A stretch of DNA of 64,000 nucleotides from positions 186,001 through 250,000 of the forward strand of contig JAQGDQ010000151.1 of NCBI GenBank assembly GCA_030141605.1, in the 5' to 3' direction. Below the pieces are notes generated by a model. That model saw nothing but the letters and a program-made list of their open reading frames with translations. It was not told where the DNA came from and did no database searches. Made by a program: the position numbers and the translations under genes. Each line of letters begins with the position of its first letter. The first letter of the stretch is position 1. The DNA is from Tubiluchus corallicola. Its lineage: Eukaryota; Animalia; Priapulida. Below are positions 1 through 64,000 of the stretch, in pieces.

Positions 1-40
1 TTTTTTACGCAAAATCTTTTGCGGGGCCTTTGCTAGTATA

Positions 41-1140
41 GTATTATTTCTCATAAAAAATTTTTTTCTCTAAATAAACGAACTCAATCAGTATATGTGA
101 ACCAGACCATTAGTGTTATAGACTCTATAGTACCTTCATAGTGAGAAGTATTGCATGAAAGGGTTTTCACTTTTTAGATAATTTTGGATTTGAACCTTAA
201 CCTTGTTTTACTATTTGTGCCATCACCTATCCATTATTAGAAGTCAAACAGTCTGGCAACTGGAAATAGGCCTTGCTTGCCGTAAGCCAACTGAACATTG
301 CTGGAAGGCAATTTTGTTTTTTCTAAAATTGTGTACAAGTGGAATTTCTGGGAGGCGATTTTAAGGTGACATTTTTGGGGTCGACTTACACATACGATAT
401 GTTTTGGGAGTTGTCGCTAAAGTGTCATCTACAATATGAATATGTAAAGAAATAATCCTTCATTATACGCTCGACTGAATGAACACTCATACTGTGATAC
501 TTCACATCCGCGAATGTTCGCATTTTGACATTACTTCACAAAATTAACAAATATTACTGTAATTTATTTTAATGTATGTGAAATTAAGTTAAAATTTATA
601 TATTACCGGTAAACAAACTGGCTTCTGCGGGAAGTTTTACACTTGCCTTGAATATACGTGTTTTATTGGCAAAAAATATAGGCTAATGATTTATTACTCT
701 GCCATTGTTGACATCATTTACTCAGGAAGATTTTAATATTTCATGGTCGACTTGTACACAGGTAATATATAAAATTATGCAATTTTTGGTCTTAAAGTGC
801 ACATCAGCTTGTACACACGTATATACGGTAGTATTAATTCTCGTAAAAATTTCATTTCTTTAAATAAACAAACTCAAACAGTATACGTGAACCAGACCAT
901 TAGTGTTATGGACTCTATAGTACCTTCATAGTGAGATGTATCATATATTGCATGAAAAGATATTCATTTTTTAGATAAGTTTGCATTTGAAACTTAAACC
1001 ATGTTTTGCTATTCGTGTTATCACCTGTCCATTATTAAAAGTCAAACAGTTTGGTAAGTTGAAATAGGCCTTACTTACCTTAAGTCAGCTGAGTTTGTGC
1101 ATTGGAAGGTTGCTGAAGGCAATTTTGGTTTTTCGAAAAT
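41..1140. repeat. Diverged direct duplication of ~300 bp (41-330 and 831-1140) flanking a Tc1/pogo-like MITE remnant
   Basis: Both copies read ...GTGAACCAGACCATTAGTGTTAT.GACTCTATAGTACCTTCATAGTGAGA...AAGTCAAACAGT...GAAATAGGCCTT.... The intervening DNA has repeated TCGACTT(G/A) motifs and ends TGTACACACGTATATACGGTA at 830. Confidence 0.7.
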
Positions 1141-1689
1141 TTTATTTCCGTCTAAAATATGGTATGTTACCATATGAGATACAAAGCTTAAATATTTTTC
1201 CAGTGACAGAAATACTTAATTTGATTTTACCAATAACTACATTAAAATTAAGTTGCAAGTGCTTTTAATTTCACATGGCAAAGTTGGATAACTAGAGTAC
1301 GAGAGAAGAGAGATAAGGAGCAAGGAAAGAGGAATGTGTGAAAGAGAGGAAGGGGAAGAAAGAGAGGGGGATCGAGAGAGTAGAGAAGAGAGATGAGTGA
1401 TCTAAAAATTAGCATGCAAACAACATGTAATGCAAGTCTTTGCCAGTATATGTATATTTTAAAGCTTTGGGTATTAAGGTTTAATTATTTGCTTTGTATT
1501 CTGAAGAATTTTTTTATTAAATGACTTGATTGTGGTATTGCAAACTATGAACAGTGAGTAACAGTGAACAAAAGTTTCATAGAATAAAATTTTCTGTAAT
1601 AATAAGCTTTCTGTGTATATGCAGTACTAAATCACTATACACATGCTGTAAAAGCAATTCTAGATTATTTAGTGTCCTTTTCTTTGCAG

Positions 1690-1765
1690 AGCTTATTCCG
1701 TAACGAAGTCGGTTGAAGATCTTGTTATTAATCCTAAAATGCCTGGACAAACCAAATTTAGTCAG
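1690..1765 (+). CDS. Polycystin-1-like (PKD1L/REJ family) gene, internal exon
   Basis: tttgcag acceptor, gtatcc donor; encodes AYSVTKSVEDLVINPKMPGQTKFSQ and joins the next exon in phase 0. Confidence 0.75.
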
Positions 1766-2176
1766 GTATCCATATTATTAGTTGATATTAATGTGACAAA
1801 CGTGTTTAATCTTGTATCACTTGTTGTGTATATGTATGAAATTTATTGTAACACATAAATTGTGAATCTTCTTGTACACTTTGCCTTGCCAATTTTATTT
1901 TTTTCGAACCTTAAATGGGTTATTCACATTTTAATGTTAATTTTATGTATGTTTTCTACAATAAATACAATATTTCATGGTTTTTTATTGCAAATGGAGA
2001 GTTGATTCTGTCATTATGTGCTTGCTTTTCATCCAGTGATCTATTTCTGACTGAAGCCTTGAAAAATGGTACTACCAGTGGAAACGAGTATTAAAATATT
2101 TTGGATATTGGGCCTGCCCCTAGACTGTGTCCTAGACATACTTACCAGATATCAAACTACTTGATTTTCTTTTCAG

Positions 2177-2342
2177 ATTAAGGATGTAAATAGTATGTGG
2201 GACTACATGAACAACACTTTGGTACCGAATCTATTTTTAGACACTATGTATGATGGAAGTTTAGCACCACCTGGCTTTTCAGTTAACTTAGTAAGCAGAT
2301 TGGTAGGAGTTATAAGATTACGTCAACTTCGAACTAAAGCAG
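2177..2342 (+). CDS. Polycystin-1-like gene, exon (start of TOP domain)
   Basis: tttcag/gtaggt boundaries; IKDVNSMWDYMNNTLVPNLF...RLVGVIRLRQLRTKA contains the polycystin W..L.P.L and G..RLRQLR motifs. Confidence 0.9.
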
Positions 2343-3274
2343 GTAGGTTTTTCTCTTTCTCTCTCTCAGATGGGGATTTCAGCACTCAAATGTTTTCAAA
2401 GTTGTCAATGCAGTCAGGCAAGGGGGTAAAATGCCCTCGATTCTATTCATTTTAACTTTTAAAGATTTGAGTTTGAAAATGACATCTACGCAACTCGATT
2501 GCCAAATTGCAAACATTTTTGTAAACTATTTAATGTATGTAATGTATGTCTCAGGCAATGTTGCATCATACCTTTGGTACAGTGAATTATGTAATTCAGT
2601 TTTAATACTCAATGAGAAAGAAAAATGTCTTGGTCACATCATTTCTCAAGGTCTTTGTTCTATTGCAAAGTGAGCAAACGTATTAGAAAATCTGCTTATT
2701 GCACAAATGATGTAAAGAAACAATTATTTAGCTCCTTATGTAGCAGTTTTTTGCATGTCCACATGGAAATTTTTTTATGATTATAATCTGCAAAAGTTGA
2801 TAATATATCGATGAGGAAGCTGTTTAATTACAATTGTGATTTTTAGTGCTAGCAGCTAGATCAATGTGTGTAGAGCTTGTTAACCCGTTTGAATAGCAGT
2901 TCTAATGTAATTTGCATGACGATGTTTAAAAGTGATGTCCGTTTCACCTTTCAAATTAGAACATATTGGGAAACCTTATTATATAGGCAGCAAAGCGCAT
3001 TATGTGTTTTTGGTAACACTGTGAAATAAAAAGTAATCGTGACTTATCTAATTAAAACTTTATACTAACACCAAGTTATTTAATTACTTATTTATGTATG
3101 TAATTGTGTGTATTTAAAAAAAAATAAAAATGAAGTAAATCAGTCCAATCAATTTCTCTCTCTCACTCTCTCGCTTTCTGTCTGTCTGTCTGTCTTTTCC
3201 CTTTTTCTTTTGTCTTTACTGTAACAAAACAGTGAAATTACCACAATGCTCACTTGTAGCTTTTTTTTGACTAG

Positions 3275-3457
3275 GTCAATGCTCCATAGACCCAAGAGTT
3301 CAACCATTTGGTCGACGGTGTACGTCTTATTATTACTGGCCATTTGAAGACAATAAGTCATACAGGTCAGGATGGAGGTATATTAAATATCCTATGTATC
3401 CTCCAGACCAATGGACATTTCAGTCAACACTTGAGCTGCGAGCACCTCCATTTCCAG
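3275..3457 (+). CDS. Polycystin-1-like gene, exon (TOP domain)
   Basis: ctag/gtatat boundaries, phase 1-1; GQCSIDPRVQPFGRRCTSYYYWPFEDNKSYRSGW...WTFQSTLELRAPPFP matches the C..C..Y...ED...Y..GW...W.(Y/F)QS pattern. Not shown in the ORF track. Confidence 0.85.
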
Positions 3458-3479
3458 GTATATATATATATGTGTGTGT

Positions 3480-4480
3480 TTATTGACTGATTAAGAGATA
3501 GTCGAACATGATACTCTAGTTCAGTCCATAGATCACTACAAAAAAGTACTTTATATCATATAACATGATCATTTCTGTCAAAAATAACTGAAGAATTATT
3601 TACAAATTCTCACTACACGCTTATTATCGCCTAACATGATCATTACTGTCCAAAACCAGCTAAAGAGTTATTTACAAATTCACAATATGACATTGGGTTT
3701 CCATTGAAAAATTCATTCAAATCGTTAAAGCTCAGTTCAGTGTTATCTTCACGAAGGTGATTCGTAAGTGGACAAAAACAGATAACATGCTCTTCTGTTT
3801 GAATGTTTAAGCGAGAACAGGAGCATAGCCTGTCCTCTCTTTTTATCCTTGCCCATCTTCCAGTCTCAATAGCTAGGTTATGTGAGGAGAGGCCTAACCG
3901 AGATGTTTTAATCCTACGGAGCTCATTTACTTTAACGCTATACATTGCACTGACAGATAGTTCGGGATTCAGATAGAGATAGGTGCACAGTTTAGTTCTT
4001 TCGGCATCCCTGATATGTTGTTTTGTGTTCTCGAGGTCAAAGATAATATCCGTTTTACGAAGGATAGCTTTCACATGTTGTACACATGGTGTGTTCGCTT
4101 TCGAGCACAAATTCCATACGATTGAAAATGGGTCATCGGGCTCGTTGGCTCTTGATTCGATTATCCGTCTAAAGAACTTTAATTGCACGTTTTGAATGTA
4201 CGCTTTGGCAGAAGGTAATCCTAGCTCGACTAAACATAAGTCGTTAGAGGTTGTCTTCCCGACGCCAAGCAGTGCTTTAATCACAGAATTGTACATCACA
4301 TTTATCGGTTTAAGATTGCCAGTCAACCAAGATTCACAGCTGTAGAAAATAGATGATAACAGGGCCGCGTCCATCACTTTTTTCTTAACCCAAAATGGGA
4401 ATGGTGAATTTTTGTTCACAAATGATACATATTTAAGAACATGGGTAAACTTTTCTTCGCAATGTTTTTCCAGTGAGGGC
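3480..4480 (-). mobile_element. 5'-truncated LINE 3' end (RT thumb plus C-terminal Cys/His motif) inside a PKD intron
   Basis: ORF 3643-4419 with IFYSCESW, ELG and SSHNLAIETGRW...RLCSC...EEHVICFC; AATAAA and a microsatellite tail on - near 3460-3485. Confidence 0.85.
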
Positions 4481-5020
4481 TACATGATGCAGTTTATATC
4501 ACAAAATAGTTTAAATTAGTGTACTACAAGTTCTTCACATTGTGACACAAAACCTGGGATAACAATACTCATAATAGACAGCTAGAGATATGAACATTTG
4601 AGTGTTGGCTGTGAGACAAATAAAGTATGAAAGTTATTGTAGATTTGCATTACTAGTGGGTTTTTCTAATCATCTACATGACAAAAACAGTTTTGTGCTT
4701 GTCACTAATCAAGAATTCATTGTTAGTGGGAAACAATCAAGTTAAGTGAGATAATATATAGAAAAATATCATTATCTTTAAAAGCGTTGCTTTTATTAAT
4801 TGTCGATTTACATGTTTACGTGTATTGCACTTAATGTTTTTCACTGATTGGCTCTGACTAATTAACTAAGATTGTAACTAAACAAAAGAACTATGTACAT
4901 ATGTTTGCATAATCGTCTCTTTTGTAGGTACATATGGCTTATGTGTAAAATATTGTCGAATTATATACATGCATAACCTTATTTATCGATACAACCAAAA
5001 TGTAATCATTTTGCTTGCAG

Positions 5021-6213
5021 GTAAATTTGCCTTATACAGTGGTGGAGGCTTCGTTAAGGAATTTACAGACAACAGCACAAACAACATTGCAATTATTGAA
5101 TCTCTTATTGATTCCCGATGGATAAATGATCACACTCGCGCAGTATTCGTGGAATTCACTTTGTACAATTCCAACTCTCATATGTTTAGTGTCGTCATAA
5201 TGCTCGTGGAATTTACTCAAGAGGGCAGACTGTATTCCAAGTATGACATCACCACTCTGAATATACTCCGCTACTGGCAGAGCATCGAATGGTCTTTTAT
5301 TACTACGCATTTCATATATGTTGTCATAATGATCGTTTTTATCTTCAGAGTGCTTAGAAATGCTTACCTTCATCGCTTAGCCTACTTCACTTACTTTAGG
5401 GAATGTTTTGAGCTTTCCGTTGTTGTTCTGTCCCTCGCAAGCATGGTATTGTTCATAAGAAAAACAGTAGTAATCAGCAATCTGTTGAATTATCAGTTAC
5501 CAGGCAAAAATGGAGCCACTAGTCAGTTATTTGGTAAAAGTGATGTAGCCACTCGGTTGCAAGACATGAGTGATATACCTGAACTCATATACAGTACCGA
5601 GAGTGCCTTTATCAATTTCTATGAGGTGGCAGTATGGGACACCACGCTTAGATACCTTCTGGCTGTACAGGTGTTTCTGATTACACTTAAAGTTGTGGAG
5701 TTCACGTCTTTTACAAAACTATTGGGGAAATACTTTTACACTATCAAGGCTGCACTGCCTGTGATATTTAACTACCTGATAATCGTTTTCTTTTCTTTCG
5801 TTCTCTTCACTCATGTGGGTATACTTGTTTTCGGTACGCAAGTAGATGATTTTAAGAATGTTCCCAGTGCACTATTTACATTAATGAACATGCTTGTGCG
5901 AATTGGAGATTTCCATGCCATTATTTATGCTACCGGTTCTGTAACTGGCCCAGTGTTTTTCGGATTATTCATGTTCTTTGCCTTGATTTATGTGATGTCC
6001 ATCTTCCGCTCCGTATTGATGCAAGCTTACAAAGCGCTGTTGACACTGTGGACTATAGAACCATTTAAACTTGATGTTATTGAGTACGTCAAGCGTGAGA
6101 TGGGTGGAACCGCTAACCTAAAAGTGGTAAAACAAAAAGTAGAGCACATGAGTGCAATGAGACGAATGCGCCGAGCAACTATACATGAAAAGATTGATAC
6201 AGAATGGTTTTAG
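5021..6213 (+). CDS. Polycystin-1-like gene, terminal exon (PKD channel region, TM helices, C-tail)
   Basis: ttgcag acceptor; GKFALYSGGGFV, WINDHTRAVFVEFTLYNSN, several hydrophobic helices, pore-region FG...DFK, TAG at 6211-6213; AATAAA at 6625-6630. Confidence 0.92.
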
Positions 6214-7758
6214 CATTACTTAGGGTGCATAATGTGGCTCTTGGTGAAGTAGCATTCCACAACCTAGAAAATTTTACAGCCTTTTGTTCATTGGCTTTTA
6301 GTGTTGTGTAATCCATCGATTGTTCTTATAAAATTAAGACAGTTCAATTTACAACAGTATTTTGTTGTTTCTTACGAATTTAATTAATTTTTTCTAAGGA
6401 AATTTTTGCCATTTGATGTAGTATTTACTATTTACTCTTATTTGCTCTGTTTCACGGATTTACTCAGTTTTTTCTAATGCATTTTTTGTTATTTATTTGC
6501 TGTTGCAAAATGATGATATGCAATCAATTCAGAGTTATGTGATGCATGCCACATAGTTCACTTATACTTTTGCATTTGTCACAAAATGTCTGTTCATAGT
6601 TTTGTTCACTGAAGTTCATGATCAAATAAAATAGATATTCCTTTTCTTAATTATTAATTCCTTTAAGATTATAAATACAATCACAGATAAGTTCCAATTA
6701 TTTAATACAAAAAGATTTATTTAAAACTATAATATGTTCAGCACGCATAAAATCGAATTTTGCTACAGGAAGAAAATGGTGCGCGCACGCACACAATATG
6801 CAAAATGTTCGCGATATAGTTTTACATTCTAAGGGGGGAGCAAGATTATTTTTGAGTAAATTAAACCATGAAGGTCAAAGGTCAACTCAACTTCCAACAG
6901 CAAAGGTCACAGGTAACAAAATGCAAATTAGGTCATGGGTCATACAACATGACATTAACATTAACTTGAAAGTTAAAATTACACTGCAGAGGTTATCATA
7001 TAAACTTTAAACTTACGAGAATTATAGATTACTCTTCTAATTAAATATCAGGTAAGCACAAGCACTCAAATTGTAACTTAACAAAACAAATGAACAACTG
7101 TAAAACTCACTGATAGTAATCTGACCTTTGATTACAATGCCCAATTGTAAAAGTCAACACTCAGTAATCTCATTGTGCCAATTAATGACTTAAAATAATG
7201 CAGTTTTGGATTAAAGCATCTAGCTTTTATCACATACAAATTTAATCTTAAACAGAAACAAAACACACAACCAGCAACTTATCACAAATTCAATGTTATT
7301 ACTGTAATAGTTACAATGGGAATATAACTTTGAAACTAACAGTGAACCATGAATATTCTGCACTTACAGCAAAGAATTACAACTGCAGTTTGCAAATTAC
7401 AAGCTGCTAAAGTACCATATGCGCAACCAACTAAGAAGTCAAACATGGGGTATCAAACTTGATACACAAAAGTTAAGCTTTGCCACAAAGCCTAAAAATC
7501 AAATTCATTACAAAATTCTTTACTGTCTTCAAATTGTAAACAAATACCTTACAACAACTATCAACAAAAACATTCAGAGCAATAAACAATACAGAAACAT
7601 CACTCAATCTGCTTCTGTAATAAATGAGAATTACAATTCAGACATTCACTATAAACCACAACATGACTGTAATACCTAAACACGAACAACGATATAGCGA
7701 ATCTGATCCATTGGGCTATTACCTACAACTTTTAACAAAACAATGCTCAAACTCAAAC

Positions 7759-9718
7759 CTAAAAATCCAATTTCTTGGGTTTTTTAGCAATTCTCCCAAA
7801 GCGAGTCTGAACTACATCAGCTGGAGGCTCTCTAGATTGGATATCCCTCTCCTCATCACAACTATCATCACTTACGTCGCCTGGGACAGGATTAACATCA
7901 CTGGGTAATCTCAAAATGATGAAGACGTATGGGGCGAACCAGCTTGCCATTAGAAGTTTTTACAGTAACAGTTCGCTCTACACCATCACTACCAGGATGC
8001 TAATTCTCAATTACAGCCATAGCCCATTTCAGATGGGGTATGTTGACCTCGTATAATTACAACATCTCCTGCCTTAGGAGGTTGACGCTCTGACCCAGGA
8101 AGAACACGTGGTAAAAGCTGTAGATATTCTTTTTGTCAGTGCTTCTCAAGTTGTCTTGTCACCATACACCGAAGTTTCTGTCTGGCTGTTAATGCTTCAT
8201 GGCTTGAGTCTAAAATACTGGGAGTCTCTAAAGGTGTTTCTAACATTGGTCTGCCAATACGGAAAAGAGCAGGGGTAAGACACATCTCATCACCGACATA
8301 AGTTAGAGGATTAATAGAAGCTTCTACTTCAGTAAGTGTTGTTGCGAACTCCTTATGAAGGAAAGCACGTCCCAGCACTTTTCTCAATACAGTTTTAAGA
8401 GACCGGACCATTCTCTTGAAAAAAACCACTCCACCAGGGAGCACGGGGTGCATTAAATTGGAATATTATACCTTTTTCACTTACAAATTTTTGAACCAAT
8501 TCATTCTTCAAAGTAGTAGCATTATCACTTTAGATAGCACGTCGACCAAAAAATCGCTTTACAATGTCAACTGCATCCTCTGCTGATAAGCTATGTACCA
8601 ATTCAAGACGTACAGCATGTGTAGTAAAACATGTCAGAATCGCAACATACGCCTTTTGATCGAGTCTCAACTTTACATCTTTAGCAACATGAAATGGTCC
8701 AGCATAATCAAGGTCAGACACGACAAATGCCCCTTCAACAGTAATACGAGTAGAAGGAAGAGGGGCTGGTACTTGGTCGCAGTGCCGTGCATGAATTTTC
8801 CGGCAGATAACATAATCACTGAGTACATGTGATACCGATTTCCTACCGTGTACAATCCAATACTTCTCATGTAATGCACATAACGTTTGATTCACACCAG
8901 CATGGAGATGATTCTCGTGATAAAGGCGAATCAAGAGAGTAACAATATATGAATACTGTGGTCGAATCACCTGAAGCTTATTCTCACACCCAAGTCTTCC
9001 ACCGACTCATTATTCCAGCTTCATCTAATTGCGGAACAAGTAAATACAGCTTCGAATCCCTTTTCAAACGTTTATGCTGAACTAAATGCTTCATATCAGT
9101 TGCATAATGAATTTGTTGTACAGAGAGCCACAATAATCTCTCAGCATTATGCAATTCATCAGCAGGGATCACATCACTGAGCTGTGTATTGCTAGCCGGT
9201 TTCCTCAAGTTAGATACAAAATGTATCACCCAGGCTGTCACTCTAGGTAATTTACGAAAAGAGCTAAAGTTAGTTACTTGTATGATATTCTGTACACCAA
9301 AGTTGGGGTCTTCCAAAGCAAGGTTCACATCAACAGTGTGCACAGCATTATCCTCTAAATCTGGCTTTCCAGGCCATTTATTGCAAGACAAATATAACCC
9401 AAGGAGGACCTGTGACCCACATAGAAAGAAGAAGTTGATTCATAGTCACTGGCCTCGTCCCCAAGTCTGCTGGATTTTGCTCACCAGGCACATGACCCCA
9501 AGCCTCCTTTGGAATCAAGTCACGAATTCTCTTCATCCTGGATTTGACGTAAGAATCTCGTTTAGATAAATCACCATTTATCCAAAGCAGTGCTATCATT
9601 GAATCCGTCCAGCAGTACAGTTGTGTATTCTGCAGTGCTAACATAAAGCCTAAGTGATTCACAAGTTTAGAACCAAGTAAACAAGTATTAAGTTCTAAGC
9701 AAGGCAAAGTTATTTTAT
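7759..9718 (-). mobile_element. BEL/Pao LTR retrotransposon, degenerate 3' half of pol (RNase H C-part, H2C2 plus integrase core, C-terminal domain)
   Basis: Frameshifted pieces: ITLPCLEL, CWTDSMIALLWI, HVPGEQNPADLGTR, FSSFRKLPRVTAW, HENHLHAG...KYWI...ICRK, DYAGPF, TCFTTHAVRLELVHSLS, MVRSLKTVL, EVEASINPL, HPGSDGV, TRFGRIAKKPKKLDF. Confidence 0.9.
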
Positions 9719-9794
9719 TTTATTTTATTGTTTTATTTTGTCAGATTTCACAGGCGTCGGATCTGTTCACCTGTGTGTTGCCTTTTGACTCGAG

Positions 9795-12700
9795 TCAAAC
9801 TTGCCTACTCCAATTCTTCCGTAAAGATACGGCATCCGTCAATTCCGTGGGAACTGGATTTCTCCAAACCCAACAAAACTTGCCTTTTCGATACCGTAAT
9901 ACTACTTCATTGCGTGCCTGGGGAATTCGATATGGATGTTGACGGACTGGTGCTTTGTCAAACAAGTTGATGTGGTGTCTAACTACCATGGTCCTCCCTG
10001 GCAAGTCGGTAAACATTTCAGGAAATTTGTGGAAGACTGTGCGAAGTTGGGTATTAGCTTGACTGGAGAGGTTTGAAGACAGCTCTAAATCATCTACAGA
10101 TTGTGTAGCCTTAGCTGTTGGCAGAAAAGCATACTCAGGGAGCCCAGAAGATTGTACAACACCTTGGCCAATCGCTGGCTCAGACTGCAATTCTTCTACT
10201 TCCTCTTCATTTCCAGCCCAGAACACTTCACCCTCAGTAATACTGACTTCATCGGTGTAGCCTCTTTCTAGATCAGGAACTTCACTACTAGTACACATTG
10301 CCCACAATACCAAGTTTTCCTGACGGTCAATGTAGTGCTTGAGTTTATTCACATGATAAACTCGGACATCGCGCCGCTTGCCTTTTGATCCTATGCATAC
10401 TTTGTAGTTCCAGTCTGACAGTTTATCCACTACTGGAAAGGGACCACGCCAACCTGGGCTCATCTTTTTGCCCTTACGCATATTGCGGATCAAAACACGG
10501 TCACCAATTTCAAAGCCTCGCTCCTTGGAAATCCTGTCATACCAGCGTTTTTGGGCTAGCTTAGCCTCCCTCAAAGACTGGTGGGCATCCTCTGTAGTTG
10601 TTTCTATCGTATTGATAACTCGGGCTACATATTCATCGATGTCCTCCAAATTGGGGGGCTTGGAGCATCCCCAGCGTTCTTTGAGCATAGCCAAAGGACC
10701 ACGTATAGGATATCCAAAGACAAGTTCACTGGGTGAGTAATTGGTCGATTCCTGGGGCACTTCCCTGTAAGCAAACAGGACGAAATCTACAGCTTGGTCC
10801 CAGGGTAAAGAAGGATTGTCTTGTTGTAGACGAAGAATGGAAGCTTTCAAAGTGGCATTATATCTCTCGACAAGACCACAAGTGGAAGGAGAGTAGGGAC
10901 TGGCAAAGATACCCTTTACTCCTAATTGGCGCTCTAACTCTTGAGTAAGCTCAGAAGTGAATTGTGTACCACAATCCGTAATTATCTGTCGAGGGATTCC
11001 ATACCTGCAACAGAACTTAAGGAGAGCATCCAGTACAGTGATTGTTTCTATGTTAGGAAGTGGATAACAATCAGGGTAGCGGGTTGAGTGATCAACCAGT
11101 ACCAATGCATATCGGTTTCCACTAGGAGTACGATCCAGGGGGCCAATGATATCCATTCCAATAGTACGGAACGCAGTGTCGGCTATGGACAGTGGTTTTA
11201 GAGGTGCTCTGTCTGCCTGACGTACTCTAGCTGTACGCTGACAAGTATCACAAGAGCGACAATAGTTACGAACACTTCGTTTTAAGTGTGGCCAGATAAA
11301 TTCTTGAAGTATACGTTGCGTAGTTTTGTTTATGCCAAGGTGCCCAGCAAGTCGACTGCCATGTGCTAAAGCAAGCACTGTCTTACGTCTAGGTTTGGGC
11401 AGTACGAGAAGTTCACGGGGAGATTGTCCTTTCCTTTCCCGGCATAAATAAAACAAAATGCCATCACGCAAGAAATATCCGCTTCCTTTTTTATAGGCTG
11501 CTTCGGGAGTTCCTGCGTCATCAATGAGGTTACGAATGGACACATCTTCTTCTTGTTCTTGCCCCAACTCCTTTGCACTAGCTTTGAGCAGTTGATCGTG
11601 CACTTTCGTGGATTGGTGCAGATCCGTTTGTCCACTCTCCGCCCTATTCAACGCGTATTGATGCTGTTGCGAGTCGCGCCTAGCATCAGCCTCTTGCTTT
11701 GCAGCTTGTGAGCGGGTTACAACATAAGCTGACTCTGTCATTTGCACTCTTGCTTCGGCGATGGCCCGACGTGGCTTGGGAAGGGGCTTTAAAGCAGAAA
11801 GGTAGTTGTTACCGAGTAGAAAATCTGTAGGTAACTTTGAGCTCACACTCACAGCAAGGATGCCGGAAAAACCAGGACCCTCAATTTCAATCTCTGCAGG
11901 AAAGCAAGTGCTTAGATCGCCGCAAATACAAGTGAGTTGCTGAGGTGATTTATCTAAATATTGGTCAGGCTGCACAAACCTCGAATTCACCATAGAAACA
12001 GAGGCGCCTGTATCACGGACGCAATCGGCATGCAACCCATTAATGAGAGCCTTGAAGCAAACAGGTTCTGTCTGTCCTGGCACATGCCGCCATTGATTGC
12101 TAGCTAAGTCATCACTGTCAACCTCGCCGAATAATTGTTTTCCAGCGGAAGTAGATCCAGCAGCTTTGAGACTTGCCTCCGTATTAAGGTTGGCACGACA
12201 TTCATTCCGTTTGTGCCCGGCCCTGCCACAACGATAACACTGTATCCGTGTGCTCTTTATTGTATTGCCACCTCCACCACCTTTATTTTCTTTGGAGCGC
12301 TGACTGGATTGGGTAGATCTATTGTAACGACGCGAAACCAGAGTACTCCTTTCATGTGGTGTTACCAAGTTTGCAGCCACGTATCGATCTGCGCGTTCCG
12401 TAAGTTCTTCTAATTTCAGAAGAGTTTTCCTCCTTAGCCATGCCGCCAAGTCGTTCGGCATCAAGGAAAGTATCTGTTCAACTGCGTCAATTTGACAAAC
12501 TCCCTCATAGGTAGAAACACCGAGAGCTTTGTGATAATCTCGCAGGCTACTATCCAGCCTGCGACCGAGTTGAGTATAGCTTTCATTTTTCAGTTTGCTA
12601 ATACTTCGGAATCTTTCCAAGTACATATCAGGACTGAGAATGTAAGCACCAAGCAATGCCTTACGTAATGCATCATAATTTCGCAAACTGTCTGCTGGCA

Positions 12701-13547
12701 ATTGCTGAAACGCATCAGCAGCCCTGCCAGTCAATGCTGGCCCCAGGCAGGCTGCCCAAGATGTCTTAGGAATATCATTGGCAACCGCACAAGACTCGAA
12801 CCAATCCAAGTACTTCTGAATATCATCCTTAGATTCTTCATATGTCCGGACTTTAAAATGCCTGATCTTATCAGCAGCAGAATCTAAAGTTGAAGTATTA
12901 GGGTTAGAGAAGGAGATATTATGTGCGGGGGACGACCTAAGTTCTTGACGTCTCAATTCGACTTGAGCCATCTGTTGTTCATGTTCCATTCTCTTTATGG
13001 ACACTTCAGCTTCAAGTTCCAATCGCCTAATTTCAAGTAAGGCTTGGGTTGTCTTCTCATCAGTAGTAGAAAGCGCTTCTAAATTAATTGACGCAGTTTT
13101 ACGACGCCTAGGAGTAGGCAAAGGTACACTATTTACATGCGTTGGCACCGAGACCGGATCTAGCTGGGGCTTTTCGGCAGCAATGGTTCGCACCCCTGTT
13201 GTAGCGAAATGAAGCGGCTTGCGCTTGACACTAGTATCCTCTCGTTCACTTAAAGCGGCTGTAGCGGGTAGGGGCAGCTCCATGTCATTATCCGAGAGAG
13301 AACCCTCCTCTGACATGCGATCCAGTTGATCCAGTGGATCTTTCATCTCACCACCTTCTGGGTTTTCCAAGTCCGCCCTAGTTTCCGCTCCCTCTTCGGG
13401 AAGCCCTGCTGCTTTAAAAATTGTAGTAATCAACTTCGCTCTCGTAGTTCGTGGGTCAACCAGGAGCAAATGCTCTGCAACGATATCTTGCAATTGTTTC
13501 TTGCTAAGGGAAACTAATTGTGACAGTTTATATCGTTTCTCAGACAT
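9795..13547 (-). CDS. Gmr1-like Gypsy polyprotein: gag, CCHC knuckle, protease, integrase, first ~40 aa of RT, then truncated
   Basis: One uninterrupted ORF: gag (YLDWFE...W...L...LTGRA, YDALRKALL), CYRCGRAGHKRNEC, DTGAS, H..LAGHLG...C..C, MDIIGPL/TDCGTQF/GLVERYN, GPF, YHVNKLK, then FTDLPGRT...HHI...PVRQHPYRIP. Homology is lost after ~9900. First ATG at 13547. Confidence 0.92.
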   Translation of the reverse strand: MSEKRYKLSQLVSLSKKQLQDIVAEHLLLVDPRTTRAKLITTIFKAAGLPEEGAETRADLENPEGGEMKDPLDQLDRMSEEGSLSDNDMELPLPATAALSEREDTSVKRKPLHFATTGVRTIAAEKPQLDPVSVPTHVNSVPLPTPRRRKTASINLEALSTTDEKTTQALLEIRRLELEAEVSIKRMEHEQQMAQVELRRQELRSSPAHNISFSNPNTSTLDSAADKIRHFKVRTYEESKDDIQKYLDWFESCAVANDIPKTSWAACLGPALTGRAADAFQQLPADSLRNYDALRKALLGAYILSPDMYLERFRSISKLKNESYTQLGRRLDSSLRDYHKALGVSTYEGVCQIDAVEQILSLMPNDLAAWLRRKTLLKLEELTERADRYVAANLVTPHERSTLVSRRYNRSTQSSQRSKENKGGGGGNTIKSTRIQCYRCGRAGHKRNECRANLNTEASLKAAGSTSAGKQLFGEVDSDDLASNQWRHVPGQTEPVCFKALINGLHADCVRDTGASVSMVNSRFVQPDQYLDKSPQQLTCICGDLSTCFPAEIEIEGPGFSGILAVSVSSKLPTDFLLGNNYLSALKPLPKPRRAIAEARVQMTESAYVVTRSQAAKQEADARRDSQQHQYALNRAESGQTDLHQSTKVHDQLLKASAKELGQEQEEDVSIRNLIDDAGTPEAAYKKGSGYFLRDGILFYLCRERKGQSPRELLVLPKPRRKTVLALAHGSRLAGHLGINKTTQRILQEFIWPHLKRSVRNYCRSCDTCQRTARVRQADRAPLKPLSIADTAFRTIGMDIIGPLDRTPSGNRYALVLVDHSTRYPDCYPLPNIETITVLDALLKFCCRYGIPRQIITDCGTQFTSELTQELERQLGVKGIFASPYSPSTCGLVERYNATLKASILRLQQDNPSLPWDQAVDFVLFAYREVPQESTNYSPSELVFGYPIRGPLAMLKERWGCSKPPNLEDIDEYVARVINTIETTTEDAHQSLREAKLAQKRWYDRISKERGFEIGDRVLIRNMRKGKKMSPGWRGPFPVVDKLSDWNYKVCIGSKGKRRDVRVYHVNKLKHYIDRQENLVLWAMCTSSEVPDLERGYTDEVSITEGEVFWAGNEEEVEELQSEPAIGQGVVQSSGLPEYAFLPTAKATQSVDDLELSSNLSSQANTQLRTVFHKFPEMFTDLPGRTMVVRHHINLFDKAPVRQHPYRIPQARNEVVLRYRKGKFCWVWRNPVPTELTDAVSLRKNWSRQV

Positions 13548-14255
13548 TATTGAAACAATAATTAAATTCAAGCCTGAAAACGAAAATGCAATTAGCTACG
13601 GGTTATAGTTTGATAGGTTTTCCCTAATTTTCCACTTCTCACGCCTCCACACACTCTTGCACTCAAACACAAAGAGAAACGTTTTTTTTTACTCTATTTC
13701 TTGTTAACGAGCTTCAACCCGTACAATTAAACTGGAGTTTTTGAGCGTAGGCCTTTAGTATCAAATGTATTGGCCAGAATTTTGTATGCGCAAAGTAAAT
13801 TTAAAAAGCTATAAACGCTTAGAACAAGCAACAGAGAAGCCAGGTAAACCTGCAGCATGTATACTTCCTGCCAACGAAGCTTTTTCTATATTTAGTTTGC
13901 GAAGAAACTGGACTTATGCCAAACTTTCAATAACGTCCTATGTAAACCTGACTAGACACCAGAATACAGTTAGGGAACAATGTCTAGGTTAAACTGCAAA
14001 ATATTGATTTAACTGGTGTATCTACAAAGTTTAAATAGAAAAACTGTTGTAACTACTATTTTCTGCCCGGTTTTTCACTTTTCGTTTAAGTAAAGCTGAA
14101 TCGTTTATCACACGGACAAAAATATTTCCTACTAGTAGTTAATGAAAGAAATTAACATTTCCGTGGCATTTGTTTAGCTCACACTGTATAACCAAGACTT
14201 GTACAAAACGGATGAAGATATCAACTCAAGTTGATATTAGACACGACAAAAAACG

Positions 14256-14265
14256 TCTGACACCA
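14256..14265 (-). promoter_or_regulatory. Primer-binding site (tRNA-Leu-like) of the Gmr1-like element
   Basis: Minus strand reads TGTTACA-C-TGGTGTCAGA, i.e. an LTR end followed by the complement of a tRNA-Leu 3' end. Confidence 0.7.
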
Positions 14266-14266
14266 G

Positions 14267-15398
14267 TGTAACATTCGGGTCACGAAATTCCTTGCTAGCC
14301 CAACTGGGGCTCGAACTTGGGTCGGGCATCTTAAATCAAGATGGATTGCTGAACGGGTTGGTGACTCCAAATGTTAAAGAGCAGCAATAATTGTTTAAAT
14401 TCTAAGGCAGTTACAAGCGCAGGAGGGGTCGGTCTGTCCTAAAGTACAGAGAATGGGCCAATGGTGATACAGTGTGAACGGGAACAGTGAACACAACAAA
14501 GTATAAATAAACAAACTGTTTGCCATAGGTTTAACATTTTAATTGGCATAATTAATTAATTAATTCAAAACAATAAACAAAAAGAACTCACAACTTGCAC
14601 CAGAGCAGCGGGGTACCCCTCATTTAATAACAGTCTGCTAGCGTTTCTCGTAGCGGGACGTCTCCCGTAAAGTTCCGGGTTTCACACACTTGGGTGGCTG
14701 GAATCACTTTGCTAACAGTCTTGTCGACAACGGCGACCGCATCAATGTCCCACTCGCTTGACTGGCTTAATGAGATTAGCGGACGATGACAGACCACCAG
14801 GATTCTTCTGACGACGTCTCCTCCTAATGAGTCAGGTACCAGGCTTTCAGAATATATTAGAAGTCTACTTTTTGTGTCGTCTTGGTTGAAAATTCCACCA
14901 TCATGGAAGCATACCCATCACAGGAAAATGTCATTTGCCAAATACTAGACGTATGGCTCACGTTCTGTCTACTCAAGATAAATGAATGGTAGTGTGAACA
15001 ATTCAATTCACGTAGCTATTGCAGTTGATTGTATCATGAAGTTGATTATAAAAGTATCCGAAGTGACGTCTTGTCGGCCAACGCCCCGACAAAGACAAAA
15101 TCAATTGGCCTTTTAGCTGAGTCGGCCATTTAACAACTATATCGTAACCTCCTGGAATAATCTGCACTTCTCAAGTCATACCTGTCGTGACCCAGTTAAT
15201 CATCCAATCACAGCGGTACTATAGGTATGAGATCATGAAGCCAGAATTTAGTCCAAAAAGTTGAACCGTAACGTTTCTTTGTTGAACTCCCAATAGGTGG
15301 AGCCACCAGTTTATAACGTTTACCAAATTCGTTTAATTAGTTATTAATGACAGGTTCAATACAATACATTTCAAATGCCACGTAAACGTGTTATTACA
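14267..15398 (-). repeat. Probable 5' LTR of the Gmr1-like element (~1.13 kb)
   Basis: Begins TGTAATAA and ends TGTTACA (TGTAA/TTACA inverted termini) immediately before the PBS. No second copy in the window, so the outer end is inferred. Confidence 0.6.
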
Positions 15399-15444
15399 GT
15401 TAAATGACTATTCGTTTTAATCTGCTAAACACGACCGTGACAGT

Positions 15445-17220
15445 GATCATCTTGAGAACCAAGATATAATCACCCCCGCTCAGGAGTGTGCTGCTACGTA
15501 GGTAATGGGTACTCAGTGGGTCAGCAGACACGGCTGAAAAACCCTTCCCATGCACTTTATCGTTGAATGCCACTAGACGTTTGCGATCATTATCCCTTTT
15601 TGCGCGATTTATGTCTTTTGCATTACTGTAGGCTTCGAGGCTCGCCACCCTCTTAGCCCACTCAAGCTCCCTATTCCACACTGGAGCAGATGCACTCATG
15701 TTCACCAGCGGATCTGGTAAGGCCTGCAATCGGCTGAGCATCTTGACTTTCATCAAAGGAACATCCTTTTCAAGACAAAAAAATCCCAGCCCTCCCTTCT
15801 TCATTGGCATGTAGAAGAATGCATTCGGGACATCCCTCGCCATGTGATGTATACGTTTTAGGCTTGATCTTATAAGCCTGTCTGCTCCCTTTAGGCCATT
15901 CATGTGAACCTCACATATATGAAATTGGTATGTCAGATGCGGAATCACATATTGTCTGATCATATCCACCTTTTGTTGAGGTTTGAGTGGTGCCCCTTCC
16001 ACTCTTATAAGCCATGCTTTAAGGGACTTTGTGTCCATGGTGGGTCGTCCCTTAGCAGTCATGGGAATTCCCAGGTATTTGTATGTATCACTGACTCCCA
16101 GCATTGGAATAGGAGTCTGGCTGATCTCCCATGTGGGTTCCATTAGCACTTTCATAGCCTTTCGCCGGTATGCCTTGACTAGCCTCATGGCTTTGCATTT
16201 GTTGGCATTTAATGTCATGCCTCGTTTCATGAAGAAGCCATTGGCTGTCTCCAACAAAACTCCCATGCCATGTTTTGAGGCTGACATTAGGACTAGGTCG
16301 TCGGCAAAACCAACTATAGCCACTTGGTGCTCGTCGACCCCATAGCGAAATCGAGAACCGACTTTTGAGATCAGTTCGTCGATTACCAGGTTGAAAAGCA
16401 GGGGTGATAGCGGGCATCCCTGCTTAAAACCTGACATGATGCTAATACGATGGGTACTTGCTTCCGGTGTCGATATCCGTGTAACAGCACCCGTATACAT
16501 ATCCCCAATGATTTGCTGAACCTGCTCTGGAAGGCCGAACCTTCGCATTGCCTTCACGATCGAGGTGTGAGGTACCGTGTCGAACGCCTTTGCTAAGTCA
16601 AGGAATGCGATGTTCAATTCCCTGTGAATTGCTCGGGCATGCCGAATCACTGTGTTTAGGAGAGTCAGGTTTTCGGAACAGCCATCTCTTGGCTGGAAGG
16701 CTCTCTGGAGTGGGTTGAGCTTGACCGTTGCCTGGATTCTGGTGGTCAGAATCTTGGCATACCACCTGAGCAATAGGGATCCGATTGTGATAGGTCGCCA
16801 GTTACTGACGTCCTGCAAGCCCTCAGCAGACTTGGGGAGGAGGGTGGTACGGCATTCCTTCAGGCTGTTTGGGACCTTCTTTAGGAATTGCCATACCTTG
16901 AAGACAAGGGTTATCGCACCCTTGCTTACCCTCCGGAGGGCTTTCATCGTGACCCCCCTATCCGGACCAGGAGACGAATTGGACTTCATGGCTTTGAATG
17001 TTTTTGCCACTTCCTCTTGTGCTATTGGAGCACAGAGGCTGTCTGAATCTTCACATGGTTTGAAGTCCTCGATGGGTTCGTCGTCTGGTAGGGAAGGTTT
17101 CTCGAATCTCTGGATGTACGTTTGCTCGATGCAGTCAATGGGAGGATACTTGACTTCCAGGGGTGCATCATCGAGTACGACATTCGCAAGCTTGCGTCTG
17201 TCTCTTTGATACATTCTCAC
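15445..17220 (-). mobile_element. R2-group (RLE) non-LTR retrotransposon fragment, RT domain only
   Basis: SSPGPD, RTTLLPK, WRPITIGS, QRAF..DGCSEN, FLDLAKAFDTVPH, GFKQGCPLSPLLFN, FADD, YKYLG, APLKPQQK, KKGGLG, LSGGDYI. The N-terminal zinc-finger/Myb region and C-terminal CCHC/RLE endonuclease are absent. Confidence 0.9.
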
Positions 17221-17599
17221 TTATCATAACCGTTGTTCATAGGCTTCAACAAATGGTAACACGTTTATAATATCTCAATAGCATGTGGATTCAAAATATA
17301 TGATTCGAATATATATATATATATATATACCTGCTGGACCAGATGTGTTTACCTGAAAGTCAGCATGTAGTTAATTTGTTTGCATGTAATCTATTCAGGA
17401 GGCAAGCAGGAACAGTTAACAAAGCAGCTCGTTGAGTAGCATTAGCGTCTTTGCACAAAAGACTGTTAGTTAACAAAACGGCTTAGTTAGCACTCGAGCT
17501 TCCTTCAGCAGTGTGTTATAATAGAGAACAAGTGAAATGATAGAGCAAAAATAATACAACCATTGAAGTCATGTTGAGCTAGCCTAGTACCAGAGAGTC

Positions 17600-18218
17600 G
17601 GTTTGGGAGATACAAATTGATGAGCCACGGCTCAGCCACCTCCTGATTGGACATTACCGACTCTTTGCTACTCCTTAGCGACTCTTTCCCACGAGTTTGC
17701 TGCATAAAAGGGCGTGATTTTGAGCACATTTCATCATTTTACTCCTGCTGGGAGAATCTCTGCTAGTTTTCGCTGTTATATGACTTCTTCAGTGGACAAA
17801 CTTTACCCAATGATCTCCATCGCATACCAGTTGATTCTGACTCTGCCCGCTACGTCTGCTCTTGTGAGAGATCCTTTTCTGCTCTTTAAATTTGTGAAGA
17901 ATGCTCTCTGCAGTACAATGAGTCAGTCACGATGGTGTGACCTGATGATCCTTGCAGTTGAGGCTGAGAAAACAAAGAATATGGACTTGAAGTCTGTGGT
18001 TGAGCTCTTCTGGAGTGATGTTCTGCGTCGGATTCCTGACAGCTAATAAATACTCAATTAAATTTTAATTAAGTTTCCGTTGCTATAGCTTTAAGTTAAA
18101 TGCCAGTTGGGAATAAATAAATCGTGTGGGAATTCAAAACTATACGTTTTTAAACAGTTAAGTTCCGCCATTATATACAGTCGGCCCCCCCTAATTTTTT
18201 TGGTGCACGACGCCCCTG
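17600..18218 (+). mobile_element. hAT transposon 3' remnant (dimerisation domain plus right TIR)
   Basis: LYPMISIAYQLILTLPATSA...KFVKNALCSTMSQSRWCDLMILAVE resembles the hAT C-terminal domain; ends ...GTGCACGACGCCCCTG at 18218. Left boundary approximate. Confidence 0.75.
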
Positions 18219-21200
18219 GAAAAGGTTATGGTATACATTCACTCAATTTCATTCATTCATCATTCGTACTTTTTAGATTAATGTATCATGTCCCAAGCAA
18301 GTATAATATAAGTGATTGTTAAACACAAAACTAGTGAAATTAGACTAATTATAGCAATATACGTTCAATATGAAGTTAATCTACTATTATTATCATTAGG
18401 CAAATTTGCGCGACGACAAGGAGAGCTAGTTTCTTTACTCATGCTGTAAATTAAATCATATTTAATCACTATAAGATTATGTCACGGCAAGACATTACAT
18501 AAGTTGAATAGGAGAAACTTTAGTTATTAGGTTAGTATTTGGGGGAGCATCTTTTAATGTTACAATGACATCTGGAGAAAACGTTAAATTCGTTTGTACC
18601 GCTTTATTAGACGGTGAATCTGCGGCGGTTTAGTGACGACGAAAGTAGTATCGCGATTAGGATGACAAGTTACTTTGGTTTGGACTGGTGTAATTTGAGT
18701 AGTAGTTATGTCAGTAAATGCTGGGGTCGGAGATTTCAGGAAGTATAAATTTCGTTGGTAACTTGGGATTGGGTTTTTTAGCTGTGGTTTTAGGTTTTGC
18801 AATACGTGGACAACACACAGCTTTAATCTTTGTACGGCAAGTTACATAGATTATTATAAAAAGAATAATGATGGCTATGAAAATGTATGCTGTTAACTTG
18901 CAGTGCACAAATGAAAGACCTCAGTGTGACAAACTGAATGGTATAAGGTATGGCACAATTGGTTGACTTTTCGCCCATGGGTTAAAAGTCGAAAGTTGTG
19001 ATTTCATTGTCAAGCACAGTTCCTATGTAGTCAAGCAACAGTGTGAATTCAATAAAATTCTAAATTATTACTTTCAAGCAAAAGGCTAGCGTCCTTACAA
19101 GGCCCAAATCTGTAACTATTGTCTGCAAAATCTTCAGTTTCTGACTGATCAGAAACATTGTCAACTAGTTGAATATGTTTGTTACATTATAGCTGCTCAT
19201 GGAAATAAAGCATTTATGAAAGTTTACATACAGATTTATCAAATCTTCAATTTCAGGAAAAATCTTTACCTGTTCAGGCCTCTAGGAGTCTTGTAGCGCC
19301 TTACAAAGTTTCTCTTGGAAGCGCTGATGTTGAGCATTTAAGATGGTGATTTTTTATTAATTGAAAAGAACCAGTGTGTAGCAATATAAAAAACACATTT
19401 GAGGCTGTTACAAATATAAATTTAGTGACTTTATAATAAATTACTGAAGACCTGTATTTCCTATTTATTTGAAATCTTGAAGTTACGGTAATGATAAAGA
19501 TAAGTTTCCAGTTTGCATAATAATGACAATTATTTATAATAATTACGTATAGAACTCTGCCATGTATTTATGGGACATTAATGTCTTCAATTTAATAAAT
19601 GTAAATAAAAAAGCTTTGGAATCTCAAATTTGTTGTCCACCTGAAACAACCAAACATCACTCGTCGTTTAATGATTTGGTTAAAACATGTAATTAACTAT
19701 CATTTGCACATTAGCCATTTTCTGTGCCAGCTTTTTCTTTATAGCTTTTATATCAAGTAAAAACTTTGCTGCAGAACCGACGACCTTGAGCAACAATCAT
19801 CATAGATGTAGTCATCATCAACATTCATGCCACAAATAGGTATGTCATAGAAAACAACAAAAACTTTTCAAAACAAGTTTCCAACAAAATTTACAAAAAT
19901 AAAATTCCTCCTTTTATTTTTTACCCCAAACTGTACACCACAAAAAATTAAGAATTCATCCTTGCAACTTGGATTTTGCATTATAGGCCATCCACCAAAT
20001 GAGTATCGCAATTAGAACAGCTATGAACTCACTTTGTAACCACGGACCGTGATATGGGCCCTGAAAAAATGAAAAATGATATGCTACTATCATTTACTAC
20101 ATAATACTCATTTACTACGAAAAAACTTATACTACATAAGAAGGTAAAAAAGAAGAGAAGATAGTGGTTGCAGGGGATGAACCATGCTGCTAGTCTTAAA
20201 TTCAAATTTTATACCAAAAGCTAAAAGTACAAATACAGTACTAAAATAAAATAAAGTACAATGAAATAAAAACACAAAATTAATATGTTAATACAAGGCT
20301 AGTAAATTAAGGGCTAAATAAATTTTAGAAACTAATTATATAATATTTCACTCCATTTCACAATAAAGCAAGAGCTAACAAGTCCATGTGAGTTAACGAT
20401 AGCAGATATAATACCATTGACAGTGAGCAGTAACAACATGCTGCGAATACTATAACACCAACTTCTGCAAATGCGACTAAATAGTGTAACACTGAGCTGA
20501 TGATGATTGTCATAATGGAACAGGTGCTGAGGTGGAAAACGCACCTGCCTGTCAGCACACTGAACCAATGAGGCCATTTCATACCATACGTATAACTGCT
20601 GGAAATGGCTACATAATGGGTGAAACCATCACAATGTAGACGGGGGTCGAAAATAAATGACATTTTGCCTGCATAACACTGCCCTCTTCTACAGAAAGTG
20701 GTTCGTTTTCAAACTAGAATGAAGTACGCAGGAGAAAAAATAGTTTTTTTATTGAAAAGTAAATTTACAAATATCAAATTTTACAAATGTCAAAGTAATG
20801 CAAAATTTCTGTTTTGGTAAAAATGTGAAATTTTTGCAGCAACAAGAGTTAATGTTGATGAAAATAAATGACTGGAATCAAAAGCAGTTAAGGCTTGAAG
20901 TACAGGCTCTGTCCTAGCCGGATTCAGCAGGCGGTCTTCAATATGGAGACTTCTGAGGTTCAACTTGCTATAGAAGTTGATGTCCGAGCATGTGTGTCTC
21001 GCTTACAAGGTGGGTGGTCCCCAACCAGATGGCTGGAGTAGGTCCGCAGGCTCGTAAGGGCTGCATCAACCAACATAGCACCATTATTTCTCTTCTCTGA
21101 GATGACAGCTGATTGGGAAGCTCTTTGCATCCCTTCACGTTGCTACTCCTTCAAATGTACGAACCCGACAAATTGTTTGACTGGCTATGGCGTCCATACT

Positions 21201-22900
21201 GCTGACATCATTGTCAAACCAAGAGAGTACAGCAGGTGACGTAGCACTAGGTGACTGTGGAACTGGCCCTCATGATACGCTTGCACATTGACGTAACTTT
21301 CGTAACTTTTCCTAACTTAAATTAATTTAAAAACAACAATCCAGGTGCTACTAGAGCAAGTACAGACTACACTTTGTACCATACCATACACGTTAAATTT
21401 TTGAAATCAACATCTATTCACAGCATACAAGAACTGTATCCTCGCAGGTAAGCATTCCTCTACGAGGCCACAGAAAAAAGTTATATAGCATACAAGAACT
21501 GTATCCTTGTAAGTAATTCACGAGGCCACAGTAAAACAGGCATATATTAACCTTCAACGTATCTGCTAATGAGGACTTTGAGAACTCCGGTTTTTGAAGA
21601 ACCAGCCAAGATGTGTTGAACCATGGGCTACAGCTACCAACGACGATGAAAGAAATCCATCGTATTGTTCCATGTCATAGTGGCTACTCGGTGGTGTGCT
21701 GCTGCACTGCTGGGGATAGCTTAGGACTACTCGAGCTCGAGCATCAGTTATGTTGTTAGAGTTTCATGCTTCTCAAGTACAGTAAATATGAATGTAACAA
21801 GTTTCCATTGACTTCAGTAAATGTGTTGCAAACACCCGATGGTTAACATTTACATACAATGCAATTCTGTTACGTTTTAGTAATAGCTTTCAAAAAAATT
21901 GCAGATGATTTTAAATATCTATCATAAATGCTGCAAAAGTTTAGTTGCTAAAAAAAATCAATGCGACAAACTTTGAATTCATCAGGACCCAACAGCTTAT
22001 TTTCACTATTGTGAGACTTCATAAGTTGCTGCATACAATGCAACTACTTTTTTAATTAGATGAAAACAAACTGAGAAGCACTTATGGTCACAATGCAGCT
22101 ATTTTTTTATTAGATTAACACAAACTGAGAAGCACTTATTGTCTAACTTGCATATAACAAGGTATTATAATTGCCCATTTCAAGCACACGTACTAGAACG
22201 TGAACCGATACTAGTAGTTCAAAATTAGATGGCTAGCAAGTAGTGAGTGACACATGCAAGTTAAATATGGAAGGCCTAGTCACAAATTGAGCTGAACATG
22301 GAGGAACCTTCTGATAAAAATATAGTTACTTATCCATACATATCAAGCAGTCATTGTAACTGTGAGCGAAGACGATTTGTAATAGATCTCCGGTTTGAAC
22401 TTCCAGTTAAAACACCGGGATCTTCAATTGTGGATTCCTGCGAGTGTTCCAAAATTGCAGAAGATGTATTCGAAAATTTTCGGTTGGTTTGTTCTTTCTT
22501 CCCTCACGTGGGTGACGTGTAAATTGGAATTGGAATCAATTGGAAACGTGTAAATCTACCGTTGGCATTATGGAGGTTCGCTTCACGGCAATAAAGCCCA
22601 ACATTAAATAAGTGTTCTTCAGTAGTATTGTTTCATAGCATTGGGCAAGTCGAATTCTTGCATTTGTCTTTGTCTTCAAACTGGTAAGTAAATTCGAAGT
22701 TTACTAGAGTAAGAGCAAATTCCAGATTGTTACTCCTGGGTTGTAAAGTAGACTCAGTTAGCTGTGAATTCGACGTCTGTAAAAACTATGTTCAGTAGAA
22801 CCACCATAAAAGCCAAAAATTTTTCTTATTTTCTGCTATCCCTAATCTTCATCCTAAATCTTCATTCTACTTTAATTAGCTAAATGGTGGAGAAGCTTAC

Positions 22901-23056
22901 CGGATGTTGGATATCAAAAGTGAATACTGGTTTTATAGCTGAGATATCGTCTTCATTTCTTTGTGCCTTCTTCAGTGCTTGATAACCCTCTGAGTCAAAG
23001 ACTCTCACTACGTAAGTGCCAGCTGGAGCTTCAGAATGCTCACCAACCCAACTAAA
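22901..23056 (-). CDS. SSR4: Translocon-associated protein delta, exon 4
   Basis: ttcag/gtaagc boundaries; FSWVGEHSEAPAGTYVVRVFDSEGYQALKKAQRNEDDISAIKPVFTFDIQHP matches the TRAP-delta SW...H..A.AGTY.VR.FD.E.Y..L.KAQRN pattern. Confidence 0.93.
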
Positions 23057-24788
23057 CTGAATAAATATTTATTTATTTATCTGTTTAAATATTTAAAAAA
23101 ATGAGACATAATATTGTTGCTTCCTAAGAACATTGAGCCTTGTTAGAAACACAATAATATCTGTCTCTTAGTATTGAGTTACTGTTCACAGTGTTCATGA
23201 AAAATGTATTGCTTTCAAAACAAAAGTGTTAAGACAATAAAGAACATTTTTTTAATTTTTCACACATGATGTAAAAGCAGTTTATATGTTTATCTATAAT
23301 TAACATGAGCCTGGTTTAGCTACCAAAATGAAGCAATGATAACAATGGAAAACTAATTCTTAATGATAAGGATTGGAACAATAATATATAAAAAAACTTT
23401 TGTTCAGTATTTTACAGAGAAATTTTTATATGTGGTAAAAAATAATTGAAAACAATTAATTTAATGATACTAAACATGCAAAAACATGCTTAAAATAATT
23501 TAACACTATTGCCATCATAAATAGTTAAATACTAACTTGACAAATTAATTGCAATGTTGAGAGCACATTTTGGTTGGCAAATTAAAGCCTTTCTTTGAAG
23601 AAATGTGGCTTCTTTGAAATGAATATTGTGACAACAGGATTAAACACTCTGCAATAACCCTTTAACATCATCTTCACTTCATATTTATATGTATATTGAT
23701 TTCAGTTTGTAGTGACTATCTGGCCAACGTTTAAAGCTGTACATTTGGTACACAAAAGCGGTTGTTGGGTGACTTTGCATATGTGCTTCCTAGCTGAAGT
23801 TAAGCAATGCTGAGCCATCTGTTAACTAAATGGCTGAACACGTTTAATACACTTTCTGGGTGGTTTCATTGGCCATGCTGGTATTGGCTGAACATGGGTG
23901 TTAAAGATGTATATGATACAAATTTGGCAATACAAGACTTTTTTCAACGATACAAAAAGATAAACTATTTTTTAGAAGGTAGAATACGATAAATTATACT
24001 GAATGCTAAAAAGAATACTGGTTAGACAATTAAAAAATTAAAATTATTAGGTGGTTCAATGCATTCAGTGGTGAATACTTAAATGGTTGTTAGTTATGAA
24101 ATGCAAGTTTGTCATGATGATTCATAAATAAGTTACCTGCGACAGATAAAAATATTAATAATATTTATATAAACGAGCTGCACATGACTAGTAAAATGAC
24201 ACCAAAAATTCGACAGCGTATTTGACATCACATGTCAGTATCAGAGTCTATAAAGGGGTTTCTATACTTTGTCAGTATGATTCAGAATAAATTTTAGCCA
24301 TTACTGCCAGTAGAAAGTAAAAAGCGATTCAGAACATGAAAAATTTTAAACAATTCTTTTTATCCGGTTCTTTGTGTCATTAATATAAATAAATAGAAAA
24401 GAAAAGCAAAGCGATTAATTTCATTACTATTATAGAAAAGAAAAGCGAAGTGATTAATTTTATGAGGGTAAGCGAGTAGCAATGTTATGTGCCAAATTCC
24501 ATACTATAACGATACTCCTAGAATAATATCGGTAGGACAATGATAAAAACAAATATATCGTGTTGATAAAATAACCAATAATTATCGAAACATATCGTTA
24601 ATATTGAAATCCCTAATGTATATATATTTGCAGATGATTAAAATACTCCTAATGGTTCAGAAAGGAAAGTTTTTGTCTTAAAGCGCTACCTTTGGCAAAG
24701 AGCCAGTGTCACTACAAACATCAACTTTTATCTATGAAAGTTTTAGTTGCAACTATCATTGTTAGTGAACAAATTAGCCAGAGCTAAC

Positions 24789-24863
24789 CTGATACTTGTC
24801 ACCATCAACAGATTTGCTAATCGGAGTGATATGATTATTCATCAACGCATACAATGGCAAATC
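24789..24863 (-). CDS. SSR4: Translocon-associated protein delta, exon 3
   Basis: ttctag/gttagc boundaries, phase 0-0; DLPLYALMNNHITPISKSVDGDKYQ (LYA...YQ motif). Confidence 0.9.
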
Positions 24864-25074
24864 CTAGAAAAACACATTTTCTTTTAGTGGACTACAGACA
24901 AGCAGTAAATATTTAGAACAGTGAAAAGTAAAGTAATTAAATTAAAGCTATTGTAGCGGGGAAAAACCGTCATTTCTTTATTTTTAAGACACACCTTTAT
25001 AAATATTAATGCCAAATCTGCAGTTTCTGACCACGTCAGAAACATTGTCAACTAATTTATTAACATTTTGCTAT

Positions 25075-25938
25075 AGCAAAATCTGACTGTTTTTCATCCG
25101 GTTATTATTATTATTAAGATTTTGCCATAGCAATCTTTTACATGCTGAGCGCCAGGGATGCAAAACTCACAGGGTATACTCTCTGGGCAAAGTTACCTAC
25201 GTATACATGTGACCCGAGTTGCTAGGCCAAAGGTCACGGAGCAGTCAGGTCTTCATTTATGTTTCTTTATGATCGATCTGCTCCCATAGTTTTTGAGCTA
25301 GGGCGACAATATTTGGCATGTTGCTAGGTGGTGTCGAGTTTTTGCGAATATGTGTTTTATGAACTAACAAACTTACCTAATAAAATATTTTCTCCCACTG
25401 AATACAGTTCTTTATTTCCTAGTTGAAGCAAATATTTTATAATGAGATAGAAATGCTCTCTTTTCCGTTAAGTACCAAATTTTCCAGAACCAAACTTTCC
25501 TAGTACAGCAAAATCTGACTGTTTTTCATCCGGTTATTATTATTATTAAGATTTTGCCATAGCAATCTTTTACATGCTGAGCGCCAGGGATGCAAAACTC
25601 ACAGGGTATACTCTCTGGGCAAAGTTACCTACGTATACATGTGACCCGAGTTGCTAGGCCAAAGGTCACGGAGCAGTCAGGTCTTCATTTATGTTTCTTT
25701 ATGATCGATCTGCTCCCATAGTTTTTGAGCTAGGGCGACAATATTTGGCATGTTGCTAGGTGGTGTCGAGTTTTTGCGAATATGTGTTTTATGAACTAAC
25801 AAACTTACCTAATAAAATATTTTCTCCCACTGAATACAGTTCTTTATTTCCTAGTTGAAGCAAATATTTTATAATGAGATAGAAATGCTCTCTTTTCCGT
25901 TAAGTACCAAATTTTCCAGAACCAAACTTTCCTAGTAC
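25075..25938. repeat. Tandem duplication, 2 x 432 bp, apparently identical
   Basis: Unit AGCAAAATCTGACTG...CTTTCCTAGTAC at 25075-25506 and 25507-25938; followed by short (G)TACCAAAATT repeats to ~26100. Confidence 0.92.
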
Positions 25939-27072
25939 TAAACAATCCTGGTACCATATTTCCCTGGTACGATATTATGCCAGTACCAAAACTTCTTTGT
26001 ACCTTAACATGATAGCACCAAATTTACCTGTACCAAAATTATCGCATACCAAAAAGTCCTGGCACCAAATTTTCCATGTACCAAAATTTCCTACATTATG
26101 ATTTTTACACGATGCAGATACAGGTCGGTTTTTTAAAGTAACAAGATCAAGCATGCTTGCTGTGATGGTTCGAGTTAGAAGGGCCACAGGTACATGAAAA
26201 CCACCTTTTGACGTAGTGTGTGCCAAAAGGTGTGAGCTAATTATTTATGTTAATTTTAAAATATGTTCATAAAATTTTCATAGGAATAAACATTTTGTTG
26301 GTAATTTTCCAGTATGTGGGTTATTTTTTTTCATTGGTACATTTTATCCGACTCAATAAACAAGCAATGACACATAACAACAAATTTGATGAGATTCCAA
26401 ACATTCAAAAAAAATGACAATAAGCATCAATGTACAATGTACAAAAAAAGGAAAACCCTTTCCCCAGAATACTGGCGATTTACCCAGGTTTTGCTGAGTG
26501 TCCACTGGTGGTACAACAGTCCACACTGACAATCACAGCTTACAGATAAGTTGCATGACAGTGTCGCACAGACGACGTTGACAACATCGTAAACAATTTA
26601 ACATCTATGTGAAGATAATGGGATCCCCATACGGCGAAGGAAACAGCCATCACACGTCTCAAACGAAACTGAACACTTTACAGTCTACCATCCCAATGGT
26701 GTCAACCCAACAAACGGCAATTAGTGGTTGGTGATTTACGAAAGCTATAAGTAAGTAGAAGTATACCGTTGAGTCTTTCTGTGATCTGCCACGTCTCCTC
26801 AGGTCAGTGGAACTTGAACCAGAACTCGGGAACAACATCACAGGATACAAAATGGAAGGCACTTAATGTGTAGACATACCTCCGTTTAACACAAGAAAAC
26901 CACTCTCTACTACTACATGGCCTGCAATCAGCAGGTAAAAAAATCCAGGTCACACTGCTCATGTGAATGTCTGGCTCCAGTGAGTTAACTTTAACGTGAA
27001 GATCTTACCCTATGGTGCAATACCCACCCAAGTGACCTAGTTAATGGGGTAGTAATTTATGAGAACAAAATG

Positions 27073-27834
27073 CGATTTTGTAGAACATCAAATTAAAATA
27101 AAAATGCAAAGGAAAGTTAATTTTATCTCTTCATCATCAGCCTAGCTTATGAATGTGAACAAATAATGTGCATGGTTGTTAGGCCAGTGGTCCCATACAT
27201 TACCATACTGGACCATCACAGAGCCCCAGTTCTCTAAAAGTTAAGTAGCTATGAAATGCACATTGAGACAACGAACTTCCATGCAATATAAATATTCAAT
27301 AGATCAAATTACAATAAAAATCAATGAATAGCAACAGTGAATACCGTAATACTCAAATGCAGTATCAGAACACTTCCATGACTAACAACCTTTTCCATTA
27401 AATATAACAAAAACTGTTTTGATACTTCTGCACCTATTACAAAACTAATTTTGGTACATCCAATATACAATCTTGCTTTATTAAAAGAAAATTTAGTTTA
27501 ACTATCAGTTAGCAGCTTAACTCAGCTCCAGTAACTTAGCTTTTTTTAAATATCTTCAAATTATGCTCAATTGGACAACAGCCAATTGAATTCTGTTTCT
27601 AAAAAATGTGCAAATTATTCATCTATGTCAAAACAATCAAATATGATACTCTAAATATACCCTTAATTCTCTCATATCAATCAAAAATGATGATTCGTAG
27701 AACATCAAATTAAATTAAAAATGCAAAAGAAAAGTGAACTTTATCTCTTCATCATCAGCTTAGCTATGAATGTAAACAAATATGCACAGTTGTTAGGCTA
27801 GTGTTTCCTTACATTACCATAATGGACCATCACA
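27073..27834. repeat. Diverged ~145-bp direct repeat (27073-27220 and ~27692-27834)
   Basis: GTAGAACATCAAATTAAA.TAAAAATGCAAA...TTTATCTCTTCATCATCAGC...TGGACCATCACA occurs twice. Confidence 0.8.
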
Positions 27835-27961
27835 CTTGCATTAAAATTCATTTAATAGCACATTTTGATTATAGCCTTACTTGTCACATTAACTTAACTG
27901 TTTTATGGAGTAATACTAACAGTATACAAAAACATTTTGCTAGTAAAATGACTTGTCTTAC

Positions 27962-28080
27962 CTTTGCGCCATTTGAACACCTAAGTGAGAACTCTGTCAC
28001 AAAAGCAGTGCTTGTGGCAACTGATGCATCTAAAGTTGTGTAGACATTAGAAGCTACTGCGGGATTAATGCATGAACTCG
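27962..28080 (-). CDS. SSR4: Translocon-associated protein delta, exon 2
   Basis: tttcag/gtaaga boundaries, phase 1-0; SSCINPAVASNVYTTLDASVATSTAFVTEFSLRCSNGAK (C..P....YTT.DA......F..E.SL.C.N). Confidence 0.92.
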
Positions 28081-30329
28081 CTGAAACTATAAAAAACATT
28101 TCATTTAATACATGACTACTTAACTTTTTTTAAATATTCTAATAAACAAGGAATTGTAGAAGCTTAATTACAATAGATAATTTTCTTTATTATTTCTATT
28201 GTCCTTAGAGATGATTCTCTGTCAGAGATAGTCAGTTAATAAGTCGTCACAGCTGTGTGTCCATTGTATAAATAAGATTTTTCCACACAATGACTCCGGA
28301 AAAAAATATTTGTCTTCTTACTCGCTATCCATTGAGATGACATGTTAGTGCATGCATGCCCACAGCTCCACACGTATGCACGCACACACACACCAACATG
28401 CATGCACGCATGAATACATGCATGTAATCAACTCCAACTCATAACAAAACACAAACATAACATATGTACATGGTACATTATCATATACACTCACATACAT
28501 ATGAACAAAAACCTACATGCACACATAAAGTAAGCAGAAAATACTTTTCTGTCACTGCGCTACCTATAGTAAGCAGCAGTGCTGTATTCAAATGTTCCAG
28601 CTCAAGTCCAAATCAAGTCCCAAGTTTGTTAGGTTCAAGTTAGAGTCATTCTACCCAAAGCCAAGACAAGTTTCGAGGCATTACGTCTGCATCAGAGTCG
28701 AGCCCCTAGTCCTGTACATATGGTCATGTTCAACTTCTAATCAAGTCTCAAGTTAAAATAATCCAAGACTTAATCTATTCTCAAGCTCCTGTTTAATAGC
28801 AATGATGAATGCTTGTTAATTTTGGTGTTATATTGCTTATTACTGCACTAAATTTAACTAGTAATACTTATGTTTTAGATTTTGCTACACATAACTATCT
28901 GTGCAAGACACTATATTACATGTTTTATATTTCACAAGTAATTTTGCAGTGGTGTAATACGGTGTTAAACTGAGAGTCTATAACATAGAAGTAATTACTA
29001 TGAGTTATAGTCTACAGGAATTTATTCAAGTTACATATCACATTTAAGAAATACCAAGTCAAATATCTAACAAATCTGTCTGTCTTGCTAGCAAATCAGT
29101 TCGCTTGAAGAACCTCTACTCTAATAGGCACACTAGTAGCTGCGGAACTAAATACTTTACAAAGTACCAATACTTTGAAACTAGATAGCCAAAGCACTAG
29201 TTTACAAATTAAGATTTAGTTTTATAAAAAACTAGCTATTAAAAAAGTTGTGTATGACGCATTGTGTCGAGCGTACGTCTCAATAGCGCCAATCATTTTT
29301 AAACCAAGTATAGATGCAAGCACAGCCACTGAACCTTTAGGAATTACACTTTAGGCATAATACAAACATGGATACAGACAACAGACACTGATCAAATGCT
29401 ACTGAAATGCTTTTGCAAGAATTATTTCTTAGCTATAACAAGCATAATTATTGCAGTTTGGGTCACTAGTCGAGTCAGTGTTTCGTTATTTCGATGATGA
29501 TTAATATGGAAAAGGAAAAATATTCCACGAGCATGTTGCAAGTGTTTGCGAAAGCGAAAATTGAAGTACAGTGCTACTGTAAGGCATTTAGTGTATTGCA
29601 CTAAAACTAGGCAAGTTTTAAGATAAATATTTAAATTTCAAATTTACTGCTGTATTCACCCATGAGCTGTCGAATGTGTGTAGTTTGTCACAAACTGACA
29701 AATCTGAACTGAAAGGTACAGCACCTGTTTTCGTGCAATGCTTTCTGAAAAGCAGGCGCTAGTACATGTCTCACTAGCAAATAGCGAAATGCACGTAAAA
29801 GCGAATAACTAGTGGCACGAATGTAAGATTGTTTGTGTGGTAATAATTCTTTCAACAATTCTTTACAAGGGCTCCATTTCTGAGAAAAATAGCATGTTTT
29901 TTCCAGTATTTTAAAGAGCAGATTGTTTTGACCTGTAGTTAAAGAATGGGTCAATTTTTGCTTTAACTTTGGAGTTGATGAAAATCTGAACCAACAGATT
30001 GCTTTTGTATTAAATAGTAAAGACTGAATCAAAAATGTGTTCTATTTTTCCTGTTTTCCTGTTTTTGCTTTTACAATAATTACAAGATACTTCACAATTC
30101 TAATTTGAGCATGCTACTAGCTACTATGCACCTTTTCCAGTGTAAATACAGTTCTGCAGTGTAACTAAAAATATGTATAATAGGCCAAGCTATGTCATTG
30201 TTGTGTTAACCTGTGTACAGTAAATACAGTCACCCACGTGTAACTTCCTGATTATTTTCGGTAAATACTGAATGAAACAAAGATCCTTAACTTCAAAAGT
30301 TAAAAGACTGATCACATAAAAAATGCCTT

Positions 30330-30700
30330 TAGGGCAATCCTGCAATGCTGGTTTGAAAAACTCCCTATTGGGGGCATTAACAGTAGCACTGCCTAGATTG
30401 TTCCTTTCTGCACAATACGGTAAGAAAAAAGCTGTTTTACCTTTTCTTTAACAGATGCATACAGCAGTGTCCAAACAACAACACCATAATCCAGCTAATT
30501 AGGTCTAATTAGAGCCTTATAAATAGGTACAATATCTAATGACTCACGATATACATTTGATGTATTCGATCATCTAATGATGCCAGGTGCTTTGGTTACC
30601 AGCCTTTATAACATGAGCAATATGATCACTAAATTTCAGTGAATGACATAAACTAATATAAACTCCTAGATCTTGGACCTTATCAACTTGAAGTATCATG
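30330..30700 (-). mobile_element. Old degenerate CR1/L2-type LINE RT fragment
   Basis: Interrupted translation DLGVYI...LKFSDHIAHV...YKALIRP..LDYGVVVW. Confidence 0.55.
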
Positions 30701-31808
30701 CCATTATATAAAACATAACAGGTATCATATTTGTCCAGTCAAACTCTGAGCAATGCATATGCTGAGTAGATGAACTCAGAAGGCGAACAGTCCTTGTAAT
30801 GATTGTTGCAGCAAAAATATTTCACATCAAAAGGCAGAAGACATTTAAGCACCAGAATCGACACAAGTTGTGGTAACTTGAGCCAGAAAATAATTTCTGT
30901 GTTGGGCTACAGCACGCTATGCCTCTAGTTGGCCTAGTATGTAAGTTCCCTTTAACTGCTTAGTTACATTTTGATTTTTGATGTTTATCTGAGCCTTCTG
31001 TAAGCAAATAAAAAATTATTTTCGTGAATACGATCCAGTAAATGACACTAAAAATAACTAAAATTTATTCACTAAAAACATTACTGCTGAATGAAGCATT
31101 TCATTCATTTTAGCAGAATCATGCATTTCACAAGTGATGCCTTCGAGAAACTTATAATTATATAATTATTGTTAATCTTGAAGTCATATTAAGGTGTTAA
31201 GCAGTTTAGTTCATTAATTGACCTGCTTTCTTTCTAGTACATGGCTAGTATTAAGAATTTAACAAGGCATTGCACGCCAGTATAAACTTCAACGTTTTCT
31301 TGCAAATTCCGTAGCAACTACACTTTCGTACATTTGCTAAGTGTTTTGTAGAGATGAAACAAACAACAATGGTTGACTACAACGGCGATTTTCTCAAGAT
31401 TGCTGCATAGCCTGCACCTCAAACTGCACCAAAAACATTAAGTAATTCTATACACATACAAAATAATATATGCAACTTATGTTTTGTGATGTTTTGGTGT
31501 GTTTCAAAGTGCACATACTGATTGCTTTGAAATAAAACACTGCTAATCTAATTTTTCTGATAAATACATTATTAAAAAAACTCTAATATAATGCTACTGT
31601 GTCACATTCTGTGCTTTGGACATGCTTTACTTACTTTAAAAACTACACATATACTGAAGGAGGGGAAAGTGCAGAAAAGTAAGTAACTGGTTTTAACTGT
31701 ATTATTAGATATTATGACAGTTAGGAAAAAACTGAATTTTAAAAATTTAATAAACAAAAATAAAAAAATATGTGTTTGTGAAAATATTGAATCATTAAAA
31801 ATTTAATA

Positions 31809-32215
31809 CAGGGGTGTGCAAACTGCGGCCCGCGGAGAGATCTTGTGCGGCCTGCGAAGAGGTTTGTCAACTTAATGAAAGTGCGGCCCACGCGATCCAG
31901 CTGAAGTCCGTGCCACGATCCCAAAGATAGTGCGGGTAGTTTTTTCCTCTAGATCGGATAGCATTAACCCTTACAAGACTGTTGTCACGTAATGTCACTG
32001 TCGGACATGACAAAATATACGGTTTTTTAATATAAATTTTAATAACTTCTAAAATAGTTTCTTGAGTGTAGTAGTAACGATGTGCGCAAATCGGATGCAA
32101 AAAATCGTTATTAGGTCCTACTGTACTTGGCTCCTTGACCAAACTGCCTGTGGCCCACAGGAAATGCGGGAATGTTTAATGTGGCCCGGCTAGTCAGATA
32201 ATTTGCACACCCCTG
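31809..32215. mobile_element. hAT (Charlie-like) MITE, 407 bp
   Basis: TIRs CAGGGGTGTGCAAA / TTTGCACACCCCTG; perfect 8-bp TSD ATTTAATA at 31801-31808 and 32216-32223. Confidence 0.93.
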
Positions 32216-32603
32216 ATTTAATAAAAAAAATATGTTTAGTTGACCATAAAACATCAAGCTTTGTTGGTGCCCAAATGTCATGTATCCACTGGGGGCCACC
32301 AATGTAACAATAAAAAGGGTGATGCTGCCACGTATGATCCATGCGAATTTTCAAAAAACTGTCAGACAAACATGCAAGAACTGACTAAAACTAACTATAA
32401 ACAGGATGCTATTCTTGCGTCCTCCGCGCCAGTTGTTGAAATGGTGAAAAGCACTTACATACCAGCATATTTAGAGAAACCATTAATTTTGCAATGGCTT
32501 CGTAATGGACAGAACCATTACAGTGCTGGGGTGGCGATGAAAACAAATGTCTTTACCTTACAATACGACATTATATTGACAAAAACGTAGCTGCTCAGTT
32601 TAC

Positions 32604-32679
32604 CTGTACAGAAGAAAATGGCAACTAGGGTAACACCGACCACCGCAACAATATCATGCACAAAACAGCCGGTTCTCAT
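32604..32679 (-). CDS. SSR4: Probable SSR4 exon 1 (signal peptide)
   Basis: MRTGCFVHDIVAVVGVTLVAIFFCT then G|gtaaac, a phase-1 donor compatible with exon 2; hydrophobic core. Confidence 0.65.
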
Positions 32680-33169
32680 TGTAGAAAATAAGAGATGGAG
32701 TATAGCAGTTATGCTCAAATTTTTATTTAACTTTAGTCACAAAAAGCATAATACTGACAAAAAAATAATCAATCTATTTGACGAGCAGCCATTCAAAACA
32801 TAGAACTTAGACACGTCACCACCAAATGTCTAATGGCGAATAATTGGCCAGCATACGCAAAAGCAGAAATCTTTATATCCTTGACATCAGAAGTAGTGAA
32901 TAGAGATCTTGCACGTGTACATTTGATCAAACAATTAATTATTTTGTTGTAGAAATTCTTGCTTCTTAGTAAGAAATCACTTAGTTGTGTACTTTACAAT
33001 AAGAACTCACTCGTGACATACATATTCGATTAGTATAGATGCCATAGTTACCGCCTGTAGGACTGTACCTCTTATGTCTGTGCAAGTATCTACAGATCTT
33101 GTTCTGTTGAGTTCAATGTGGCAAGTGAAAATTAAATAATATTATGTTGAAGGCGCTTAAGGGTAATCA

Positions 33170-34963
33170 CCCCTGTTAAAGACTGCAGCATATTTTAGTT
33201 AACATTAACATCTTTTTTATATTGTAGCTGTGTACTGTAAATAAGTTTTCGTAAAAAATTTTCTCAGCAATGTTTTTTAGATGATACAGCCTATTTGAGT
33301 ATACTTTATATATGTTTCTGTCATATTCTGAAGGTGATATTTTATGTGTTTTGTACATTGTGCTTCATTTTCGAATTGAAGTTAATAACCCTGGAGTAAT
33401 CCAAGGTTTGTTAAATGTTTTGCTTTCCTTTCTTGACAAGGTCCTTATAGGGGCATGGATATTTAGGACGTGGGAAGTTTTCGAAGAAATTTGTAAAAGC
33501 ATCATTAGTATCAGTGATATTAAGTGAGTTTACTAACAATTTTTCAAGATCTTGTAAAAAGGACTCCGTATTGAAATTCTCTTTATCTCGTATTGTTATT
33601 TTAGTTTTAGCTTTGACTAGGTGAGCAGATTTTACAATTATAAATATAGGCAAGTGATCAGCTACTTCACTAAGTATGATACTAGAAACTATGTGGTTCT
33701 GATATGAGTTTGTATAGAAATGGTCTATAAGTGTTTGTGAAGTATGAGTAATTCTGGTCGGGTATGTTATTAAGGGTGTATAGCAATTTGTAAATAGCAT
33801 GTTAAGATAATCATTTACTTGTGATTTTTGTTCATACTGTAGTAGATTTATGTTTGTGTCGCCGCAGATATATGCGGTCCTTCCTGATGTGTTTATTTTA
33901 GATAAGACTCTTTCAGCCTCTTCTCGAAAGTGCTGTAGTGAAGTGTTTGGATGTCTGTAGATGACCCCAGAAATGACTGGTTTGCAGTTTTTTGCAGTTT
34001 TTAATTCTAGCCAAAGTTGCTCTACCTGTACCCTACTGGTCAAATTATTTTGTGTTTTTATAGCAGCTATTTGATAGTCTGTGTTTATAGAAAATGAGAT
34101 ATTTCGTTTTATGTAGATTCCTACCCCACCAGCATTTGTTTGTGAATTTACATTTAAAAATAAATAACCTGGTATATCACAAAGAAATGCTGTGTTGCTT
34201 TGTAGTTTTGTTTCAGAAATGGCGATAGCATCTGGTGGGTTATCCTCAAAATGTGCTAATACATAAAGCATGTTTGAGAAGTTCTTTGATAGACTTCGGG
34301 TATTAAAATGTATAAAGAACATGTCATTTTTGTTTACAACTAAATCAGAGTTTTGTCTCAGAGCAGCGAGCTTGTAGTATTTTCACATATTGAAGTTTCT
34401 GTAATGATCTGGATCCTGTTCATCATGTTCATTTGGGGTGAAAACTGATGATAAATTTTTTAAACATTGCTCATTTGGCTTGCACTGAAAATGTCTCTTA
34501 GCTCGTCATTTTCAGTGCTTTGAAAGGGGAGTATTCTATTTATACATGGCTGACAATAAAAAGGAATGTCTGAATTAGCCAACTTTTGAAAGTCTTGCAT
34601 TGTTATCATGGTGCATTTAAGATGACACCATTTCCTACAGATTTCGCAGTACAGGGCATTCTGATTAATTTTGCAAGCAAACGTACATCCAGTGCAGGGA
34701 TACTGAATTACCATTTAATTTATAACAATTTAAATACACAGATGTAGGTAATCTGTATATAGCTGGGTTCTATCTAAAGCATGTTTAAGTCATCTTCACT
34801 GTTTATTGTGATAACAGGGCTGCTATCATTTACTCTCATTTTGATTTTTCCATTTACAGTCCATAAATATTTTATGTTCTTATTTTGTTTTATGCATCGA
34901 CATTGAAACAGCAGTTTTCTCTTCATTTGCGTTAGAGATTCGTTAACATAGATTTTACTACTG
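33170..34963 (-). mobile_element. CR1/L2-group LINE fragment: ORF1 C-terminus, then ORF2 PHD finger and AP endonuclease, broken before RT
   Basis: 34774-34963 KIYVNESLTQMKRKLL...KYLWTVNGKIKMR (ORF1 tail); 34460-34714 C4HC3 PHD; 33411-34322 HFNTRSL, ISET, GGVGIY, YRHP, GDTN, PTR, LIDH, ADH. Confidence 0.9.
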
Positions 34964-36633
34964 TTGAGTCGCAGCAGAAGCGATTTAGCGATGACATCGG
35001 TAAGTGTGGTCTTGGAGCACTATAGTGACATAGCCAAGTGAGTTGTGGCACATGGCAGGCGTTTGCAAATTATATGTTAATAATACTTAGCAAAATGTTT
35101 TGAAAAGAAAGGCAGTGTTGGCCTAAATTGCTTTAAGCATTAAGATATAAAGAAAGAAGTCCATACTATTGAATCTGTGTGAGATGAGCGATATTCTGAA
35201 TTACAGATAATCGAATTATGCAGAGTCTTTTGTTGTCTGAATTCTGTTATAATAATAGTACTATATTAATAGTGACTCAGGGGCCTATATTCATAAACAC
35301 TGCATATGATAGGAAGAACTACTATGACCTGATATGAAACTGCATATGATATGAAAAATAAGTGCTAACCCGGTGTTGAAAGTTTTGTGACCTACTAAAA
35401 TACCGTACGTTGGAGTCTGATTTACATTTCAGATGTATCAAATGGTATGAAAATTCATTGGCAACTTTCGTCTCGGAAAGCAAATGGTTTGCCAATTGAA
35501 TTTGATGGCATTCCTTTTGTCTTCTTGGGCAAGAAGACATACTCTTGCCATCATGGCAGAGACAGAGGACTGTCAGCAAAGAAGAAATGGAAAGAAGATA
35601 AGGATCGGCGTATGGTGAGGCCCACATTTTTTCTTTCCTATTCCTAAATGTGCCTTAAACTAAATGAGATCTCATCATAAGTTGGAACATACAATTAAAC
35701 CACATATCCGTTTAATTTATGCAATTCTTAGCCTTTTAATAAAAGTGTTAATACTATTTTAAGCCATAAGGGAACCACCAACAGATATTAGTTTTTTGGT
35801 TTTTATGCTTAATATATCTATTTAATTTGCAATGTACCATGCTGTATTCTGCTTTTGATTTTAATGTTTAATTTTTGCCATTTATTGCTATGCTTTATAT
35901 AAATAATTTTGTTTCATTTGCTTGTTAAATTGCCATTTCAGTTTGTTTTTCCCATTGCATGTTACTTGGGTTGCTGAAAAAAGTGGAAAGAAGACAAGAA
36001 TTGGTGAGGCCAGGTTTTTAATTTACCAGTCTAATATAAAGTTCTGTGGCCAATGAACAAACTATTGCATTACCCATAGTTTGGAGCAAACCAACAAATC
36101 AGAAATGAAAAGTCAAGGCCTGAGTAGCTATGTTTATTTAACAGCCCTAGCTGACTGAACTTTTTTCCATTACAAAGCATATCTTACTTGTTTGTGAGAT
36201 AGTTGGCAACCCAAGAACAGTTTCTTGTGGTTAATAAAATAGTCATAATGCATTTTTAGTGTACTCATTTGTGAGATTGTCTTTGCATCACTAATGTAGC
36301 TTTCTAGTATAAAAAGTGGCATAATAAGTACTTATGTCAAGTGATTGACATTTGATGCATCTGGTTCAAACACGAAGATACTGCAGAAACTAATAATTAA
36401 AACAGAGCAAGAGCAAGAGCCTGTTAGCATTGCTGTGATATATGCTAGCTTAGAATACATATACACCCAATATGCACATCTTAAATCACATTTCTATGTA
36501 GTGAATTTGATTTTATTTTCAGAGAAATGATCATGCATTTGTAAAAAGCAGATTTCTGCAGCAGCCTACAAAAAAGATGGGTTGTCCTGCAACAATCCAG
36601 ACAAAAAAAATTGTGAAGTTTCCAAAGTTTAAG
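34963..36633 (+). pseudogene. CaRF-like / Mutator-type transposase N-terminal gene fragment, copy A (partial exon 1 to 34999, exons 35433-35614 and 36523-36633)
   Basis: Spliced translation ...FDGIPFVFLGKKTYSCHHGRDR...|RNDHAF...TKKMGCPATIQTKKIVKFPKFK resembles the CaRF FDG.PF...C..G and CPA.I..K.V.KFP motifs; canonical GT-AG with compatible phases. Confidence 0.7.
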
Positions 36634-37733
36634 GTGAATGAAATGTGTTGTAGTAATATTTTGTTTTGCCTGAGCTAAATAATTTGCATGTTGGTCAGAA
36701 TAGTTATGAATATTATCTTTCTTTTTTGCATTATTCAGAAAAGGTCAAATTTCACTTGTTTTATACCTTGGTGTGTAAAATTTGTTTGATTGTTTAAATT
36801 TGCTTAATGAAACCACCAAGACAGCACGCGATATGTAGCATATGTGGCTGAGTATATTATAATACCTTTTCCTACAACAATTCTTTTTAAGTATTATTTC
36901 TGAAATATAAAAAGTTGCAAACAACGTCGAATTGATTTTTCATGTATGCCACGGACAGAAAAGAAAACTTCTTCGTGGAGCTTTTTTGCTATGCTATGGC
37001 TTTTATTAACTCAATGGCCAATCCATTGATATATGCTTTTATATACACAAACATTTTAAGCTAAGTTTTGCACACATGTTGACATGTAAATCAGGGGAGC
37101 CAAATTTCAATTCCTTATAAAGATTTTGGTTAATATGGCTATTGAATGTCACAGTGTTTGATTTACGCATATAATTGGACAAGCATTTACAATACGAACA
37201 GCTAAAGCAGACTTCATATTACACATGTTAAAATTGCAACCATATCAGTTTGCCACAACAGTAACACAGCTCTTGAATTACAATAATGCTAAGTCGATGC
37301 TTGCAGCTTGTCAATGTCTACTTATGTTTTACGTACAGTAAAAAGTAAATTTCCTCTCAACACACTTTAGCTTCAAGGTTGTCCAATTTTGTCAATGGAT
37401 ATTCCTGTTGGCAACATGTCCACTATTTCATGCTGTTCTTCCCTCTGTAAAATTAAATGACTGATGCCACCCAAGCTATGTGAGTGGATCACACTTAGTA
37501 TATTACTTTTGTTCCTGAAAAAGTTGCTACTTTAGTTAGTATTAATCTGTATATATTTACAATAAACAAAGCTAATAAAAATGAACCCAATATAGCAAAT
37601 TAAGAAAATAATATGAATGTGAGTATAATAATAATATGAATTAAATAATAATAATATGAGTCTTTTACAAGTTTCCTTCTTCAGCAGCAATACACACACA
37701 TGTAACTGAACGAAGTACAACTTACGTATTGCT

Positions 37734-38651
37734 TGGTTCCCTTATGGCTTAAAATAGTATTAACACTTTTATTAAAAGGCTAAGAGTTGCTTAAATTAAA
37801 CGGATATGTAGTTTAATTGTATGTTCTCACTTATGATGAGATTTCGTTTAGTTTAAGGCACATTTAGGAATAGGAAAGAAAAAATGTGGGCCTCAGCATA
37901 CGCCGATCCTTATCTTCTTTCCATTTCTTCTTCACTGACTGTCCTCTGTCTCTGCCATGATGGCAAGAGTATGTCTTCTTGCCCAAGAAGACAAATGGAA
38001 TGCCATCAAATTCAATTGGCAAACCATTTGCTTTCCGAGACGAAAGTTGCCAATGAATTTTCATACCATTTGATACATCTGAAATGTAAATCAGACTCCA
38101 ACGTACGGTATTTTAGTAGGTCACAAAACTTTAAACACCGGGTTAGCACTTATTTTTCATATCATATGCAGTTTCATATCAGGTCATAGTAGTTCTTCCT
38201 ATCATATGCAGTGTTTATGAATATAGGCCCTTGAATCACTATTAATATAGTACTATTATTATAACAGAATTCAGACAACAAAACTCAAGACTCTGCATAA
38301 TTCGATTATCTGTAATTCAGAATATCGCTCATCTCAGACAGATTCAATAGTATGGACTTCTTTCTTTATATCTTAACGCTTAAAGCAATTTAGGCCAACA
38401 CTGCCTTTCTTTTCAAAATATTTTGCTAAGTATTATTAACATATAATTTGCAAACGCCTGCCGTGTGCCACAACTCACTTGGCTAGGTCACTATAGTGCT
38501 CCAAGACTGGACACTTACCGACGTCATCGCTAAATCGCTTCTGCTGCGACTCAACTACATAATGAGTTGTGGTATCCAATTCATGTTGTTCGATCACACG
38601 AACGCAATCATTCACATTGGATACTACAACAATCTTGTATGCAGCAGCCAT
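37734..38651 (-). pseudogene. CaRF-like / Mutator-type gene fragment, copy B (exons 38519-38651 and 37897-38078), inverted relative to copy A
   Basis: MAAAYKIVVV...HELDTTTHYVVESQQKRFSDDV|DVSNGMKIHWQ...; 37734-38555 is the near-identical reverse complement of 34963-35777; the exon-2 donor is CT instead of GT. Confidence 0.75.
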
Positions 38652-40550
38652 TTTCTGTTCTTGGTTGAATTTCGCGCGTACCCATAGTCCTGTGCGCAAA
38701 ATCCGAATCATGCCCACAATTCTGTGCGCTCAACGCGAAGAACGCAAAGTAGTCCTCACCTGGCGTGAGATACAAAAAAGTTAATTACTCATGAATTAGA
38801 CAACGTACTGCTAAAAGATCGCCAGATTGTTAATGGGGAAGGCAACTATAAAATAAGTTTAACTTGATTTTCATAATATTTCCTTTTTAAGGCACTCAAC
38901 AACAGCTTTCAAATATGCTAATAGTAGAAATAAAGTAGACTTTTTCTTTATTTGTGTAAATATGTTTTAACATATTCATCCCAGCTTTATTGTATGAAAT
39001 TGGAAATTCCAACTACAGGCGTGCCATTACTAAGTTTAGATCATTCCATACAATTCTACAGTATTTTGTGTACATGCAGATATCTAGAATCTGTAGATTC
39101 TACTCATGTGGTTCTTAAAACTGCCCAATCTGAACCAAATAAAGAGTGTTTAAACTCATACTATTGTAACAACAGCGAAACATAGTTCATTTTCACTGAT
39201 CCACAACGAAGTAATTACATCAACTTTGCAGTTCCGACATGGAATGGTTCTGCCAGTTCAGCAGGTGAATGGACGGTGTTTTTACAATGAATGCACCTGT
39301 TCTGCTGACACAAGAGGCATGAGGCAGCACAAAAAAACTCTGCCTGCTTTTATGACGTTTTCTGTATCCTGGAATTGAATCTAGATCATTTGGCATACAA
39401 AATTCGAGGGAACAAACTGACCAATCAGACCCCCTGGCAGCACCAGGACTTAGCATCGTTGCAATATTTATATACACAATCCATATTGCTTAACGCTAGC
39501 AATGTGCTTGATGAAAGTATGTTTTAGTTGTTCGCTTGTGCTTATAAATATTGCAACAAAACTGGATAGTGCTGATAAGCATAAAAGTAGGAAGTGAAAT
39601 TATAAGACTTGCCAGGAATCTGTCTCATGTTTTTCGTTCTGGTAAACAAGAACAGAACAGGTGCTAAGATGTTAAAGCTATTATGGTCGTTCACTTAACA
39701 AATCGACGAAGGCATTCCATAGCGATAGATTTATACCTGCTATTCAACGCCACAATGCAATATCTTCATACAGACTAATGTACCGAGGATCAAAATAAAC
39801 AGCTTTTCGCTCCCGTAACAATATTTTCAACATTAAGGAAATTATTACTGTTTATATCTTTTCTTATTTGCCAATTAAGAGCAATTGGAAATTTGTCCAA
39901 GAAAAGTGGTTTAACGCTGTTGTCAAAACAGCTATGAGTATATCAGTATAACAATGGTTAGAAGTGTGTTATGCTACGAAATTTTACACTAGATGGCAGC
40001 ATTAACGTGTTTGGCAGACGACAGATACAAGTAAGCTTCTTTGTAAGTATTTTTTGGAAATAGTTCGTTTTCCCTGCATGTTAGCCACTATTTTTCACTA
40101 TATCAACGTTGTTACCCAATTTTGTAACTATTTAAAATTAAATTAATACTGTACAGGGACATAATGCAGATTATGAAATTTCTGAAACAAGCGGCTGCGT
40201 AATAGAATTCTATGTGCTGTTATAACAGGCATGATTACTTTTGTTTTTAACTCTGTTACATTACTTATAGTAATAGAGTTTACACAGTGGTAAAAGACTG
40301 ATGGCTTGTTGTTTCCTACGCATAAAATGAAACTTTAAGTGTAAATTTGTCTGACTTTGTTAAAAAACTTATAATAATTAAGTAAATAGATATAATTAAG
40401 TATAATTAATTAGTGATTGTTTAAATAAAATTTAATTATGCTAGTGATAATTTAAATATAATAGTACTGTACAACTTAATCAATTATTAATTACAATTGG
40501 CATATGTCACTGTCAGCAACAGAAAAACAAAGGCGATATCCAATGTGCAT

Positions 40551-40556
<6 letters not shown>

Positions 40557-40602
<46 letters not shown>

Positions 40603-40640
40603 CAGAAGGTCCCTGATTCAAATCCAGGCTGCAGTACAAC
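40557..40640 (+). repeat. (TA)n microsatellite followed by a tRNA B-box-like SINE remnant
   Basis: ~22 TA units, then AGAAGGTCCCTGATTCAAATCCAGGCTG. Confidence 0.55.
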
Positions 40641-43341
40641 TTTTTCTGTTTTTCAAGTTTGATATCACAATTTAATTATTTGTTATTTGTGTATTTATAA
40701 TATATGTATATTTAATAATAATCTTGACGTTATCCATTAAAATTTTGTACTCAAAATTAATAAAATAACAATTTAATCGCATTAGTACAGTTAAAACTAC
40801 CTCAGCTTGAATGATCTGATATTAGAAATTAAGTAAGAAGCAGCAGCAATATTTTTATTAAGAGAGTTACTTTAATTAACTGTATGTTAATTAAATTAAT
40901 TAACAGTCATAATATTTGTACGATTTTTGATAATGTTTGTAAATCTTTATGTTTTTGTCCTTAAATGTATTTATTTTTCTTAATTTTAAGTTTAAAACCA
41001 CCTTTCAAGACCTTTACTCAATCAAGGTTTCTTGTCTTAATATATATAAATAAATAATAAATAAATATTTAATCTTATTTCTTATACTTTATTCTTATTT
41101 ATTCTTAATAAATAAATATCTTATCTTATCTTAACTTTGACCACTAAAGAATGTGGTGGCTTATTTGTCTAAAACAGCAGAAAAGTGCGTGTCTGTGCAG
41201 ACAAAATGAAAATTCGGTTACTAGGTTTTCTACTACCGCACGTTGTAAATCTGTACTAAATGTGCAGCATTCTGTTACAAAAGCGAAAATTGTAAACACT
41301 CAGGTGAATATCATGTTGCATTGCAACAATGGGATGAAGAAAAGCGTGTTATTAATTAAGAATGCATCTGGTAACCATCCAGACAGTGTTTTTCTCTTGA
41401 AATTTAAATATATTTACTTTAATTTACTGAGAAGAAACAAGTTATATAAACGCTTATACTTTTACATTCGTGATGCTGTACGGCTATGCAATGTAATTTT
41501 GAGTGAGTGTAACTTATACATTGTACCTCTACAGGAAAACATTGAAATTCTGTAGTTATATATGCATATGTATATGTATATGATAGAGAATTTGTACATA
41601 TATAGATTAAATGCCATGTTAGAATGCAAAACTAAACCACAGACTTGATCAAACTTGACCTTGCATCGGCAAATTAGAGTATAGTTTTTCTAGCTTTTAC
41701 AGAAACTTTGAAGAAAAGTAAAAATTAATAAGTAATAAGTATTTAAACCCACCACTCAGAACGAAATCGAAATGATCTATTATTAATTGTATAGGTATAT
41801 TTGTTACTGTCGAAAATGGTAAGATAATCAGTAAACCACTGTTCTCAGTAAATCGTGGTTTTCTGCACAGCTGGCAACAGCTCGTCAGTATCTCCAGCTG
41901 TGGATGAAGATTTCAAATAATTTTGACGTTAATTTCGTTGAAACGAAGCACCTGTGCCTGTTTTATAAATATTACAGAACTTTGTTATTTATCATATAGT
42001 AGTGATTCCAAAGTAACCCAACATGTTCACCAGAAGGATGTGATAATGGAATGGCACTTGTGATAATAAGGCAGTTTTTATTGCTTCTGCATTGTAATAG
42101 AAAAAGAATGCGGTTAAAAAAGAAAAAATTAGCTATAACAAAAGTTTTCATATTCCTCCAAGGTACAACAAACTACAAACTAGAGGATCATTTTGTCTTT
42201 TAGCATTATATAATAAAATGGAATGGAATTCATATTCACAGGCCTTAGATAAATTTGCTAATCCCATTTTATACAGAGAAGCAGTTGTAAGATTTTCGTC
42301 CAAGGTTTTCTTACCAACGTTTAATTACCCAATTTACCTTTAACCACAGAGCGAAGCTATATTCTTTTTTGCACAATTCTTTGGACATCAATTGTTTTTT
42401 TTCCAGTGGCAATTTGTTGCTCAGCATATGTTGATATTCGTACGTTGTCATGCTTGGTATGTTGTTTCTCGCTACGCTTGTCAAACTTTGTGGCACAATT
42501 AACTTATTACCCCATCATTGAATGGGCTACCGGTATCTGTATCTGTGTCTGTAAATTTTTGTCACTTGTGTGGCAAAAACTCTGTGGCGAACTGTACAGA
42601 CATATGGATTTCTTACCGTTCAGGTTAAAATGTAGGTATAATTATATTTTATATTCAATAGTCCAGTTTAATATACTTATGAAGTGCATGTAAGGGTAAT
42701 TAGTGACAAGTCTCTGAATTCAAAGCAGTGTTGTTCCAATAGATCTGTTTCCGAGCGATCGATTGCAAATATTCGCGAAAAATGTGGGATTGGTTCGTGT
42801 TTGGCAAAAATCAATAATCAGTTTTGGGTCGGATTGGTTTTTTTCATGATTGGAACAACACTGATTTATGTGTTATATTATGTGCGAATAAAGAGAGTCA
42901 TTTTCTTTGTTATCATTTTCTGTTGGGCGCGTAATAACCTTTGTCTTGCCCAAACACCGCTTCTCACAATACAGTACATGCATGACACACTAACAAAAGC
43001 ACTACAACAATAATAAAAATCATATTATATTTCCTGTGAGGTACAAATAAACATTGCTATGTTATAAAAATATTTCTTTATTTTTACCATATTAATTTTA
43101 ACTACTGTAATTAATTGATCTTTTTAGCTCACCTAATTATTTTTTTGTTTTTCGCTTACGCAATATCCGCCTAAAATTATTGGCCGTAAGAATGCCAATT
43201 CTTGTAATAATTCAATAACACTTTGAATTACAAGTACAAAAAATTGATGAGAGGCTAAAGTGTAATCATTTATAATGATGAGAGTATTTTTATTAATACG
43301 TAAAATTTAATATTTTAGTTGAGAACGTGCAACAAGCAACC

Positions 43342-43432
43342 ATGAAGAAACTTACTTGGAACTTCATCATTAGCATTGCAATATTTTGCCTTATTCAGCT
43401 GGTACATACTGGAAAGTTCGGTTTTGACTATG
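43342..43432 (+). CDS. Signal-peptide exon 1 of a WSC-domain gene
   Basis: aaccATG; MKKLTWNFIISIAIFCLIQLVHTGKFGFDY then G|gtaagt, phase 1, matching the WSC exon. Confidence 0.75.
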
Positions 43433-45999
43433 GTAAGTTGGACAACCATGAACATGATATTAAATGATTAGACGACTAATGCAACACTCTTTTACATGTC
43501 TGAATGGATTTGGGAAGATGACACTAAAGTTCAACATAACCATTAATTATACATCAAATTGGGGAGAACCTTATTTTTAGTACAGAAGAATTAACCAGTG
43601 TCTGTCTACTCTGCTGGAATGTTACCGGAATGAAATTTTCGTTTTGGTTCCATGCCTATAATTACATTTTCGGTTAAGTTTCAGTCTCGAAATTAATTAC
43701 TTTTTTTCTGTAGCATTTTTCCGAGATTTTACTATTTATCGAATTTATGTTTTCTCCCAGATGCCAAAAGTATTGGCTAAAATAAGGCAGATAAGCCAAA
43801 ATGTTTTGTTTACATGACAGTTAGTGATGTGTTTTTTACAACAATGCGGCATATCTTCGGTGTTGACGATTGTGAAGCTTTAAGGTCTTCAGGCCCAATA
43901 ATCAATCAATTATTTTTTTTATTATGAATAAAAATAAATAAATAAAATAGAATATCAAACTGTTAATGATGACACAACTGCAAGAATAGTTTGTAACATA
44001 GCAAGGAACTGTTTAACAGGTTTATTATGAGTAGATACAGTAGAATATTTTTACAAAACTTATTAGCCGTTTCAGAAATTATAGGAAAATTATCAGCTTG
44101 AACAGAAAACAATTCAGAATAAATTACCATTTGCTTTTTAGTCTCTGCGCTGAGCTCACGTTCAGCCACGGAAAAGCCGAACAACAAAATTGCATAAGTT
44201 TCGGTAAACATCGGGATTAGTGCACGTAAAATAAGCAGTCGAGCTGGAATAAGTGCATGAACAAACTAAATGGAACAGATTGCACAAATGCGCGGAATTC
44301 ACACTTCCACTCCAGTTTCGGACATAGAACTGAAGACAGACAAACACAGTGGACCATGAACAGTCCAAGGTAGAAAACAACACCTCAATACAATGCGACC
44401 ACTATGAGTACTTTTAACTCACTGTCAGAACAAGAATCTAGCTCACAAGTGTAGGTTGGAATCAAACCTAACGTAAGATATAATTTTTGGTTATGCCACA
44501 AGGTAGATGACTTGTCCCCTTTGCATCGCATAAGTACACATCACATTTAGTGCGCAAGAACAGAAGTGGTCGACTGCAGAACCACAAGCTTACACAATTT
44601 GTGTGCCACAAGCTATTAAACAGCTATTAAACCTAGAATTGAAAACAGTTACTATACTGGCCCAATAAGGATTTAATGCTGGCTTAGTTAAGTTGCTTGA
44701 ATAAAACATTAATTAAGCGAATTCTGGCACATTAATGCAATTTCAATTTCTGGTACAATATTGACAGCAAAAGAAGTCAAAACATTGTTTTGCCGTAACA
44801 AATCCATTAATGGCGCGATTCTTGTTAGCCAGCATTGGCCTAATTGTAGATTGCCTGCATTCGCCCTCCTTATCCCATACAGGCAGTCATGCAGGCACTG
44901 TCACAACCAAGTTAGTACTGGGCCAGCAATGCTATCTATATTATGGCTAGTAAGTGGCATGCCATCACTGGCACTGTTAAGGTTTGCTTGTACTCGCCCA
45001 GCATCTAAGTCACCCATTCCCTTAAAAGCGATGCCGCAAACGTGCCAGTCCCGGACCAGTAATGTTAACTATATTATGACTGGGAAGTGGCATACCATCA
45101 TTGGCCCAGTTATTGTTTGCTTTATGCCAGCATTGGCGCAATGAGCTGTAATTAAGCCAGAACTTGCCCATAATGCCAGTGTTTGCTGGAAGATAAAAAA
45201 TGCATACTATGTTCGAAATGTGACCATGCAAATCAGAAGATTTCAGAAAATTTTTGATTATTTTCTGGAAAACCCATGCAGCAAGTAAATTGATTTCACA
45301 CTGTAATTGTGCAGTTAAATTTAGTTAAATGTAGATCTACATTTTATTTCCTCGCTTTGAAAACAAAAGCAACGAATTAACAACGAATTAAAACATCATG
45401 ATGAAAACTAGTTAATGATACAATATATACAAGAAAGTGTTAGACGTTACAACATTTTGACACAATTTCAGAAATCAAAATAATATCTTTCGTGCATTTA
45501 CATATATCAAATAATTATACAATCACAGTATGAGGAAAAACCTGTTGCATGCCCTTTTCACAGTCTGACAGGCTAGCTTATACAATCAAATTACACAAAT
45601 GAAGTAATTATGAAGTTAATGACTGCTGACACAGTGATTCACCTGACTTTAGACTATTTATCATGTAATTTAGATTTACTTCATTCAAAGGGTTAAATAC
45701 TTTAAATGTAAGTATACAGAACACTCTGCAATGCATAGTTAGGAATTTCATCTAACTTTCACACAATGATTCATGTAATTAATGGCTATGATATAATACA
45801 ACAAATGAATTACATCTAACCTTAACCCAAAGGTGTTAGTTCAAAAATAATTGTTTCCTTTAGAAAAGTATTTCCGACACTATTTTTTGTGAGTAGCAGG
45901 CTTGCAGTTTTTACTCAACATCAGGGATGCCAGCTAGCCAGGATGATCTAATGTTTTTACCTGTTGTGTGCAGTGGGTTGTAGAGCAAGCATGCAACCG

Positions 46000-46075
46000 G
46001 CCAGCTATGGGAGTGCTGTGAGCTCCGCCAGCGGGGTTCAGGGCAGAGCCCCAGCCACCAACGCATTTTCGTTTG
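46000..46075 (+). repeat. Core of a common invertebrate MITE-like repeat
   Basis: GGGAGTGCTGTGAGCTCCGCCAGCGGGGTTCAGGGCAGAGCCCCAGCCACCAACGCATTTT; recognised from memory as a frequent interspersed-repeat core. Confidence 0.45.
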
Positions 46076-46245
46076 TTTAAGGGTATTTTAGTGGCGTCAA
46101 ATGAGATATGGGGTGTGGTTCACAGACCTCAAAACGTGAAAAATGTGCTGGTGATATTGAATTTTATGCAAATTTATCTTTAACTTTTATAGCAAATGTA
46201 AAGAATAGATTGTAGTTATTGAAAATTCAGCAGCCCTACAGATGA

Positions 46246-46453
46246 AATAACAAATTCTATGCCTCAATTCTACGTCAAACCAGCAGAAACAGGATCGCGT
46301 ATGTCAAGGGGCTTGAGATGTACAGATTCGTCAAGAAACTTCTACCCAAAAATCGCGTAGTAACACGCATAGAGGATCTACAAAACGAACGACCGCCGCC
46401 GGCCATACGATGGCAAAGCCATCCGGGCAGCCGAAACATTGGCCAACTACTAA
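46246..46453 (+). pseudogene. 3' remnant of a Polinton/virus-type nuclease-like ORF
   Basis: ASILRQTSRNRIAYVKGLEMYRFVKKLLPKNRVVTRIEDL resembles the YVKGLEK...L......V...EDL motif I recall from DEDD-exonuclease-like ORFs of Polinton/virus-like elements; probable shifted tail KAIRAAETLANY*. Confidence 0.45.
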
Positions 46454-46996
46454 TTCTTCGATCAGAACAGTCAACATCGTCGCAACGGCTTCATTCGCGC
46501 ACCGTTTTGATTTGAAGATGCTTACAAGCCAGATTGGGTGGAAAACGCTACACTCGTAAACCGCAAATGCTTCTGCTGAAACGAGGGGGTGGCACGTTGG
46601 TGATTTTCGCCTCCGGATCGACGGTGATTAACGGTTTTTCCCAGAAACGAAAACTAGAAAATTCCATCCTCGAACTCACCAAACGTCACGGACTGACACT
46701 TGCCGCACTTGCAGTAGTACGAACCGTCACCACCAGTGCTAAACTTCTATGCAGACTGAACCACCTGCACTTTATCGTGAACTCTTAAAGTTACCATGTT
46801 GTTTTAACGAAGTGTTTTACGAAGTAAAACTTTTTTTCCCAAATTAACTTGTAAATGTGGTCAGATGACGCTAAATGTTTTCCACACTGGAAATGTAATA
46901 ATGATGGGGGGAGCAGAGTTGGGAGGTTTCTTGCATGCTTTTCTTAAATTTAAAGATTTCGCATACGAGAAGAATGATGTTTGCTTGCCTGCTTAA
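46410..46996 (+). pseudogene. Intronless divergent TATA-binding-protein-like gene with ~3 frameshifts
   Basis: Repeat 1: IRTVNIVATASFAHRFDLKMLTSQI/GGKRYTRKPQMLLLKRGGGTLVIFASGSTVING. Repeat 2: VRTVTTSAKLLCRLN/PALYREL...FYEVKLF/PKLTCKCGQMTLNVFHTGNVIMMG...HAFLKF. These align by eye with TBP NIVST..L...LDLK, IFSSGK.V.TG, YEPELFPGL and IFVSGKVVLTG. Confidence 0.8.
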
Positions 46997-47259
46997 CGAA
47001 TGTCATATGTAACTGTAGAATGAATTATTTCGTATCGCATAAACGAATTTATATAATTGTATAATGAGATGTGTAGAATTTTAATAATTATTTTGTATTA
47101 CATATGTGAATGGAGAAGTGCATAATCAAACGTGTAGAATTTTAATAATTATAGAAACATGTAATCAAATATAGAAACGTGTACTTGTTGAAATCATTTG
47201 TACATGAACAATGAATATTTATTAAAATGAGATTTTTGTTGTTTGGAGAAGTATTTCAA

Positions 47260-47290
<31 letters not shown>

Positions 47291-47399
47291 AAAACAAAAT
47301 TTTCTCGGCAAAGCTTAATTAAATAGCGCGTGTTGATGATTTAATCAACGTGCTGTAACGTGTATGTCTTCGTGTATTATGCAATCATAAAAGCAATTG

Positions 47400-47930
47400 C
47401 ATAAGATCATTATACATTCTTAGAGCAACCACGCATGCGCAAACCTACAACACTTACACCACATTTCACAAGATAGGATTAGACCACCCGCGTATGCGCA
47501 AACCTGCACCTCATCTCGCAACAGGATAGGGTTAGAGCAAGCTGGCACATGCACAACAAACCTACATCACTTATACCACATTTAACACATGCAAACCAAT
47601 CAATTGAACATTATTTGGAGGGGTGAGGTGCAGTTAGGGTTAGAGATGACTGTTACTTGATCAGTTCCATTATTTGAAGGGTGTTAGGGTTTGCAACTAG
47701 GGTTAGGGTTGGACATTATGTTAGGGATAATAACTAGTTTTTGGGCAGTTCCATTATTTGAAGGGTCCTCCTCCTCTCCCACCTCTCCTTCTCCCGGGAG
47801 GAAGGAAGGGGAGGGGGAGAGGACCCCCCGGCCAGCCACGCCGGAACATTACATTATTTTAAAGGGGTGAAAAGATGAGGGGGTTGGGCACCCAGAGGTC
47901 AAAGGTTCAGGGAAAACACAGTGAGGCATA
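47400..47930. repeat. Subterminal repeat block with TTAGGG-like units and a GC-rich hairpin
   Basis: CGCATGCGCAAACCT-type repeats x3, CAGTTCCATTATTTGAAGGGT x2, scattered TTAGGG, and an imperfect palindrome at 47763-47826 centred on CCCGGG. Confidence 0.7.
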
Positions 47931-47999
47931 AACTACCCTACACACCTTGCTCAAGAACATAAAAAGTGCATTTCAAAATGAAACCTCAGCATTTAACAG

Positions 48000-48740
48000 T
48001 TCAGTCTGTCACCCACTGGTCAAAGATCAACCAATGTCGACATAACTTATTTCATTTTTGCTTGTCTCATTGAGACGTTTCATTTGATATACTACAAGCT
48101 AATTTTGGTTAACACTTAAAGGCATTTGTCTTCTCGATCCTATTTTGCCCCTGCTAGGGTCAGAGGTCAACCAATCTTGGCATAACTTATGCCATTAAAG
48201 CTCACTGAGACCTTTCATTTGATTTACTAAAAGCTACTTTTGGTCGACCCTGAAAGACATTTGTCTCCTCGACCCTAATTGGATCACAGGTTAACAAGTC
48301 TTACTGTAAACAATACAGTTTGTGTACTCATCGAGACCTTTCATTTGATATGCTACATGGTGGTATTCCTAGACAATCGATGCATTTCTGGTCTTGACCA
48401 ACGATTGTTTTAGTTTTTGCCCCTTATTGGGGTCTGAGATTAACCGATCGCTGTACAGTTACTACCATTCAATTTGTCTCATTTAGACCTTTCATTTGAT
48501 AGACTACGAACTGGTTTCAGTCGACACTAGAAGGCATTTGTCTTCTCGCCCGCTATTTTGCCCCCTAGAGGGTCACGTGTTAATGATTCTTATTGTAACC
48601 TATGCCATTCGATCTGCCTCATCGAGACCTTTCATTTGATATGCTGCACGGTACCGTTGCTCAGCACCCGCTGCACTTCTGTTTTTGACCCACATTTTTC
48701 GGGTTTTGCTCCCTACCAGGGCCGCGGAATTAACTATTTT
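48000..48740 (+). repeat. Diverged tandem array, 5 units of ~125-150 bp
   Basis: AGAC(C/G)TTTCATTTGAT recurs near 48072, 48207, 48333, 48485 and 48624; CATTTGTCT..TCG occurs in several units. Confidence 0.75.
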
Positions 48741-49122
48741 TAACAGCCTCCAACTATTTGTAACACTGAATATTGGAAGCTGCGATAATATAATTACATT
48801 TAAAGAATTGCTCAAGATAACATCATTTTAAATTAGAGCATGGAAATTCAATTGGATTTTAATTTGGCCTACGTTTTGTAAATTTGATTTTATATGGATT
48901 TTTAAAATTAATGGCGTTTCTTTATAATGCGTATACGTTTATGATTTATTTTAGACTTTTAAAATCTTTGGTTGTAAAGCGCAACTGAGTATCTTTATAT
49001 ATTTTGAGGCACTATATAAATTTTCTATAATAGTAAGATTAATAATAATTTACTATCGTTAGTTGTTTCCTGAGTTCTTAAACATCTGGTTTTCAATTTT
49101 TTCTTTAAACACATCTTTGCAG

Positions 49123-49455
49123 ATAATGAAGATATCAATCAGAAACACATGTATAACTTGTTTGGTTGCTGGTCCGATATGTCTGGTGACAGAGATCTAC
49201 CAACTGAAGACTTGGATTATGCTTATTTTAGTGGAGATATAATATCTTTATGTATAGCTTCTTGCCTGTACCAAGGCTATTCCTATGCAGGGATGCAGGA
49301 AAGTACCCTATGTTACTGTGGAAATGCATACGGAAGACATGCGAAAGGCGACGAATGCAATTTACATTGCGCAAGTTCTAATAAAAAGTGCCAAGTGGAT
49401 AAACATACTTGCTGTGGAGGATATGACCAGTCTATTATTTATGCTACATTCACTG
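49123..49455 (+). CDS. WSC-domain exon
   Basis: tttgcag/gtgagt boundaries, phase 1-1; GCWSD...RDLP...CIASC...GYSYAGMQ...CYCGN.YG...CNLHC...CGG......Y fits the WSC cysteine pattern. Confidence 0.92.
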
Positions 49456-49513
49456 GTGAGTCGCTTATAGTTTTGTTTTTTGTTTATCTAATTTAGACAA
49501 TTTTGTTTACCAT

Positions 49514-49524
<11 letters not shown>

Positions 49525-49606
<82 letters not shown>
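49525..49606. repeat. (GT)n microsatellite
   Basis: ~40 GT units. Confidence 0.98.
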
Positions 49607-49609
<3 letters not shown>

Positions 49610-52266
49610 ACGCTTTACTTGTACTTGCATTGTTATTCATTTTCTATTTATGAATCCCAGCCGCATTTTTGTTGGAAGACACAGATTCGAATGATTTTAA
49701 TGACGAAATACATAGCTGGCTTTGCTCGATGCAAAGGATGGTGCTATTAGTCTATTATACTTTTGTGTTGCTGCTAGTTTTTTCAACACTTTTATTTGTT
49801 TCTTGGCCTGTAGTAAAGGAAAGTTGTTTAAAATAATGATTTAAGCCCAAGATATTAATTAAATTATTAAATTAATAAAGATTAAATGCTTGACAATGCA
49901 AGATTAAATTGTCATTTTGGCTAGAAGGCCAGTTAGGTGTGGCATATCATGTGATGACCAGCTGATGTTCGACTGGCCGAGTCAGAAGTGAAGATCAACG
50001 ATGTAATCTTTATGCGCAGAAGCTCAGGAGTTTGAAGTTAAGCAAAAGGGTTGTTTTTTTTGAGGTCCGCACCTCGGGCAGATTAGCAGTTGTCTTGAAG
50101 GAAGGCTGGCATTACTATTCTCTTATGCATATCATGTTTATGCCTGATCTTTAATAAATGTCTAATTTGTTATTTAAAGTCTTGATAGTTTGCCATGCCC
50201 ATGGTGGCTCTTCCACACGCAATCTTCACGAGCCACAGCCATCAACACAATAAACAACAGTAAACAGCAAGCAGCTATAACCACTATCATAAACAGACTT
50301 TAGTTCATCAGAAACACCTATTATTTTACTCTGTATGTCATCACTGTAACATTCTTACATCACTAGTGAGTGTTCCTGATAATCCTGTGATAAAGTAATC
50401 ACATATATATTGCAGGTATCATCTCTTGTGAGATCTGTTTAACGCTAGTTTTATTTTAACATGTGCTCATCTAGCTCTACTTACAAATATATCATATTTA
50501 TAAAAAAATTAAATATATTCCCTAATATAGAATTTAAATTGATTAACATTCTGTTACGAGTTGGAGTTGAACAAAAAGTCAAATTATTTTTACAAGGGCA
50601 CATCATTTGCCACTTTTTCAATGAGTTTAATGATGAACAAAAGAAAAAGAAAAGTGTCAGAAAACTGCAGTCTCAAGCAGCCGTTAACCTCTATAGCAAC
50701 TAATTGGAACTAGATCATACATGTTAAGACAATGAGATTGAAAAATTGACAATAAAGAGGAGTTTCTTTATGTGTGTAATGTTCCGATACAATAAACTAG
50801 CCAAAATATGCAAGTAACGCATTATTATTTCACCAACTGTTATCGTCCAAAAATTTTTGTTTTTATAAGTTTAATAACGTTTTTATGTTTTGTATCCAAA
50901 GAGAGCCGTCAATTTATTCTGTACAAGGCACAATAACTGTACAGTTTTGAAGTGCAAAATTATACCTACATCGAATAGGTTTAACTTGTTAAGTTCCCGG
51001 GTTGGGTTTCATCCGCTACCTGAATCAACCGTGTACGACGAGAAAGGTGAGGCCTGTATATCATTGTAGTACGGATATTGAATTAGACGAGTAACAGGTC
51101 CGTGAAAGGAAGTTACTTTTACTATGTCAAAACGACAGTTTGGTTGTCACATAAATCGTTATAGCATAAATGTTGTGAGACTGACCGAAGATTGCTGTTA
51201 CCATAGGAATTGACTTTAACGAGTTGTGAAGGCTCAAAGAAACCATATTGATTAATATGAAAATATGTCATTGCTGGGTTTCGAGATACGGAGGCGACCA
51301 TAAAGCAGTGAGGTTGTGACTGACAGTCTGAACGGATTCTCCGTTCGTCCCTTTTAGCTGAGACGCTAGCTAAATTCTGACGGACATGTTTATGAACGTA
51401 CTATCCATGACTGGAGGAAGTGGCGTACAGAATGTGAAACTCCAGTGGAGACGCATGGAGCATGCGTACGCTTTGCAATAGTGAAGAGCTCAATGGACAG
51501 TCCTATCTTTGCACTGACAACCTGATAAAGACGATTTTAAGGTCGTGGTAAAGACGATTTTAAACAACTGCCAGGCTATTAAAAACATTACTGACAGATT
51601 CTTGACGGTTAACGTGTGAAGGCAACGTTTGAAGTAATTTGAACTGTAATGATATCCACAAGAACTAATCCCCTTCTAGGTGTGCCCCCGTAGAAATACA
51701 TAGACCGTTTCAGCATTTTCTGGCACGTTACCTTAGGCTAATAAGTATTTACATTCAAACGTTAGGCTTGCTCGGCCGTGGAGGTAAATATTTTCTTAGA
51801 ATTTCCCCAGAGACTACCCACTCATGAGAACGGTTTCAGTGTGTAGACACCCCCTTCGCATAAACGTGACAATGTGCACAATGGCGTGTACGTTCGGCGT
51901 TCATTTCAAGTTTGGCAGTACTGTGTTGGCGGTAGGGACATTACTTGAGGAAAAACCGTTGCTTTACTGGAACCAATTATTTGACGTAAAGATATCTTGT
52001 GTGTTGCCGATATGCCATACCGCGCCAAAACAAATGTATGCAGGTGATATAAATGTGGAAAACTGACTGCTCGACTTGGTGGCGGGTAGCATGGTGTTTG
52101 ATTCAGCCAATAGCAAGCATCTGTTGGACAGGTTAAGTTGGGCCCTACTTTGTGTTTTGATACCCATAACTTATTTCGTCAGAGTAAGGAGTCTAGAACT
52201 GGGAATTTGAACACGTATTGTTCAAAAATCCACTAAATGGCAATGATAACGAGTGATAAGATATCA

Positions 52267-54828
52267 TGTTTTTACTCTTTACTATGGTCACTTGTACCAA
52301 TTATCGTATTCGTTATCATGTATTATTAATCTCTCTGATTAATATTGATTCTTATCTCTCTCGTGATCGTATAACACGTGACCTAAAGAGACACACGACT
52401 TATTTAAAGAGTGATTCGCTTCTATTACATTAATTGCTATAAGGTTATTTACAACCTGGCTCCTAGAGCTTAAGATAAGCCTATAGGGCTATGATATCTT
52501 CCCACAAGACTGTTTCTATGACTCCGCATTGTGATTAGAGTCTTTATCTCTAAAGCTTACTAGCAAAAGTTCCCGCAATTGAACTTGTAAATTAACTTAA
52601 TGTACACAGCAAATCTTCAGATTCGTTTACAGAATTTAATGTTGCTTAACTGAAACACCTATAAGCATACACAAACTACCGTAAAACGGGGTGAGTTCGC
52701 CACCCGAGGGTGAGTTCGCCACCCCTTACGTAAGGGCCATTGAAGGTTTGCTGTAACTATTGTTCAGTGTTTAATGAACAGATATCATGATCACCGTCAT
52801 TATAAACAGTTTGCGACAGTTATCTTTTTTCAATTCGCTCTAGAAGTACTCCATTCTGCGCTACATATTATTTGTCTACTATTTCTTGCTACTTAACATG
52901 CCACGCACCTACACCCCTGTACCGGGTCATAGATAACAATATTATACCCCAGAAGCTCTGGAAGCTGCCCTACATGCCGTCAAGAATACCAACAGGACAA
53001 TCAGCGCAGCGGCGAGGCAATTCGGAGTTCCAAGAAAGACCCTTTCTGACAAACTCTCAGGTAGTCATCCGCTGAAGACCGGAGGTCAGCCAGTGTTCTC
53101 CGCCGCCGAGGAGCACGAAATCGCCAACACTCCAAGTGGCCGCTGAATGGGAGTTCCCAATGACTGCCATCGATCTCCGACTACTGATTAAGAGTGTTCT
53201 TGACGCGAAGGGAATCCGGGAACGACGATTCAAGGCAAACACCCCTGGAATAGACTTTGTCAAATCATTCGCCCGAAGGAACAATCTGGTTTTCAGAGCG
53301 GCTGGCAACATCAAGGGCGCCCGCGAAAAGATCAGTGCACAAGACGTTCAAGCCTTCCTTGCCAACGTAGAAGTTTCTATTTGAAAACTAAAACTGGACA
53401 TTTTTCATAATTTTTTCATAGGGTGGCGAACTCACCCCCAACCAGCCAATCACAACCAGTTAACTTCAGCTGCCTAGAATGGCATTAAAGAGTGTAAAAT
53501 CGTTAATGGCGAATTCACCCCACGATAGTGTTTCATTCGAAAGGCAATATAAAGCTTGAACTAAGAAAATTGGTTTGGTAATTCTCTTGCTATGGCAGGA
53601 AACGTAAAAAAATACCCCTAAAAAGTGGCGAACTCACCCCGTTTTACGGTATTCCTTTAAGTTAAAGTGAAATCCGTTTATTGTTTTACAACAATTACTC
53701 CTAGTCAACTAATATTACAATGTTTGATCTTAATCGCCAAAGACGCTCACAATTAATAATTAGCTCCAAGAGACACTAATCCGATTCACTTAACTATTTC
53801 CTTGCTTCGCACTTAAGGTGCTAATTACAATGTGAAGTATGCAATTACAATCAACTAAACGTTACACTTAAGGTGTCTATTACACTGTGAATTTGCTACT
53901 ATGCAGAGTTGCTCTCAAGTTACGATACGTTAAGATCACTTAACTTGGTGGAATGACCAATGACGACTGTTCAATTGGTCAACTCCAAATCCGTTGCAAG
54001 ACTAATCGTAGATCCAGTGCTCAACAGTTGAGTACGCAGATTTGATGTTGATGTCCACGCTGGTCTTACGTGTCTTTGCTTCCTCAGCCTCTTCTCTCTG
54101 GACGTCACGTGGTTCACTCACCTCAACTCACTTCTAACTCTCTCGCAGCCTCCCTCGTTCCTCAAGACAATCGTCTTATATATCCAAGCCGAGATTTCAT
54201 AACATTGCGTGCTAACGCTGCAATGTGTCGCAATAGCTCTCGCTTTAGCGGTAACGCCGTAATGTAGCAATAGTTCAAAGGTCACCCCGGGCTTGTAAGT
54301 TTATAACCAACCAGGTGTTTTTCTAACACAGCTCCTTGCATGAGAAAACCGCTATCTGACTCTCCGTCCTTCACAGCATCTAACTTCCAAAGATTGCTCT
54401 TCACTTCGCTTGGGCAATAAACCTTTCTCTCAAAGAAATCCACTCTTCGTTATTTCTTAATAATTATGGCAACTCTGCATAACATTACATGAGGCTTATT
54501 ATCTAACCACGCATAGCTATAAAAATAAGCTTCGCTTCCTCTAAACTAAACACCTGCAATTTCTACGCTCTCTTAAATAAACACGTGTGACAAACTTTTA
54601 CTTTCTAAATGAACGCCTGTTCTATTCCTTGTAAACCCAAATAACTCTGCGACGATAATTTCTTGCCTTGCATTAAATATGTGCTTTAACCAGCTAAGCG
54701 AGTTCCCATAATCTTTCAATAAATTTATCTAATCCAATTAGGAGGTATCTTTATCAACATAATCTAATGAAGTTGATAACTCCATTAATTAATCACTTAA
54801 TTCATGATTCCGAAATTTATTCATAACA
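52267..54828 (-). mobile_element. Solo LTR related to the downstream element, inverted, interrupted by a pogo element
   Basis: Reverse complement starts TGTTATGAATAAATTTCGGAATCATG at 54828, is colinear with but diverged from 55116-56547, and ends ...AAAAACA at 52267. No TSD seen. Confidence 0.85.
52679..53649 (+). mobile_element. pogo/Tigger-like non-autonomous DNA transposon (HTH_psq plus CENP-B-type HTH, no DDE domain)
   Basis: TIRs CCGTAAAACGGGGTGAGTTCGCCAC / GTGGCGAACTCACCCCGTTTTACGG with TA on both sides; 52898-53384 MPRTY...*...ISAAARQFGVPRKTLSDKL...FSAAEE...WEFP...PGIDFVKSFARR with one in-frame stop. Confidence 0.93.
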
Positions 54829-55115
54829 AAGAATCATTGCTTAGATATTCAGAGCTTGGCTTCATTAGTTGAAACGTGTTTCTGTTCGCGTTCTTCTGTG
54901 ATTTAACGAAATTGTCAGAATATACGGAGTTATATTCACTATCAACGAACGCGTAAAGATGTGAGGAATATGAATATATAACTCATTTTTCTGATAAACG
55001 TACTCATCAACTAAAATTAAGCTAAAATCAACTTAATTATTGTGAAAAGGGTGCAATATATACTGGTTTCGTACTGCTTGGCTGGTAAGGTGAGTACAGA
55101 TAGTAACAACAGATA

Positions 55116-56547
55116 TGTTATGAATAAATTTCGGAATCATGAATTAAGTGATTAATTAATGAAGTTATCAACTTCATCAGATTATGTTGATAAAGAGACC
55201 TCCAAATTGGATCAGTGAAATTTATTAAGAAAATATGGGAACTCACTTAGCTGATAAAGCCTATATTTATTGTAAGGCAAGGAATTATTGTCACAAGAGA
55301 TGTGTTTACAAGTAATAGAACAGGTGTTCATTTAGAGAGGAAAAGTTTGTCACAGGTGTTTGAATTTAGGAGAAGCGAAGCTGAATTTTATAACATGGAG
55401 TGGTTAAGAGTATATACCTCCTGTAATGTAATGCGAGTTGCTGGACTATAATTGGGAAGGAGCAGGAAGAAGCTCATTTCTTGAACAGAAGTTTATGACC
55501 CAAGCGACGCGAGTTTCTCAGGTGAGAGGCTACGCGACCTGGACATCTGGTTGAACTATTGCACCACCTTGAGCGTCAGCACGCGAGATGATGAAATCTC
55601 CGCGTGGGTATATAAGATGGTGTTTGGCAAGGGCTCGGGGGGAAGAGTCGGCGGAGAGGAGTTGGAACTAAGTGGTTGTGGGTGAACCACGTGCCGAGAG
55701 AGAGAAGAGACTGGAGAAGCAAAGACAACGTAAGACCAGCGTGGACATCGAATCTGCGTACTCAATGAATTGAGCACTGGGCTACGAATCAAGTCTTGCA
55801 ACGGATTTGGAATTGACCAATTGAACAGTCATCATTGGTCATTCCACCAAGTTAAGTGAACTTAACGTATCGTAACTTGAGAGCAACTCTGCATAGTAAA
55901 TTCACAGTGTAATAGCACCAAGTTACGTGTGTTGATTGTAATATTCATTGTAATAGCACCTTAAGTGCGAAGTGAGGAAATCGTTAAGGGAATCTGTTTA
56001 GTATCTCTGGGAGCTAATTATAAATTGTGAGCGTCTTTGGCGATTAAGTACATATATTGTAATTTAGCAAACTAAGAGTAATTGTTGTAAACAATAAACG
56101 GATTTCGTTTAATCATAAATGATTAGTTCGAGTATGCTTAGAGGTGTCTCAGTTAAGCAACATCGATTTCTGTAAACGAGTCTAAGGATTTGCTGTGTAC
56201 ATTAAGTATTCTACGAGTTCAATTGCGGGAACTTTTGCTAGATAGCTTTAGAGATTAAGACTCTTTCACAACGCGGAGTCGTAGAAACAATCTTGTGAGA
56301 AGAAATCATTGCTCTATAGATTTTATCTTAAGCTCTAGTAGCCGGGTTGAGAATAACCTTTTAGCAATTAATGTATTAGAGGTGAATCCCTCCTTCAGTC
56401 TTAAGTCAAGTTTTATACGATCACATGCGACAGATAAGATAAGAATCAATATTAATTAGGGAGATTAATATTGCATATTAAAGAGTGACTAAGATAATAA
56501 AGTGATAACTGGTACTCGGATCCAGGATCATTAAGAAGGAGATAATA
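55116..56547 (+). repeat. 5' LTR (1432 bp)
   Basis: TGTTATG...GAGATAATA, followed by the PBS. Confidence 0.92.
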
Positions 56548-56549
56548 AC

Positions 56550-56568
56550 TGGTGCCGTGACCGCAGGA
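56550..56568 (+). promoter_or_regulatory. Primer-binding site, tRNA-His-like
   Basis: TGGTGCCGTGACC.CAGGA begins 2 nt after the LTR; resembles the complement of the tRNA-His 3' end (TGGTGCCGTGAC). Confidence 0.8.
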
Positions 56569-56885
56569 TTTTGTTTGCTTAACTAATTGTAATCAATATT
56601 GGTTGATAAGTTGTAAACTGTGAATTGCTGTTGCTGCTCAGGTGTAAACGGAAGTGAGAACAAGTCTGCTACGCTACTGAAAGGGAAAGTCAGCTGTCAG
56701 TCAGTGAAAGTGAACACAGCTGGGAGTTTATTGGAGGACAATTACCGAGGCGGTTCTAGAAGTTATTGGAGATCCCCAAACAAAATTGGTAGGTGGGTTT
56801 TATTGTCAAAAGGTGTTAACAGCCTGTGGTAAATTGAAACTATGATTGGTGCAGATTGCTGAAAGAAGCAAACGTAAAAATAAAT

Positions 56886-58322
56886 ATGTCGAACCCTCCT
56901 GTTATTAGCTCAGACTTGTTAAGAGCAGATGAAAACCCTCTGGTGGAGAGAATGAATTGGCTCTCTACCCAGTTAGGCGCCATTGCGGATCAATGGGCCT
57001 TAGGCAATGCAGTGAAAGTTATAAAGAGCTTTACCAGCGAGGAAAATGATTGCAGTGAAAGTTTTAGACAATGGACACAAGACATTAGCCGGAGAGGCTT
57101 CTGCATGTCACGTGACTCAGAAAAGACCGGTGGATTATGCATAAGATTAGCATATATGACAGTAGGCGGGGCCTGTGGGCGATATTTAGATGCTAGCCGT
57201 AAAATATGGTCGAAATTGAACTGGGGTCAATTTGTTTCGTTTTTAGAACCTAGATATGTCAGTAGGGTGGAATTAACTAGACATATGTTAGAATTAAGAT
57301 CGATGCGGCAGCATAGACAGGAATCATTGTGGCAATTAGTGGATAGAATTTGGTTCCACGCGAGAATCGCATATAAACCTTGCGAAATAGATGAACCATT
57401 AGTACAAAAGGTTTTAATTGACGTGTTGGTAGAATCACTGATAAGTGATAAGTTACGTGCGAAGTTAATTAAGCACAATCCAGCCACTTTAGAAGCAGCG
57501 CATGCTCGCTGTAGGTTGGAAGAAAGCAATCAAGGAATTGCTAGGTTAAGGAACCGACATTTGTCACGTCAAGGGCGTGTGGAAACGCCACAAGAGTTAG
57601 GGAAAATGGCAGCCATAAATAACGAAGAAGAAGAGTGTGTTAGATGCCCACAGAGTACTAATGGGAGAGTGCTGCAGACCAGAGCCTTGCAACCCCGAGA
57701 TAATGAATGCAAGGAGGTCACGAGTAGGTTACGAAGCTACCGGCGGTCTGTCTCCGCCGACCGGAGCTTATATGTGGAGACTGGCGGCGCTATAGATGAT
57801 AAATATTTGAATAAAAGACGAGTGTGCAGAGATTGCAGTAAAATGGATATTAGCAGAGAAAGGCATGATGCGCGTAATAAGTGCCAGAGTAATTTGAGAA
57901 TGGCGGGTATAAAAAGGGGTGATTGGAAGGCCGTGAGAGAGCCTCGATCTCACAGGTCCATAGGTAGGAGAGAATCATTAATCATCCAGCCAACATGTTT
58001 TGTTGAGTTAAATAGACGACCGACACGCTTATTGGTGGGCACAGGTGCTTCCACCTCTTGTTTATCCTTAAAACTATATAAACGACTAGGTATGGGTGCT
58101 CCTAATGTAAGCAACATGACGTTGCGAGATGCCTCAGGCACGGCTATGCCTGTAGTTGGCGAAAAAGTTATAGAAACGAAATTTGGGGATAGTAAAGTAC
58201 GCCTTAGATATCAGATTAACAAGAGGAATGGGGGCACCTCAAGTGTCCGCAAGGACCCTAGGCAGTTTCCATGTTTTCTGCTGATGAAGGGCGAATTAAC
58301 GTCCTACTGTGGTACCTTCTAG
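56886..58322 (+). CDS. Gag plus inactive aspartic protease of the LTR element
   Basis: Capsid-like SF.....FRQW, L..MRQ...ESL, LRAKLIKHNPATLEAA; decayed knuckle; LLVGTGASTSCLS (Gly at the catalytic Asp position) and LRDASG..M.VVG flap. Confidence 0.8.
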   Translation: MSNPPVISSDLLRADENPLVERMNWLSTQLGAIADQWALGNAVKVIKSFTSEENDCSESFRQWTQDISRRGFCMSRDSEKTGGLCIRLAYMTVGGACGRYLDASRKIWSKLNWGQFVSFLEPRYVSRVELTRHMLELRSMRQHRQESLWQLVDRIWFHARIAYKPCEIDEPLVQKVLIDVLVESLISDKLRAKLIKHNPATLEAAHARCRLEESNQGIARLRNRHLSRQGRVETPQELGKMAAINNEEEECVRCPQSTNGRVLQTRALQPRDNECKEVTSRLRSYRRSVSADRSLYVETGGAIDDKYLNKRRVCRDCSKMDISRERHDARNKCQSNLRMAGIKRGDWKAVREPRSHRSIGRRESLIIQPTCFVELNRRPTRLLVGTGASTSCLSLKLYKRLGMGAPNVSNMTLRDASGTAMPVVGEKVIETKFGDSKVRLRYQINKRNGGTSSVRKDPRQFPCFLLMKGELTSYCGTF

Positions 58323-61300
58323 TCGGCGTATGTATCGTACTGTTTCTCAACTGCAGCAGGCCGTAGCCGCAGGGTCATAAATCCCTACTTGAGCGAGGCC
58401 GTAGTAAAGAGTTAGATTCCGGCACGGGGATGCCGAGGTAAAGAGTTAGGTTCCGGCACTGGGATGCCGAGGTAATGATAGTAATTAGGGCAATGGAATG
58501 CCGAGATGATGAATTAAGATGGCGAGGAATATGCCAAGACATGCACTGGGTGCGTTATGATGAATTAAGATGGCGAAGAATATGCCAAGACATGCACGGG
58601 GTGCATTGTAAGTAAATGTTGACAAATGAAAGGTCGACTAGGAAGCTGGTAGCTCAGGCAGTCAAAGTACTGGTACTGCCACAGAGACAGCGATTATAAG
58701 TCTGCAGTTGTGGAATAAGTGATACATATGTGGTACGAGGATGACAGTCCTCACCTAGCTAGGTGAAGTGTGAATTTTGCTTCTTTTATAGCACTTCTCT
58801 AGTGAACAGGCTAGGCTGGTGAAAACGGTCAAAGTTCATAGAGGGATAGCGAGATTTCCTATGGATCAGACCGTCGGTTGCCTCTGGGCGTGAGCCCTTT
58901 GGTCCCTATAAGGGATGGGGATGGTTTGCTGTGCCAGTGAACTGCAAGCAAGTCATCTTCGTGATCACTATCGACTGGGTCACCGGCCGGTAATCTCACT
59001 GATTGCCAATAAGGTGAGATTGCTCAATGTACAGTCAGGCCTTAGCAAGCCGAATTGTGAACAGGTGAGCTAAGTCTCTGTGATCGACTGAAGCTGAAAA
59101 GGTTAAGTCGGGAAGCAGAGAACACAGTGGCACAAGGTGATGCACTGTGTGGAAAGGGGTCCAGCCCGGGGTGCGTCCCATACAGGGGAGCCCAAAGGAC
59201 CTAAAGCGTATGAAGATGAAGGGCCTCCTTCCCTAGAAAGGGTCCTTCATGTATCTAGGCCCAGCGCTGTGTGGCGCTGGTTGCACTATTAAGAAGGTGT
59301 TTAGCAATATGGGCAACGAGTGTCTGCGCTGTAAAAATATTAGACTGACCTAGAAGACTAATGGGGAAATTTAATTTAGAATAGAAGCTTGATTCGAAAA
59401 ATAATGGAAATGTATAGTAAAGAGCCAGCCGAACTATATTAAAGCTTAAATAGCAATAGATAGGCACTAGTGACATCTAGCGCCCAGTTCCCAAGTTGCA
59501 GCGCAAAAGTAAAAGGCAAGCACAGAGTTCTAGCAGGGTCAGTAAAGTTAGGTCGCGAACTAACTTACTCACCCGGCGACAGATGGCGTCACTGAGTGAT
59601 TACAAACCCCTGGCATGGGACGCTGTGCTAAGATTGTTTTCACAATATAGTGAGCTATTTCTCGCAGCTTGAACCTATTAAACGTACATTAAATGAGCAG
59701 GAGATTAAAGCTCTCATAAGAATTTATTGGTAAGGCAATGTACGGAGAGTATCGGATAATTGCCGAAAATCTCTAAGAGTATTTGGAGTAAAAGTTCAAT
59801 GAAAAGGCTTACAACAAGGCCATTAATACATTGCTGCAAGTGAAAGTGCTTAAGCGAAAGTGAAAGCGCTACCCGATAGAGGTTAGAGAGAACCGTAAGG
59901 GATATCCATTTAACTAAGAGTGAAAAGGGGAACTGAAGGTGGCTGGAGCTTGTCCGCTCTGATCGGATCCATTAGAGCGGGACAGGTAATAGAAGAATCA
60001 ATAGCTAGGTCGCATAGGAGAACTTGAGAAAACGTTTACTGGGAGTAAACAAAAGATGAAAAGAATTTTAAGAGGAAAAGACAGTGCAGATAATTAGAAC
60101 TCGACCAATATTAAAATAAAATGCTGCCAGAGGTACCCGAGTTCACCCACCAGGAGCGCTCATTGGTGAAAAAGGCACAGTTTGCTGCTAAAGCATAGGT
60201 CTCGAACGGTACCCTGTGGTGGTATACGAATCGCGCACGCAGATTAAAGGGAAAGAGTGTGCATTTTGACACACGGTAGCTAAACACACTATAATGTAAG
60301 AGTTCAGGTAGAACTCGCGCTGTTCGCAAGCGGGTTAGTCTAGTTATAAACTCTTGATATACTTAGCCTCGTATTAGGTTAGGAACTAACACTCCGCACA
60401 TGCGCAGCGAATTGATTAAATAAAAGTAAGATTAAGGAATAAATGCTTACTGATTATAAAGGGAACAGTAGGACTGTTCAGAGAGAATTAAATGCACGCA
60501 TGCGAAATAAATTTGAATAACTATAAAGCGTAAAGGTACGCACAAGTAAATTAGATGATTCTGATGTTGTTTGCGAGCGGTTTAGTTTAAGTTTAAACTT
60601 ACAATATGCTTAACTTCTATTAGGTTAAGAGCTAATATCCGCATACGCGCAGCAGATCTAATGATGAATAGTAAGGTTGGAATGTAATAACTTACTAATT
60701 CGGGAAAGCGGTTAGGGCTACTCTAGGGGGAGGAAAGTACCCTAACATAAGCACTAAGGGGCGCATTGCGCCACTACAGAAAGCTACTGTCAGGTTAAAA
60801 GTAAAACCAAATATAAGTACTATAAGAACTAGAGGTTCGATAAGGTTTAAATGAGGACAATGCAGAACCTAACCTCCGGCACGACAGACATGATCCCTAG
60901 ATATGTGAAGCTACCAGCGACCCAAGACGGGACAGAATTTGACGTGACCCTAGACGATCTAATATTGGCCAAGATAAGTGCCCACGAAACGGTCTAGATA
61001 TAACGAGAGGGTCGATTTAATGAAAAGTTTAATGGCAAATGAAGCCATGCGATAACAGGCTGGTAAGATTGGATGATGGTAAAGAAGCCACCCAATTAGG
61101 TGAAAGGGATGCATGTGAATAGTTGTAGTAACTATGTGGATGTTTAAATGACACCAAGGATACTGCGTATTGTATTTATGTTACAGGATAATGGGACCGT
61201 TGGAGATGAAAGGCGGGAAGAAGATGGAAGATGGCAAAGACCACACGGGGATAGCCGAGGAAGGAACTCAGGACACTAATGCATACGTGAACAGTGAATA

Positions 61301-61494
61301 CGTGAACCCCGGTCAAGGAAGCCAGAGGAAACCAATGGACAATGGTGTCCCGCCACCAAGACCACCATGACGGAATGTCCCATAATAGTTTAAGGATGTA
61401 ACATGTTATGTAGTATTCGTGTATAATTAAGGAGCTCCAAAGAGATGCGACCTTGTAGCGAAACATTAAATATAAGCCACATCTAAGTGAGTTT

Positions 61495-61508
61495 TAGGGG
61501 AGGAAAGT
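61495..61508 (+). promoter_or_regulatory. Polypurine tract
   Basis: TAGGGGAGGAAAGT directly before the 3' LTR. Confidence 0.85.
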
Positions 61509-62918
61509 TGTTATGAATAAATTTCGGAATCATGAATTAAGTGATTAATTAATGAAGTTATCAACTTCATCAGATTATGTTGATAAAGAGACCTCCAAAT
61601 TGGATCAGTGAAATTTATTAAGAAAATATGGGAACTCACTTAGCTGATAAAGCCTATATTTATATTAAGGCAAGGAATTATTGTCACAAGAGATGTGTTT
61701 ACAAGTAATAGAACAGGTGTTCATTTAGAGAGGAAAAGTTTGTCACAGGTGTTTGAATTTAGGAGAAGCGAAGCTGAATTTTATAACATGGAGTGGTTAA
61801 GAGCATATACCTCCTGTAATGTAATGCGAGTTGCTGGACTATAATTGGGAAGGAGCAGGAAGAAGCTCATTTCTTGAACAGAAGTTTATGACCCAAGCGA
61901 CGCGAAGGACAAAGGCGAAGCGGAGTTTCTCAGGTGAGAGGCTACGCGACCTGGACATCTGGTTGAACTATTGCACCACCTTGAGCGTCAGCATGCGAGA
62001 TGATGAAATCTGCGCGAGGGTATATAAGATGGTGTTTGGCAAGGGCTCGGGGGGAAGAGTCGGCGGAGAGGAGTTGGAACTAAGTGGTTGTGGGTGAACC
62101 ACGTGCCGAGAGAGAGAAGAGACTGGAGAAGCAAAGACAACGTAAGACCAGCGTGGACATCGAATCTGCGTACTCAATGAATTGAGCACTGGGCTACGAA
62201 TCAAGTCTTGCAACGGATTTGGAATTGACCAATTGAACAGTCATCATTGGTCATTCCACCAAGTTAAGTGAACTTAACGTATCGTAACTTGAGAGCAACT
62301 CTGCATAGTAAATTCACAGTGTAATAGCACCTTAAGTGCGAAGTGAGGAAATCGTTAAGGGAATCTGTTTAGTATCTCTGGGAGCTAATTATAAATTGTG
62401 AGCGTCTTTGGCGATTAAGTACATATATTGTCATTTAGCAAACTAAGAGTAATTGTTGTAAACAATAAACGGATTTCGTTTAATCATAAATGATTAGTTC
62501 GAGTATGCTTAGAGGTGTCTCAGTTAAGCAACATCGAATTCTGTAAACGAGTCTAAGGATTTGCTGTGTACATTAAGTATTCTACGAGTTCAATTGCGGG
62601 AACTTCTGCTAGATAGCTTTAGAGATTAAGACTCTTTCACAACGCGGAGTCGTAGAAACAATCTTGTGAGAAGAAATCATTGCTCTATATATTTTATCTT
62701 AAGCTCTAGTAGCCGGGTTGAGAATAACCTTTTAGCAATTAATGTATTAGAGGTGAATCCCTCCTTCAGTCTTAAGTCAAGTTTTATACGATCACATGCG
62801 ACAGATAAGATAAGAATCAATATTAATTAGGGAGATTAATATTGCATATTAAAGAGTGACTAAGATAATAAAGTGATAACTGGTACTCGGATCCAGGATC
62901 ATTAAGAAGGAGATAATA
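61509..62918 (+). repeat. 3' LTR (1410 bp)
   Basis: Copy of the 5' LTR with few substitutions and two indels. Confidence 0.92.
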
Positions 62919-62968
62919 GATAGGTGATTAGCAACCGTTGTGGTTAGTTTACACGTGGATACTCCATA

Positions 62969-63870
62969 ATGGCGACGGAACTCGTACGTAATGAGTTGCT
63001 ATCCTATAGTGTACCTTACTTGCACAAAGACGCCGTAGGTGACACAAAAGCTACAAAACGGCAATCTGTAGACAACGATCTGACTGGCAGAGTAAGCAGA
63101 AGATATTTTACAGCTTTAAGAAAGTTAGATGATGAAAATGCTATGCCAATCTTTTATGCCACAGATTTTGCACCCGAAATTTGCTCTTGGTCCAACTGAT
63201 ATGTTCGCTGTGTTAGATAGGTTAAATAGGATTGAATCTTCACTTTTAAATTGCGTGAACTCCACAGTTAAAAATGCCAAATAACATCGCTAAGATGCAA
63301 GCACAGAATGCAAATCAAGTCCGAGTTGTAATCTAGCTCACAAGCACAAAAGTGAACTATAGCAAAGTTGTCACTGAATTCCCATCGTTGAGCACAAATC
63401 ATAATAAGCAAATTGTCGGCGATAACTGCCTCATAATTACTGCCCCTACCAGGTAAATTGCCTCATAGGGTAGGACGACAAAATAATCTACCCACTTCTC
63501 GACCTACATCCAGCAAGCGAGACAGATCTCCTGCAATATTTGGAAACCGTAAAGATATGGGTATGAAAAGCAAAGGGCTACCAAGGCGTGCGCACATAAA
63601 ATTCTTCAATGTGGACGAGAACTATTTAATCGAAGAGATAAAAGATGACATTGAAGGGCAAAATGTGACAGTATTAGAAACAGAATGCATAGAAAATAGC
63701 AGACAATGTAACTGTACCTCTTAATCAAAAAGAAGTTTTAAGCCTGACTTCTAGCTAGGTAGTGGCTCCCAAACACCGTGGATAATTTAATAAAAAATGA
63801 ACTTTCTCTAATTTCCTATAACTGTGCAGGTATTTCTTCGTTTAAACACAAATTCATCAATGATGTGGGT
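62969..63870 (+). mobile_element. Degenerate LINE 5' part (ORF1 pieces and start of AP endonuclease)
   Basis: VRNELLSY...LRKLDD...PIFYA and AIFGNRK...PRRAHI..FNV resemble invertebrate LINE ORF1; LSLISYNCAG near 63800 resembles an endonuclease N-terminus. Confidence 0.6.
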
Positions 63871-64000
63871 TTTAAAGACTTAAATACCGACCCTACGGTG
63901 GGACCGGAATCTTATGAAAAAACACGTAAGCGGGCATATTGCACCCACTAACTGCAATTGTGATAGATTATCTGTTGTAGAAATAAAGAGTTCCGAAACA

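What the first reader, a model, noticed from the sequence alone, without database searches (positions are those of the whole stretch)
46410..46996. Hidden intronless TBP-like gene in a virus-like cassette inside a host intron
Seen: joining four reading-frame segments across ~3 single-base frameshifts (near 46536, 46761 and 46830) gives a ~195-aa protein with both TBP saddle repeats: NIVATASFAHRFDLK...LVIFASGSTVING and FYEVKLF/PKL...LNVFHTGNVIMMG. It has no introns, only a short N-terminus, and starts inside an upstream ORF. Established: animal TBP/TRF2/TRF3 cores are highly conserved and normally have introns, while large DNA viruses encode short divergent TBP homologues. Inference: this is too divergent to be a recent retrocopy of host TBP and looks like cargo of a virus-like or Polinton-like element with its own basal transcription factor. 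It is the best candidate here for an undescribed system.
Basis: partly seen in the sequence, partly recalled or inferred. Interest (0 to 1): 0.88.

Follow-up and report, generated by a model that had tools for sequence, protein, structure and literature searches.

The report
Fossil virus-like TATA-binding protein gene
Inside an intron of an animal gene lies a broken, truncated copy of a repeated element that carries its own, highly altered TATA-binding protein; the element is likely a Polinton-type virus-like transposon, and the intact protein would probably recognise the element's own promoters while borrowing the host's transcription machinery.

Summary
46410-46996 is a real two-lobed TBP gene with three frame breaks. 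The first half, read with X at the break, passes Pfam's TBP cut-off. A natural relative, P0002, covers segments 2-4 in one frame at about 52% identity and models as a TBP saddle. The breaks are present in read contigs from two studies, so this copy is dead. It lies in intron 1 of a WSC-domain host gene, in a remnant of about 1.5 kb with many related contigs in the same organism. In the stretch shared with the deepest contigs, 4 of 4 listed differences are synonymous. P0002 is 21-24% identical to human TBP, so a recent retrocopy is excluded. No capsid, polymerase or integrase gene remains here. The Polinton assignment rests on a weak motif match of the upstream fragment and on earlier scan notes: six report Polinton-encoded TBPs in other genomes. 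P0002 keeps the TFIIB-binding glutamates, but its DNA-reading face is changed and the regulator-binding basic patch is lost.

The parts
46410..46996 (+). Broken TBP-like gene with both saddle lobes; frame breaks near 46536, 46761 and 46831; true start uncertain (46410 or nearer 46460)
   Evidence: breaks present in identical read contigs of two studies
46267..46515 (+). 3' remnant of an upstream ORF, overlapping the TBP start; carries a YVKGxE motif like the unnamed gene that follows the major capsid gene in Polintons (weak match)
   Evidence: (contigs of other copies depart at 46267)
46997..47260 (.). AT-rich (24% GC) 3' region shared with other copies, followed by a (CT)14 run at 47263-47290
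47304..47800 (.). Non-coding tail with short internal repeats and four TTAGGG words, variable in length among copies; possible end region of the element (inferred)
   Evidence: joints table; depth falls to single-haplotype level after about 47817
43342..43432 (+). Host gene exon 1 (signal peptide), context
49123..49455 (+). Host gene exon 2 (WSC domain), context; the remnant lies in the intron 43433-49122

Best explanation
This is a dead, left-truncated copy of a repeated element that encodes its own compact, divergent TATA-binding protein; the element is likely a Polinton/Maverick, and the intact protein is predicted to bind an element-specific promoter box and recruit host TFIIB and RNA polymerase II while escaping host TBP regulators. 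Shown: TBP family membership, the breaks, repetition in the genome, the residue pattern. Inferred: Polinton identity (about 0.65), an altered DNA preference, TFIIB use, and a role in switching on the element's genes (about 0.5). The copy in this window has no function of its own.
For: TBP: Pfam 27.7 bits for the first half; P0002 Pfam E 1.9e-15 with two stretches; model pLDDT 91, top PDB and BFVD matches all TBP or TBP-like where named. Repetition: 205 contigs of run X1 lie on 45900-48000, 84 of them under 90% alike. Summed depth over the gene is about 1,070-2,650, against 157-221 for window-identical contigs, with peaks of 16,600 and 11,400 on the upstream motif and the first TBP strands (depth is a rough guide, not a copy number). 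Selection: the 4 listed differences at 46484-46512 carried by the deepest contigs are all synonymous in the TBP frame. Foreign look: CpG observed/expected is 1.1-1.4, against 0.7 for the window. Carrier: the upstream YVKGxE motif occurs in an ORF right after the capsid gene in 3 IMG/VR Polinton contigs; a profile of those 3 scores the fragment at 10 bits, above 2000 of 2000 shuffles (best 3.7). Residues, read from alignments to yeast TBP: P0002 keeps F116, F190, F207, P191 and both stirrup glutamates E186/E188, the TFIIB signature of PMC7221094. It has polar residues at V161 and L205, changes at N159, T124 and T215, and lacks the helix-2 basic patch. A more polar DNA face goes with a private promoter box in KSHV ORF24 (PMC12529657).
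Against: No Polinton hallmark gene, paired terminal repeat or target-site duplication is present. The motif link is weak: the search pattern was built from the fragment plus a recalled motif, the pairwise match is 9 of 17 residues, and in a window-wide scan the fragment ranks 2 of 1128, behind an unrelated fragment. Those 3 Polintons show no TBP match. Only one relative was found, a singleton without context. The structure model used an alignment rich in cellular TBPs, so it is partly circular; the single-sequence model failed (pLDDT 38). In the window copy the second stirrup position is Lys and the F99 position is not Phe; decay cannot be told from family state there. The synonymous count is only 4 sites from a truncated table; of all 11 TBP-frame sites classed, 5 were synonymous and 6 were not. 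No promoter box could be tested.
Confidence: 0.6

Rival explanations
1. Fragment of an endogenous large DNA virus (nimavirus-like, herpes/mirusvirus-like or nucleocytovirus) whose TBP served its own transcription system.
For: These viruses encode TBPs: wsv303 is a nimaviral core gene, and endogenous nimaviruses reach hundreds of copies and often insert at telomere repeats (PMC10871703, passages). Four TTAGGG words lie within 90 bases of the tail, of 15 in the window. The best BFVD matches are giant-virus TBPs.
Against: The 17 BFVD matches at E<=0.001 are 13-22% identical, no closer than cellular TBPs. The protein is minimal and keeps both TFIIB glutamates, which PMC7221094 reports as diverged in viral TBPs. 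The upstream motif points, weakly, to Polintons.
Confidence: 0.2
2. A TBP-like gene carried as cargo by a non-viral DNA transposon (Helitron, or a MITE-flanked fragment) and amplified passively.
For: The remnant is flanked by other high-depth repeats at about 45950-46260 and 47960-48690.
Against: Contigs of other copies depart from the window at 46267 and fade by about 47800, so the flanking repeats are not shared with them. Synonymous bias and a relative at 52% identity imply selection on the protein.
Confidence: 0.1
3. An old retrocopy or fast-evolving paralogue of host TBP/TRF2, multiplied by duplication.
For: Intronless, and inside a host intron. No animal TBP or TRF2 row was available for the tree, so nesting in them was not tested.
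Against: P0002 is 21-24% identical to human TBP and scores worse on human TBP (E 0.13-0.65) than on archaeal or fungal TBP (E 6e-5 to 1e-3). It overlaps a second, non-host ORF under constraint. No poly(A) tail is seen. TBP paralogues mostly keep the signature residues (PMC7221094), and these do not.
Confidence: 0.07

Closest known systems
Cellular and archaeal TBP (Pfam PF00352; PDB 1ytb, 1cdw, 1mp9)
   Same: Two-lobed saddle, three of the four intercalating Phe, the first-lobe Asn, and both stirrup Glu in P0002.
   Different: 26% identity or less; second-lobe Asn replaced, DNA face more polar, helix-2 basic patch lost; intronless, repeated, overlapping another ORF.
TBP-labelled gene in midsize (MELD) viruses with adintovirus-like PolB (Starrett et al. 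2021, PMC8502044; sections 3.2 and 3.4 read, figure not seen, supplement search gave no hit)
   Same: A TBP-like gene in a polinton-related element.
   Different: The label is in a figure legend of the section on non-animal datasets, with no analysis; section 3.2 on animal adintovirus genes names no TBP. Sequence relation not tested.
Viral TBPs of nucleocytoviruses, mirusviruses and nimaviruses (PMC7221094 passages; PMC10871703 passages; PMC10132985 listing only)
   Same: Virus-encoded divergent TBP that has lost the host-regulator surface.
   Different: Those are large viruses, and many encode their own TFIIB. Their TFIIB-binding positions have diverged, whereas P0002 keeps both glutamates. 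Identity is 13-22%.
Herpesvirus vTBP, KSHV ORF24 (PMC12529657, passages)
   Same: TBP fold with a more polar DNA face, suited to a private promoter box.
   Different: ORF24 is a large protein with extra domains, lacks the TFIIB glutamates and binds polymerase directly. This protein is a minimal saddle.

Membership tests
TBP family (PF00352) | Profile match above the curated cut-off | tested here: met
   27.7 bits for the first half; 56.9 bits for P0002; cut-off 22.9
TBP family (PF00352) | Two-lobed saddle fold | tested here: met
   P0002 model pLDDT 91, Foldseek TM 0.52-0.69 to TBPs; the alignment was TBP-rich
TBP family (PF00352) | Four intercalating phenylalanines | tested here: inconclusive
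   F116, F190 and F207 kept; the F99 position is not Phe in the broken copy and is not covered by P0002
TBP family (PF00352) | Binds TATA-like DNA and TFIIB | not testable with these tools
   Residue inference only
Animal TBP/TRF2/TRF3 | High core identity to animal TBP | tested here: not met
Polinton/Maverick | pPolB and retroviral-type integrase | tested here: inconclusive
   Absent from the remnant; the copy is truncated and full copies could not be read
Polinton/Maverick | A32 ATPase, protease, double-jelly-roll capsid genes | tested here: inconclusive
   Not found in the window with 44 query ORFs from three distant Polintons
Polinton/Maverick | Terminal inverted repeats and target-site duplication | tested here: inconclusive
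   No paired repeat around the locus among the 25 of 29 inverted pairs shown, nor by self-BLAST; the left end is lost
Polinton/Maverick | Accessory gene shared with Polintons (not defining, supporting) | tested here: inconclusive
   Upstream fragment 10 bits on a 3-sequence profile, rank 2 of 1128 window fragments

The most novel reading that the evidence does not exclude
A still-expanding animal Polinton lineage encodes a minimal TBP that keeps the host TFIIB docking site but reads a different promoter sequence and evades TAF1, Mot1 and NC2: a one-protein, orthogonal promoter switch that redirects host polymerase II to the element's genes.
Probability: 0.3. Interest if true: 0.75.

Novelty: new variant of a known kind. 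Interest (0 to 1): 0.45.

Why it matters
How Polintons control their genes is poorly known (own knowledge), and my paper searches found no study of a TBP in animal Polintons (only the label in PMC8502044). A small TBP that pairs a changed DNA face with an intact TFIIB site would be a simple model of viral promoter selection and a possible orthogonal transcription tool. This locus is only a fossil pointer: its value is that deep, near-identical relatives appear to exist in the same genome.

Tried and rejected
Assembly error as the cause of the breaks: rejected, because window-identical contigs span breaks 1-2 in run X1 and breaks 2-3 in run X3 of another study. Word-based protein searches with segment 2, the first half and the upstream fragment found nothing. 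P0003 (ankyrin repeats) is a false hit. Locus L001 is a false hit in an alternative frame of a phage tail gene. No context loci in viral, metagenome or prokaryotic collections. 4 of 5 motif-scan loci (L002-L005) were unrelated and dropped. The single-sequence fold failed. The tree of 34 rows (32 chosen from 81 fetched TBP-like ORFs) joins the two family members at 100/100 on a long branch that cannot be placed. No RNA holder listed; run X6 laid nothing. The protein atlas gave no answer. No whole genome is held. PHROGs gave nothing significant. The Polinton post-capsid ORF has no significant Pfam match and no PDB match; the label 'DEDD nuclease-like' that I recall for it comes from no call. bioRxiv supplements could not be seen, and the figure maps of PMC8502044 are not held; either may show TBP genes in animal elements.

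Full report
Setting. The window is repeat-rich animal DNA, and no whole genome is held. A host gene has a signal-peptide exon at 43342-43432 and a WSC exon at 49123-49455, which splice in frame at canonical sites. The finding lies in that 5.7-kb intron.

Observation. Unjoined, segments 1 and 4 each give Pfam TBP as their only match, at E 0.029 and 0.16. Read with X at the first break, the first half scores 27.7 bits, above the cut-off of 22.9; 34 of its 38 PDB matches are TBP chains. An HMMER search of 1.84 billion proteins with segment 2 returned 2 hits. One, P0003, is an ankyrin false hit. The other, P0002 (145 aa, E 2.3e-11, a singleton from a 1.9-kb contig), covers segments 2, 3 and 4 in one frame. 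It matches the 193-residue read-through with X at all breaks over residues 53-192 at 52% identity. P0002 has two Pfam TBP stretches (E 1.9e-15). Folded with 45 aligned rows, mostly archaeal and viral-contig TBPs, it gives pLDDT 91 and matches TBPs in PDB and BFVD. That model is partly circular, and the single-sequence model failed.

The copy is dead. A 513-base contig identical to the window spans breaks 1 and 2 in run X1, which may be the source sample. A 300-base identical contig spans breaks 2 and 3 in run X3, from another study. Other contigs differ by indels at or within about 15 bases of each break, so the breaks belong to this copy.

It belongs to a repeated family. 205 contigs of X1 lie on 45900-48000 at 80% or more; 84 of them are under 90% alike. 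Window-identical contigs have depth 157-221. Summed depth over the gene is about 1,070-2,650, with peaks of 16,600 (46326-46396) and 11,400 (46468-46538). The tool warns that such depth is no copy number. I read it only as many copies, some near-identical to each other, that pass the 80% threshold mainly at the most conserved coding stretches. Five X1 contigs and three X4 contigs depart from the window at 46267, and depth falls to single-haplotype level after about 47817, so the remnant is about 1.5 kb and cut on the left. The four listed differences at 46484-46512, carried by the deepest contigs, are all synonymous in the TBP frame. Of the three at 46416-46458, none is synonymous in the TBP frame and two are in the upstream frame. 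This suggests selection on both genes, with a hand-over near 46460. The numbers are small and come from a truncated table: over all 11 TBP-frame sites that I classed, 5 were synonymous.

Not a recent host retrocopy. P0002 is 21-24% identical to human TBP, scores worse on human than on fungal or archaeal TBP, and is at most 26% identical to any of the 32 other rows in a tree. In that tree the two family members form an unplaced long branch. Animal TRF2 could not be included.

Which carrier? Nothing decisive remains in the window. 44 ORFs from three Polinton contigs matched only the Gypsy integrase at 10800-11147, and no locus with a relative was found in the collections. The upstream fragment carries YVKGxE, a motif I recalled from Polinton-associated proteins. 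A scan for it gave 5 viral contigs. One, L006, is a Polinton with double-jelly-roll capsid, A32 ATPase and PLA2-like genes, and two relatives, L007 and L008, also show polymerase and integrase ORFs (read by eye). In all three the motif-bearing ORF follows the capsid gene. A profile of the three scores the window fragment at 10 bits, above all 2000 shuffles but second of 1128 window fragments, and the test is partly circular. Six earlier scan notes describe Polinton-encoded TBPs in other genomes. They are unchecked leads, and no look-alike sequence was found among them. I put Polinton identity at about 0.65.

Mechanism. From alignments to yeast TBP, the family keeps N69 (window copy), F116, F190, P191 and F207, so minor-groove binding and bending are likely. 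P0002 keeps E186 and E188, the signature for TFIIB binding (PMC7221094, passages); the window copy has Lys at the second position, beside break 3. K133, R141 and K145 are replaced in P0002 and R137-K138 align to a gap. This is the basic patch used by TFIIA, TAF1, Brf1 and Mot1 (surface per PMC7221094; yeast numbers recalled). Both family members share N159 to T, V161 to T, L205 to N, T124 to N and T215 to M on the DNA face. KSHV ORF24 uses a polar DNA face for its own late box (PMC12529657, passages). The inference is an element-specific promoter factor that works with host TFIIB and polymerase II outside normal TBP regulation. None of this is tested, and no box can be examined in this remnant.

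What is known. Viral TBPs are established for large DNA viruses (PMC7221094; PMC10871703). Starrett et al. label a TBP on a midsize virus map in their non-animal section (PMC8502044). Searches for Polinton with TBP or TATA-binding found no dedicated study. Term look-ups for TATA or TBP in four Polinton or endogenous-virus papers gave no occurrence.

Verdict. A real but dead TBP-like gene from a repeated, probably Polinton-type element. The family is a new variant of a known kind; this locus is a fossil pointer to it. Interest 0.45.

Noticed in passing
window 45635-46240: A 3.1-kb contig at single-haplotype depth follows the window at about 88% identity to about 46240 and shows no listed match beyond; it may be an allele or paralogue lacking the remnant.
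   Followed up: no
window 47960-48690: High-depth repeat made of about 140-bp units, also present in run X5, which has little else of the region.
   Followed up: partly
window 34963-38555: 3.6-kb element with about 800-bp inverted arms at 97% identity; no long ORF seen inside.
   Followed up: no
window 55116-62855: Young LTR retrotransposon (long repeats 99% alike, gag-protease ORF 56838-58322), with an inverted related copy at 52310-54829.
   Followed up: no
window 8139-13595: Gypsy-type 1266-aa gag-protease-integrase ORF next to BEL/Pao-like integrase fragments, by eye.
   Followed up: no
window 4882-6210: 443-aa open frame that looks like a polycystin (PKD) channel exon, by eye; non-LTR reverse transcriptase-like ORF at 15403-17220 and endonuclease ORF at 33411-34382.
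   Followed up: no
L006:5427-5969, L007:10001-10363, L008:7043-7543: Conserved ORF right after the capsid gene in three IMG/VR Polintons (about 170 aa in L006 and L008, 120 aa in L007), with no significant Pfam or PDB match.
   Followed up: partly
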